This document shows, piece by piece, positions 1-64,000 of a stretch of 64,000 nt of DNA. The notes under the pieces are model-generated. The model saw only the letters and a program-made list of their open reading frames with translations. It had not been told where the DNA came from and searched no databases. The stretch covers positions 30,804,773 through 30,868,772 of the forward strand of contig OZ037766.1 in assembly GCA_964035545.1 (NCBI GenBank), read 5' to 3'. Each line of letters begins with the position of its first letter. Position 1 is the first letter of the stretch. A program made the position numbers and the translations under genes. Origin of the DNA: Bugula neritina (lineage: Eukaryota; Animalia; Bryozoa).

Positions 1-24
1 AGAAAAATATTTTTCTGTCCAAAG

Positions 25-3000
25 GAGATGGAAACTTTGCACTAAACATGACAGCCATGAAAAGTAGGTCATATTACGAGGTCTTCTCTGCTAACAAGAT
101 GATAAGTCAAGCTGCCGCTGCCGTGGATGGACTAACAGACATTGGTGACCTCTCCTTGACCCCAGAAACAACCAACCAATGGTGGACGGTCAAACTTAGA
201 CAACTTATTGAGCTTCTCTTTGCAAATGTTTACTTACAGAAGAGAGATTCTGAAGATGCATGTGGTGGGTTATACGCAGCACAGTCAAATCCCACCAAGC
301 CTTGATTTTAAATATCAGAATATTTATATATTTTTTTATTCTGCATGATAACATTCTAAAACTGTCTTAACCCTTCAAACCTCATAACATATTTGAACTA
401 AAGAAACTACTTTGTAAATCATCAACATTGAAGATGCATTTACAATACTGGGGTTTTTCTAAATATTACATTTAGATGTGTAAAATGTTATATAAAAACC
501 TAAACGTTTGGGCTATCAAAAATTCCTTTTACAAATCAGAAGCTTTAGCAAACTCTTGTGGAGTTGTAGGTCACTACTCCCTGAGAGAGACTCATTACCT
601 GATCTCAAACTTGACCTACATAAGAGATGACCCTCACCCTGGTAACCCTGGCTGGAAATCCTGCACCTACCGGCATGACAGCTCTTTAACAGAGTTTACT
701 GTAGTTTGTGACGAGTATGACCCCACCCCTGTAACTAAGCACTTTGCTATAAGGACCACAGGGCAATTTGCTGGTGGAATACAGCTAAGAGAAGTTGAAG
801 TTTTTGGACTGGGTAAATGTACTAACAACTGGGCATATAGAATAACAATTATATCTTAGTGTATAACTAATTTGCATTATAAAATAATCTTTAGTTGATA
901 TACTGTAGCAATAATCTTGAGTAACCAGTACAATATTATTTTCTCTTGCAGTGATTGAATGTTACAAAATGGTAAAACAAGTTGAAATATCACACAAGGA
1001 AAGCTAGTTATAATTTAAGAAAATATTTTTAATTATTTTAAATAAAAGATTTTCAAAAACCTATTTAAAAACAAACTTGAAGTAACACTATTTCATGGCC
1101 AGTACCTGTTGTAGACATTTTTGATTTATCAATAAAAGGGAAAAAATGTAGAAATAAAATTAGGAGAAAGTTTTGTTTTTCAATTAAAAGTACTAGTTAC
1201 AATGTGAAGTTGTCCTATTGATATAAATACAGGTCTGCTTCTATGATATAATTGAAATCAATTACACATTTTATAAATACTAGCATAAAGAGTTCACTGT
1301 AAATAGCATTTTGAATTTTAAAATCAATTTAACACAAAATACAGTCTGTAATAAAATTAGTTATGATTAGTTACAAGGCAGTTCTTTTCATTGCAAGTAA
1401 GATAAGTATAAATAAAATTATAAATTAAATAGAATAGCAGATATGAAAATAAAAAATGCAATGCATCTTTTAAATACTATAATGTTTTCCAAGTATTACG
1501 GAGTTATCCTACATTCATCTGTAGAAAACATAAACTTAGCTACCACAGAGACGAATGTGGGAACTTATTCTAACAACCAGGGACAAGCATCAGTACTAAA
1601 TGATGGCAGAAGAGATTCTGCGAGTACGTTCAGGGCGGCATCATCTTTCTGGGCGCTATCATTTGGTCGCGACGTGAAGTTGTCATATGTGAAGATATTT
1701 CTTGACTCTCACACAAACCTCTGTTCTTCTCAAGACTGCAGTAAGTTGAACAATATGTCTAGTGACAGTTATAAAATGGGCTTTGGTTTTAGGCATTATA
1801 TAAGATTATCTGTTATTGTAGAGAGACAATATGTGCTGAAATAGTCATTTCAAACCAAATTTATTTAGCAGAGTATAAACAGTGCTGTCAAAAGTATAAT
1901 AGGCTTACAATGCAATTATATGAAAAAAATAAAATGCGGTTTGCAAGGTTTTGAATGTTGCTGTCTGAGCATGTATTTAAAAATCTGTAATTGTTACTGG
2001 AGCTTAGGTAACTTTGTTATTTCTATACTTATTGTAGATTCTTTAGAATATGTCCTTGAACTTCAAACCAACCAATATCCTCATAACTGGAGTCCTGGAT
2101 CACAAGCAGACAAAGGCTGGAAGATTTGCACTGATGAGAAGTTTACGATACCAAAGTGGGAACGAGAAATATTGACAAGATGTAAAACTAGTATGGGATA
2201 CTTTTCTCCTCGTGTCATTCGACAGCTCAGTGTACGAATGTTACCTCAAACACAGTCAAAGAATATTAAACTCACTGAAGTGGAAATATATGGAAGATCT
2301 TATCATTATTCGAATAGTTTGTATCTAAAATTACATATTACTTTTCAATAAATAATTTCTATTCAACAAACAGCATATATCATTGTTTCATCTAATAAAT
2401 AAAATTAATTCATTTTGAAAAATGATTGTATAGTATTTTTACTAAAACTTGCTGTGAAAATTGTGATTAAATTATCAAGTGATAAGTTTTTCAACAAATG
2501 TGATTTTGGTGCTTTTGTTAGTGTCTGAGAACTTTTTTTAAAAAAGCTAATAAATTCTGCTTTACTAGGTCATGTTTTCAACCATAAAGGAGATTGTAGA
2601 CCAAGTTGCTCAACTGGGTTTTATCCTAGCCCCAGTAGCGCGTGTCTACCGTGTAGAGAAGATGAATGTGAGAAGTCATGTGACCTACGTCATGTGACGG
2701 TGTTGCCTGACAGTAACTGGCAGTTTAACATTTTGACTAACGGAGCTTGGCATGGCTGTACTAGAATATATGGAGATGTTATTTTACACCGAAAGCTTTT
2801 TGAACAGTGTAAGTGAGCATTATAAGTGCGTGTAAATGTAGGTGTGAGTAAGTGTAAGTGTAAGTAGTTGTAGGTTTAAGGAAGTTCAGGTGTGAGTAAG
2901 TGTAAGTAGGAGTAAGTGTAAGCAGGTTAAAGTAAGTGTAGATGTGCCCAAGTGTAGGTCTAGGTGTAGGGGTAGATAAGTTTACGTGTAAGTCAGTATA

Positions 3001-6000
3001 TATGTGTGAGTAAATGTAGGTGCAAGTGATAGACTTAGAGATGGAAATAATTACCTTCACTCAAATGAATCATATCTAAAATATGTATAAATTAGTTTTA
3101 TGCAATCATATTTCATCAAATGAGAGTTTAATTTGCATTTTATTTAAAATATACGACAATTTTTTAAAATAATATTTTTGGAAAAATGTGCATTTGTATT
3201 AGCAATAAAATATCAGTAACTCTAAATATTTTATTCAATAATAGTCTGGCAGAACTGGGGGTTAGGTTCGCAATCTCGGATAAAGTTTTTTTCTCTTTTG
3301 ATTATTTATCTTGAGGGTCCAGGTAGATGTTTCCAGGTGGGTGTGGACCTGCCACCCTTGAGCATTTCGAGAAATCCAAGATGGCCGCCAATTATGAAAA
3401 AATCGTAATCTAGTCGGCATAAAGTCTAAATTATGTTGCAAAAACAAAATTTTTTTGATGATTAAAATAGATGTGCATTTTTAGAATGAATATGTGCAAT
3501 GCCAGTAAAAAAGAAATCAAAGTAAAGAGCTAAGAGACATGTTTTTCAGCTCAAAAATCGGAATTGCTTCAATAAAACATCACATATGGTGCAGAGAAAT
3601 GATACAAGGTTTTTGAATGACTGTTTGGGCACTGGGCAGATATATAAAAAAAAACATTACTTATTGCCAGGAAATAAAAAGTGAAAAAAAGATACAGATG
3701 CAACATATTGCTCAGCTAAAGTTAAAATTGAACGTATATATAATCGTACAAATGCGACAAACTTTCACTCATGTTCATATTAAACACCTTTTTCATTTTT
3801 TTTATCATCAGTATTTGTTAGAAATGTTAGTTCATTGCAGCACACTCCTGTTACTGCTTCACAAGGGCAGAACTCTGTGCATGGGATAGATGTACTAGAA
3901 TAGCCATATCTTGTTGTTTAACATGATTGTTGGCTTCCACAGGAGCATTTAATGAATTTGGGCCATTTTACTTTATTTAGTACACATCAGCAGATTATGA
4001 TCAAACATTTTAAAGTTTGCTCAAAATTTATGAAACTTACTATATGGGGTAATAGAATTCGCTGATTCTATCTATGCATAACAAAATGACTGGGAAGAGG
4101 TCCTGCAACATTTAAGCGCGGCGTCATTGTCATACGAGCTAAATATACATTTGTGAATCATCACGGCCTATATAATATCTCAATGTAATAATAAATTAGG
4201 AATAGACATAGAAAATCATGCATAATTGGAAAAACCTTAATTATTCAGTTTTATTTGTTAAAATTTTGATAGTTTGAGGCAAAAATCTATATACAATAGC
4301 AGCTAAACTGTAAAAAATCGCCGAAAGCTAGAGCCGTCGAGTGTACACCAAATTAACTAACATGATCTACTTCATAATACTGTCTGGTGTAAGCACAACA
4401 TCATTTCATAATCCTTTTGGGAAAAGAGATTCTATTAGATTCCCTATCACTTACCAATGTTCTAGTGGGCTTAATGCCGCAGTTTCATATGGCTACCTGG
4501 AGGTGTGCTCTGGTGACATTGTCCAATAGCTTCATCTGTAGGAGGCAAAGTACATAAGTTAAAGGCACATCGCAAATAGCATTGCTGACCTTGGTTTCCC
4601 AAGTCTTTTGTCTTGTAGATGTCATGGAGGAGCACTTTGCATAATTGTAGCAACATAGCATAAACTTGGTAGCTTGTATGAATAGTAATCCTGAAAAAAG
4701 CACTAGTGTCACCAAATCACATTTTCCTTCTACCAAGACATTTAGTATGACTGGACTCCCTTTCCAATATTCTACATTGTTGCCCCTGAGAGACCATGGG
4801 AAGGCAGCAAATTGTTCATCATAGGGCTTTGTCTCAGACTTTCTCATCCAGTACGCCGTTGTCCAAGATGAGTAGCGGTTTTGCAGGGCACCAAGTGCTA
4901 TCAGAGAGTGTCATCTGATTCTATTGTCAACATCTTCATCTGAGAAGCCACATTTCAGTATGCCATCCTTCACTGTATCCGTTAACCTTTTTTGCCCCCT
5001 CCCCCCTCTCCCTTTCTCTTTCTCTGTATCTTCATCTCAGCCACCATTATAATATCTTCCTCCGTATCTCTTCTGCGCACATGTCCATACTATTGAAGAG
5101 GTCTTCTCCTCATGTCTATTGCGATAGCTTCTATTTTGGCCTCCTCCTTTTTATTATCATTTGTTACATGGTCTTCCCAATTCATATTGTAAATTTTTTT
5201 AAGCATCCTCATCTCAGTTGCACTTATCTGCTTCAATATTGACAAGAGCAACTGGGTGGCATCATTCTTTTAGTGGGTCACTGCAGAGTTCAATCTTCCG
5301 TTTGACAGACTCCCTGTCCTTTGAATCAGATTGGATTCTTGATTGCATCTCATCCTTATGAGTAGTGAAAGCATTTATTTCAGACTCATCCCTGATGTCA
5401 CTGAGGCCATACTATATCTTGTTGCATGCAGAAGTGCTGTACACCCACACCTTGAGAGTTTCAAATTTAGTGGTGATGCCAATGATTCCCCCTTGCTGTG
5501 ACCAAATCTCACGAAAGTCACCTCAATGGTCATGTCTGACCAGATGCCGTCGAGCTGGCTGCGTTTATGATGCATTGCGTGGTTACCAGCCGCGAATTCA
5601 ATCCTTACATCTTGTGGCATGACCTCCACGCTATGCAGATAGTGCATTTCCTCTTCTATTGCTAGGTATAAGGCCCAGTCTCATTTTCTAACAGATATGA
5701 TGTGGGTGTTGATGGTAAAAATTGGTCCAATAAAGCACATGGCCCACAGTTTTGCTGTTCTTGAGCTCTCTGCAATCTTAACATCTTTTCAAGCTCCTTC
5801 ATGCTAGTGATTACACTTTCATCAAGACTAGCTTTAACAGTTCTCCCACCAATATTCTCAGACCTTGTACATTCTGGAGAAACTTTTTCTATTTAGCATT
5901 TTGGAGAAACAACCAAAAGTAGAATTAACTACTTCTACCAAACCACTTTCAGCTATTAGTGTTCCAGTGCACCCAACATAGGTCATTAAAAGAGGAGAAA

Positions 6001-9000
6001 TTAATAGTAAACGTCAATGAAAGGGGATTGGTATGAAAAAGGTAGGGAACAACTGTTCTAATAGATGTATTACTTCCCTCAGCATGAAATACATTTTCAT
6101 TTATAAAAAACTGTTGCAAATGCTTTTAGAGGAAAAGTCAAATGGGCTGATTGTAGAAATAGTTTTCGAAAGCAAAAATGTCAATATTTAGATAAATGAT
6201 GTGTCAATAATAAAGCAATTAAATTATGTTAAGAAGCCTTAGTGCTGTGTTATTAAAATTTTTGACCCCTTTTTATAACTTTAAAAAACATAGCTAAAGT
6301 TTTAAAACTGAAAATAACTATTAAGTTGGCAGCTCAACAAATCTTTTCGATAGGCATGCCAGTTGGAAATAAATTGCTATTCAACTCATATGGCAATGAC
6401 GTTGCATTTTAAGTTTGCAGAACTCCTTTCAGCTTTATTTGGTGGACATACTTGTAATCAGCATATAAAATCACACCATATAGTAAACTTTCATGAAGTT
6501 AGAACAAACTGATGCAGAGATAAAAGGAAATTATAAACACGGCAAGGCTAGGTTAAACTTGAAAAAATGAATGATTAGGGCTTAGCTTAGTTACCCTTGG
6601 GTATCATTTGCCTATTACTCAATAATGCATATGATAAAGGCACATGCATCTTTATTATATTAATTTCTAAAGATTTCAAAGCATTGGAACCTTAAATTTA
6701 GCCCCAATGGGTAGGTACATTTGAATTAGAAAAAATCGTTTGGTGCCTGGTGGCCATCTTGAATTTCTCAAAATGCTCAAGGGTAAGAAGTCCACACCCA
6801 CCTGGAAACATTTACCTAGACCCTATATTTGAATAATCAGGAGAGAAAAAAACTTTATCCGGGGGTGCGAACCTAAGTCAAAAATTGGTGTTTTTCTGCC
6901 AGACTATAATGAAATATATTTGCTACAACCTGATTGGTTGCAGATAGCCAGAACGTGAAGACCCAACAATTGCTCTCAGCCGCATTTCTTGACAAGGTGT
7001 TTGGAAACTTAAAACTGATAACAGGAACATTTGTCTGGAATAGTGGCTCTCACGCCACTAGTTTGACAAATCTAAAAATGTTTCGATCCTTAGAAGTTGT
7101 GAGGGGAGAAACAGTTTGGAACATTTCATCCTGCAGTTCTCCAGATTCATGCAATGGGTAGGTGCTTTCTGTTGATAACACTAAATATATAAATGACGGT
7201 GAAAATATGAAAATTTCTCAGAATAGATGTTACATTTAAAGGTTCACTTAATAAATTTGTGTATAGTTATATTTTCACAGGCAAACTAATTTAACCCATT
7301 TTAGCAAGTGGGTAAAACCCAGCTTTTATTGCATTTTTAGCAAAAAAGTATTTTAATCAAACTAACGGGCATAAATTAAAACTTGACTTTGTTTTTTGTA
7401 ATTTCCATTCACAAGTTACAGTTTAGAAAACCCATTACCTAATGACCTTCACCTTTGGGTAATCTGCTTATATTCACGCAGAGCTACAGAGCACTTTTCA
7501 CAAACTGAACTCTCTCATAACTTTGTATACTTTAGTTACAGAGTTTAAAATAAAAAGTTGTTAGTTTCATCAGTTCAAACATTTATAACCAAACTGGTAA
7601 ATTGGTAGTGACTCTAACTTTAACTACAAGAACTAATCTGAATTTCTCAATTTTTTATTTTTAGTAAATCTTCATTTTATATAAACACCAACACAATGAC
7701 TCACTTTGGTATACCTAATGTTCTGGAAATACCCAAAGGAAATGCTGTAATACAAGCTAGAATGCTTTGCTTACCAACTCGGAAGGACTTAAAGTCTCAG
7801 CTAATAACTAAAGAGCAACTTTATATTTTAGTGAAAAGGGCTAAAGATTGCTGTAAGTGATAAGGCTTATTCATGCATTGTGAACACTTGCAATTAGCTT
7901 ATAAACAAAATTTAGGTGTGCTGGCACAGTTTTGGTATCATTTTATAGCTTTAAGTTTATAAATACTGTTTATTTGTTATATTATTTGCTCTTAAGCCCA
8001 TGCACTGTCATATTTAGGAGAATTTAACTGTTGACTGGATAATAGTATATTTTGCGAATTTTTTTAGAAAAAATGCTGTCTTTAGTTATTTAATCACATA
8101 ATGTTAATACATTATAATAGAACTTAGAAATAATTAAATATTCCTAAATATTTAAGTTATGTTGAATTTTAATACTTAATTTTTAACTTTGTTGCTTTAT
8201 TTTAACGATTCTTCTCTAAACAAACTTTTTTTCCTAATTTTCAATCTTACATAAAGAAAATGACTTTCAAATGCTATTTATATAAATTATAATTTAAAGT
8301 CATTATTAAAACTTGGAAAGACAAAAAGGCACAGCAAAACTTTCTGTGCTATGATATTTTTTTCACATTAAAAACCACCACGTTACTTGCTACATTGATA
8401 AATCTATTGGAGCCTATATTAACAAAATCACATTTTAAAACTAATAGTTACTTTACTCAATCATAACTAGGTGACTTTGAACAATTTTGTCAATTTTTAG
8501 TTCAGAAACATTTTAATCTCCAAATCCCTAACAAACACTCAATGTTTATAATTTGAAAATTTTATAGTTATAAACATTTTACTAATTTATTTAACTATAT
8601 GTTTATAAGTTCATTCTCAAGCAAAGACACTAGTTCAGTATTTGAGTGTTTAAAAGCTTTCAATAATTTCATATGTCATTCTTAGTCATAAAATAACCAT
8701 TTGACTTAATAGTCTTGAAACGTTGTTATCTATTTTATTATAGCTGCCAATTGTTCTCCGGAGTGTGCTGGAGGTTGTTCTGGAGCAGGTGGTGACATGT
8801 GCTTGAAGTGTCACCAATCTGACACAAGTTGTAAAAGATGCAAGAACTTTGAAGTTGACGGAGAGTGTTTTGAAACCTGTGATGACATGTCATATGAAGG
8901 CAGGGATGGTAAATGTGTCAGGTGTCATGAACAATGTCAGGGAGGCTGTGTGGGCCCTGTAAGTGTTTAAATGTACTATACCCAGGCTTTCAGCTGCACA

Positions 9001-9016
9001 TTTGAGTATGCTATAT

Positions 9017-9099
<83 letters not shown>

Positions 9100-12000
9100 T
9101 ATATATCATATATATACTGCATAAATGATTTTTTTTCGTATATTTATTGACAAATCTATTTTGTAAGATAGCAAGTATTTTTCTAACAATTTAAATAATA
9201 TTTAGAACAATGTTTGAAAACAAGACTTTAATTCATAGTCTAATCCAATTTTTGAAACTTGGAAATAAAGTAAAAGATGCTATCTAATTTGTTTTTAAAG
9301 CACAACTCGGATTGTACTGCATGCAAGAACTTCGTCAACAGAGGTGTTTGTGAAGAAAGATGCCCAGAGAATACTTTTCCGTTATTCGAACAGAAAATCT
9401 GCATCAACTGTTTGCCACACAAACCTTGCTTTCTTCGGTATGTATAGGCCTATTCTTTCTTTATGTTTGGAAAAAAAACATTTATATTGTGAAATTTTAC
9501 ACTACACATATGTAGTTTTAAGAAATGAAACTTTTAAAAAATTAGAGCATGTTTTTGACAGCCTACAATGCCCACAGCATTGCGTATTTGGTTTTTATAT
9601 TATTTTCAATTTTTTAAGAGTTTGATGCATTCAATTCTTACTGCTACAAGGTTATTTTAAGTAATACTCCTGAGTGAGCTGATCAACAAGTCATGTGATT
9701 CAACTTTCTGAAAGTAGTTCTTAATTATTAAAAAGCCAATACATTAAAAAACCCCTATTCAAAAAATTTTGCTCTCTAAAATACTTTGTGCACTGTTGGA
9801 ATTTACTATTTTTTTTCATGTAATGAATGACTTAAGATCTTTAAAAGAACAGTTATAAAAAAATATTGCAGCAAAATAAGAGTTTCAGATAAAATGATTT
9901 TATAAAGTTGCAATATATGTCTGTCTCATGTCCCAGACTGCCATCTATAGCTGACCCAAGTATTCTAGCTCTCAACATTGAGTATGATGGAAAGGGGATG
10001 CTGTCTTGGAAAAGAAAAGCTACTGAAGATTGTAATGCCAAATGCACCACAGAGTTCCCCAATAGGTTGACTATCATCATGAATGGGACTGCGTCTCACT
10101 ATGTCTTTGGAAGCCGTAAGTTAATTTTTTATTTATTTGGAAAAAATTTTGCTGTTGAAAGGTATTTTAGTTATAATTTAGAATTTTAACAGCGTTATAA
10201 AAAATATAATACATCTAGCAGATAGTGCTTTTTACACAGCTTGTGTAAATATATACATGCATACAATAACTTACAGGTAAAACCTCAATAAATTTATTTG
10301 AACCAAGATTTCGGCTAAAACCAGATAAAATAATAGACTTAGTTCTACAAAAGATTACACCAGAAAGGTTGACACGACCACATCCACCATTGACAGCTTT
10401 TTTTGGTGAGCAAAAAAAGACTTTGATAAAATATTTTCACTCAACAGTTTTATGCTACGAAAACAGTTTTCTATGTTGAAGTTTATAATCTCTATAACTC
10501 AAAAGCCTCTTTCTAAACATATATATAGAAACTTTCAATTTAATCAAATAATGCACCCATGCAACCCAGATATGCCAGCACGTCAAGCACATGTTTGATT
10601 TTTTCAATATAAGATATTCAGATTGTGTTATAAAAAAGTAGCTGCTTGCAGAAAATTATTGTAAGATAATTAAAATATAATGCATGTTGTAATTGAAGCA
10701 GAATTACAATTACTCTTTCATGAGCAGCTGCATCGAGTGGAGTAGTTATAAGTACGGTTAGACTGAGGTTCTTATCCAGTAAGGTGGCTGAAGTTGTGTT
10801 TGTATCAGATGAGTCTCCAGTTACTACTTCCCCTGATAGTGTCACCATCAGACTATCAACATTAGATGCAGATCTTAGTACTTTGGCACCGGGGATAGAA
10901 AGGTTTGTATATAATGTCTGTGCTTTATGTTATATTTTAAAAACTTTGGTTAAATAGATTTAATACGGTCAAAATTTGATATTTGTTGTATATAAAAATT
11001 CTCATTATCTAAAAGTATATGCTTTATAACACTATATAGTATCAATGTGAGACTTTCTTGCAAAAATTATGGAGTCTAATTTCGTGATAAACATCCTTTT
11101 ATCACACTAATCTCACGCAGCGCAAGTTTTTAGTTTGATAAGAAATGTTACATTTATAGTTTAGTGTATAGGTTTCATGAGGTTTCAATAAAATTTATTT
11201 TATAAAAAGCAAAGTTTCTTTTGCATTGAACAAAATTTTGTATTTTCAAAACTAAATATGTAATAAAACTAAAACGATGACACTGTTTTATAAACACATA
11301 AATTCACGAATGCACATTGAATCAGTTTATGTACCATAAACCTTGAATTATAAGTTCTCTGCAGAAGGCAATAATGAAATATATGTTGCAATAACATGTC
11401 ATTGTTTTTTGCTGTATTTTGTGTAAAGGATTATTATTTTGTTTACTTAAAATGTCAAATTATTTCAGAGTGATATTAATTGATGAAGCGGAGACTGCTG
11501 CCTCTAACCCATGGAAGAAGATTCTCAACAGGCACAACTTTACCTTAGAGGGAAGAGCGGAGTTTGTTCATCTGCAGGAATACACTGCGCATATCAAGTT
11601 GATATACCCAGACAGCCAAATTAAATTGACAAGAACAACAAAATATAATGGCTTGTTTTATGAAGATGGTAGGTTCAGTAAAACCAGAAAAACTTAATTG
11701 CAAAAAGAACACAAGTGCCACATACAAAGTTAAATCAGACAGAAATTAAATCTTTTGTGATTTTAGCTTGAAATTTAGGTTTTTATTTTTTTTAAAGATC
11801 AGCTTCAACTATAAGAATAATTCATTTTCATTTTTGGTATTAAGTTGTTGAAAATATTTCGGCAATATAATAACTAGTTGGTTATTCTCAGTAAATGTAT
11901 CTAGTGTAATAGAAAGTGCTACAACTTTGTACTTGGCTGTCATACTAGGAGTACATGGCCAAAAGAGTAGGCCTATATGGCTTATTTACCTATTTAATAT

Positions 12001-12748
12001 TTTAAGGGTGTTAACAAATATTCCTTTATACTAATTTTATTCTGAGTAAGTTATTAATATTAAATCAATATGAAATCGTTATCCAATACTTCAAACTACA
12101 GTTAATTTAAATTTTAGAGGAGAAGTTACTTGAAGATGCAGCTAAAGTTGGATTTGCTCCATTAAAGAGTCGGATTATCATTGAATCTCAAACACCTAAA
12201 AGGAAAAATCTCATCAATAGTGAAATCTTGGCTATTATAGTCTTTGCCTTAATAGTCTTATTATTAAATGTAAGTCATAAAACTGACTATAAATAGCATA
12301 TAGTTTAATACAGGTTGTCACAGTGTAGTGCAAGTTGCAGACTTTTTTTTATGTGTTGACAAAGTTTGCTTTCTCAATGCCTAATTTTTTACTTACTTTT
12401 TTGAACTCATGATTTTTATTTAGAATGTATATATAATGATCCTATATACCTAACTATGTATATATAGTGCTTACAACATTGGAAATTAGGCTAATAATAT
12501 GCAACTGGCAAGGCACATAGATCTTTGCAGGAAAAAAATTATTTTAAACTCAATCTGACATTTAGAAGAAAATATAAACATTTTAGTTTTAATGTATAAA
12601 CCTTGTAAATGCTGTCAAATCTGAGTCTATTTTGTTGTAGGGAGCTGTTATCCTGTATGGTTATTTTATCCACCGGTTGAAGAGGGTGAAACCCCAGCCT
12701 CAGCGAGTAGATGAGCTTAGGGCTATGGTTGCAACTGTCCATCGCTAG
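25..12748 (+). CDS. Type I membrane protein, 5'-incomplete, >=927 aa: 2x F-type-lectin/F5-8C-like domains + furin-like Cys repeat + receptor L domain + EGFR domain-IV-like Cys-rich region + stalk + TM + ~25-aa tail; no kinase
   Basis: Exons with GT-AG ends and continuous frame: 25-264, 570-812, 1525-1740, 2038-2316 (donor uncertain), 2569-2808, 6944-7157, 7665-7852, 8744-8958, 9301-9437, 9937-10115, 10728-10902, 11469-11668, 12118-12269, 12641-12748 (TAG). Lectin-fold motifs: NFALN..AAAAVDG..QWWTVKL..LREVEVFG and ..LNDG..FWALSF..LTEVEIYG. L domain: GCTRIYGDVIL, LKMFRSLEVVRG, FGIPNVLEIPKGNAVI. Cys-rich: CSPECAGGCSGAG..CHEQCQGGCVGP. TM: ILAIIVFALIVLLLNGAVILYGYFI followed by HRLKR. Confidence 0.85.
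2809..3030 (+). repeat. Degenerate hexamer array (GTAAGT-like) starting at a splice donor
   Basis: Runs of gtaagt/gtaggt/gtgagt/gtaaat units with period ~6 directly after the exon ending at 2808. Confidence 0.8.
3242..6906 (-). mobile_element. Decayed Academ-like DNA transposon in an intron of the first receptor gene
   Basis: Imperfect TIRs of ~150 bp: left TAGTCTGGCAGAA...TTAGGTTCGCA..GGATAAAGTTTTTTTCTC..GTTTCCAGGTGGGTGTGGAC..CAAGATGGCC, reverse complement at ~6750-6906. TAG...CTA termini, TAA on both flanks (3239-3241, 6907-6909). Transposase remnants on the minus strand. Confidence 0.85.
4440..5990 (-). pseudogene. Frameshifted Academ-type transposase fragments
   Basis: Minus-strand peptides LMTYVGCTGTLIAESGL..KMLNRKKF (~5990-5840), FAAGNHAMHHK..GIWSDMTIEVTFVRFG (5375-5647 ORF), GIIGITT..LKVW in a shifted frame, and LPPTDEA / NVTRAHLQVAI (~4560-4485). 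These match my recollection of Academ transposase motifs. Multiple stops and frameshifts. Confidence 0.72.
9012..9115. repeat. (TA)n microsatellite
   Basis: Directly visible. Confidence 0.97.
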
Positions 12749-14583
12749 GATTAACAATTAGTAACACTTACATTGCCAGAGTCAAATGTATAAGTCTGCT
12801 TTGCATGGAGCAGAAACACAAAGATCCAATACCGGAGATATTGTAATTTCTTTTGATGCTCAATGTAACACTCTATTGATTGTACTGATATTGAACTAAT
12901 AGTCCTGGTGTGAAATAATTAAATTGTATGAATAACTTATTGATACTTATTGCATTTAGAAATGAAATAAATTATTTTCAGCACAATTATGAAATTTGTA
13001 CGAGTTTATTAACCAAAATAGCTTCTCTTCAACGTAAATTACTCTTCATTCTGTAGGAGAAATTTAGCTTTCAAAATGTTCTTAAATTTTGTTAAACTTG
13101 CCCAAATTATATTTGCTACAATATGATTTCAAATTTCAATGGCTTTGTAAAAACTAGCATAAAATATGTTTCCAGTGTGCACACTCTGCCAGAATTATAG
13201 TATATATAATTCATAGCATACTATAAGATTAATCAACATTTTTGATTTTAATTGTTATCAGGAAATAGGAAGTAGGTAGGATATGGTTAAACCATTAAAA
13301 GGCTTGGTGGTGTTGTTAAGCAAATTAAAACATTTAATTACTCCTGTTTTGAGGGTTCTATTATAGGAGTGTATTTTGTAAATGACAGATATTTGTTCTC
13401 ATTGCATAAGAGCTTGACTGCATGAGCTGGCACATATTACATTATCGTTCAATTTTATAGTCAATAAGTTAGCACATGTCCAAATGCAATTCAATACATG
13501 GGCAAATAGGGTTTTCCTAATAGACTGCATTGTGTTATCTACTTCACTTATATCTAATCTATATCATAACAACACATGAAGCTACTATAATAATAAAATA
13601 AAATGCTTGAATCTAATATTATAGTTGGTAAAATTTTGTAGTATTCAATATTGTGTATGGGCATATATTTTTAGAATTTGTAAAAGCTGTTACAAAATCC
13701 AACATCTCCTAACATAAGGATGACTAATGGAAACATTTAAAATAATTAATGCAATTTGCTTGTTTAATAATTATGCAACTTGTTTTGGTGATTAGCATGC
13801 ATGTTTACTACTAAAGATAGCCAACTGTAGATAAACAATTTCATTAAAACTTTAAACAGCAATATGTTATAGTATAAGCTAAGGATTCTATATGCTTTTC
13901 ACATGTAATAAATGTTATTCTCACACAAATGTTTTATAGTTGGTCTAGCAGTGAGCACAATATGCAACTATATATGTGTTGATAGCACTCAGTTTGAAGT
14001 TGAATGTGATAAGAAGTGGTACTTGTAACTTGCATGTTATATAATTGTAAGTTAGTGCACTCTACTATAAGACAGCCAGAGGACGTAACGCAAATTCTAT
14101 GAAGAGCAGCTCTATAGAAGTTTACTCTATAGTAGAGAAAGTGAATTAGGAGAAGGAGGATAAATAATAGCTCAATTTTAGCAAGCTAAAGTCAGCCTCA
14201 GTTAACCATTCAAGCTCAGTTTGAACTTTTATTTGATAAAGCTGTCATCCTTAGCTATATTCTCAGACTCTGTAATAAAGGCGCTGGTTTTGAGATATAT
14301 TTCTTTGCCTTGTATTTATTTTTGATTTTAATAGACCATTCAACTACCCAGCCTTATAGTTTGATCACATTTTATGCCAAGAACTCTGAAAATTTTATAC
14401 AACTTCTTAGAACCATTCTGGACAGTCTTCAAAAAGGATTTCACTTTCTTAAACGCTATAGCAGGTTATAGTATAGTATATATATCTTGTTATCAATAAA
14501 TGTTGCAATATTTTCTAATTGCTTGTGTGGGAAACTAATAAATATATATATTGTGTATCATATTTTTAGACTGACCTGTAGTC

Positions 14584-16906
14584 ATGACCTTTGTGAGCAA
14601 ACTTCGAGAGGAGTTTTCCAGACAGAAACTTCTGTTTGGTGGATGTGATAAGAGCTGCATGTACAAACCGAGGGTAAGTCTGTAAATGTCAGTTGTATGC
14701 AGTTATGTGTATATTCCTGAGGTAAGCTAAGGCTTTACTACTGTGTAATTACACACTACTATATGATAATGTATAGTATATAATGCAAGTAGTAAGCATC
14801 TGTGTTCGCAGTACATACTGCAATAGAATCTATTATTTATACATGTATATATATAATGTTGATACATTAAATTTTTTTAACTATAAAGTATAAAGTCTAT
14901 TTGAATTAAATGTGGCCAAAAGATATATAGGCATTACAAAAATCAAGTTTTCATGTTTTACTATCCAAACTAAAGCTATCAATATAGCAACTTTGAAGAC
15001 AATAGCTAGTTGGATCTAGAAACTGTTTTCTGTTGTTTTTAGAACTTCTTTCTATAATAGAATAGTTTTGTTGTTTCTAGCTGTTTAGTTCACCCATTCC
15101 CCTGGCTATATACAGATGTATTGCCTTTATCTTCTCTCTAAGTGTCATCATTGGACAAGAGTCTACTGCAGAAATTCTAGGGTTTAACTTCTACTTCTTT
15201 ACTATATGGAGTTTCCTGATCATTATTTTATACTTTCTATTCGCCAGCGTCACAAGGTGAGGGAGATTGTTTTATTCTTTAAATTAATTATATATATAAT
15301 TATTGTAATAGCATGAATATCAGAATTGAGAAGCAGTCGTGGTCTAGAGGTTAGAGCACTGGCTTAGTAAAGCTCGAACCCCAGTATAAAGATCATTATT
15401 GGTGATGTCAAGAAGACATTCAATTATAATTGCTCCTGTGCCACATGCGAATAACTGTTTAGCCTCTTTCAAAACTTCCCTTTCCATCATCTCGGTTTCT
15501 CACAGGGATAGTGACTATAACTTTCTTGGTTAGTTAAATCAAATTAGAGTTTTGAATTTAAAATTTCAACTTACTTTAAAACTAGCAGTAGGATGAAATA
15601 CACAAGTGAAGGATTATTACGTTAGTTGTAAAATAGTTATTATTGTGACCAGTTATTTGTGTTTCTTGATCATTTAAAACCTCACATATATTTTAGTGGA
15701 ATAAATATCTACGGAGACTGGAAAAATGAAGGAATGCAGGTGGGATGTCTTTGCTGCTGCTACAATTAGCATACACATAACTTTTATTGATAGTAATACC
15801 AACTATATATAGACTGCAACAGTAGCACCGTATTAAACACTATGCAGTTGCTATATCTCTGCCAAGTGCAGATTTGATGACTACTTGAGACTTGCATGTG
15901 TAATCTTTTAGCTTCTACTTTGTGAATAGGTAATAAAACTACATATATTATACTTGAACTAGTCAAGTTTAGGCTAAGTATGGAAAACCCATTTGCAATA
16001 AACAGTGTTACTATTATGAATAGCTCACATCACCACTTAAGTATAATATACATAGTACTATCAATATATCTAAAACTACTATAGATTAACAAGACTATAG
16101 CTTGCAATAAGAAAACTGCATGACAAATTAAATTGATGAGCTTTATAAAAAAAGCTTTTCTTTTAAAATTAAAGGTAAAATGCCACAGTAGATTTGTATA
16201 GCCCAGCCTTGCTTGGCTTTTTGTCATTATGTGATGTGAATAAAATAATATGCTTTGCTTTAGCCCCTGGTTATGGTAGTGAACTGGTGATGAAATTGTA
16301 AAGAAAGCAAGCCGCATACTTTGGGCCATGATAAAACTTTGTGCACACACTTATAAATTCTCAGAGAAACAGTGTTTACAGCTAGCCTAGCAACTCCATG
16401 ATGTATGCAATAACTTGCTCTTGTAGGTGGCAGGCATTAATGAGATTCCACCTCTACCATGGTACATGAAGGTTCAGTGGATACTCTACAACATTGCTCT
16501 ACCAACCTCTGTAGTGGTAACTCTAGCCTACTGGACAGCGCTATACAATCCTGATGAAGCAGTTTTAAGCTTTGGAAATATTTCTACTCACGCTGCCAAT
16601 TTAGTGCTGATGCTGATAGAAGAATACTGTTCTAGGATGCCAACCAGGATCCTGCACCTTTACCAACCAATCATCTACTGTGTTATTTATGCAGCTTTTA
16701 ATGTCAGTGTTTGGGGCATTTCTCAGTTGGTCATCTACAGTATTTTTGATTGGACGAGCAGTCCTGGATTTGCTGCAGGATTACTGATTGCAATGTTAGT
16801 TGGATACGGGATTGTTCAATTTTTTTTGTTTGCAATTTACTTTCTTTTATACAAATATTTTGAAAGTGTGACTCCAGTGCTAAACAGAGATGTACCATTA
16901 CAGTGA
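14584..16906 (+). CDS. Rolling stone-like / FAR-17a-AIG1 family multipass membrane protein, copy A (~262 aa)
   Basis: Exons 14584-14673, 15081-15256, 15697-15739, 16427-16906 with consistent phases. Motifs FFTIWSF, WYMKVQWILYNIA..VVTLAYW, STHAAN..LMLIE, P.RILHLYQP, IYSIFDW.SP. About six hydrophobic segments. Confidence 0.88.
15331..15525 (+). mobile_element. tRNA-derived SINE (decayed)
   Basis: A-box-like TGGTCTAGAGG, B-box-like GCTCGAACC; body similar to the copies at 19526, 29695 and 36463. Confidence 0.65.
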
Positions 16907-18856
16907 AGTTAATGATTTGTGCTCTCTCATTCATTCTGCTTACACTGCTCTTCCCTCTAGTTTATTTGTATGATGCTGCCACCACTTTTAATTTTAGCAG
17001 CATTTTTTTCTATAAAGTTTGGCAAAATAAAGATGTTTTTTTTTCGATAACTTTGCCTAGCCAAGTATTCTAGTTTTGAGTTTGAAAAACTTATAGAAAA
17101 TAATGTAGCTAGCTGATGGCAAAATTCAAAATCATATACTTCCTGTAACACTACATATTGATTTTCCGGTCTTTATAGGCTAATAATTATGGTGCGAAAT
17201 GATTCAATTGTATAAATAATTTTTTTCTTGGATATTATTGCATTTAAAAAAATAAAACAAATCACTTGCCAGCATAATAATGAAACTTGTATTATTTGAT
17301 TAACTAATATAGCTTCTCCTTATTATGCATTATTTTTCACTCAATTCAATTTTCAAAAGATTTTAGGTTTTGCTCGTATTAAATTTACCAGATTATTTTG
17401 CAAGCTTTATTATTTAATGTTTACTGCAACATGGCTTCAAACTTCAATAGCTGTGTAAAAGCCAACACAAAATATGCTTCTAATGTGCACACTCTGTCAC
17501 AATAGCATGTAATTCATATTGTACTAGCTACTTAACACCTTTGATTTTGTTATCAGAATATAGGAAATAAGATAGAGTTAAACCATTAAAAGGCTTGGTG
17601 ATGCTGTGCAGTAATCTAAAACATGTTTTGGTTACTTCTGTTTTTAAGGTTCTATAAGAAGTGTGTTTTGTAAATGATGGATAAATAATTTCTCTAACAT
17701 GCTCCATCATTGTTTGATTTTATATAAGTCAATGTTAGCACAAGTCTGAATATTATTTATTGCCTAAATCATGTGCTTCATACTGATTTTCTACACTTTA
17801 CCTAAATCTCATGTATATTACCATTGTCATGACAATACATTAAACTGCTAGGTAGTGTGGTGATAAAATGTTTTAATCCAGTTTTATGGTATAGCACTCT
17901 GCATCAGTTAATAATATGAGTATATTTTTAGAATGTGTTATAAAAACTGTTGCAACAACTAACATTTTTTAACAAACAAATAATTAAGAGAAACAATAAA
18001 AAAATCTAACAGACTTTGTTTGATATGCATAGGCTTTGTTTTGATGATTTTATAACATTATTACTAGTAATTAGTCAATTGCAAATAGTAAACTGTAAAA
18101 AAATTGTTTTACTATGCTGGAAGTTACAACAGCTAGCAATATGTAGTATATATAAGCTAAGAACGAAATGCTTTTCAAGTGCAATATATATCCTATATGC
18201 CCACGCGTACTGGTTTAAATAGACCACTTCATATACATAGTTGGCCTGGCGTTGAACATAATTATAGCCTACAGTTATGCTTTAACAATACTGATTTTGG
18301 AGTTAAGTGTGATAAGGAGTGGTACTTGAAAATTGTAACTTTATTTGGTAGTTATAATGTCTCAGCTGATACACGTGGAAGTTTATTATAAAATAGAAAT
18401 GGTAATAGACATTGGCTAAATGATAGCTGGCTTTAACAGTTTAGCTGTTGAGCTGCACAGCTAAAATCATCCTTAGCTAATCATTCAAGTTTAGCTTGAA
18501 TTTTTTGCTGTTATATAGCTATTTCCCTTGAAACCGCAATAAAAGTTCAAGTTTTGAGAGCATTTCAATATTTAAATTTTAGTCTTCACCCTTGAGTCAT
18601 CTCTGATTTTACCTGGTTTTACACTTGCCTTCAGCTTGACAAAGACCTATACTTAAAGCACTGGTAACCCTATAGAACTCTTTAGAAGCTTTCTGGTGGC
18701 CTTCAAAGAAGAGGTGTGATTCCGAACAGCAATCAAGGTATAATAATTATAGTTATATAACCTTGTCAATAAATATTATGATGTTTTCTAACTGTTGGTT
18801 TGAGTCATGCATCAACAAAAATAATATGTATTGTTTTTTCAGACTGAGTTATAGTC

Positions 18857-21378
18857 ATGTCTTTTGTGAGCAAACTTAAAGAGGAGTTTTCCAGACAGAA
18901 ACTTCTGTTTAAAGAATGTGATGAGAACTGCATGTACAAACCGAGAGTAAGTATGTAAAAACCAGTCATTTGTGTTGTATATATGCATTATATTCCTCCG
19001 GTAAGTCAGAGTATTGTAACTGTGTATCTACACTATCAGGGTAGGGCAATATGTACATACTACCAGAGAGTAGCTGTATGTACGCCCTGTAAACTGATCT
19101 ATTACTATATGTTGATTTGTTAGCTGTTTTAATTGAAAAAATGAAATTAAAATTAATTATATAAAATGTGGTATATTCTATGGCTTATAAAAATCAACTT
19201 TATGTTACTGAATTCAAGCTATCAATAGTAACTTCAAAAGTAACAGTTTTTGACTGTTTTTTTAAACTGTTCTCAAATGGAAAGAATTTTGTTCTTCAGT
19301 TTTTTAGTTCACCCATTCCCCTGGGTATATACAGATGTGTTGCCTTTATCTTCTCTCTAATTGTCATCATCGTGATGGAATCAACTACAGACACACCAGG
19401 GTTCAACTTCTACTACTTCACTATATGGAGCTTTTTGATTGTTGTGATGTACTTTCTAATTGCAACTCTTACAAGGTAAGCTATGCAGTAACATATATAA
19501 TAGCACTTATACACTTACACTAATGAAGTAGCTGTGGTACAGAGATTAGGGTGTTTGGCTAGTAAACAGGAAGTCGTGGGTTTGAGCCCCAGTAAAGGCC
19601 ATTGACGATGTTAGAAAGAGCTCATGTGACACATAGATAAGTAAGTCCTACAAAGTCCGGCTTTAAAAAAACTCTTTCCATCAGAGGTTTTTCAAAGGAA
19701 TGGCACCATAAACTTGCGTGAGGTTTTTTTATGCGAGATGAGAAATACACAGTTGAAGAATAATTGCAGTCATAGTTATTTGTTATAAACATGGTTGTTA
19801 TATTAACTTATATGTGTATTTAACAGTTTTATCTATAGTCAAGAATTGTATTTCATACTCTAAAGGTGCCTTTACACTTTCTATTTTGTACAAATTACTA
19901 GTTGCGGTTAATTCAATTCAACTCAACTTATCAACCCCCTTTTTTATCGCTTTGCTAAAATGTATTGAAATCATATTAATGCATAGGATCAATGTCTATA
20001 AATGGTAATGCAAAAATAGCCTAATAGTTACTTGATGCTTCTTAAAAATTTAGCAAATTAGATTTTTGATACTAATAGTAACTAATAGGTTTGAGAAATT
20101 TGAAATTTATACGTAAATTGACTTTGACCACGTATATCTTCACAAGATGAAAATGTTTGCAGTTGACTTTAGAAGGCAAGACAAAAATAAGCTTTTTGAT
20201 TTAAAATCACGAATGTGTAAAAGTAACTTTTGAATTTTATCATGTTTTAGTGGAATCAATATCTACAAAGACTGGAAGTTTGAGGAAACACAGGTGAGAT
20301 ATTATTGTTACCACAATTGTTACTGTTACTACTATAACAAGCCTACATGTAATTTATATTGGTAGTATTATTAAAAACAGTTGTAACACATCACACTATA
20401 CAGTTGCTATATCACTGTTGAAAGTAGATTAAATGAGCTCTTGAGACTTACATAAACTTTTAGTTTTTATATTTCATATGGTAAATGGGCAATAAAAATT
20501 ATATCATACTTAAACCAGTCAAGGGTAAAAAAGTATACTAAACCAACTTAAAATAGGCATGTTTATAAAGCTTATATATAAATTAAATCAATGAATTTAA
20601 AGGATTCCACAGTGGTAATGTATAGCACGACTTTACTTGTTGGTAATATCTAGATTTTATGTCATAATATATTGTAGATTAACTCCAATGTTTATTGTTT
20701 AAGTCACTATTTATGGTAGTGAATTGGTAACAGAATTGATATGGAAGTAAGCTGTAACCTTGTTGCTGTGTTATTCAATACTTTAAATTGTAATAAATAT
20801 TTGCACATCTCTTACTTCATTCACACCCAACAAGATATTTACAGCTCAGTGAATATAAAACATACAGTAACTTTATAACGTAGTAATTTTCTTTGTAGGT
20901 GACAGGCATTAATGAGATTCCACCTCTGCCATGGTACATGAAGGTTCAGTGGATACTGTACAACATTGCTCTACCAACCTCTGTAGTGGTAACTCTAGCT
21001 TACTGGATTCTTCTCTACAAACCTGGTGAATCAGTTCTAAACTTTGGAAATATTTCTACTCACACTGCCAATGTAGTGCTGATGCTGATAGAAGAATACT
21101 GTTCTAGGATGCCAACCAGGATCTTGCACCTGTACCAACCAATCATCTACTGTGTTATTTATGGAGTCTTTAACATCAGTGTTTGGGGAGCTTCCAATCT
21201 GGTCATCTACAGCATATTTGATTGGACGAGTAGTCCTGGATTTGCAGCAGGAATGCTGGTTGCAACTTTATTAGCTTATGTAGTTGTTCACCTTTTTGTG
21301 TTTGGGACTTACTTAATTCTACAAAAGTTATCCGAAAGAGGAACTCCAGTGATCAACATAGATTTTCCTTTACAGTAA
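18857..21378 (+). CDS. Rolling stone-like / FAR-17a-AIG1 family multipass membrane protein, copy B (~262 aa)
   Basis: Exons 18857-18946, 19300-19475, 20251-20293, 20899-21378; identical exon lengths and phases to copy A; YFTIWSF and STHTAN motifs. Confidence 0.88.
19526..19716 (+). mobile_element. tRNA-derived SINE (decayed)
   Basis: GCTGTGGTACAGAGATTAGG..CTAGTAAACA..GTCGTGGGTTTGAGCCCC..AAAGGCCATT..GATGTTAGAAAGAGC; same intron as the SINE in copy A. Confidence 0.65.
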
Positions 21379-21873
21379 AGTGAATGCTTCAAAGTTATCT
21401 ATTTTATTATGCTGACGCTACACACCCTTCTAATCTATTATTACACTGCTGACACATCAGTTTTAATTATGGCAGCACTCTAATAAGTCAGCAATTTCTA
21501 GTATATATAAAGCTTATACAAATAAAAATGTTTTTGATAACGATACCTAGCCAAACATTTTAGTTTTGACTTTGTATAGAGCTCATAGAAAGTCAAGTAA
21601 ACTGATTATGGCAAAATTTAAATTCTAACGGATTTATGCATTTTCATTACAGCTACATATATACAGCAAGACTCTCTGTAGAGCAGTCAGTTCAACTTTG
21701 CACTAACAATAAAAATTGCTCAATTACCTCTGAGTTGATCATACTTATGTGCAACAATGAAAATTTATGCTCTACAAGACAAATATTACATTAAATATAT
21801 TGCATATACAATCAGATATGCATAGATACATAAATCATGCACTTTAAATTTACTGTAAAAGATAATACCACCG

Positions 21874-24800
21874 ATGCTTCACTGTCTACAGAAAGCAAAA
21901 GTTATTTTTTTCATTTTGATAGCAGTTCCAAATCACATTGGTGGTAAGTTTGGGAAAATGAAATTTTTTTGTAAAATGCGGAATTTCTTGGAACAAAAAA
22001 GCACTGTAATTGATACTATGTTTTGCTGATTTATTATCAAGCAATGCCACTGCCAACATTTTGCTGGTAAAAACCGATAGATTTGTAAGTTACAATTTTG
22101 TTGAACTTTATGTTCACTTTTGTTTTCTAGTCAATATGAAATTATTATTTTTGTAGAATTTGTTGATATTCATTTGACTTCTTTTGAAACTGAGCAAGTT
22201 ACTGTAAGCTAGCTACACAATTTTTTCAAGCATTACAATAAAGAAGAAAATTTAGAAAAAAATTTAACATTGTTTTTTAAATTTACATCAAATGCATATA
22301 ATACCTTGTTGTTTGTCATCAAATCAAGTGCCTTTGTGAAACCTCACTACACAGTTGTTTCGTAAAACTAGATAGTATAAAATGTTTGTTGATTATTTCA
22401 TACACACACACACACATATATATATTCAGGAGATTCAGAATGCCCCAGATTCTACAGCTCTAAAGGAAATTGTTTGAGTAGCTGTAGGAAAAGCAAGCTC
22501 AATTATAATTTAGCCACTAATAAATACTACTACAACACTGAAGATGTCTACCAACACATGGGAAAACACTGCCTATCACAGTGTCCGAGTAAGTGTAACT
22601 ATTTATAAAACCTTTTGATCAGTTACTTTTGGTTGCCTTCAAAATTCGCAATCGACACTTTTTGAAATCTGCTATATTTAGTTACTGCCAACAGTTGCAG
22701 AAAAGGAACTTGTGACTCATGTATTTAATATAAACAAGTAAATATTAAGTTAATTGATTTTGCCACCTAGAAAGGTGCATAGTGCATTGTAAGTCAAAAT
22801 ACTAAATACAACATTTATTAATATAGAAATCACATAAACAAAACATAGTTGTGGTATGTTTTGTTTACCTGATGAGGAAAAGATGCCGAACAGTTTCCGC
22901 AAACTCACTATAACTTTATAACTTTTAGAATACAATTACGCTTGACTTCAGTTCATTCAGAAAGTTCTGACATTTCAGTATGCAGACTAGAGTGCAAAAA
23001 CTGCTGGAGGTAGTGAAAATATGCTAAGTATTATTTGCAAATTCAAATTAGTAAAATAATTTAAATAATGCTAGCTTGCTTTTGCAGGTGGTTTTTATGT
23101 GTATAAAAGAAGAAAATGTGTAGCCCAATGTCCAACAGGTTACGCAGTGTCAGATGAACAGCCGGGCCATTGCGTTAAGTGTGAAAAGTTTTGTTTTAAG
23201 TCTTGCTATTCTCAAGAAATTGATGGAGCCATTCTTCCAAACAGCACACGTTGTACCAGAGTTATAGGGGATATAATACTACCACAGGGCAAAGGTAAAC
23301 AATTGCTTATATATTTTTGTAATTAATGTCTGTAGATAATAACTGGAAATGCTAGAGGTTAGATTAGTGTAGTGTTGACTTTGCAATGCATATAATATAT
23401 TGCAATTTTGGATGATGCACAAAGTGGCTAGAACATAACTACTGTAAATCATGTAGCTGGAATGCACCAAAGGCTATTGGAATCAGTTGAAGAAATTACT
23501 GGCTCTTTGGTAATTCAGATTGGAAGTGGGCCAAGACAAACATATGCAGTTACTGCATTTCCTAACCTAAAAAGAGTGAACGGAGATGAAGTAGTATGGG
23601 AGACGACTGTTGCATGTGACCTTGTTGGAGATCACCTCTGCAACTTGTTAGTAGCTTATATAGTAGTTTACAGTATATTCAACCATATTCTCAAATAGAC
23701 TGAGTAACCCTCTTTTAACTTAATACGTTTGTAATATTGTCTTATAATATGTTCAACTTTTAATTTCCTTTTTTCCTACAAACTACTAGATGCCTTTTGC
23801 CTACATTAATTGATAATTGTTTTTCTGTAAATTTTTTAAACATTTAAACTGCAATCTATATAGTATAATAACGTTTAAATTTTCACAAGCTCCATCTATT
23901 GCACGTTAGATATTTATTACCTCATTAACTGGAAAAACCGGTTGTTGTTGTCTGCAGTGGAGGAAGAGGTTATTATAGAACTCTGGTCATTTACTCTCAG
24001 ACACAATCCAACTACTCAGGTCTTCATAATTTATGGTATGTTGGCGGCTCTGTGCAAATTAAATTCCTCAAGATCTCCCATCCTAGTAAAAGCAATATTC
24101 GTAAAACTTTACAACTTGCTGACACAGCAAATTTATATCTATCTGGATTCAGTCGTACAGGTGAATATAAAATACTTTATCTTTAAACAACTGCGACTTT
24201 GCTGCTTGACTAATACTATAATGCATTCTTTTTTCAAAGTCAATATTTTGAGGCAACATAAAGTAGCAATAAGTAGTTTAGATTGGAAAAGATTTTAATT
24301 ATCTAACTGTAAAATTTTTAACTGCGCAGATTTACGTTTAATTCTTTAACTGTTTTGAGTATAATTCTACTTCAACTTTGCTGTCTATTTTGCACAAATT
24401 TTAGCTAAAAATATAATTTAGTTTCTATTAATTTTATTTATTAAAAATATAATTATATTTAGTTTTAACACAGCTACTAATAATCAGATTAGTATATTAT
24501 TATAATTTAGAGAAAGCAAGATGTTCAGAAGAATGTGAAACAGACTGTACTGGACCTGGTGATAACCATTGTTTTTGTTGCCATGACAACAGCTGTAAAC
24601 AATGTAAAACATATAAACAAGGAGACAAGTGTGTGAAAACCTGCAGTGGTCCGCATTACATAACTACTGACAGACAGGAAATGGTTTGTACTAGCTGCCA
24701 TCCTGCTTGTAAGATTGGCTGTGCAGGCCCGGTGAGTAAATGATGACGTATTACTATATAGTGACATTTCATCGCCTGAGTTGTTTATTGTTATATAATT

Positions 24801-27800
24801 TATATTTATACTCATCCTAAATATAATTTATATTTATAATCATCTTAAGTTCATTTGTTGCATGAAGTTTTTTTTTATAAAATTACTTATCGAGTAATTG
24901 TCTTATGCTTAGTTTGACTCTTTTTGTGAAATGAACACAGGAATAAATTATGATACAAAATGATCAAGGTGAAGTTGACCACCAAATCAGGATTATGTAT
25001 ACTACGATTGATAAATATAAGGATAGTTTGCTAATGAAATTTTGTTTGTAAGAAAAATCATACCTTACACGTTGTTTTTTCAAATCTTTTCTCAAGAAAC
25101 GTCACGTTTTTTAACTACAATTCGAAGACAAAGTGTACCTGTTTTACAAAGTATTTAAATATTTTAGTTAGACACTCACTGTACAGCTTGTGACAAGTTT
25201 AGACTAAGAGAAAGGTGTGTATTGAGCTGTCCATCAAACACTGTAGCCAATGAGAATACAGGAACTTGCTTGACATGTGCAAAAGGGTGTCAGTTTGTGT
25301 AAGCTGCCTTATTACTCATTACTAAATCAGTAGCTTCATTTTATGACTTGATAGTGCAATGTTTTCTGGTGATGGTTCCAGGCTCAAATAACAGAAACAT
25401 AGTTTACAGTATTTACCTTTGCTCAGTTTCAAGTTAGTCAATTTTAACTGTCAATAAATAATGGGTAAGTTATAATTAGCATCAAAGCAATATGATGCCT
25501 GGTTTAAATGTTGTTTCTTAAAATTAAAATAAATTTCTTTCTGATTCAAAAATAGCACAGGGCTTTAACTTGTATAAGAGAAAAAATCACCTGTTTTAGG
25601 TTGTCGAAAGAAGGAATTTACATGCTAAAAATACGTGTAACAACTGATGAGATCATAACCTGGCAGCTCCAGTACCACAACCTGTGCGTTGGAAGATGTC
25701 AGCAAGTTAATTACATCGCCATGGAAACCTTTGATGATAATGGGTACAGCATACACAAACAACAGTTTGGTTTAGGTAAATATTAAACATGACTGTCAAC
25801 AGAGAAATCTGAACATAGAATCAGTTAAAACTAGAACTTGCCTAAAGTTTATAGATCATGCCATGTATGACGGAAAGCTATTGATGTGGAAGCTTCTAAT
25901 AGGATATTTCTTTAATTTTTTTAGAAAAATGGGTACCATTTGCAGTCAGTTTTCATATTAGCATCCAGAGCAAAAAGTAAAATGAGTATTTATAACATAA
26001 TAAAATACTATAAATAAGATAATGTAACATGTATGTATGTATTGCAATACTTATATGTACGTATATACAAATACATGTAAGCATCACAAGTACAGACTTG
26101 TTCAGAGAAGAACATTTCTCGACATGAATGACTAATGATAATCATTTTTATAGATGAGACATAATTAATGTAGTTTTTATTTTTCTATATTACAGTTTAC
26201 TATTTATTACTATAGCTGTTGAAATAATAAATTGTAAATAATTATTGAGTTTCTATTGAATTATTTTATTTTTTTTTCAAAAGTTTATGACAATGTAGCA
26301 TTAAAATTATCTAATTGATTTTTTTTGTTTCATTCATATTTTCAACTGTTTTTTTATCAAATCTGTAAAAATTATATTTAAACATAAATGTTTTACAGCA
26401 TTATTGATTAAGATATTAGCCTATTGTGACGAAAAGCATGTGAACTCATAAAATGCATATGTTTTAGATGCTAATTTTAATTTTTACACAAGTAATATTT
26501 ATGATATACATATATAATTATCTGATTTTACCTTATTCTAGATATTTTACACTATTTTTTGTATTTCTATAGACAACACAGGCTTCAACTTGAGACACCC
26601 AAGTTTTAACATCAGAGGAGAAAGGCTTATGCATGCCAGAGTTGTCATCTCGTTGGGAAATCCAGAACAGACTCAGGTGGACAATCCGGTTTATTTCTAC
26701 TTTTCAGGTATAAACAATACTTATTCTACATACTGTGTATTTCGTATATATGATGTTTATAGTATTTATGTTGCAATGAGATAATATATGAGGTAATATG
26801 GGATAGTATTTAAGTTGATGTGAGTTAATATGAGATAATATGAGATAGTATGAAATAGTATGAGATAATATGAGATAGTATGAGATAATATGAGATAGTA
26901 AGAGATAGTAAGAGATAGTATGAGATAGTATGAGATAATATGAGATAGTAAGAGATAGTATGAGATAGTATGAGATAATATGAGATAGTATGAGATAATA
27001 TGAGATAATATGAGATAGTATGAAATAGTATGAAATAATATGAGATAGTATGAGATAGTATGAGATAATATGAGATAGTATGAGATAATATGAGATAGTA
27101 TGAGATAATATGAGATAGCATGATATAGTATGAGATAATATGAGATAGTATGAGATAGTATGAGATAGTATGAGATAATATGAGATAGCATGAGATAGTA
27201 TGAGATAATATGAGATAGTATGAGACACTATAAAGTAAAACAAATATAATCTATGTTATGTATACATATTGCGTTGCAATTACCTATAATATATTATTGC
27301 AAAAGCAAAAAGTGACATTAGGTTAGATTAAGTTATTACAGTTTCATTGAATACTTTGAATAGGAATTTACAAAATATTTGTGTAAAGTACAAATGGGTA
27401 TACCTGTCTATAGTTTATCTTTCAACAGTAAGATATATATAATAACCATTAAAATAGGAAGAAATAAAATAACATCTGCTTATTACAAACAATATACTAT
27501 AGTTCTAATATTTATAATATATTATGAATTACATGATATTAAATGAAAAAATATTTTTGCGTCATGGAAATTACATATTTGCATCGTGAGTTAATTGTTT
27601 CCTCATGAAAGATTACCTGTTAGTTTCTAGGGATGTGTTTATTAAATCAACTGTTTTATTCGTTATTTCAGTTATTTATAGACTTAAAAGTCCCTATATA
27701 TTATATTCTCTTTCTAACACATGCAGGTAAAAAACTGCTTATTGAACCTGGGAGTTTTAGTGCGAAGGTTTTAGCTGCCAACTCAATTAATGTTGCGTTT

Positions 27801-30800
27801 GAGTGCTGGGAGAAGCATGACCTGTTTGAACCACCTGGCAGCATCTTGCTGACGCTGCTGCCTCAAAATATTACTGTTGTGAGACAAGTCAGTTTCGTGG
27901 CTACTCGGTATGTTAAGAACTTGAATATCACTTGCCGAAATTTATATGTTAGAGCAACTTTGCTAGTTTATTGTGTAATAAATAAATTCGAATTACCAAA
28001 CCCAGACTTCTTCAATATATGTAGCATCAGCATTGCTAGAATTTTGCAAATTTTAATGTTTACCAAAGTGGAATTAAGGTTTTTTTTAAATTTTTCTTTT
28101 CCAATATTGATTTTTTAGACTCAAATTACCTTTCAAAATGAGAGTAAAACAAGGTATAAATATAATGTTGTTGATTATATAAAGTACAATTGAATAAATT
28201 TACATCATTTGTATCATTATAATCAGATTGACAAAAAATCTCTAGAATGCTATAGCAGATAACACAAAAGTTCTGATTCTAACAGTGTAATCTATTCTTC
28301 TATAAAACTTCTCAATATATCAGGACACTATAACTTGTTGCAGACTAAGTCTAAGTTACAGCTAGCTCTGTTATACATGACTATAATAGTCTCATAAAAG
28401 TGTCTAAAATACTCTGATGGTGTTTTATCACAATTCGCATATCAAAATTTACTAAAATATCAGAAAAAACTTAAAAAAATCAAAAATACTTATAGATAAC
28501 TTTAATTGTTTAATTGTATTTAGTAATACTTTATTAGCTAATTGGCATAAAAAACCATATTATACATTAGCAACTAAATTATAAAGAATAGTTAAAATTT
28601 AGAGATATTGAGTGTGTTAAATGACCTACATGCATGTGCCTGAAATACAAACACATTTTGACACATTGACTACTTTTACTATCACTAGCACGATAACAAG
28701 AAATCCGCTGAATAGCAAAGAACGAGGAGTAAAAGTGAAATACAATGTGCCGATAAATTTTACCCATGACAGTCATGGATCTACCACCTTCGCAAGCCTG
28801 TCTGTTCTCATAAAAATAAAAAGTAAATCTGGGAAAGACTGCTGCATCTGGCAGGTCTTTCCAAAAAAAGTTGTGCAAGGTAAATCAATGTTTTATTCAT
28901 TGCATATTTCACTAACAAAGTTTTGATTAGGAATTCCGATATTTTACTAATATGTTATTTTATATACAATTTAGTTATTATAGGTTTTATATTCTAAACT
29001 TGTGATATATGCTACATTGAAATTCACAAATGTTAGCCTGACTCAATGTTACCATGCATGATCTTAAATTCAAGTGCTTCTGTACTAGCTTAATTGGTGT
29101 TTTTGAATTTATTGAGAACCATAATATTATACTAGTACTATTGATATTCTCTATTATACTCAAAATTAACTTACGCGCCTTTTGTCATAATAATAATCAG
29201 CAATACATTTTGTAGTTACTAATTTTGCTCTTCAATTTGAAGTTTTATAAACAAAATTGTTTGAATTGCATCAATTTTTATATCAATAATCTATAAGCTA
29301 AGTATGTATTCATTTTATAAATTTGTTGGCAAATAAGGAATCGTATGCACATGTTCAAAAGAAGTGTCAGTATAGCATGTTTTCTGCTTAACAAAAATAA
29401 CTACAGTGTATTAATGCACCAAACCCTTAAACAAAACCTTTGAATTGCACGAACACACGGACACATAGTAATATAAAGATCAATGTTGGTATAAACTGCT
29501 ACTTACATGCAGTTATATAGAATATAACAAGGTACTATATATTTGGAATAAGCAATGTAGTGCAAGTAGTGCAAAAACAAATAGTTGTTACTAATTATTG
29601 AAGCAATTGCTATGATGTCTAATATAAATTGCTCGTGTTTACACAAGTATAATATTATATTAATGGGATACTTCTTTTTATACTTGCGGATCATTATAAA
29701 CTCACTCCGTGAGAAACCCCTGAAGAAAAGGTTTCATTGATAACTCGGGCTAAGGAATTATTCAGATGAGATGCAGGAGCAATTATATATATGACTGGAT
29801 ATTCTTCCTAACATCAACAATGGCCTTTGTTGAGGTTCAAACCCATGACTTATTCATGTTTACTAGGCAAACAATCTGACCCCTAGATCATGGCTGCTCC
29901 TATATACTTGGATCATTATGCTTTATATAAAAACATGTACAGCCAATGAATATTTTTAGAAGAACATTTACATTTGAAAAATAACTTTAGGATATTATGC
30001 ATCCGTTAGTTGAATTAATAAAATTACATAGGACATTGTTTACTTGTTTATTTCAGAATAAGTTTTGACTTTTAAAACAAGCTTGGTGAAAAGCTATCGC
30101 ACTTGAAAGATATTTTAGTTGTTAAACCGTTTTTATTTATTTTTATGGAAAGCAAGCTGTTGACATAAAAAACCCAGCCAATTTAGTCAAAAACTTAAAA
30201 TAGGCAGTATAAAAGTTTTATGAAGGTAAAATATTTGTTTACTAAACAAGTTTCATAACACAATTACCTGTAATATTCTTTAACATTATTTCTAAATTTT
30301 ATGAACTCGTAGTAATATTAAATGGTCTCTAACAGTAGGAATTCTTCTTGAGATCAAATGATTTGCATATCAATTAGGCATTAGAATATAATTGGTTAGT
30401 TGAAATTAAAAGTTATCATATATACATAAATATCTTATACAACATTTCTACAACATCTCTCAGCTAAGCTAATTTTCTTACTTATTATTATAATTTTGCA
30501 AACAAATTCGTGCTATTACTCTGCTGCCTTACAATTATTGTAATAATATTTTAAACAAAACAGCGAAAATATAATATAACAATGAAACAGATACAATGAA
30601 ATGAAATTGAAAATGTTGTGTGATTGTAGAGATAGACAACTACGATGGAGGGATCATTTCAAGTACTACATACATGATTATAGTTCTTTCTTCACTGCTC
30701 ACTCTGTTTATGATTGCAGCGGTGAGTACAGCTTTTATACCCCATTGAAGAAGCAGATTGTATTTGAATGATTTGCAGCAGATGTTTGGTAATGGAGAGT

Positions 30801-32003
30801 GATCATGTAGGGCAATATGTTAGGCAATATTGCAAGTGCTTGTTTCAAATTGTGGGTGTAGATTGGCAGGGAAAATTGGGACATGATATGTGGCATCTGT
30901 CAGGTGACCTGTAGCATGTATAGCAATTGGCTTGTGACACATGACATGCGACAGGTGGCTTGTGACATATGACAGGTGGCTTGTAGCATGTAGCAACTGT
31001 ATGGCTTGTGACATATGACATGTAGGTTTTTGACACATATGACATGTAACAGGTGGATGGTGACATGTGACAGGTTGGTTGTGACATGTGACAGGTTGGT
31101 TGTGACATGTGACAGGTTGTTGTGACATGTGACAGGTTGGTTGTGACATGTGACAGGTTGTTGTGACACGTGACAGGTTGGTTGTGACAGGTGACTTGTG
31201 ACATGTGACAGGTGGCTTGTGACATGTGGTATGATGAAAGAAGTAGTGGATAAATCAACTATATAATATTTATCTAGTACCCGACACTAAATTAACTAAT
31301 AACAACGAAGTACTGCTATAATAGTCAAGTTATATATGATACCAGCAATAGGAAGGTTAATGTTTAGTACCATGGTGAGGGTAGTAGTGCATAAGCAAGA
31401 GTTGAGTACTTGAGTAACACTGACTTCACGTTATATGCACGTGGATGCTTGGTGATTGCGGTTTTTATGAACTTAAGGTTGCAGTTTTATTCGGTGTAAC
31501 CTTTTCCTAACATCAAATGGAGAAAACCATTTCCCATGATGCCAACCTTAAAAACATAAAGTAATAGTAGTGGTTCCAATTAGTAATAAAATAGATGCTT
31601 ATTTGTAGTAAAAACAGGATCATATGCTGTAATAGTTAGCTTAGTAAAAATAGCATTTAATAGTGATAGTGGTAAACTGTCAGAGAATGAGATTAAACAT
31701 TTTGACTACAATGAAGCTTTTTATTATTGTATGTTTTAGGTTGGAATGTTGGGTTACACAGTAATCACGGGAAAGAAGCCAAACCTACGTAAAAGTACAA
31801 CTAATTTACAAGATGCTGCTTCAAGAGAGTCAGATTGCAATAAATCTAACTGCGTATCACCAAAAATTCTCAATGATTATGTTTGCTATAACGCGAAATC
31901 TTTACGTATTGAGCCAAAAAATTCCAGCTCTAGCGACTATTTGAATGTTGGAAACATGAGTTATTGGCAGCATTCCAGTGTTATTCCGCAAACACCCAGT
32001 TGA
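21874..32003 (+). CDS. Kinase-less EGFR/insulin-receptor-ectodomain-like type I membrane protein, copy A (~739 aa)
   Basis: 13 exons: 21874-21943, 22430-22588, 23088-23294, 23457-23646, 23958-24160, 24511-24731, 25168-25298, 25600-25775, 26573-26707, 27727-27907, 28689-28879, 30630-30721, 31740-32003 (2220 nt, open). Signal MLHCLQKAKVIFFILIAVP; furin repeat CVAQCPTGY; L domain CTRVIGDIIL..SVEEITGSLVI..AFPNLKRVNG; Cys-rich CHPACKIGCAGP; TM YMIIVLSSLLTLFMIAAVGMLGYTVI; ~75-aa tail then TGA. Confidence 0.88.
26830..27227 (+). repeat. 10-bp minisatellite (ATGAGATAGT)n
   Basis: About 40 units with ATAAT/AAGAG variants, in intron 9 of receptor copy A. Confidence 0.97.
29695..29900 (-). mobile_element. 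tRNA-derived SINE with Meta-SINE-like core
   Basis: Reverse complement reads GGAGCAGCCATGATCTAGGGG..CTAGTAAACA..GTCATGGGTTTGAACC..AAAGGCCATT..GATGTTAGGAAGAATATCCAGTC. Similar TACTTG(CG)GATCATTAT sequence on both sides. Not seen in the paralogous intron. Confidence 0.7.
30880..31230 (+). repeat. Minisatellite built on TGTGACA/TGACAGGT (units such as TGTGACATGTGACAGGTTGGT)
   Basis: Directly visible; in the last intron of receptor copy A. Confidence 0.93.
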
Positions 32004-32511
32004 TAAACAATCTAAACTTTGTTTTTTAGCTATAATTGACAATTCTTAGTTTAATATATAGGCTGCCTTAGTTGTTGACATGAAGTATTTGAAACAAAAG
32101 TGTAGATTTTGAAATACGATATGTATAAATGTACAAACTTTGGACTGGTTATAATACTTATGACAAAGTATATACATAATATTTTTATAAATTTAATGCT
32201 ATAGAATATAACTGTATTGTAACATTATTATCTTAGATTGAATTTCTTAAGGTTCTTAGTTCTATTTACATCAGAGTAGCATTTCTAGTCACAAGTTTGA
32301 TGAACTGTTTATACTACTATCGTGTGGAGCATTTAGTACAACTTTTCACTAACAATAATAATTGCTCAATTACCTCTGAGTTGATCACACTTATGTACAA
32401 CAATGAAAATGCTCTATAGAACAAATATTGCAATAAATATATATTGCATATACAATCAGATATGCATAGATACATAAATCATGCACTTAAAATTCACTGT
32501 AAAAGATAACA

Positions 32512-33165
32512 ATGATGCTTTCCTGTCTAAAAAGATCAAAAGTAATTTTTTTTGTTTTATTTGCAATTCCAAATCACATTTGTGGTAAGTTTAAAAAAAT
32601 AAATTTGTTCACAGACTTACGCAATTTTTTGTAACTAACTTTAATTGTTATTTGTTATACAAGCAAGATATTGACAGTGATTTTTTTATACTAAACAAAA
32701 AATACAGTCACACTTACAGTGTTGTATAGCCACTGCCTCAGACACTGTAAGTGTGACTGTATTTTTTTTTTAGTATAAAAAAATCACTGTCAATATTTTG
32801 CTTGTAAAAGTTAATAGATCTGTTGGCTAAAATTTTGTTGAGCTCAATGGTAATTTCTTTCAATTTGATACAATTAGTATTTTTGTAGCGGTTGCTAATT
32901 TTTATTGTATTGATATTTGTTTGACTCATTTTAAAACTAATCAAAGTCACTGCAAGCTATAGCTACGTAATGTTTTCAAGCATCACAATAAAACAATTCT
33001 ATTATGCATATAATTTTAGAAAATAAATTTTTTAAATTTTTATCAAATGCATATACCAATTGCTTGCTTTTTTAGTAAAATAAACATTTTTATGAAACTT
33101 TACTACAAATTTATTAAGTAAAACTGGATCGTATAATTTTTTGTTGAATTATCCATTTGACCGCA

Positions 33166-33260
<95 letters not shown>

Positions 33261-36200
33261 GGATGTCCCAATTTCTATAGCTCTAAAGGAAATTGTTTGA
33301 GTAGCTGTAGGAAAAGCAAGCTCCGTTATAATATAGCCACTAATGAATACTACTACAACACTGAAGATGTCTACCAACACATGGGAAAACACTGCCTATC
33401 AGAATGTCCGAGTAAGTGTAACTTCTTATAAAATCTTTATGATCAGTTACTTTAGGCTTCCTTTGAAATAAGCAATCAAAACATTGATTTTCTAGTGTAT
33501 GTTATTTAGTTACTACCATCAGTTTATGAAAGAGGGACTTCAACTCACATATTTAACCAAGGTTGAAGATTGGTAGGCATACCATTGTAAGCGAAATTAC
33601 TAAATAAAACATCCAACAAAGTAGAAATCACATAAATAAATATATATATTTCTGCTATTTTTTGGTTTACATGGTCAGGAATGGGTGTTGAACAGTTTCC
33701 TGGTTTGCCTAGATTTAAAACTTTTAAGAATACTTACACTTACAGCTCATTCAGAATTGATACTTTTGAATGCAGAGTAAAGTACAAAAACTGCTTGGAG
33801 TAGTGAAAAATTACTGAATAGCATTTGCATGTTATTTAAATTAATAAAATTATTTCAAATAATGCTAGCGTGCTTTTGCAGGTGGTTTTTATGTGTATGA
33901 GAGGAGAAAATGTGTAGATCAATGCCCACCAGGCTCCACAGTGTCAGATGAACAGCCGGGCCATTGCGTGAAATGTAGCAACTGTCCAAAGTCTTGCTAT
34001 TCTCAAGAAATTAATGGAGCCATTCTTCCAAACAGTACACATTGTACTAGGGTTATAGGGGATATAATACTACCACAGGGCAAAGGTAAAATATGATTGC
34101 TTATATATTTTTGTAATTGATATAATGTCTGTAGATAATAACGGGAAATGCTAAAGGTTAGAGTAGTGTAGTGTTGACTTTGCAATGCTTATATATTTGT
34201 ATAATTGTCTGTAGATAATAACTGCAAATTCTGGAGGTTGGATTACTGTAGTATGAGATAGTATGAGATAGTATGAGATAACATGAGATAGTATGAGATA
34301 GTATGAGATAGTATGAGATAGTATGAGATAACATGAAATAGTATGAGATAGTATGAGAAAGTATGAGATAGTATGAGATAGTATGAGATAGTATGAGATA
34401 GTATGAGATAGTATGAGATAGTATGAGATAGTATGAGATAGTATGAGATAGTATGAGATAGTATGAGATAGTATGAGATAGTATGAGATAACATGAGATA
34501 GTATGAGATAGTATGAGATAGTATGAGATAGTATGAGATAGTATGAGATAGTATGAGATAGTATGAGATAGTATGAGATAACATGAGATAGTATGAGATA
34601 GTATGAGATAGTATGAGATAGTAAGAGATAGTAAGAGATAGCATGAGATAATATGAGATAATATGAAATAGTATGAGATAGTACAAAATAATATGGGATA
34701 GCATGAAACAGTACGAGATAGAAGTTTAGTAATACGTAGTATCACTGGTTTGAACACTCTTTGATATTAATAAATTAATGAGTGATGATCCAATAACTTA
34801 TTTTATGTATTTTTTCCAAATTTTTTAATAATGCTGTACATAATTATAAAAACAATTCTTTAACGTAAATTGATATAATACAAGGTGGCTAGAATATAAC
34901 TACAGTAAATCATGTAGCTGGAATGCACCAACAACTATTGGAATCAGTTGAAGAAATTACAGGCTCTTTGGTAATTCAGATTGGAAGCTGGCCAAAAGAA
35001 ACATATGCAGTCACTGCATTTCCTAACCTAAAAAGAGTGAACGGAGAAGAATTAGCGTGGGAGACGACTGTTGCATGTGACCTTGTCGGGACTTACCTCT
35101 GCAACTTGTTAGTAGTCTATATAGTAGTTTACAGTATCTTCAAATATATTCTCAAATAGACTGAGTAACCCTCTTTTAACTCAATACATTTGTAATATCA
35201 TCTTTTAATAATTTCAACTCCTAATTTCCTTTCTTCTACAAACCATGCTAGATGCCTTTGCTTAAACTAATTGATAAACTTATTGCAATAATTTTTCAAA
35301 ACAGTTAAAGCTGCAATCTATTTAGTATGATGTGCCTTGAAACTTTAACAAACCCTATCTTATATTGCACGTTAAATATTTATTACCTCATTAACTGGAA
35401 AAACCAGTTGTTATTGTCTGCAGTGGAGGAGGAGGTTATTATAGAACTCTGGTCATTTACTCTCAGACACAATCCAATTACTCAGGTCTCCATAATTTAT
35501 GGTATGTTGGTGGCTCTGTGCAACTTAGTTTCCTTAGGCTCTCTCATCCTACTAAAAGCAATTTGCGTAGAACTTTACAACTTGCTGACACTGCAACTTT
35601 AGATCTATCTGGATTCAGCCGTACAGGTAGCTAGAAAGAATTTACCTTATAACAATTGCAACATTATAACTACTAGGCTTAAACTATGCATTCTTTTTTT
35701 CAAAGTCAATGTCTTAAAGTAACTGATAGCTTTTACTGGAGAAGATTTTTACTTATCTAACAGTAAATTTTTTAACTGTTTATTTCTGCAACTATATTTT
35801 GAGTATAATTCTACTTCAATTGTGATTTCTATTTTATACAAATTTTAGCTATAAAATATATAAGTTAGTTATACTAATAATTTCATCTAAAAAAAACTAA
35901 TTATATTTAGTTCTAACAAAAAAAATTAATTTTATTGATGCCTAACATGCAGCTACTAAAAATCAGAATAGTATTTTATCATAATTTAGAGAAAGCAAAA
36001 TGTGCAGAAGAATGTGAGACAGACTGTACTGGACCTGGTGATAACCATTGTTTTCGTTGCCTTGACAACAGCTGTAAACAATGTAAAACATATAAACAAG
36101 GAGACAGGTGTGTGAAAAGCTGTAGTGGTCCCCATTACATAACTGCTGACAGACAGGAAATGGTTTGTACCAGCTGCCATCCTGCTTGTAAGATTGGCTG

Positions 36201-39200
36201 CGCAGGCCCGGTGAGTTAATGATTATGTAATCAGTGATTTTTATTGCTTTATTGATTATCATCCTAAATAGAATGTCATTTGGGAAATAAAGTTTTTTTA
36301 TTCAAATAGTTCTTATGCTTTGTTTAATTCTTTTTGTTAAACAGTAACATACATGTCCAAATTATTAAAGAATACTATTAAGGAACATTTTACCATTACA
36401 TTAAAATTTGTAATAAAAGTATGTATATTACATTTTTAATCTATAGACATAAGATTTTTTCATAGTAAACACAAAGTCATGGGTTTAAACCCCCACAAAG
36501 GCCATTAGTGGTGCTAGGAAGAGCATCCAGTCATTATTGCTTCTGTGCCTCATTTAAACAAGTCCTTAGCTGATAAGTCTCAAACCCTATTTAACAAAAA
36601 ATTTTTCCATCACAAGGGGTTCCTCACATGTATCCTGGCTATAAACTTGAGTGATATTTTTATATATGTTTATTGCGTTTGATAAAAGTTTACTGATTAT
36701 ACTTTACGTGTTGTTTGCTTAAATTATTTTTTGATAAAGTATGTTTTTTTCGAACTATAATTTGAAGACAGGATATACCTGTTTTGCAAAGTTTTTAATC
36801 ATTTTAGTTAGACACTCACTGTACAGCTTGTGACAAGTTTAAACTAAGAGAAAGGTGTGTATTGAGCTGTCCATCAAACACTGTAGCCAATGAGGATACA
36901 AGAACTTGCTTGACGTGTGCAAAAGGTTGCCAGTTTGTGTAAGCTGCCTTATTACTCATTACTAAATCAGTAGTTTCATTTTATGACTTGCTAGTGCAAT
37001 GTTTTCTGGTGATGGTTCCAGGCTCAAATGACAGAAACATATTTTACAGTATTTACCTTCGCTTAACTTCAAATTAGACAATTTCAAGTCAGCAACTATA
37101 ATATGGCAAATTGTCAACTGCATCTAAGGTTCATAAAATGATGTGGGGTTTAAATTTTGGTTCCTAGACTTAAAATTAATTTTTTTAATTCAAAAATAGC
37201 CCAATGCTTTAACTTGTATAAGAAAAATAATCACCTGTTATAGACTGTCGAAAGAGAGAGTTTACATGCTGACAATACGTGTGTCAAGTGATGAGATCAT
37301 ATCCTGGGAGTTGGAATACCACAACTTGTGCGTTGGGAGTTGTCAGCAAGTTAATTACATCGCCATGGAAACCTTTGATGATAATGGGTACAGCATACAC
37401 AAAAAACAGCTTGGTTTAGGTAAATATTAAACATGACTGCTAATGTAGAAGAATATGAGAATATAATAAAATGCTTTTAAGATCAGGTAAATTTTAATAG
37501 CATGTATACATTTTTGAAATTTGATCTTTCTAATGTATAGAAATATGTGCACCATTTTGTCGTCAGCTTTCATATTAACATTCAAGATATGAAGTAAAAT
37601 GAGTTTTTATAACACAATAAGATACTGTAAACAAATGCAACATATTACCATAAGTCACCAACTACAAATACATGTAAGCATCACAAGTACAGACTTGTTC
37701 AGAGAAGAACATTTATCGATATGAATGACTAATTATAATCATCTTTATATAGAAGAAACATAATTTATGTGGTTTTTATTTTGCTATCACAGTTTACCAG
37801 TTATTATTATAAATGTTGAGGTATTAAGTTGTAAATAATTACTAGGATTTTCTTGAATTATTTTGTCTTGCTTTGAAAAATTGACTGTAATCTAGTATTA
37901 AGATTATCTATAGATTTTAATTCATTTTCTTATTATAATAGCTGTAAAAGCCATGGTTAAACATAAACATTTTACAATGTCATTAAAATACTTTAGTCTA
38001 TTTAAAAACATGTGAAATTATAAAATGCATATGTTTTATATATAAAAATTCAATTTATATGTTAGAACTATAATATTCATGATTAATATAATTGTTTGAT
38101 TTCTGCCTATGTAAACATGCTAATTGCTATATATTACTTCATCTTGAATATGTTATACACTATGTTTTAAATCTCTAGTCAACAAGGGGTTCAACTTAAG
38201 ACACCCAGGTTTTAACGTCAAAGGAGAAAGGTTTCTTCGTGCAAAAGTTGTCATCTCGTTGGGGAGTCCAGAACAGACCCAGGTGGACAATCCGGTTTAT
38301 TTCTACCTTCCAGGTAATATATTCACACATTCTATGTATGGCTGTATGACGTCTATACATTTTATGATGTCATGAGACTGTATGTATGCGGTGTGGTGTT
38401 TATAGTTTCTATGGAGCCGTGAGAGAATATGAGATAGTAAGAGATAGTAAGAGATAGTATGAGATGATAGGAGATATAGTATGAGATAGTATGAGATAGT
38501 ATGAGATAGTATGAGATAGCATGAGATAGTATGAGATAGTATGAGATAACAAGAGATAGTATGAGATAGTATGATATAGTATGAGATAACATGAGATAGT
38601 ATGAGATAGTATGAGATATTATGACATTGTATGAGATAGTATGAGATAGTATGAGATAGTATGAGATAGTATGAGATAACAAGAGATAGTATAAGATAGT
38701 ATGAGATAGTAAGAGATAGCATGAGATAGTATGAGATAATATGAGATAGTATGAGATAATATGAGATAGTATGAGATAATATGAGATAGTATGAGATAGT
38801 ATGACATTGTATGAGATAGTATGAGATAGTATGAGATAGTATGAGATAATATGAGATAGTATGAGATAATATGAGATAATATGAGATAATATGAGATAGT
38901 ATGAGATAGTATGAGATAGTATGAGATAATATGAGATAGTATGAGATAGTATGAGATAGTATGAGATAACAAGAGATAGTATGAGAAAATGAATAAAATA
39001 ATAACTTTTATTTTATGTAAACTACATATTTTCAGAGATTAAAATTGTCATTAGCAAAGTGTGTATTAGATATAAACTGTTTTATGTGATTTAAGCCATC
39101 AAACTAAAAAACCTCCATATACTTTTTCTAACACATGCAGGTAGAAGACTGCTTATTGAACCTGAAAGTTTTGGTGCTCAAGTTTTAGCTGCCAACTCAA

Positions 39201-42200
39201 TCAATGTTATATTTGAGTGCTGGGAGAGGCATCCCTTGTTTGAACCACCTGGCAGCATCTTCCTTACCCTGGTGTCTCAAAATATTACTGTTGTGCAAAA
39301 AGTCAGTCTTGTGGCTATTCGGTATGAATAACTTGAATATCACTTGCGGGGATTTATTTTTACATTATATATAATGTAAGTTATATATATTATACATATA
39401 TTGGAAATAGTATATTATGTATATAATATATAATATATAACATATATAATATTCTTTAAAGTACACATTGGAACAACTTTGTTAGTCAATCTCCTAATAA
39501 AAAATCACAAATTACTTATCCCACAATCTTTTGGTATATGTATAGAATCAGTGTAGCTGTAATTCACAAGGTTTAATGTTTACCAAAAATAAATAAAAAT
39601 TTTCCTGAACAAGATTAAACGTTAAATGTTTTGATCTTAACCACCTTTCAAAATGACAATAAAGAAATATATATAATGTTGTTGCATACGAATATAGATT
39701 CTAACCACTTTTAACAATGAGAAGAAATGAAAGTGCATAATATTGTTGAATATATAAAACACAATTGAATAAATGTACATGGTGTGTATCGTTTTTATCA
39801 GATTGACTAAAAATCTTTATGAAAATGCTATAGCAGATAACACAAAAGTTCTGATTCTAACATTGTATATTACAGTCTTCTATAAAACTTCTCAATATAT
39901 CAGGACACTATAACTTATTGTAGACTAAGATTTAAGTGTAAGTTACAGCTATCTCTGTTACATATGACTATAATAGTCTCATAAGTGTGTCTAAAATACT
40001 GTGATGGTTTTTTATCATAATTCAAGTATCACAATTTACTAAAATGTTTCAAAACATAAAAAATCAAGCAAATTTATAAAGAATCTAATTGATGATTCAA
40101 TTATACTTAGTCATATTTTATTAGTTTAGCATAAAAGACCATATATATATATATATATATTAGGAATTACATTGTGAAAAATAGAAATATTGTGTAAAAT
40201 GACTCACATGCCTAAAATGCAAATACATGTTGACACATGACTACTTTACTATTACTATATAGCACGATAACAAGAAATCAACTGAACAGCAAAGAAAGGG
40301 GAATGAAGGTGAAATACAATGTGCCGATAAATTTTACCTACGACAGTGGTGGAACTACCACCTTTGCAAGTCCATCGGTCATCATAAAAATAAAAAGTAA
40401 ATCTGGAGAGAATTATTACGCTTGGCAGGTTTTTGCAAAAAAACTTGTGCAAGGTGAATCAATATTTTATTCCTTGTATTTCATTTTATTGAATAAATTT
40501 TGATTGAGTAATCTGATTTTTTACTACTAGCTATTTCATATACAATTTAGATTTAATTAGATAGGCTTTATATTGTAAACTTTTGCTGTGCTATATGTAT
40601 AAGCGGTAAAATTATGACACAGTTAGAACACAATTTTATGTTGCATCATCTTATATTAAAGTGGCTTTGCAATATGAGCAGCGTTTTGAGTTTACTAAAG
40701 ACTAAACCAAGTTTTATTGGTACCTTCTGATATATCCCTGGATCATTATGCTTTACAGCCCATAAATGTCTTTAGCAGAAAAATGTAACTTTAAACAATA
40801 AAATAATCGAATTAATAAAATTTTGTAGGTAAAAATAATTTCTAACACATTTTACTTGTTTATTCATTTTGAATTATTGTTGATTTTTAAGATGAGCCTG
40901 AAAAAATCCCTGCAGTTAAAAGATATTTTACTTTTCAAGCTGCTTTTATTCAAAAAATCTAGCAGAATCAGCTTTAGATTAATAATAAGCTGTATAACGT
41001 TTGTGTATGAAGCCATAATAATTATTTACAAAATAAGTTATCTGTAACTTTAATTAATATCATTTATTACATAAAACTTTAGTGTAAAAATAAATGTACA
41101 TCTAAAGCAGGTTTAAATTTGAAAATACTAATTTCCAGTGGGGGGGGGGGGGCTGGTATATGCAGAATACCTTGAATTGTACTGGAACCTGCTATAATGG
41201 CTTGCATATTAATTAGGCCTTGGAGTATATATGTCATGTTAGTTAAAATAGAATGTCATCATATATACATAACTATTGTATCAGATTTTGTATATATTGT
41301 TTTGTTACAGCCTCCCTCAGCTTATAAACTATTTTTTCAAGTTACTGCCATAATTTTACAAAGTTGGACTATATTAATGCATTGCCAAACAATTTATTTA
41401 TTTTTTAAACAACCTAGCTGAAATAAATAATAATTAATGAAATATACCATATTGTAATGAAATAAGGATAAAAGTTTTGTGTAATTTTAGAGATAGACAA
41501 AAATAGAGGGACTATTTCACCTACTACATATTTGATTATAGTTCTTTCTTCACTGCTTACCCTGTTTATGGCCGTAGCGGTAAGTACAACTTTTTATACC
41601 CTGTTAAAGAAACAGTTTGTATTTGAATGATTTGCAGCACGCAAGATGCTATGGTAATGGAGAGTAATCAACTTATTGGGCAATATGTTAGGCAATGTTG
41701 CAAGTGCTTGTTTTAAGTTTTGGATATAGATTGGAGATATAAAATGTGACATGGCATGTGGCATGTGACAGGTTACATGTGACATGTGACAGGTTACATG
41801 TGACAGGTTACATGTGACATGTGACAGGTTACATGTGACATGTGACAGGTTACATGTGACAGGTTACATGTCACATATTATTTCTGACATGCCAATGAGA
41901 CATGCAACAAATAACGTATTTCAGGTGGCAATTGTGACATGGTGAATGAAGTTATGTATAGTGGAAAAAATCTATATAACTAATACATGACACTAAATAT
42001 TGAAAATTTAGCTGATAACAAAGAAGTATAACTGCTTATATAGTTGAGCATTGATATCAGCAACAGGAAGGTTTATGATTGCTAGCATGGTGAAAGTAGT
42101 AACGCTTGAGTAACAGTTATAGTACTTGAATAACATTGAGTTCTATGACTTCTATGACTTTCTATGCATTATGAATAGATAATGGATGCTTGGTGGTTGT

Positions 42201-42742
42201 GGTTTGCATGAAATGAGGGTTTGGGGTTTCATTTGATGTAACCTTTTCCCAACATCGAATGAAAAAAACTATTTCCCATGATGCCGACCTTGAAAACATA
42301 GAGTAATATTAGTGGTTCTAATTAATAATAAAATAGATGCTTATTTGTAGTAAAAACAGGATCATATGCTGATAGAGTTATGCTTGTAAAAAGTAGCATT
42401 CAATAGTGGTAGTGGTAAACTATCAGAGAACGAGATTGAAAGTTTTCACAATACAATTTTTCATTATTATGTGTTTAGGTTGGAATATTGGGTTACACAG
42501 TGATCACGGGAAAGAAGCCAAACATACGTAAAAGGAAGTCGAAACAACACAATGCTGCTTCGCGACAGTCAAGCTTGAAAAAACCTTACTGTGTATCACC
42601 AAACATACCCAATGATTATGTCTACTTCAACGGAATACCTTTAATAATGGAGCCGAGAAATTCTGGCTACAGCAGCTATTTGAATGCCGAGAACATCAGC
42701 TATTGGCAGAATTCTCGTGTTTTTCCGCAGACACCCAATTGA
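32512..42742 (+). CDS. Kinase-less EGFR/insulin-receptor-ectodomain-like type I membrane protein, copy B (~735 aa)
   Basis: 13 exons: 32512-32584, 33262-33411, 33882-34085, 34918-35107, 35424-35626, 35990-36210, 36808-36938, 37244-37419, 38179-38313, 39141-39321, 40263-40453, 41491-41579, 42479-42742 (2208 nt). Same phases and domains as copy A. Confidence 0.88.
32658..32806. repeat. Near-perfect inverted repeat (65-bp arms, 19-nt loop)
   Basis: 32658-32722 TACAAGCAAGATATTGACAGTG...GTCACACTTACAGTGT is the reverse complement of 32742-32806 with about 2 mismatches. Confidence 0.95.
33172..33257. repeat. (TA)n microsatellite abutting a splice acceptor
   Basis: Directly visible; ends just before the CAG at 33259-33261. 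Confidence 0.97.
34250..34720 (+). repeat. 10-bp minisatellite (ATGAGATAGT)n
   Basis: About 45 units in intron 3 of receptor copy B; absent from the same intron of copy A. Confidence 0.97.
36463..36652 (+). mobile_element. 5'-truncated tRNA-derived SINE with Meta-SINE-like core
   Basis: TAGTAAACA..GTCATGGGTTTAAACCCC..AAAGGCCATTAGTGGTGCTAGGAAGAGCATCCAGTC..; not seen in the paralogous intron of copy A. Confidence 0.68.
38420..38986 (+). repeat. 10-bp minisatellite (ATGAGATAGT)n
   Basis: About 55 units in intron 9 of receptor copy B, the position equivalent to 26830-27227. Confidence 0.97.
41745..41875 (+). repeat. TGTGACA/GACAGGTTACATGT minisatellite
   Basis: Directly visible; paralogous position to 30880-31230. 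Confidence 0.92.
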
Positions 42743-44332
42743 TAATATCAATGATATCTGCAGTTAGACATCAATTGTTTCTGTTTTCTAAGTAACTGTG
42801 ACAACTTAGTGTTTGATATATTGACTGTCTCAGCTGTTGAATAAACTATTTAAAGCAAAAGTGTAGAATTTCCAATATCATAATGTGAAAACTTTTGGCC
42901 AGTTATATTTATGACAAATTATGCGCAGTCATTTATTAACTTTTTATTTGTATATGTTATGAAATATAGTAAATGTGTTAGGTAACAATATTACATAATT
43001 AACTCGAATGTATCAGATATATATTATACATTTTATTCATATCAGAGTAGCAATCTTTCAAGTGACAAGTTTGATGCACCGTTTACGATTATACTTGCAG
43101 AGCATAACAAAGTAAAACAACTAAATAAAACACCCTCATTTGTTAAAAGGAAAACTCTGAAAGTAAATTGAAAAAGCTGTGCATATATAAATATTTAAAA
43201 TTCAATACAAACTGCTTCTACCATATAATACAGACATAACCAACTTTCACAAGTTAAGAAAAAAGATGTGTTTTACGTTTATTTTTCTTGTTACCTACTT
43301 TAGAAATACCCTAAAACTTCATAAATTTTAATTTAACATGTAATTTTCTGATATTAAGTTTATTTCTATAGATAGCACCAACCTTATAATTATTAAATAG
43401 ACTAGATTTGTAAGAGCACTGCCTGGCTCAGTATCTTTGCCTCCCGTAACAGTGCTTGTGGGTTTCATACATGTTACAAATCATACCGTAGCAGTATGAG
43501 CAACATGCTTTCTAAAATAAATGTGCTGTTGCTTAAAATAGAACTTCACCAATTGTGCACAAACAAATATTTTTAGTGAATTTATAATGCATCTTTAAAT
43601 TAGGAGAACATAAAAGAACCAGATTTTGTTTGATATGTTTCAACAAGTTCACTGAAAAATGGCTTGCATGCAAGTTATGGCATATGACATAACTTTAAAC
43701 CATTTAAAGTTTCTAATAGAGTGTCGTGTTCATTATATTCACTTATACCAAGTTCAAATTCCTAAACACTTATTTGGCTCTTTCAGCAATGTCTATAAAA
43801 GTCAAGAAAACTTATATCACAATCACAAACAGGGATAAAGTTCTCATGGTAAAGCTATGTGTACTATAATCGATGAAATGTGACAGCAGTTCGTTCAGGA
43901 GTACACAGGTTTATGAGTTATAATATATCTGTAAAAAAGTTCTCTCCTGCAAATTTAACAATTTAACAAACCTCCTGGTATTGCAAGCTGGTGCATGTGC
44001 CACATCACAGAGGTTAATGGGTGATCTCAACATCACAATAACATTAATGTGACTGTTCATTACCATGCAGGATAATAAATTTTATGCCACACGTACTTTA
44101 TGTGAGCAAAAATCATGCAAACATGTATTAACAGAATATTTTTCTATAAGTGAAGTATATGCAAGGTATAGAAGTGAGTTTTTTAAGTAGGAACTTGGAC
44201 AAACAAGCAGCTTGTCCTGGATATCATAGATTAGTACATAATATAGTAATTATATAGTCATATGTCATATCTTATAGTATAGTACAGCATGATGTACGTG
44301 GGTTGTTGCCAATAATACAACTAATACATGCA

Positions 44333-44363
<31 letters not shown>

Positions 44364-45913
44364 CTACTACTATAACTAAAACCTGTGTCTGTAACTTCTA
44401 TAACCACAAAGAATCTATGCTAAATAATTAATATAAATGGCAAAAAAATAAGATAGTTTGGCAGAGTCAAAATACATAAATTACTTATATGTTTGCAATT
44501 TAAAACATACAGGGAAGTAATTTATTTTAATCATATATGAATTTGAAAGCAAAGTTTGTTTGAAAAAAAATCCTTTGAAGAAACATCTAAGAGAAAGATG
44601 TTGAGCTGTTTGTTCTGCACTGCTGAATTCTGTCCGTCAGCAGCCAAGTTCTTCTTAGTGTTGCATTCTGGGTAACTTCTTTTCAGTATAGTCATGAAAT
44701 ATACACAGTTACATTTGAAAATCTATAGAAATTTTGCAATTTGAGGAACTGGGAAGTCAGTTCTAACTTCTAGTTCAGTGTTTTGCAGCATATATGTTTA
44801 GAGGCAATGGTTTAAAGTTTAGAGTGATGTTTGGAGTTTGGGGTTTGGGTTTTGGAGTTTAAAGTTTAGTGTTTGAGAATTTGGGATCAAATAAACATTT
44901 TTATGCTAATCAATACTATCTATAGAACTTAAAACTTAGCAATAGCGTCAAAATGAGCCCTAAAAACCGTACCCATATAGAATGCAGAACTAGCAATCAT
45001 TAGAAGCTGGTGTTTTCCTGCAGATGACACAAAACCTTAAAGCTGGCACTATCTATAGACTATAGATGATAGTAAATTTATGTAATATTATACTGGAATT
45101 GCTAAAACATCTTTGCTCAACAAAATTCATTTTCTAAAATAGTTCCTTTTGCCAAATTGCCAAAATATATCTATAGAAATTTTTTTTCTGTGCTCTTGGC
45201 AAGAAAGTGCTTTCATATTTATAAATTAATTCCAATGTATTTTAAATTACTTTGATAAATAGTATATATATATATATATAGTGCATGACAAAATAGACAG
45301 CCTGTATTTTAACTTATGCCAAGAAAAATTATCACATAGATGCGATTGCATATAATATAGTACTAAATCACTTTCATCTTCTTTGAATAATTTGCCAACA
45401 CCACCTAGTGCTGACAAGAAGTTGGCAAAAGCCACAATTTTCGCGATAAATATACTTAATAACAAAACATATAACAGGCATACCATTTTTGCTGATTAAT
45501 AAAATAAAGGTTATATAATTCTTATCTGGATGTATATTATGTATAATAGCGGATTACTATTATATTTAATAACACTTTGGTTTCATAATTTTGAGGTTTT
45601 GCTAAACATTAAAATTAAGTTTTGAAGATAATCCTTATGTAGAAATGGACAAAATTAGTTCATGTAAAGCTAATTATTAAACTAGATATAAGTATAATAC
45701 TGTATTGTACTTTAAAGCATTTTGATATCTCATTGTGACTTGCATAATTTAATTTTCGATTCTTTGTTTGCTCTCCATAAACATTAGCCAGTGCTCTGCA
45801 TAGAGAAATATATCATCTAAATTATTTTTCCTCCCCTTTGTACTTTCACAGGTAAATATTTTATTGATAGATTTATTCAAAGTGGTTATTGATCAGTTGC
45901 CAGGAATTGTGAG

Positions 45914-45969
45914 TATAAAGATGATGAGTGTCTACATGTCCACACATTAGTACTGAGATCACAGTGCAG
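45914..45969 (+). promoter_or_regulatory. Putative TATA box and non-coding first exon of the defensin-like gene
   Basis: TATAAAG at 45914-45920, donor-like GCAG|GTATAG at 45969/45970, and acceptor TTTTTTAG ending 46756, 18 nt before the ATG. Confidence 0.5.
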
Positions 45970-46774
45970 GTATAGTGTTATTATCAGAGAAAGTTTAGAT
46001 AAGTATTAACACATGTATATATGTAACATATGAAGTAAATTAAATTATATTATATAAGTTATATTATGTGAAATATATTTGATATTTTATTATGTAAGTT
46101 ATATTACCTAAATTATATTTTATATTATATTGTATTAGTCATAATAAATGTGCTAGTAAATACTATATACTATACAATTTGAGTTATATTATACAAGTTA
46201 TTCAGTAATTTATGCATGTAATTTTATTTTATACATTATAGAATATTTCATGTTGGCTATATATTATAACATATATATATGCATACTATAAATATTGTGT
46301 GACATATTGCATTGCATCTTATTATCATATTATGGCAGTGTATTTCTTGCATATGTAATAAATAATGCTACTTTATGATATCACATGTCACAATGCACCT
46401 GTTTTATTAATTTGGTCATAAGGATAGGCGCATAGAAAAAAAATGCAAATATTTGACATCATTTTTTGCAGACTTTAGAAAATTGCTCAAGTTGAATTCT
46501 GATGATTTTTTAAAGCAAGTAAACATTTTTTTCTGAAGAAATAATTTATACTTATAGTTTTTTGCATAAAATAAAATTGTTGTTAAAATTGTTTTGTGCT
46601 CCTCTCAAGACATTCAAACTATGAATAAAAATACAATAGTAAGAAATGAACTCAGATAATCAGGTATTTTGTACTTGTAAAAACTAATGCCAAAATTTCT
46701 GTATTATAGCTGCATCTATACCAGTGGTGCCAGCACTTTTTTGTGAACTTTTTTAGGAAAGGATATAAACAAGA

Positions 46775-47528
46775 ATGAGGGTTTTTATATTGCTGGTACT
46801 TTTTCTGTGTGTCATTACGGTGGTAGTGACAGCTCAAAGGTCATGTGGAGCCTTACTCCGCTGCCGTGGTTTTCGCTGCTGTAAGTATATTTGTTTTAGT
46901 TTGCGGCTAAAGAATTAATTACATCAAAAGTATTAGTTATAAGAGTATCTTAAGATTGCTGTGATGCAAGCAATAAACATTTTAACAAACTTCTTTTTCT
47001 AATACTAACCTAACTAAATATATATTTCTCATCACAATTAAACATTTTTTACAACCAGCTAGCGATGTACATTATCTATTGTACTTATGTAAAGAACATT
47101 GTATAAAACCATTCATTATACAAATATTTACCTATATAATGAATTTATTTATATAAAATTAGAGCATATAAACAATTGCGTATATTGAACGCACGCACTT
47201 ACGCATGCACATATGCATATCTGGTTGAAAGGCAGTGACCAAATAGGAGCTACAATGTTTAAATCTCTTGCATATTGCATCTTGAAATAATAAACTTTGA
47301 GATATGCTTTTGGGCATCTTGTAACTGGCAGAATAATATAAGTGATGTTCAAATATAGAAGAAATTTTATTTTGTAACATATTTCCTGATTAATACAATT
47401 TATTTACTTTAGCACGCAGATGTGTGAGCTGCCTGGGAGGAGCTTTCCGTGGATGTCGAGCAAGACGAGGTTCGTCTTTTTGCGAATGCGCACGTTTTGC
47501 ACGACGTCGTTGCAGACGTCGTTGTTAG
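46775..47528 (+). CDS. Secreted 10-Cys Arg-rich peptide, CSab-defensin-like (73-aa precursor)
   Basis: Exons 46775-46880 (GTAAGT donor, phase 1) and 47413-47528 (TAG). Translation MRVFILLVLFLCVITVVVTA|QRSCGALLRCRGFRCSRRCVSCLGGAFRGCRARRGSSFCECARFARRRCRRRC. Exons are GC-rich islands in AT-rich DNA; AATAAA at 47705. Confidence 0.88.
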
Positions 47529-48572
47529 TTTGGCGATATTTCCAGGAGGGCCTAAGTTTCAAACATCCTTAGCTTCTCTTCTCATCTTATACTTATCAGT
47601 TTTTTCCCTTTAAAAAGTTTGTTTGCTTAACGAATATATATTTTTATTTGGTGTTGGACTTTGAATCTGATTTACACTAGTATAAAAACCTTTAAAATAG
47701 TCTAAATAAAAACTTGTTTAACTCATAGCTTTCCCTTGAAAAAATTTTAACTGAAATTTATGCAGAAATACATTTACTCTAGTATCTGTTTTTGTTGCAA
47801 TAATTTAAATATCTATCATCTCAAAAATAGATTATATTCAAACATCAATAAAATATTTTCTATTGCAATTTTCATGTACTCTTTTTAAATTAAACCTTCT
47901 TGTTGCACTACTATAGTATTTGCATGCATATACAGTGAATGATAATTACAATATCACATAATTTATTAAACGAAAATGAAGGAAAATAATCAAAAACTTG
48001 CATATAGAACGTTGTATGAAATTATAAATAAATATATGCATTTATGTATAATTCTATATGTATGTATAGTATCTATAATATAAAGCACAAATATGTAATT
48101 TTATAGGTATGCATATATGCTTGTATAAATTTGGACCTAACTGTGCATGTATAATATATGTGTATATATTCACACATATATATGTACTTGTGTATATACA
48201 TGTGTGTGTGCAAGTAGCATGTGCATACATGAGTGCAAATAAATGTGTGAGGCGCTAGCGGAGTGTGTTGTGAGGGTGAGAAACAGTTAATTGTTATGAT
48301 GAAATGAAAGATAACTTAGACGCATTGTGTTTCACTCGAAATAATTAGGTATTTTTAATTCCCATTTTGTTGTTATGAATGATATTATTATACTAAGTTT
48401 GATAAGAATAATATAATAGTTTGAAGCAAGCTAAAATTCATTTTTGATCAACAAAACACAACAAAACATATTTAAGAGTTGAAGCAAAAATTAACAATGG
48501 TCCATATAAATCATCTTGTGAAAGTCCGTAGTAAATCTGTTCTTAAATCCAGAAATCAGTAGAAGGTCATTG

Positions 48573-48997
48573 TTAGTAGTATCCTTTGAATGGGTATCGG
48601 CAGTAACGAAGACAACCAGCAGTTACTCTTCTGCAATGAAGCTTGTATCCACGGTTACTACAGACACGTTTGTATCTGTATGTGCAGCATCTCTGTAAAT
48701 AACAAAATATTCATGCTATTGAAATATATATTACAATAAACTGCGATATATAAATAAAAAAATTATCATAGTAGTGAAACAGAGTAGTATAGTGTTTAAT
48801 TTGAATTGTTATAATTGAAAATACCGTAAAATAATTGCCATACATTATCCTAAAACAAAGATTATGTTATTTCACAGCCTTCATAAAAAAAATCTTTACA
48901 GAATACTCACACGGCCATAGGGACGACCTGCCTCAGTAGCTGGGGCAAAGGTCATCAGACAAACAGCAATGGCAGCAACAAGGAAAAGAACCTTCAT
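48573..48997 (-). CDS. Secreted 6-Cys Tyr/Arg/Lys-rich peptide, copy 1 (68-aa precursor)
   Basis: Exons 48997-48911 and 48692-48573, phase 0, GTGAGT..ACAG. MKVLFLVAAIAVCLMTFAPATEA|GRPYGRRCCTYRYKRVCSNRGYKLHCRRVTAGCLRYCRYPFKGYY*. Confidence 0.92.
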
Positions 48998-49187
48998 GAT
49001 GATTTTCTGCAAGTCAAAAGTAATAAATAAATAAATTTATTCCGCTAAGTCAAAAATATAAATGCTAAGACCTTTTTAATGCATAATTGCGACTTTTTAA
49101 GCTATTTTGTTTTTTAAGGTTGGTAAAAAAGAACTAAGTGAAAAAACTTGGGAGTAAAATTTAAAATCAAATTTAAAACCAACTCAC

Positions 49188-49255
49188 TTGATTGACTTTC
49201 TTGCTTGAATAAAAGCTCAGTTGTGATTCCATTTGAATATTCTGCTACTTTTATA
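49188..49255 (-). promoter_or_regulatory. TATA box and non-coding first exon of peptide copy 1
   Basis: Minus-strand TATAAAAG at 49255-49248, ATCACAAC ~25 nt downstream, donor CAA|GTGAGT at 49188; same layout in all four copies. Confidence 0.75.
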
Positions 49256-49663
49256 CTAAATTTAGATCTATCAAATTTCCTTTATTAAGCCAACCAAACT
49301 GACTTATTTTTTATCTTTGTTTCCTCAACTGTTTTTAATAGCAGATCATCTAATAATAATATTCATTGTAAAGTAGTTTAAGACAATATTTGTAGGTGTC
49401 ATAGGATCAAGTATATATTATTTTTAAATCAATAACGTTATAGAAACATGTGCCGTCACTACAGAAATATTGTGTAGTTCCTCTTTATTCCAAGTGCCTG
49501 AAGTGAACAACCCTTTACATGTACCGCTTTCTTATTTTTAACACAAAATAACAAAAGAATCTGTGCTAGCTGTTCTCATCTGAAACTTTCTTAATGAGTT
49601 TTATTTTTCATCTATTGTGATTAGTGTACAGTTGTGTTATCCGAATTTGGGTTTTAGTCATGT

Positions 49664-49673
49664 GGAAATCTCC
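49664..49673 (-). promoter_or_regulatory. kB-like site GGAGATTTCC (second copy at 50861-50870)
   Basis: Close to the Rel/NF-kB consensus GGGRNWYYCC with one mismatch; exactly conserved within a diverged duplicated block upstream of peptide copy 1. Confidence 0.35.
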
Positions 49674-52600
49674 TAATGATGATATATACATTAAAACATT
49701 TTATTCGAGAAAAAAAGGGAATTTATAGAAACATTATCTTAATTGAAGAGAGTATAATGAGTATAATCATTGACATTCTAGGATATGATATAGAAATGAT
49801 GCTCTAGTACTTCATATTGTACATTTGATATATAGAACTTCTTATTTCAAATAGTTTTTAAAACATGCCATTATACCAAAGGTTTTTAAATCAGATTCAA
49901 GTTGTGGTTTATGCTACACTTTTTATCAAGTCGAAATACATAATTATATGACATTATAATATTACAATGCATTATTTTGTATATATATACTAGATATTAT
50001 ACTTGTAGAGTACATACCAAAACTGCTATCAACTGAAGCAGTTTGCAATTAAAATTAAAAAAGCGCAAGTTTACATAGCTTTAGGCTTGAAATGAACACC
50101 GCAATGCAATATATTATAGTCTTCAAATAACATTCTTTCAAATGTAGTTAACTGTTACGATGTATCCTAATATTTTTGTTGTATTTTTTTAAAGTCAATT
50201 TTTTTATCTGTTGTAGGGTATTCGGCATTATGTTCAATTAAGCATGCATTACCTTAATTATTACATAAAAATGAAATGCACAATTTATATACATATTTTT
50301 ATATATAAATGAAAAGATAATTGGTTGCAGAAATGAAACTGTAGTAAGTAATAGATAGTAGGTAAAGAGGCCAAACATTTTTATTTTAAAAGACTTTGAT
50401 CTAATAGCATAGTTTAAATATTTATTCTAGATGTGATAAAACTGCTGAGTCCAACAACTAATTGCTACTTATAAGCAGCTCAACAAACCTCACCATGTTT
50501 GTATCGGTTTGTGTTTGTGTCTGGTTGCAAGATATGCTTTAACTACTAGCCAACTTGGCAACAGGTTTTCGAGTTTATTAACTGTCAAATCGTACCCTAG
50601 AAAAATGGGAAACATTAGAAATTGTATAAGTAAGTAGTCACAATATAAATCAAAATTCAGAGGAACACCATGGACATTACAGAACCAAACAAATTGACAT
50701 GAACTATTATAATTCTAATGAACTTACAATATTGATGCGTAGGTAAAATTCTTAGCCATCACAATACCGAAACCGATAGTTTTTCAGCGAGTCTCATTAA
50801 TTATCTACGGCAGTTCTATAGTCAAATTATGTGTTGTCCATTTATGAGTTTTCGTCATGTGGAAATCTCCTATTGATATATGTTAAAATATTTTCCATGA
50901 AGATAGAAAGAATTGTATTTATAGAAACTATATTTCATTCAAAGAGAAAATATAATGGGTATTGTTGATATGGAAGTAATATTTTAGTAATTAATATTGT
51001 ACAGCTTATATATTATATAACTTCTGTTTTTGATGGCTTTCGAAAAAAAGTCGTTATAGTATGCCGAAGGGTTTAAATCAGCTATAGATTCAAGTTTATT
51101 TTTGTTACAATCAAGACAGAATACATAATTCTATAATCGCAACATTATAATTCATTAATATTACTTATGTATGCTATGAATTATGAATATAATTTAGCAC
51201 TAATTGATTTGTCCAAACTGTTAATGAAAGTGACAGTTTAAAATTAGAACAAATAAAACCATACAACATATTCTCATAGTTATAAGCTATAATTACATAG
51301 ATTGCAATATAACTTTAACTATATAGTTTTCAAACTATATTATACACAGTTGTATGCTCGTTCGCTGTTAATATTCATTCAAACTGCTATAAAATGGAGC
51401 ATTGTGACTTTTTCTATTTCTTTAAAATAGGAAGATCATTACCGTTTGTTGCATAGAATAAATATCCTAATCTATATACCAATTTACTTATAGCTTTATT
51501 TTGAACAGATTCTTTATTTCTTCCACGTGCAACAACCTTTCGATTTTTACTCAGTTGTTATTTTGTAATCTACTTCTTTTCTGTATAGCATGTTGGCAAT
51601 ACTTTAGGCTAACTTTGAGCTATCGAAATATGCTAAGTCAACTTTTTATGATGATTTGACTTTGCGAGAGTCTCTGACATGGGTGTTAGGCTATATTATA
51701 ATGAACTACCTCTTACTGGAGGAGTTATATGAAGCACAAATTATGATGGCACAAGTTTTACTTTAATCTGCAAATGTTTTTGTCATCACTTAATATTTTT
51801 GTTTGAAATTTCGAAACCTATTATAAGTTGAAAAGTGTTGCCACAATCAACATAATTATGCTCACAATAAGTTATTGTCTGTCTTTCAATCAACGTGTTA
51901 ATAAACCAAAGAAGTTCTTGCTAAAATACTAAAGTGTGATATGCATAATTTGGTTAATCTTGCTGTTTTATTTTTTCTAGCACCCCTTGTTTATAATTTT
52001 TTGTTGTTGGTGCGTTCTTTATGTTTGATGTACTTTCAATATTATATTCTTGATTACCAAGTTTTGCCAACAACTGTACTTATTACTAATACTGATATAC
52101 TAATACAAGTAAAATACAAATATTGAGAGTTATATAATAATATACTAATTTACTAATACTAATACTATTATACTGATACTAATATTTATACTAGTACTAA
52201 TACTAATAAGAGTGATTTGATGAACAGCACTTGAAAAGACAAATGCTAAACAACGCATAAAACTTAACCTTTTGTTTTGTCAAAGTCAGTAATTCTGCTT
52301 ATTAGCACAATTAAAAAAGTTTAAAATAAACAATTTTTGCTTTGCAACCTAATGATTCAGTTGCAAAAATGATAAATTTTTGCTTTTTTATAACTATACC
52401 TATGCATGATAGTACAAGTTTCTCTGCTCCAATTTGTTTAATTTCACTAATTTTACATAGCTCTTGTTATAATGAATAAGAAAAAAAATACTGGAATTGC
52501 TTCATCCAAAAGAAATATAATTCAGATCAGCTTTTTTACACTATATAGTACATAATGCTACATAGCCAAGTATTTTTGTTACTCATTTTTATTACTTATT

Positions 52601-52791
52601 AGTGATAGTAATGACTTGTACTTAGAAGCATGTCTAAGGCAAAGGTTTTTGAATCAAGGATGAAATTTATTTAGGTCAACAAAACAAAACAAAGCATAGT
52701 TAATAGCAAAAAAATCAACATCAAATACAAAATTGTGAAAAATTAATAGAAAGTCCGTTCTCAAATCCAGAAATCAGTAGAAGGTCAGTTG

Positions 52792-53211
52792 TTAGTAGTA
52801 TCCCTTAAATGGGTATCGGCAGTAACGAAGACAGCCAGCTTTTACTTTACTGCAAACATACTTGTATCCACGGTGACTGCAGACACGTTTGTATCTGTAT
52901 GCGCAGCATCTCTATAAGCAAAACAGAGTTCATTGCATATGGCATGTTGTAATTAAAAATGGTGCGTAGCCTATATATTAATTTGCATCAAATGTCTAAA
53001 GGTAATATACACAACACCGAAATTGACTCATCATATTAAAAAACTGTACACCAATTATAATACAGAATATACAAAAAATTGCCAATGGCAAATAAAAAAT
53101 TATATATTAAGTTTTATAAATACTCACACGGCGATGGTAAGATGCCTCAGTAGCTGGGGCAAAGGTCATCAGACAAACAGCAATGGCAACAACAAGGAAA
53201 AGGACCTTCAT
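52792..53211 (-). CDS. Secreted 6-Cys Tyr/Arg/Lys-rich peptide, copy 2 (67-aa precursor)
   Basis: Exons 53211-53128 and 52911-52792. MKVLFLVVAIAVCLMTFAPATEA|SYHRRRCCAYRYKRVCSHRGYKYVCSKVKAGCLRYCRYPFKGYY*. Confidence 0.92.
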
Positions 53212-53399
53212 GATGATTTTCTGCAAGTCAAAAGTAGTATAACTAGTTATTATAGGTGATTGCACACTATAATAAAAAACAACTTCATGTGTACTATTTA
53301 AACTAAAGAAATACTTCTAATGTTACCAGCTGTTTTAGATTTGTTGCATGATGAATTGATTTGAATAAGAAAGTATAATCAACCTTGAATGTAACTCAC

Positions 53400-53467
53400 C
53401 TGGTTGACTTTCTCGCTTAAATATAAGCTCAGTTGTGATTTCCTTCAAATATTCTTCTACTTTTATA
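53400..53467 (-). promoter_or_regulatory. TATA box and non-coding first exon of peptide copy 2
   Basis: TATAAAAG at 53467-53460; donor CAG|GTGAGT at 53400. Confidence 0.75.
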
Positions 53468-54139
53468 CCAAAATGTGATATTCCTAATCTCTATTATAAA
53501 TCTATAAATCAATCGGATTGACATATTTCATCTCCTTACTTCCTTGCAGCTGTCTTTCAATAGCAGATTATTTTGAGTAATATATAATATATATTATCCG
53601 CTAATTTAACAGAGAATATTCATACATGTCATAAGCTCTTATTATTTTGCAATCAATCACTTAATAAAAAACATGTGACATCACTACCTAAATATTATGA
53701 AATTCGACTTTATTCCAAGTAACTAAATTGTACCACCCTTTCACATGTACAACTGTTTCCTTGTTTCTGCATAAAAATAGAATTCTAGGAAAACATTTTC
53801 CTATTCTCATCTACATATTATTCTATGATGAGTCTCATCGTTTATCTACTGTGACCAGTACATGCCAGGTGCTGTCCAACTTTGAGTTTTAGTTTTTTTT
53901 TCTCTAGGCATCAGATTAGAGTTTTTTCAACGCTCACCTATTACATGTTGCACAATATTATGGGCATACCTTGATGAAATGAATCTATTGAATCAAAATA
54001 TAATACACACATGTAAAACACTTTTCTTCTGCAATGAATTAATATGTAGATAGTTGCTATTTTAGCTGCTGTTTTTTAAGTATAATAATGCACTGATGAG
54101 TTAAGCTGGTATGACTGTATATATGAAAATGACACCGCA

Positions 54140-54282
54140 GTAAAAATGGCACAGGTAATACTAATGGCACAAATGGCAAAGTGGGCAAAAATAGCACATT
54201 TGTGTTTGAGAAAAGTTAACATCAGTGTGCCAATTTTATCTACTTTTTTCTTTTGTGCAATTATTGCCTGTGCCATTTTTAC
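54140..54282. mobile_element. MITE-like element with ~21-bp terminal inverted repeats
   Basis: GTAAAAATGGCACAGGTAATA ... TATTGCCTGTGCCATTTTTAC, with internal ATGGCAC repeats. Confidence 0.6.
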
Positions 54283-57200
54283 CTAAAATCATGAACAACA
54301 TGTAAGTATGACAAAGTTTAATAAACTATATATATGCTAAATTGTATCGTTATCTAAGATTTCTAATAATTATTATATTATTTTTCAAAATATCTTTAGC
54401 AAAGTGATTACTAGCAAATAGAGCAATTATATTTATAGTTGCTCATTGGAATTCGCATTCTATAAAAGCCAGAAAACTTTAAATGGTACACTATATATAG
54501 TATAGCCTACTATAACATAGTGTTCAGCTTGTAAATGAAAAATCTGATTTTATGCTTTACTTGAGAGGTGAGTAGTTGTTGTGGTGGGTCTTCAGCTTAC
54601 TTTCTTTGACATTTTATTTGCTCATTCATTTTCAGCAAAATTATAGCTGCTTTGCTTTAAATACCAAATCAATTTATTTTTGTAAATATATTCATTTATT
54701 TTAAACGTCTATAGACACATTTTTATTTGCAATAAATATCAAACATGCTGTTTTAGCTCATTTTTAAAACTAAAACTGTACAGCTAAAGTATTTGTATAA
54801 TTCAAAAACCAAAATGCTCTATTAAGTGCATATATAGTGTCTACATATGCTATAGGCGGATAGTTATAAACATATTTTTGTCAATTGTGAAATAGCATAT
54901 TGTTATAATTCAGTAGTTCAACACCTTTTTAATAAGTATTCTAGAGTTTTAGTTATTAGAAAAGAAAAACAAAAAAAAGTTAGAAAACATTACAACACAT
55001 GCAGGACACATTACCACAGATGATTTATATGTTTCTCAATAATTTTTCAACGTTTGAACCTGTGCACTATACATATTAAAGATCAATAACTCTTATTGAT
55101 CCATTATAGTTTTCTATGGCTAATGCAATGCAACATGTAAAGGACAATTGCTATACTCGTTCAAACAGCTAATATCTATAGCAACTTAACAAATATAATT
55201 AAACTCACTGAATAATTGTGGTAGCTTTTATAAGTTCTGCAAGCTGAAACCCAAACAGTAAAAAATGCATACATGTTAGGGAGAAAGCTCAATACAATTC
55301 CTATAAAAAATCTACAGTGATAGGACTTAAGCCTGATTAATGTCTTTAGAGTTGCAGCTGTGAAATTGTTGTATGACTATTAAAATACAATTATCATTTT
55401 TAGATGACAAAAATGATAAGAAAAAGAAGTAAAAAACTTAAATTCTTATACTTTCATTCATCTCCTTTTCCTTGGTTCCTCATTGTTTAAGCATTTTATT
55501 TGAACCGTAATATTTTATATAGAAACTAATATGGTACACCATCAACATAGTGATTTGTTACTATATACGCCTCTCAATATGTTGCATTAATAACAGTTAT
55601 TCTAATTTTTAGCTCATTTTTAGAACTAAAATTGTACAGCTAAAGTATTTGTATAATTCAGAAGTCAAGATGTTTTAATAGGTGCACATTTAGTGTCTGC
55701 ATATGTTATAGGCAGATAGTTATAAAAATATTTTTGTCAATTGTGCATGAAGTAGCAGATTGTTATAATTCAGTAGTTCAACACCTTTTTAATAAGTATT
55801 CTAGAGTTTTAGTTATTGAAAATGAAAGACAAAAAATTTTAGAAAACAGTACAAAATATGCAGAACTTATTACCAAGGATGATTTAAATGTTTCCCAATA
55901 ATTTTTCAAACATTTGAACTTGTGCACTATACTATATTAAAGATTAATAACTCTGATTGATCTATTATAGCTTTTTATGGCTAATGCAATGCAGCATGTA
56001 AAGGACAATCGCTATACTGGTTTAAACAGTCAAGACCACTAGCAACTTAACAAATGTAATTAAACTCATTTAATAGTTGTGGTAGCTCTTATAAGTTCTG
56101 CAAACAGAAACCCAAACAGTAAAAAAAATGCATACATGTTAGGGAGAAAGCTCAATACAATTCCTATAAAATATCTACAGTGAAAGGGCTTAAGCCTGAT
56201 TAATGTCTTAAGAATTGTAGCTGTAAAATTGTTGTATGACTATTAAAATACAATTATTATTTTTAGGTGACAAAAATGATGAGGAAAAGAAGTAAAAAAC
56301 TCAAGTTCTTTTACTTTTATTCATCTCCTTTTCCTCGGTTCCTCATTGTTTAAACATTAATTTATTTGAGCTGTAATAATTTATAAAGAAGTAACTAATA
56401 TTGTACACCATGCATCAATATAGTGATTTGTTACTATATATACACCTCTCAATATGTTGCAATAACAGTTATTCTAATTTTTTTACACAAGATATTAATA
56501 GAAAATGCTTTCTCAACAGCTATATTTGCTGAATAGCTGTGTTATATTTAAAAATCAATTTGCTCACTTCGAGGAAATGTTGCTGCAATTGAGATAGATA
56601 TTCTTTTTGTTATAATACATGTCGTTGAACTATGAGTATAATATACATGTATATATTTCTAGAAAATTCAATAATTAAAAAGAATAAGATAGCAAGAATT
56701 GAAACTATATAATATAATGCTAGGCAGCATTAGCAAGTGTACTAATACTTACAATGCATTAAATTTATTAAGTTTATTTTGCTTATTTATATGATAATTA
56801 TAGTATCAAAGCTGCTGTGACAAGTATTTGTAGCGGCAGCATAATCAGTAGAATGATTAATGTCAGTTAATTTTGCATACTTTTTCCATGAGCTATTAAA
56901 GGCTATTATATTCTTACAGCTGTGTTTATGATAAATCGTTGTTGGATAAATAAATAGTACTGTAATAACAATAATAATACTAATACTGATAACAATTTAC
57001 TAATACTGATACTAATAATAATACTGATACTAATACCAATGTTAATACTATTACTGATAAAAATACTAATACTAATAAAAGTGATTCAATGAATAGTAAA
57101 ATTGCAAAGACCAATGCTTAGCAGCAACTAAGTAAAGCATAACTCTTCTGTTTTGTCAAAATCAGTAATTCTATTTATCTATAGCACCATTAGGAATAGC

Positions 57201-57687
57201 TTAAAAAAATCTGTTTTGTCTTGCAACTTAATGATCGATTCCGTTGCAAAAATAATAAATTTTTGCTTTGTTACAACTATAATATAACTTATAATAGTAC
57301 AAATTTATCTGCCCAAATTTGCTTAATTTCACTAATTCTGCATAGCTCTTCTCATAATAAATAAATAAATAAATACTGGAGTTGCTTTATTAAAAAGAAA
57401 TACAGTTTAGATATGTGTTCTTTACACTACCTATAATATATAGTACATTTTACTATAAATAGCCAAGTATTTTTGTTACTCATTTTTATTGCTATTAGTG
57501 ATAGTAATGACTTGTACTTAGAAGCATGTCTAATGCAAAGGTTTTTGAATCAAGAATGAAATTTATTTAAATAAACAAAACAAAACAAAGCATAGTTATT
57601 AGCAAAAAAGTTAACATCAAATACAAAATTGTGAAAAATTAATAGAAAGTCCGTTCTCAAATCCAGAAATCAGTAGAAGGTCAGTTG

Positions 57688-58108
57688 TTAGTAGTATCCC
57701 TTGAATGGGTATGGGCAGTAACGAAGACAGCCAACTTTCACTTTACTGCAACCATACTTGTATCCACGGTGACTGCAGACACGTTTGTATTTATATGCGC
57801 AGCATCTCTATAAGCAAAACAGAGTTTATTGCATATGGCATGTTGTGATTAAAAATGGTGCGTAGCCTATATATTAATTTGCATCAAACGTCTAATGGTA
57901 AGATATACAACACCGAAATTGACCCACCATAATAAAACACTGTACATCAATTATAATACAGAATATTTAACAAAACTCCCAATTGCAAATAAAAAGTTAT
58001 ATATTAAGTCATAAAAATACTCACACGGCGATGGTAAGATGCCTCAGTAGCTGGGGCAAAGGTCATCAGACAAACAGCAATGGCAACAACAAGGAAAAGG
58101 ACCTTCAT
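57688..58108 (-). CDS. Secreted 6-Cys Tyr/Arg/Lys-rich peptide, copy 3 (67-aa precursor)
   Basis: Exons 58108-58025 and 57807-57688. MKVLFLVVAIAVCLMTFAPATEA|SYHRRRCCAYKYKRVCSHRGYKYGCSKVKVGCLRYCPYPFKGYY*. Confidence 0.92.
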
Positions 58109-58296
58109 GATGATTTTCTGCAAGTCAAAAGTAGTATAACTAGTTAATATAAGTGATTGCACACTATAATAAAAAACAACTTCATGCATACTATTTTAAC
58201 TAAAGAAATACTTCTAATGTTACCAGCTGTTTTAATTTTGCTGCTTGCTAAAATTATCTGAGTAAGAAAACATATTCAACTTTGAATGTAACTCAC

Positions 58297-58364
58297 CTGG
58301 TTGACTTTCTTGCTTGAATATAAGCTCAGTTGTGATTTTTTTTAAATATTCTTCTACTTTTATA
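58297..58364 (-). promoter_or_regulatory. TATA box and non-coding first exon of peptide copy 3
   Basis: TATAAAAG at 58364-58357; donor CAG|GTGAGT at 58297. Confidence 0.75.
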
Positions 58365-58986
58365 CTAAACTGTGATATTCCTAATCTCTACTATAAATCA
58401 ATCGGATTGACATATTTCATCTCCTTACTTCCTTGCGGCTGTCTTTTAATAGCAGATTATTTTGAGTAATATATAATATATATTATCCTCTAGTTTAACA
58501 GAGAATATTCATACGTGTCATAAGCTCATATTATTTTGCAATCAATCACTTAATAAAAACATGTGACATCACTACCTAAATATTATAAATTTCGACTTTA
58601 TTCCAAGTAACTAAATTGTACCACCCTTTCACATGTACGACTGTTTCCTTGTTTCTGCATAAAAGTAGAATTCTAGGAAAACTTTTTCCTATTCTCATCT
58701 GCATCTTATTTTATAATGAGTCTCATCGTTTATCTACTGTGACCAGTACATGCCAGGTGCTGTCCAACTTTGAGTTTTAGTTTTTTTTTCTCTAGGCATC
58801 AGATTAGAGTTTTTTCAACATTCATGTCTGTTACATGTTGCACAATATTATGGGCATACCTTGATGGAATGAATCTATTGAATCAAAATATAATAGACAT
58901 ATAAAACACTTTTGTTCTGCAATGAATTAATATGTAGATAGTTGCTATTTTAGCTGCTGTTTTTTTAAGTATATAAATGCACCGCA

Positions 58987-59163
58987 GTAAAAATGGCACA
59001 GGTAATATTGATGGCACAAATGGCAAATTAGGCAAAAATGGCACATTTGGTTTTGAGAAAAGTTAACATCAGTGTGCCATTTTTATCCATTTTTTTCATT
59101 TGTGCAATTATTGTCTGTACTTACCATTATTGCCTGTGCCATTTCTACCTGTGCCATTTCTAC
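58987..59163. mobile_element. MITE-like element (copy of 54140-54282)
   Basis: Same TIRs; right end has a duplicated CTGTGCCATTTCTAC. Confidence 0.6.
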
Positions 59164-62100
59164 CTAAAACCATGAACAACATGTAGGTATCACAAGCTAT
59201 GACAAAGTTCAATAAACTATATATATGCGCTAAATTGTCTCGTTATCTAAGATTTCTAATAATCATTATATTATTTTTCAAAATATCTTTAGCAAAGTGA
59301 TTACTAGCAAATAGAGCAATTCTATTTATAGTTGCTCATTGGAATTCGCATTCTATAAAAGCCAGAAAACTTTAAATGGTATACTGTACTACATAGTGTT
59401 TAGCTTGTAAATGAAAAATTTGATTTTATGCTTTACTTGAGAGGTGAGTAGTTGTTGTGGTGGGTCTTCAGCTTACTTTCTTTGACATTTTATTTGCTCA
59501 TTCATTTTCAGCAAAATTATGGCTGCTTTGCTTTAAATACCAAATCAATTTATTTTTGTAAATATATTCATTTATTTTAAACGTCTATAGACACATTTTT
59601 ATTTGCAATAAATATCAAACATGCTGTTTTAGCTCATTTTTAAAACTAAAACTGTACAGCTAAAGTATTTGTATAATTCAAAAACCAAAATGCTCTATTA
59701 AGTGCATATATAGTGTCTACATATGCTATAGGCGGATAGTTATAAACATATTTTTGTCAATTGTGAAATAGCATATTGTTATAATTCAGTAGTTCAACAC
59801 CTTTTTAATAAGTATTCTAGAGTTTTAGTTATTAGAAAAGAAAAACAAAAAAAAGTTAGAAAACATTACAACACATGCAGGACACATTACCACAGATGAT
59901 TTATATGTTTCTCAATAATTTTTCAACGTTTGAACCTGTGCACTATACATATTAAAGATCAATAACTCTTATTGATCCATTATAGTTTTCTATGGCTAAT
60001 GCAATGCAACATGTAAAGGACAATTGCTATACTCGTTCAAACAGCTAATATCTATAGCAACTTAACAAATATAATTAAACTCACTGAATAATTGTGGTAG
60101 CTTTTATAAGTTCTGCAAGCTGAAACCCAAACAGTAAAAAATGCATACATGTTAGGGAGAAAGCTCAATACAATTCCTATAAAAAATCTACAGTGATAGG
60201 ACTTAAGCCTGATTAATGTCTTTAGAGTTGCAGCTGTGAAATTGTTGTATGACTATTAAAATACAATTATCATTTTTAGATGACAAAAATGATAAGAAAA
60301 AGAAGTAAAAAACTTAAATTCTTATACTTTCATTCATCTCCTTTTCCTTGGTTCCTCATTGTTTAAGCATTTTATTTGAACCGTAATATTTTATATAGAA
60401 ACTAATATGGTACACCATCAACATAGTGATTTGTTACTATATACGCCTCTCAATATGTTGCATTAATAACAGTTATTCTAATTTTTAGCTCATTTTTAGA
60501 ACTAAAATTGTACAGCTAAAGTATTTGTATAATTCAGAAGTCAAGATGTTTTAATAGGTGCACATTTAGTGTCTGCATATGTTATAGGCATATAGTTATA
60601 AAAATATTTTTGTCAATTGTGCATGAAGTAGCAGATTGTTATAATTCAGTAGTTCAACACCTTTTTAATAAGTATTCTAGAGTTTTAGTTATTGAAAATG
60701 AAAGACAAAAAATTTTAGAAAACAGTACAAAATATGCAGAACTTATTACCAAGGATGATTTAAATGTTTCCCAATAATTTTTCAAACATTTGAACTTGTG
60801 CACTATACTATATTAAAGATCAATAACTCTGATTGATCTATTATAGCTTTTTATGGCTAATGCAATGCAGCATGTAAAGGACAATCGCTATACTGGTTTA
60901 AACAGTCAAGACCACTAGCAACTTAACAAATGTAATTAAACTCATTTAATAGTTGTGGTAGCTCTTATAAGTTCTGCAAACAGAAACCCAAACAGTAAAA
61001 AAAAGTGCATACATGTTAGGGAGAAAGCTCAATACAATTCCTATAAAATATCTACAGTGAAAGGACTTAAGCCTGATTAATGTCTTAAGAGTTGCAGCTG
61101 TGAAATTGTTGTATGACTATTAAAATACAATTATTCTTTTTAGATGACAAAAATGATAAGGAAAAGAAGTAAAAAACTTGAATTTTTATACTTTTATTCA
61201 TCTCCTTTTCCTTGGTTCCTCATTGTTTAAACATTTTATTTGAGCTGTAATAATTTATATAGAAACTTATAACATTGTAAAACATATCAACATAGTGATT
61301 TGTTACTCTATATATACGCCTTTCAATATATTGCAGTAACAGTTATTCTAATTTTTTTTACACAAGATATCGATAGAAAATGTTTTCTCAACAGTTACAT
61401 TTATTGATGAGCTGTAGGAATGACACAGCTTTGTTCCAAAGTGTCCAACGTGGGTTTCTCTTTTGATTAATCGCTTCCTCAAGGAATCCTGGCTGAACAT
61501 AACCCTAGTGTGTTAGAAGCTTATTATTTAAAAATCAATTTTCTCACTTTGAGGAAATTTTGCCGCAATTGAGATAGATATTCTTTTTGTCATAACATGT
61601 CGTTGAACTATGAGTATATACATATATATATATTTCTAGAAAATTCAATAATTAAATAGAATAAAATAGCATGAATTGCAGCTATATAATATAATGCTGG
61701 GCAGCATTACCAGAAGGACTAATACTTACAATGCATTAATTTCTTCAAATTTTATTTGCTTATTTATATGATAGTTATAGTATCAACGCTGTTTTGACAG
61801 GTATTTGTATATCGGCAGCATAATCAATAGTATGATTTGATGCTGGTTAATTTTGCATACTTTTTCGATAAGCTATTAAAGGCTATTATATTCTTATAGC
61901 TGTGTTTATTATAAATCGTTGTTGGATAAATAAATAATACTGTAATAACAATAATAATACTAATATACTGATAACAATTTACTAAAACTGATACTAATAA
62001 TACCACTAATACTAATACCAATAATAATACTATTACTGATAAAAATACTAATACTAATACTAATAAAAGTGATTCAATGAATAGTAAAATTGCAAAGACC

Positions 62101-62667
62101 AATACTTAGCAACAACTAAGTAAAGCATAACCCTTCTGTTTTGTCAAAGTCAGTAATTCTACTTATTTATAGCACCATTAAAAACAGCTTAAAATGAATA
62201 ATTTTTGTCTTGCAACTTAATGATCGATTGCGTAGCAAAAATAATAAAATTTTGCTTTGTTACAACTATAATATAACTTATAATAGTACAAATTTATCTG
62301 CCCAAATTTGTTTAATTTCACTAATTCTGCATAGCTCTTGTTATAATAAATAAATAAATTAATACTGGAGTTGCTTTATTAATAAGAAATACAGTTTAGA
62401 TATGTGTTCTTTACACTGTATGGTAGATTTTGCTATACATAGCGAAGTATTTTTGTTACTCATTTTTTTTTCTATTAGTGATAGTAATGACTTGTACTTA
62501 GAAGCATGTCTAATGCAAAGGTTTTTGAATCAAGAATGAAATTTATTTAGGTCAACAAAACAAAACAGAGCATAGTTAATAGCAAAAAAGTCAACATCAA
62601 ATAAAAAATTGTGAAAAATTAATAGAAAGTTCGTTCTCAAATCCAGAAATCAGTAGAAGGTCAGTTG

Positions 62668-63084
62668 TTAGTAGTATCCTTTGAATGGGTATTGGCAGTA
62701 ACGAAGACAGCCAGCTTTTACTTTACTGCAACCATACTTGTATCCACGGTGACTGCAGACACGTTTGTATTTATATGCGCAGCATCTCTGTAAGCAAAAC
62801 AGAGTTTATTGGATATAACATGTTGTGATTAAAAATGGTGCGTAGCCTATATATTAATTTGCATCAAATGTCTAACGGTAATATACACACCAAAATTGAC
62901 TCACCATAATAAAACACTGTACATCAATTATAATACAGAATATACAAAAAATTATCAATTGCAAATAAAAAGTTATATATTAAGTCATAAAAATACTCAC
63001 ACGGCGAGGGTAAGATGCCTCAGTAGCTGGGGCAAAGGTCATCAGACAAACAGCAATGGCAACAACAAGGAAAAGAACCTTCAT
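62668..63084 (-). CDS. Secreted 6-Cys Tyr/Arg/Lys-rich peptide, copy 4 (67-aa precursor)
   Basis: Exons 63084-63001 and 62787-62668. MKVLFLVVAIAVCLMTFAPATEA|SYPRRRCCAYKYKRVCSHRGYKYGCSKVKAGCLRYCQYPFKGYY*. Confidence 0.92.
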
Positions 63085-63271
63085 GATGATTTTCTGCAAG
63101 TCAAAAGTAGTATAACTAGTTATTATAGGTGATTGCACATTATAACAAAAAAAACTTCATATGTACTATTTAAACTAAAAAAATACTTCTAATGTTACCA
63201 GCAGTATTAGGTTTGCTGCACGGTGAATTGATCTGAGTAAGAAAGGATAATCAACTTTGAATGTAACTCAC

Positions 63272-63338
63272 CTGGTTGACTTTCTTGCTTGAATATAAGC
63301 TCAGTTGTGATTCCTTTGAATATTCTTCTACTTTTATA
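63272..63338 (-). promoter_or_regulatory. TATA box and non-coding first exon of peptide copy 4
   Basis: TATAAAAG at 63338-63331; donor CAG|GTGAGT at 63272. Confidence 0.75.
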
Positions 63339-64000
63339 CTAAACTGTGATGTTCCTAATCTCTACTATAAATCAATCGGATTGACATATTTCATCTCCTT
63401 ACTTCGATCCTTGCAGCTGTCCTTTAATAGCAGATCATTTTGAGTAATATATAATATATATTATCCGCTAATTTAACAGAGAATATTCATACGTTCATAA
63501 GCTCATATTATTTTTCAATCAATCACTTTATAAAAACATGTGACATCACTACCTAAACATTATAAAGTTCGACTTTTTTCCAAGTAACCAAATTGTACCA
63601 CCCTTTCACATGTATAACTGTTTCCTTGTTTCTGCATAAAAATAGAATTCCAGAAAAACCTTTTTCCTATTCTTATCTACATCTTATTCTGTAATGAGTC
63701 TCATCATTTACCTACTGTGACTAATACATGCCAGGTGCTGTCCAGCTTTGAGTTTTAGTTTTTTTACTCTAAGCATTAGATTAGAGTTTTTTCAACGCTC
63801 ATGGCTGTTACATGTTGCACAATATTATAGGCATACCTTGATAAAATGCATCTATTGAATCAAAATATAATACACACATGTAAAACATTTTTGTCCTGCA
63901 ATGAATTATTATGTAAATAGTTGCTATTTTAGCTGCTGTTTTTTTAAGTATTTTAATGCACTGATGAGTTAAGCTGGTATGACTGTATATATGAAAATGA

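Follow-up and report, generated by a model that had tools for sequence, protein, structure and literature searches.

The 64,000-nt stretch of Bugula neritina DNA analysed here (the window) contains copies 1-4, the left end of a tandem array of 18 loci over 72 kb. These three-exon genes are transcribed and spliced, and their reading frames are under purifying selection. With a probability of roughly 0.6, they encode a new family of long, cationic beta-hairpin host-defence peptides with three disulfides, a reading in which the fold comes from prediction and the function is deduced.

Gene structure, transcription and genome setting

The original prediction was of at least four three-exon genes on the minus strand. 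The layout holds at all four loci (Table 1), which are real genes, and the true extent of the array is 18 loci, 16 of which retain all six Cys. The phase-0 GT-AG introns of copies 1-4 are 213-218 nt long, and each last exon opens with 39 codons and a TAA. The 120 nt previously given for the mature exon describe its coding part; the whole exon extends into the 3' UTR. In copy 1, exon 2 encodes a 23-aa signal peptide (putative cleavage site) and a 6-aa N-terminal stub, and exon 3 encodes 39 aa, comprising the six-Cys core and a Tyr-rich tail.

Table 1. Positions of the array genes and associated features; coordinates are those of the window, except for copies 5-18
Feature	Position	Strand	Evidence
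Copy 1 TATA box and non-coding exon 1	49188..49255	-	TATAAAA 49255; donor 49188; exon-1 RNA joints
Copy 1 exon 2	48911..49006	-	ATG 48997; phase-0 donor; RNA cover
Copy 1 exon 3, coding part	48573..48692	-	Exon start 48692, an acceptor in many RNA joints
Copy 2 TATA box and non-coding exon 1	53400..53467	-	TATAAAA 53467; donor 53400 in CT..AC RNA joint
Copy 2 exon 2	53128..53220	-	ATG 53211; predicted signal peptide and 5-aa stub; RNA
Copy 2 exon 3, coding part	52792..52911	-	Exon start 52911; RNA joint 52911/53128; AATAAA 52671 in 3' UTR
Copy 3 TATA box and non-coding exon 1	58297..58364	-	TATAAAA 58364; donor 58297; sequence
Copy 3 exon 2	58025..58117	-	ATG 58108
Copy 3 exon 3, coding part	57688..57807	-	Exon start 57807; AATAAA 57567 in 3' UTR
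Copy 4 TATA box and non-coding exon 1	63272..63338	-	TATAAAA 63338; donor 63272; sequence
Copy 4 exon 2	63001..63093	-	ATG 63084
Copy 4 exon 3, coding part	62668..62787	-	Exon start 62787; AATAAA 62547 in 3' UTR
Tandem duplication units of ~4.9 kb, carrying copies 2-4	52100..64000	.	89-91% identity
Array beyond window edge, copies 5-18	up to 30925467 (G000:C2)		Same array continued
Probable distant paralogue, pseudogene	43428..43847	-	Signal-like exon and phase-0 exon

The junction proposed for copy 2, 52911/53128, was found as a CT..AC joint in RNA contigs from runs of three studies, and its exon-1 donor was joined to an exon-2 acceptor. The copy 1 acceptor occurs in many RNA joints, the exact pair 48692/48911 not being among the joints listed. 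Summed depth over the exons was ~1e5, compared with ~0-30 for introns and spacer, and single contigs reached a depth of 25,000 in runs from three studies. One further run, X13 (organism B), held a near-identical sequence at low depth; since prey, contamination or a cryptic species may be its source, it was left out of the orthologue count.

A genome search found the array to be the sole locus of these genes in B. neritina. It is also present in two other data sets, and its copy number and variants differ among individuals. An assembly artefact was ruled out by the 89-91% identity of the copies, by the spliced RNA and by the occurrence of the array in those two data sets. A transposon origin for an 860-bp spacer repeat was likewise rejected, its matches being confined to the array. 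The probable pseudogene (Table 1) matched the family profile with E 0.002 (one comparison); its signal-like exon is interrupted in frame by stops at codons 12 and 26, the former recurring in a second assembly, and its phase-0 exon encodes CC-x7-C-x8-C and then a short end. A single-copy gene for an Arg-rich 10-Cys peptide lies 1 kb away, and was counted in favour of a host-defence role.

The signal exon is near-constant (pS 0.06) and the mature exon variable (pS 0.31, pN 0.18), with a pooled dN/dS of about 0.5 computed from non-independent pairs. The family-wide value, not being above 1, gave no sign of positive selection. Among the alignment members the six Cys are invariant and the residues between them vary. 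Birth-and-death duplication would diversify the stub, strand length and tail.

Composition and predicted fold of the peptides

The mature peptides of copies 1-4 have the composition first ascribed to them, ie 44-45 aa, the framework CC-x7-C-x8-C-x6-C-x3-C and no Asp or Glu, with 8 Arg, 5 Lys and 9 Tyr in copy 2. They also share their last seven residues, a feature which family-wide is restricted to the long subtype. Across the family the predicted mature length is 38-45 aa. Most copies have 11-13 Lys plus Arg and no acidic residue, and the net charge is accordingly about +11 to +13. Arg equals or exceeds Lys in all copies but one. Trp is absent. Each gene encodes one peptide, with no repeats and no C-terminal propeptide. 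Copy 18 has an acidic spacer followed by Arg-Arg, and the last residue of copy 13 is a Gly, a possible amide donor; both features are usual in antimicrobial peptide (AMP) precursors.

Three Cys spacings occur: that given above, an x7/x5 form and an x5/x3 form. The last is transcribed and multi-copy, yet is not in this assembly. It carries separate in-frame deletions of 6 nt and 9 nt on facing strands of the predicted hairpin, which together restore the register of the x7/x5 form, and both deletions are present in RNA.

AlphaFold2 modelled the x7/x5 form as one long beta-hairpin (pLDDT 76), with strands 9-20 and 23-35, a core pLDDT of 86-88, and C3 and C4 symmetric around the turn. The long form was modelled poorly (pLDDT 58), with the turn at the same Gly-Tyr. 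The models and the paired deletions thus favour the extended, tachyplesin-type hairpin suggested at the outset; a review of beta-hairpin AMPs demands experimental evidence beyond models for such an assignment (PMC13001179). Both models are all-beta, without helix, and the analogy with thionins drawn earlier finds no support in them. Fold searches with both against PDB, VIA and Atlas returned generic hairpins only (best Z 2.5). Of the disulfide ladder first proposed, 1-6/2-5/3-4, C3-C4 agrees with the register of the model, and the outer pairings are not singled out. In the model C5 faces the Tyr two residues past C2 and C6 faces the residue preceding C1, so that 1-6/2-5 and 1-5/2-6 would both be allowed. 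In Ib-AMP1, CC...CX3C is closed by first-to-first and second-to-second pairing (PMC10136942), which would equal 1-5/2-6 here.

The abundance of Tyr (4-9 residues across the family) raises the alternative of a structural secretion, ie a Tyr/Arg/Lys-rich component of the cuticle, frontal membrane or larval adhesive which would harden by tyrosine oxidation (DOPA, dityrosine), akin to small mussel foot proteins. The long forms have 8-9 Tyr in 44-45 aa (20% Tyr) and an aromatic C-terminal tail, RNA cover is very deep in three studies, and several near-identical copies would raise dosage. We nevertheless regard this as unlikely. Six invariant Cys in register, a predicted hairpin and variable residues between the Cys suit a soluble bioactive peptide; repeats are absent, and the short forms lose the tail and half of the Tyr and retain the Cys frame.

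Comparison with known peptide families

Searches of Pfam, PDB, 1.84 billion protein representatives and the ESM Atlas found no characterised family, in line with the novelty originally claimed; the only homologues were B. neritina hypothetical proteins. Seven come from another assembly (EB796_006327, 006328, 006330, 006331, 006332, 003159 and 003161); they are unnamed, and several carry wrong N-terminal extensions or fused copies. A literature search found no paper describing these proteins or their family. In Pfam nothing exceeded the cut-off for the exons, alignment members or a database precursor (best match myticin prepro PF10690, E 0.88); a PDB sequence search with one exon gave no match, and an ESM Atlas feature search no usable one. 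The sole non-Bugula profile match, a Symbiodinium repeat protein (P0004, E 4e-4), was judged a chance match of Cys, Gly and Tyr. A metagenome scan with P0001, a procedure to which spliced genes are poorly visible, yielded no confirmed locus. Judged by sequence, and within the searches named, the six-Cys pattern is outside every known family.

The nearest structural parallels are beta-hairpin AMPs such as tachyplesin, polyphemusin, gomesin, capitellacin and protegrin, which are cationic, rich in Arg, Tyr and Val, and disulfide-stapled as a single hairpin, as predicted for the Bugula peptides. They share with them a C-x3-C near the C-terminus. The Bugula peptides likewise have at least two Cys pairs, are cationic and favour Arg over Lys (the one copy apart). 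They differ in having three predicted disulfides, an adjacent CC and 8 residues between the inner Cys, in lacking an acidic C-terminal or BRICHOS pro-domain, and in showing no sequence match. Their 38-45 aa and +11 to +13 charge also exceed the 11-25 aa and +1 to +8 of the 27 families counted in a 2026 review (PMC13001179).

Ib-AMP1-4 of Impatiens balsamina, with the motif CCX8CX3C (PMC10136942), are Arg-rich and similarly combine a CC by the N-terminus with a terminal CX3C. Unlike the six-Cys, one-peptide-per-gene products of Bugula, they are plant peptides of 20 aa and four Cys, forming a loop without beta structure and released from a polyprotein; Bugula inserts an extra Cys pair and the predicted long hairpin between CC and CX3C. 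The resemblance is convergence, not homology. Six-Cys thionins have in common with the Bugula peptides an N-terminal CC, six Cys, a cationic character and a length of about 45 aa. They are helical hairpins with longer spacings, in contrast to the all-beta models, and no thionin was matched in Pfam or PDB. CS-alpha-beta defensins, myticins, mytilins, big/beta-defensins and macins resemble the family as variable lophotrochozoan gene families of cationic, Cys-rich peptides with signal peptides. The misfit to CS-alpha-beta defensins, big defensins, macins and mytilins noted at first is borne out by Cys layout and by the lack of any Pfam match above cut-off: with only six Cys and no C-terminal propeptide, the Bugula peptides place C-x3-C at the end, not in an early helix, lack the late C-x-C, and have their CC at the N-terminus, not in a C-terminal array.

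A Kazal-like motif was overlooked in the first reading and had to be examined as a rival. A PDB search with the family profile gave the Kazal inhibitor CrSPI-1 (E 0.53). The peptides could be miniaturised Kazal-derived serine-protease inhibitors with the near-invariant Tyr two residues past C2 as P1. In the x7 forms the alignment takes in C2-x7-C3, Tyr/Lys ahead of Val-Cys, a Gly at C3+4 and Tyr-x3-C4; C4-x6-C5 equals the spacing of several Bugula Kazal domains, and the hhalign score of 15.8 was attained by 1 of 200 Cys-preserving shuffles. CrSPI-1 was, however, chosen post hoc as the best of 177,635 sequences, with an hhalign probability of 7%; Pfam gave no Kazal match, and the array is absent from the listing of a genome search with PF00050. 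Kazal disulfides are I-V, II-IV and III-VI. The Bugula peptides have adjacent C1 and C2, x8 against x10 at C3-C4, x3 against about x14 at C5-C6, no Pro-Val-Cys-Gly and another exon layout, and their models lack the central helix characteristic of the Kazal fold (PMC3082530). Moreover, the x5/x3 form, which is multi-copy and transcribed, has lost the putative reactive loop and C2-x7-C3. We consider a Kazal origin improbable.

Proposed function

The host-defence reading, held at the probability given above, is supported by the constant signal exon and variable mature exon, the charge, the predicted fold, the paired deletions and transcription. Against it stand weak amphipathicity, a consequence of the lack of Trp and of cationic residues on either face of the hairpin model, a length and charge greater than those of known hairpin AMPs, a family-wide dN/dS not above 1, and the poor long-form model. 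The peptides probably serve in antimicrobial defence of the colony. Removal of the signal peptide would release a peptide of 38-45 aa, predicted to form one antiparallel hairpin turning at the conserved Gly-Tyr, with its strands stapled by C3-C4 close to the turn and, at the open end, by bonds of C1/C2 with C5/C6. Its charge and 4-9 Tyr may attract the rigid hairpin to anionic surfaces of microbes, where LPS, teichoic acid, anionic lipid and the fungal wall are plausible targets. There it could permeabilise membranes or enter cells, as do hairpins of the tachyplesin/gomesin type.

The peptides could instead serve to deter predators, epibionts or competing settlers chemically, by acting on animal membranes or ion channels. 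Toxin arrays likewise encode small secreted peptides rich in disulfides, their signal exons constant and their mature exons variable, and conotoxin framework IV has a CC-C-C-C-C pattern with other spacing. No toxin family was matched in any sequence search, no delivery organ is known in bryozoans, and the uniformly high charge is better suited to the surfaces of microbes than to a specific receptor; a deterrent has little probability. Somewhat more doubtful still, by analogy with legume NCR and aphid BCR peptides, is that these are effectors confining or regulating the bryostatin-producing Candidatus Endobugula sertula by means of a previously undescribed long three-disulfide hairpin, its strand length tuned by paired deletions. 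A signalling peptide, ie a hormone or allorecognition-type ligand, would accord with the variation among individuals and is very unlikely given the extreme charge, the very deep RNA cover and the lack of cleavage or amidation sites conserved across copies.

Significance

Bugula neritina serves as a model of fouling animals and hosts the bryostatin-producing symbiont. In a literature search no gene-encoded AMP family restricted to bryozoans was found to have been characterised; transcripts of big defensins are reported from Flustra (PMC7203481). If active as host-defence peptides, the Bugula hairpins would offer a three-disulfide scaffold nearly twice the length of known beta-hairpin AMPs (11-25 aa, PMC13001179), together with about 25 naturally occurring variants of strand length, tail and charge. 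Peptides of this length can be synthesised, and a highly expressed, variable array of candidate effectors would make the control by B. neritina of its surface microbes and its symbiont directly testable.

Extent of the array

In the 216-Mb source genome the array extends beyond the window (G000:C2:30804773-30868772) to position 30925467 of the same contig (G000:C2), occupying 72 kb in total. It contains 18 signal exons on both strands; a mature exon is present in 17 of the 18 copies and all six cysteines in 16, copy 14 being without a mature exon and copy 12 ending after four cysteines. No family member was found elsewhere in the genome (best match outside the array, E = 7). Copies 2-5 are carried by 4.9-kb units, 88-91% identical. 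Each unit also holds a tandemly duplicated non-coding segment, matches to which are confined to the array. Further alleles and differing copy sets occur in a second B. neritina assembly and in JGI metagenome contigs. A diverged, paralogue-like relic lies in the window; because its stop at codon 12 is also found in the second assembly, it is probably a fixed pseudogene.

Features located in this analysis (window positions unless a contig or locus is named)
Feature	Position	Strand
Rolling-stone genes, tandem pair	16427-16906, 20899-21378	+
Receptor L/furin-like exons	23099-23698, 33141-36219	
Relic	43428-43847	-
10-Cys peptide gene, two exons	46775-46880, 47413-47528	+
860-bp segment duplicates	54750-56540, 59630-61420	
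Copy 18 (L029)	G000:C2:30925040-30925467	
x5/x3 variant copies	L033 728-1017, L033 4846-5260, L036 10476-10902	
Kazal half-domain exons	G000:C7:3273000-3294000	

Gene structure and transcription

The four three-exon minus-strand genes of the original prediction (copies 1-4) are present where it placed them. Every gene comprises a TATAAAA box, a first exon that is short and non-coding, a second exon encoding the signal peptide (23 aa) and a stub of 5-6 aa, a phase-0 intron (213-218 nt), and a final exon that holds 39 codons, the TAA stop and the 3' UTR. We infer the signal-peptide cleavage position from the sequence. The cysteine spacing and peptide lengths claimed earlier, and the residue counts claimed for copy 2, were confirmed by a recount, the residue counts being sums over the two coding exons.

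In RNA-type contigs from three studies, summed exon depth is about 1e5, against approximately 0-30 in introns and spacer; the reads are not attributable to individual copies. Each of the three runs shows the 52911/53128 joint with GT-AG ends; in addition, the donor of exon 1 at 53400 is spliced to an exon-2 acceptor. Depth reaches 25,000 in single contigs. Since contig depth is unfit for ranking genes and the RNA label is presumed, these data establish that spliced transcripts exist, whereas high abundance is no more than hinted at.

Sequence forms and selection

Three cysteine spacings occur. Copies 1-11 and 13 have the long form, CC-x7-C-x8-C-x6-C-x3-C, with the aromatic tail complete in copies 1-10, and copies 15-18 a short form (x7/x8/x5/x3) ending 2-4 residues past C6. 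Relative to copy 1, the third (x5/x8/x3/x3, here x5/x3) lacks 6 and 9 nt in two separate in-frame deletions. The second assembly contains three copies of it and the source genome none, which makes it a presence/absence variant in this species. RNA contigs show both deletions, through loose ends at 53138 and 52834 and the joint 48675/53138.

The signal exons are almost uniform (pS 0.06) and mature cores more diverged (pS 0.31, pN 0.18). Together with a core dN/dS of about 0.5, which does not demonstrate positive selection, these values indicate purifying selection, perhaps with gene conversion of the signal exon. Copy 17, with five acidic residues, is nearly neutral. In copy 18 the peptide is preceded by an acidic spacer plus an Arg-Arg pair, a candidate pro-piece, and copy 13 has a terminal Gly; the spacer and the Gly are typical of antimicrobial peptide (AMP) precursors.

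Predicted fold

AF2 models the short form as a single hairpin (strands 9-20 and 23-35; mean pLDDT 76, core 86-88) with a two-residue turn at the conserved Gly-Tyr, so that C3 directly faces C4. The long-form model is poor (pLDDT 58), yet all-beta with the same turn. In the hairpin register of both the x7/x5 and x5/x3 forms, C5 faces the Tyr that follows C2 by two residues, and the residue preceding C1 lies across from C6; the long form has one additional residue, usually Gly, as a bulge. Paired deletions on facing strands, as in x5/x3, are expected of a hairpin and support it independently of AF2, albeit as a single event. The cysteines are conserved, and a hairpin with a C3-C4 bond is predicted. 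Outer disulfides of either 1-6/2-5 or 1-5/2-6 would fit the register; Ib-AMP1 bonds its CC...CX3C motif in the 1-5/2-6 style (PMC10136942). Fold searches with the models returned generic hairpins only.

Relatives

Window gene models were queried exon by exon, and the database proteins P0001, P0003 and P0005 at full length; broken copies are included descriptively. The homologues are B. neritina hypothetical proteins: at E < 0.001, 1.84 billion protein representatives yielded three of these and one unrelated repeat protein, an apparent restriction to Bugula that is to be weighed against the probable sparsity of other bryozoan genomes in the searched sets. There was no family in Pfam, no significant match in a PDB sequence search and no match in an ESM Atlas feature search. 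As far as searched, the family and its cysteine framework appear undescribed, and the peptides belong to no named family.

Remote Kazal descent, or a Kazal-like inhibitor, is unlikely. The best PDB match of the family profile is a Kazal domain (E 0.53), and only 1 of 200 Cys-column-preserving shuffles equalled the hhalign score against Bugula Kazal domains. However, the hhalign probability is 7%, the match was picked post hoc among 177,635 sequences, the distances from C3 to C4 and from C5 to C6 are unlike Kazal, the Pro-Val-Cys-Gly motif is missing, the AF2 models have no helix, and the x5/x3 form has a loop deleted. Elsewhere in the genome, at least 14 clustered Kazal half-domain exons probably form a multi-Kazal inhibitor gene.

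Neighbouring genes

A single-copy gene 1 kb from copy 1, with a phase-1 intron, encodes a secreted-type, very Arg-rich 10-Cys peptide that has no Pfam match; it resembles CS-alpha-beta defensins in C-x3-C and C-x-C but has extra cysteines. Its position hints at a defence-peptide neighbourhood. The window also holds repeated exons encoding receptor L and furin-like domains of an EGFR or insulin-receptor-type ectodomain and a tandem pair of rolling-stone (PF21534) membrane protein genes.

Proposed function

Lineage-specific arrays encoding Cys-rich, cationic peptides are a common feature of marine invertebrates. We put the probability of a host-defence role at about 0.6. A structural or adhesive role is doubtful, a deterrent one somewhat less probable still, and a signal role very improbable. 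The mode of action proposed for host defence resembles that of beta-hairpin AMPs, although the array peptides lie outside that class's range for length and charge (PMC13001179). As in known members, the peptide would be secreted and attach electrostatically to microbial surfaces; Tyr insertion would come next, and finally membrane leak or cell entry. Charge on both hairpin faces and the absence of Trp suggest that surface binding or slow permeabilisation would be likelier than strong lysis.
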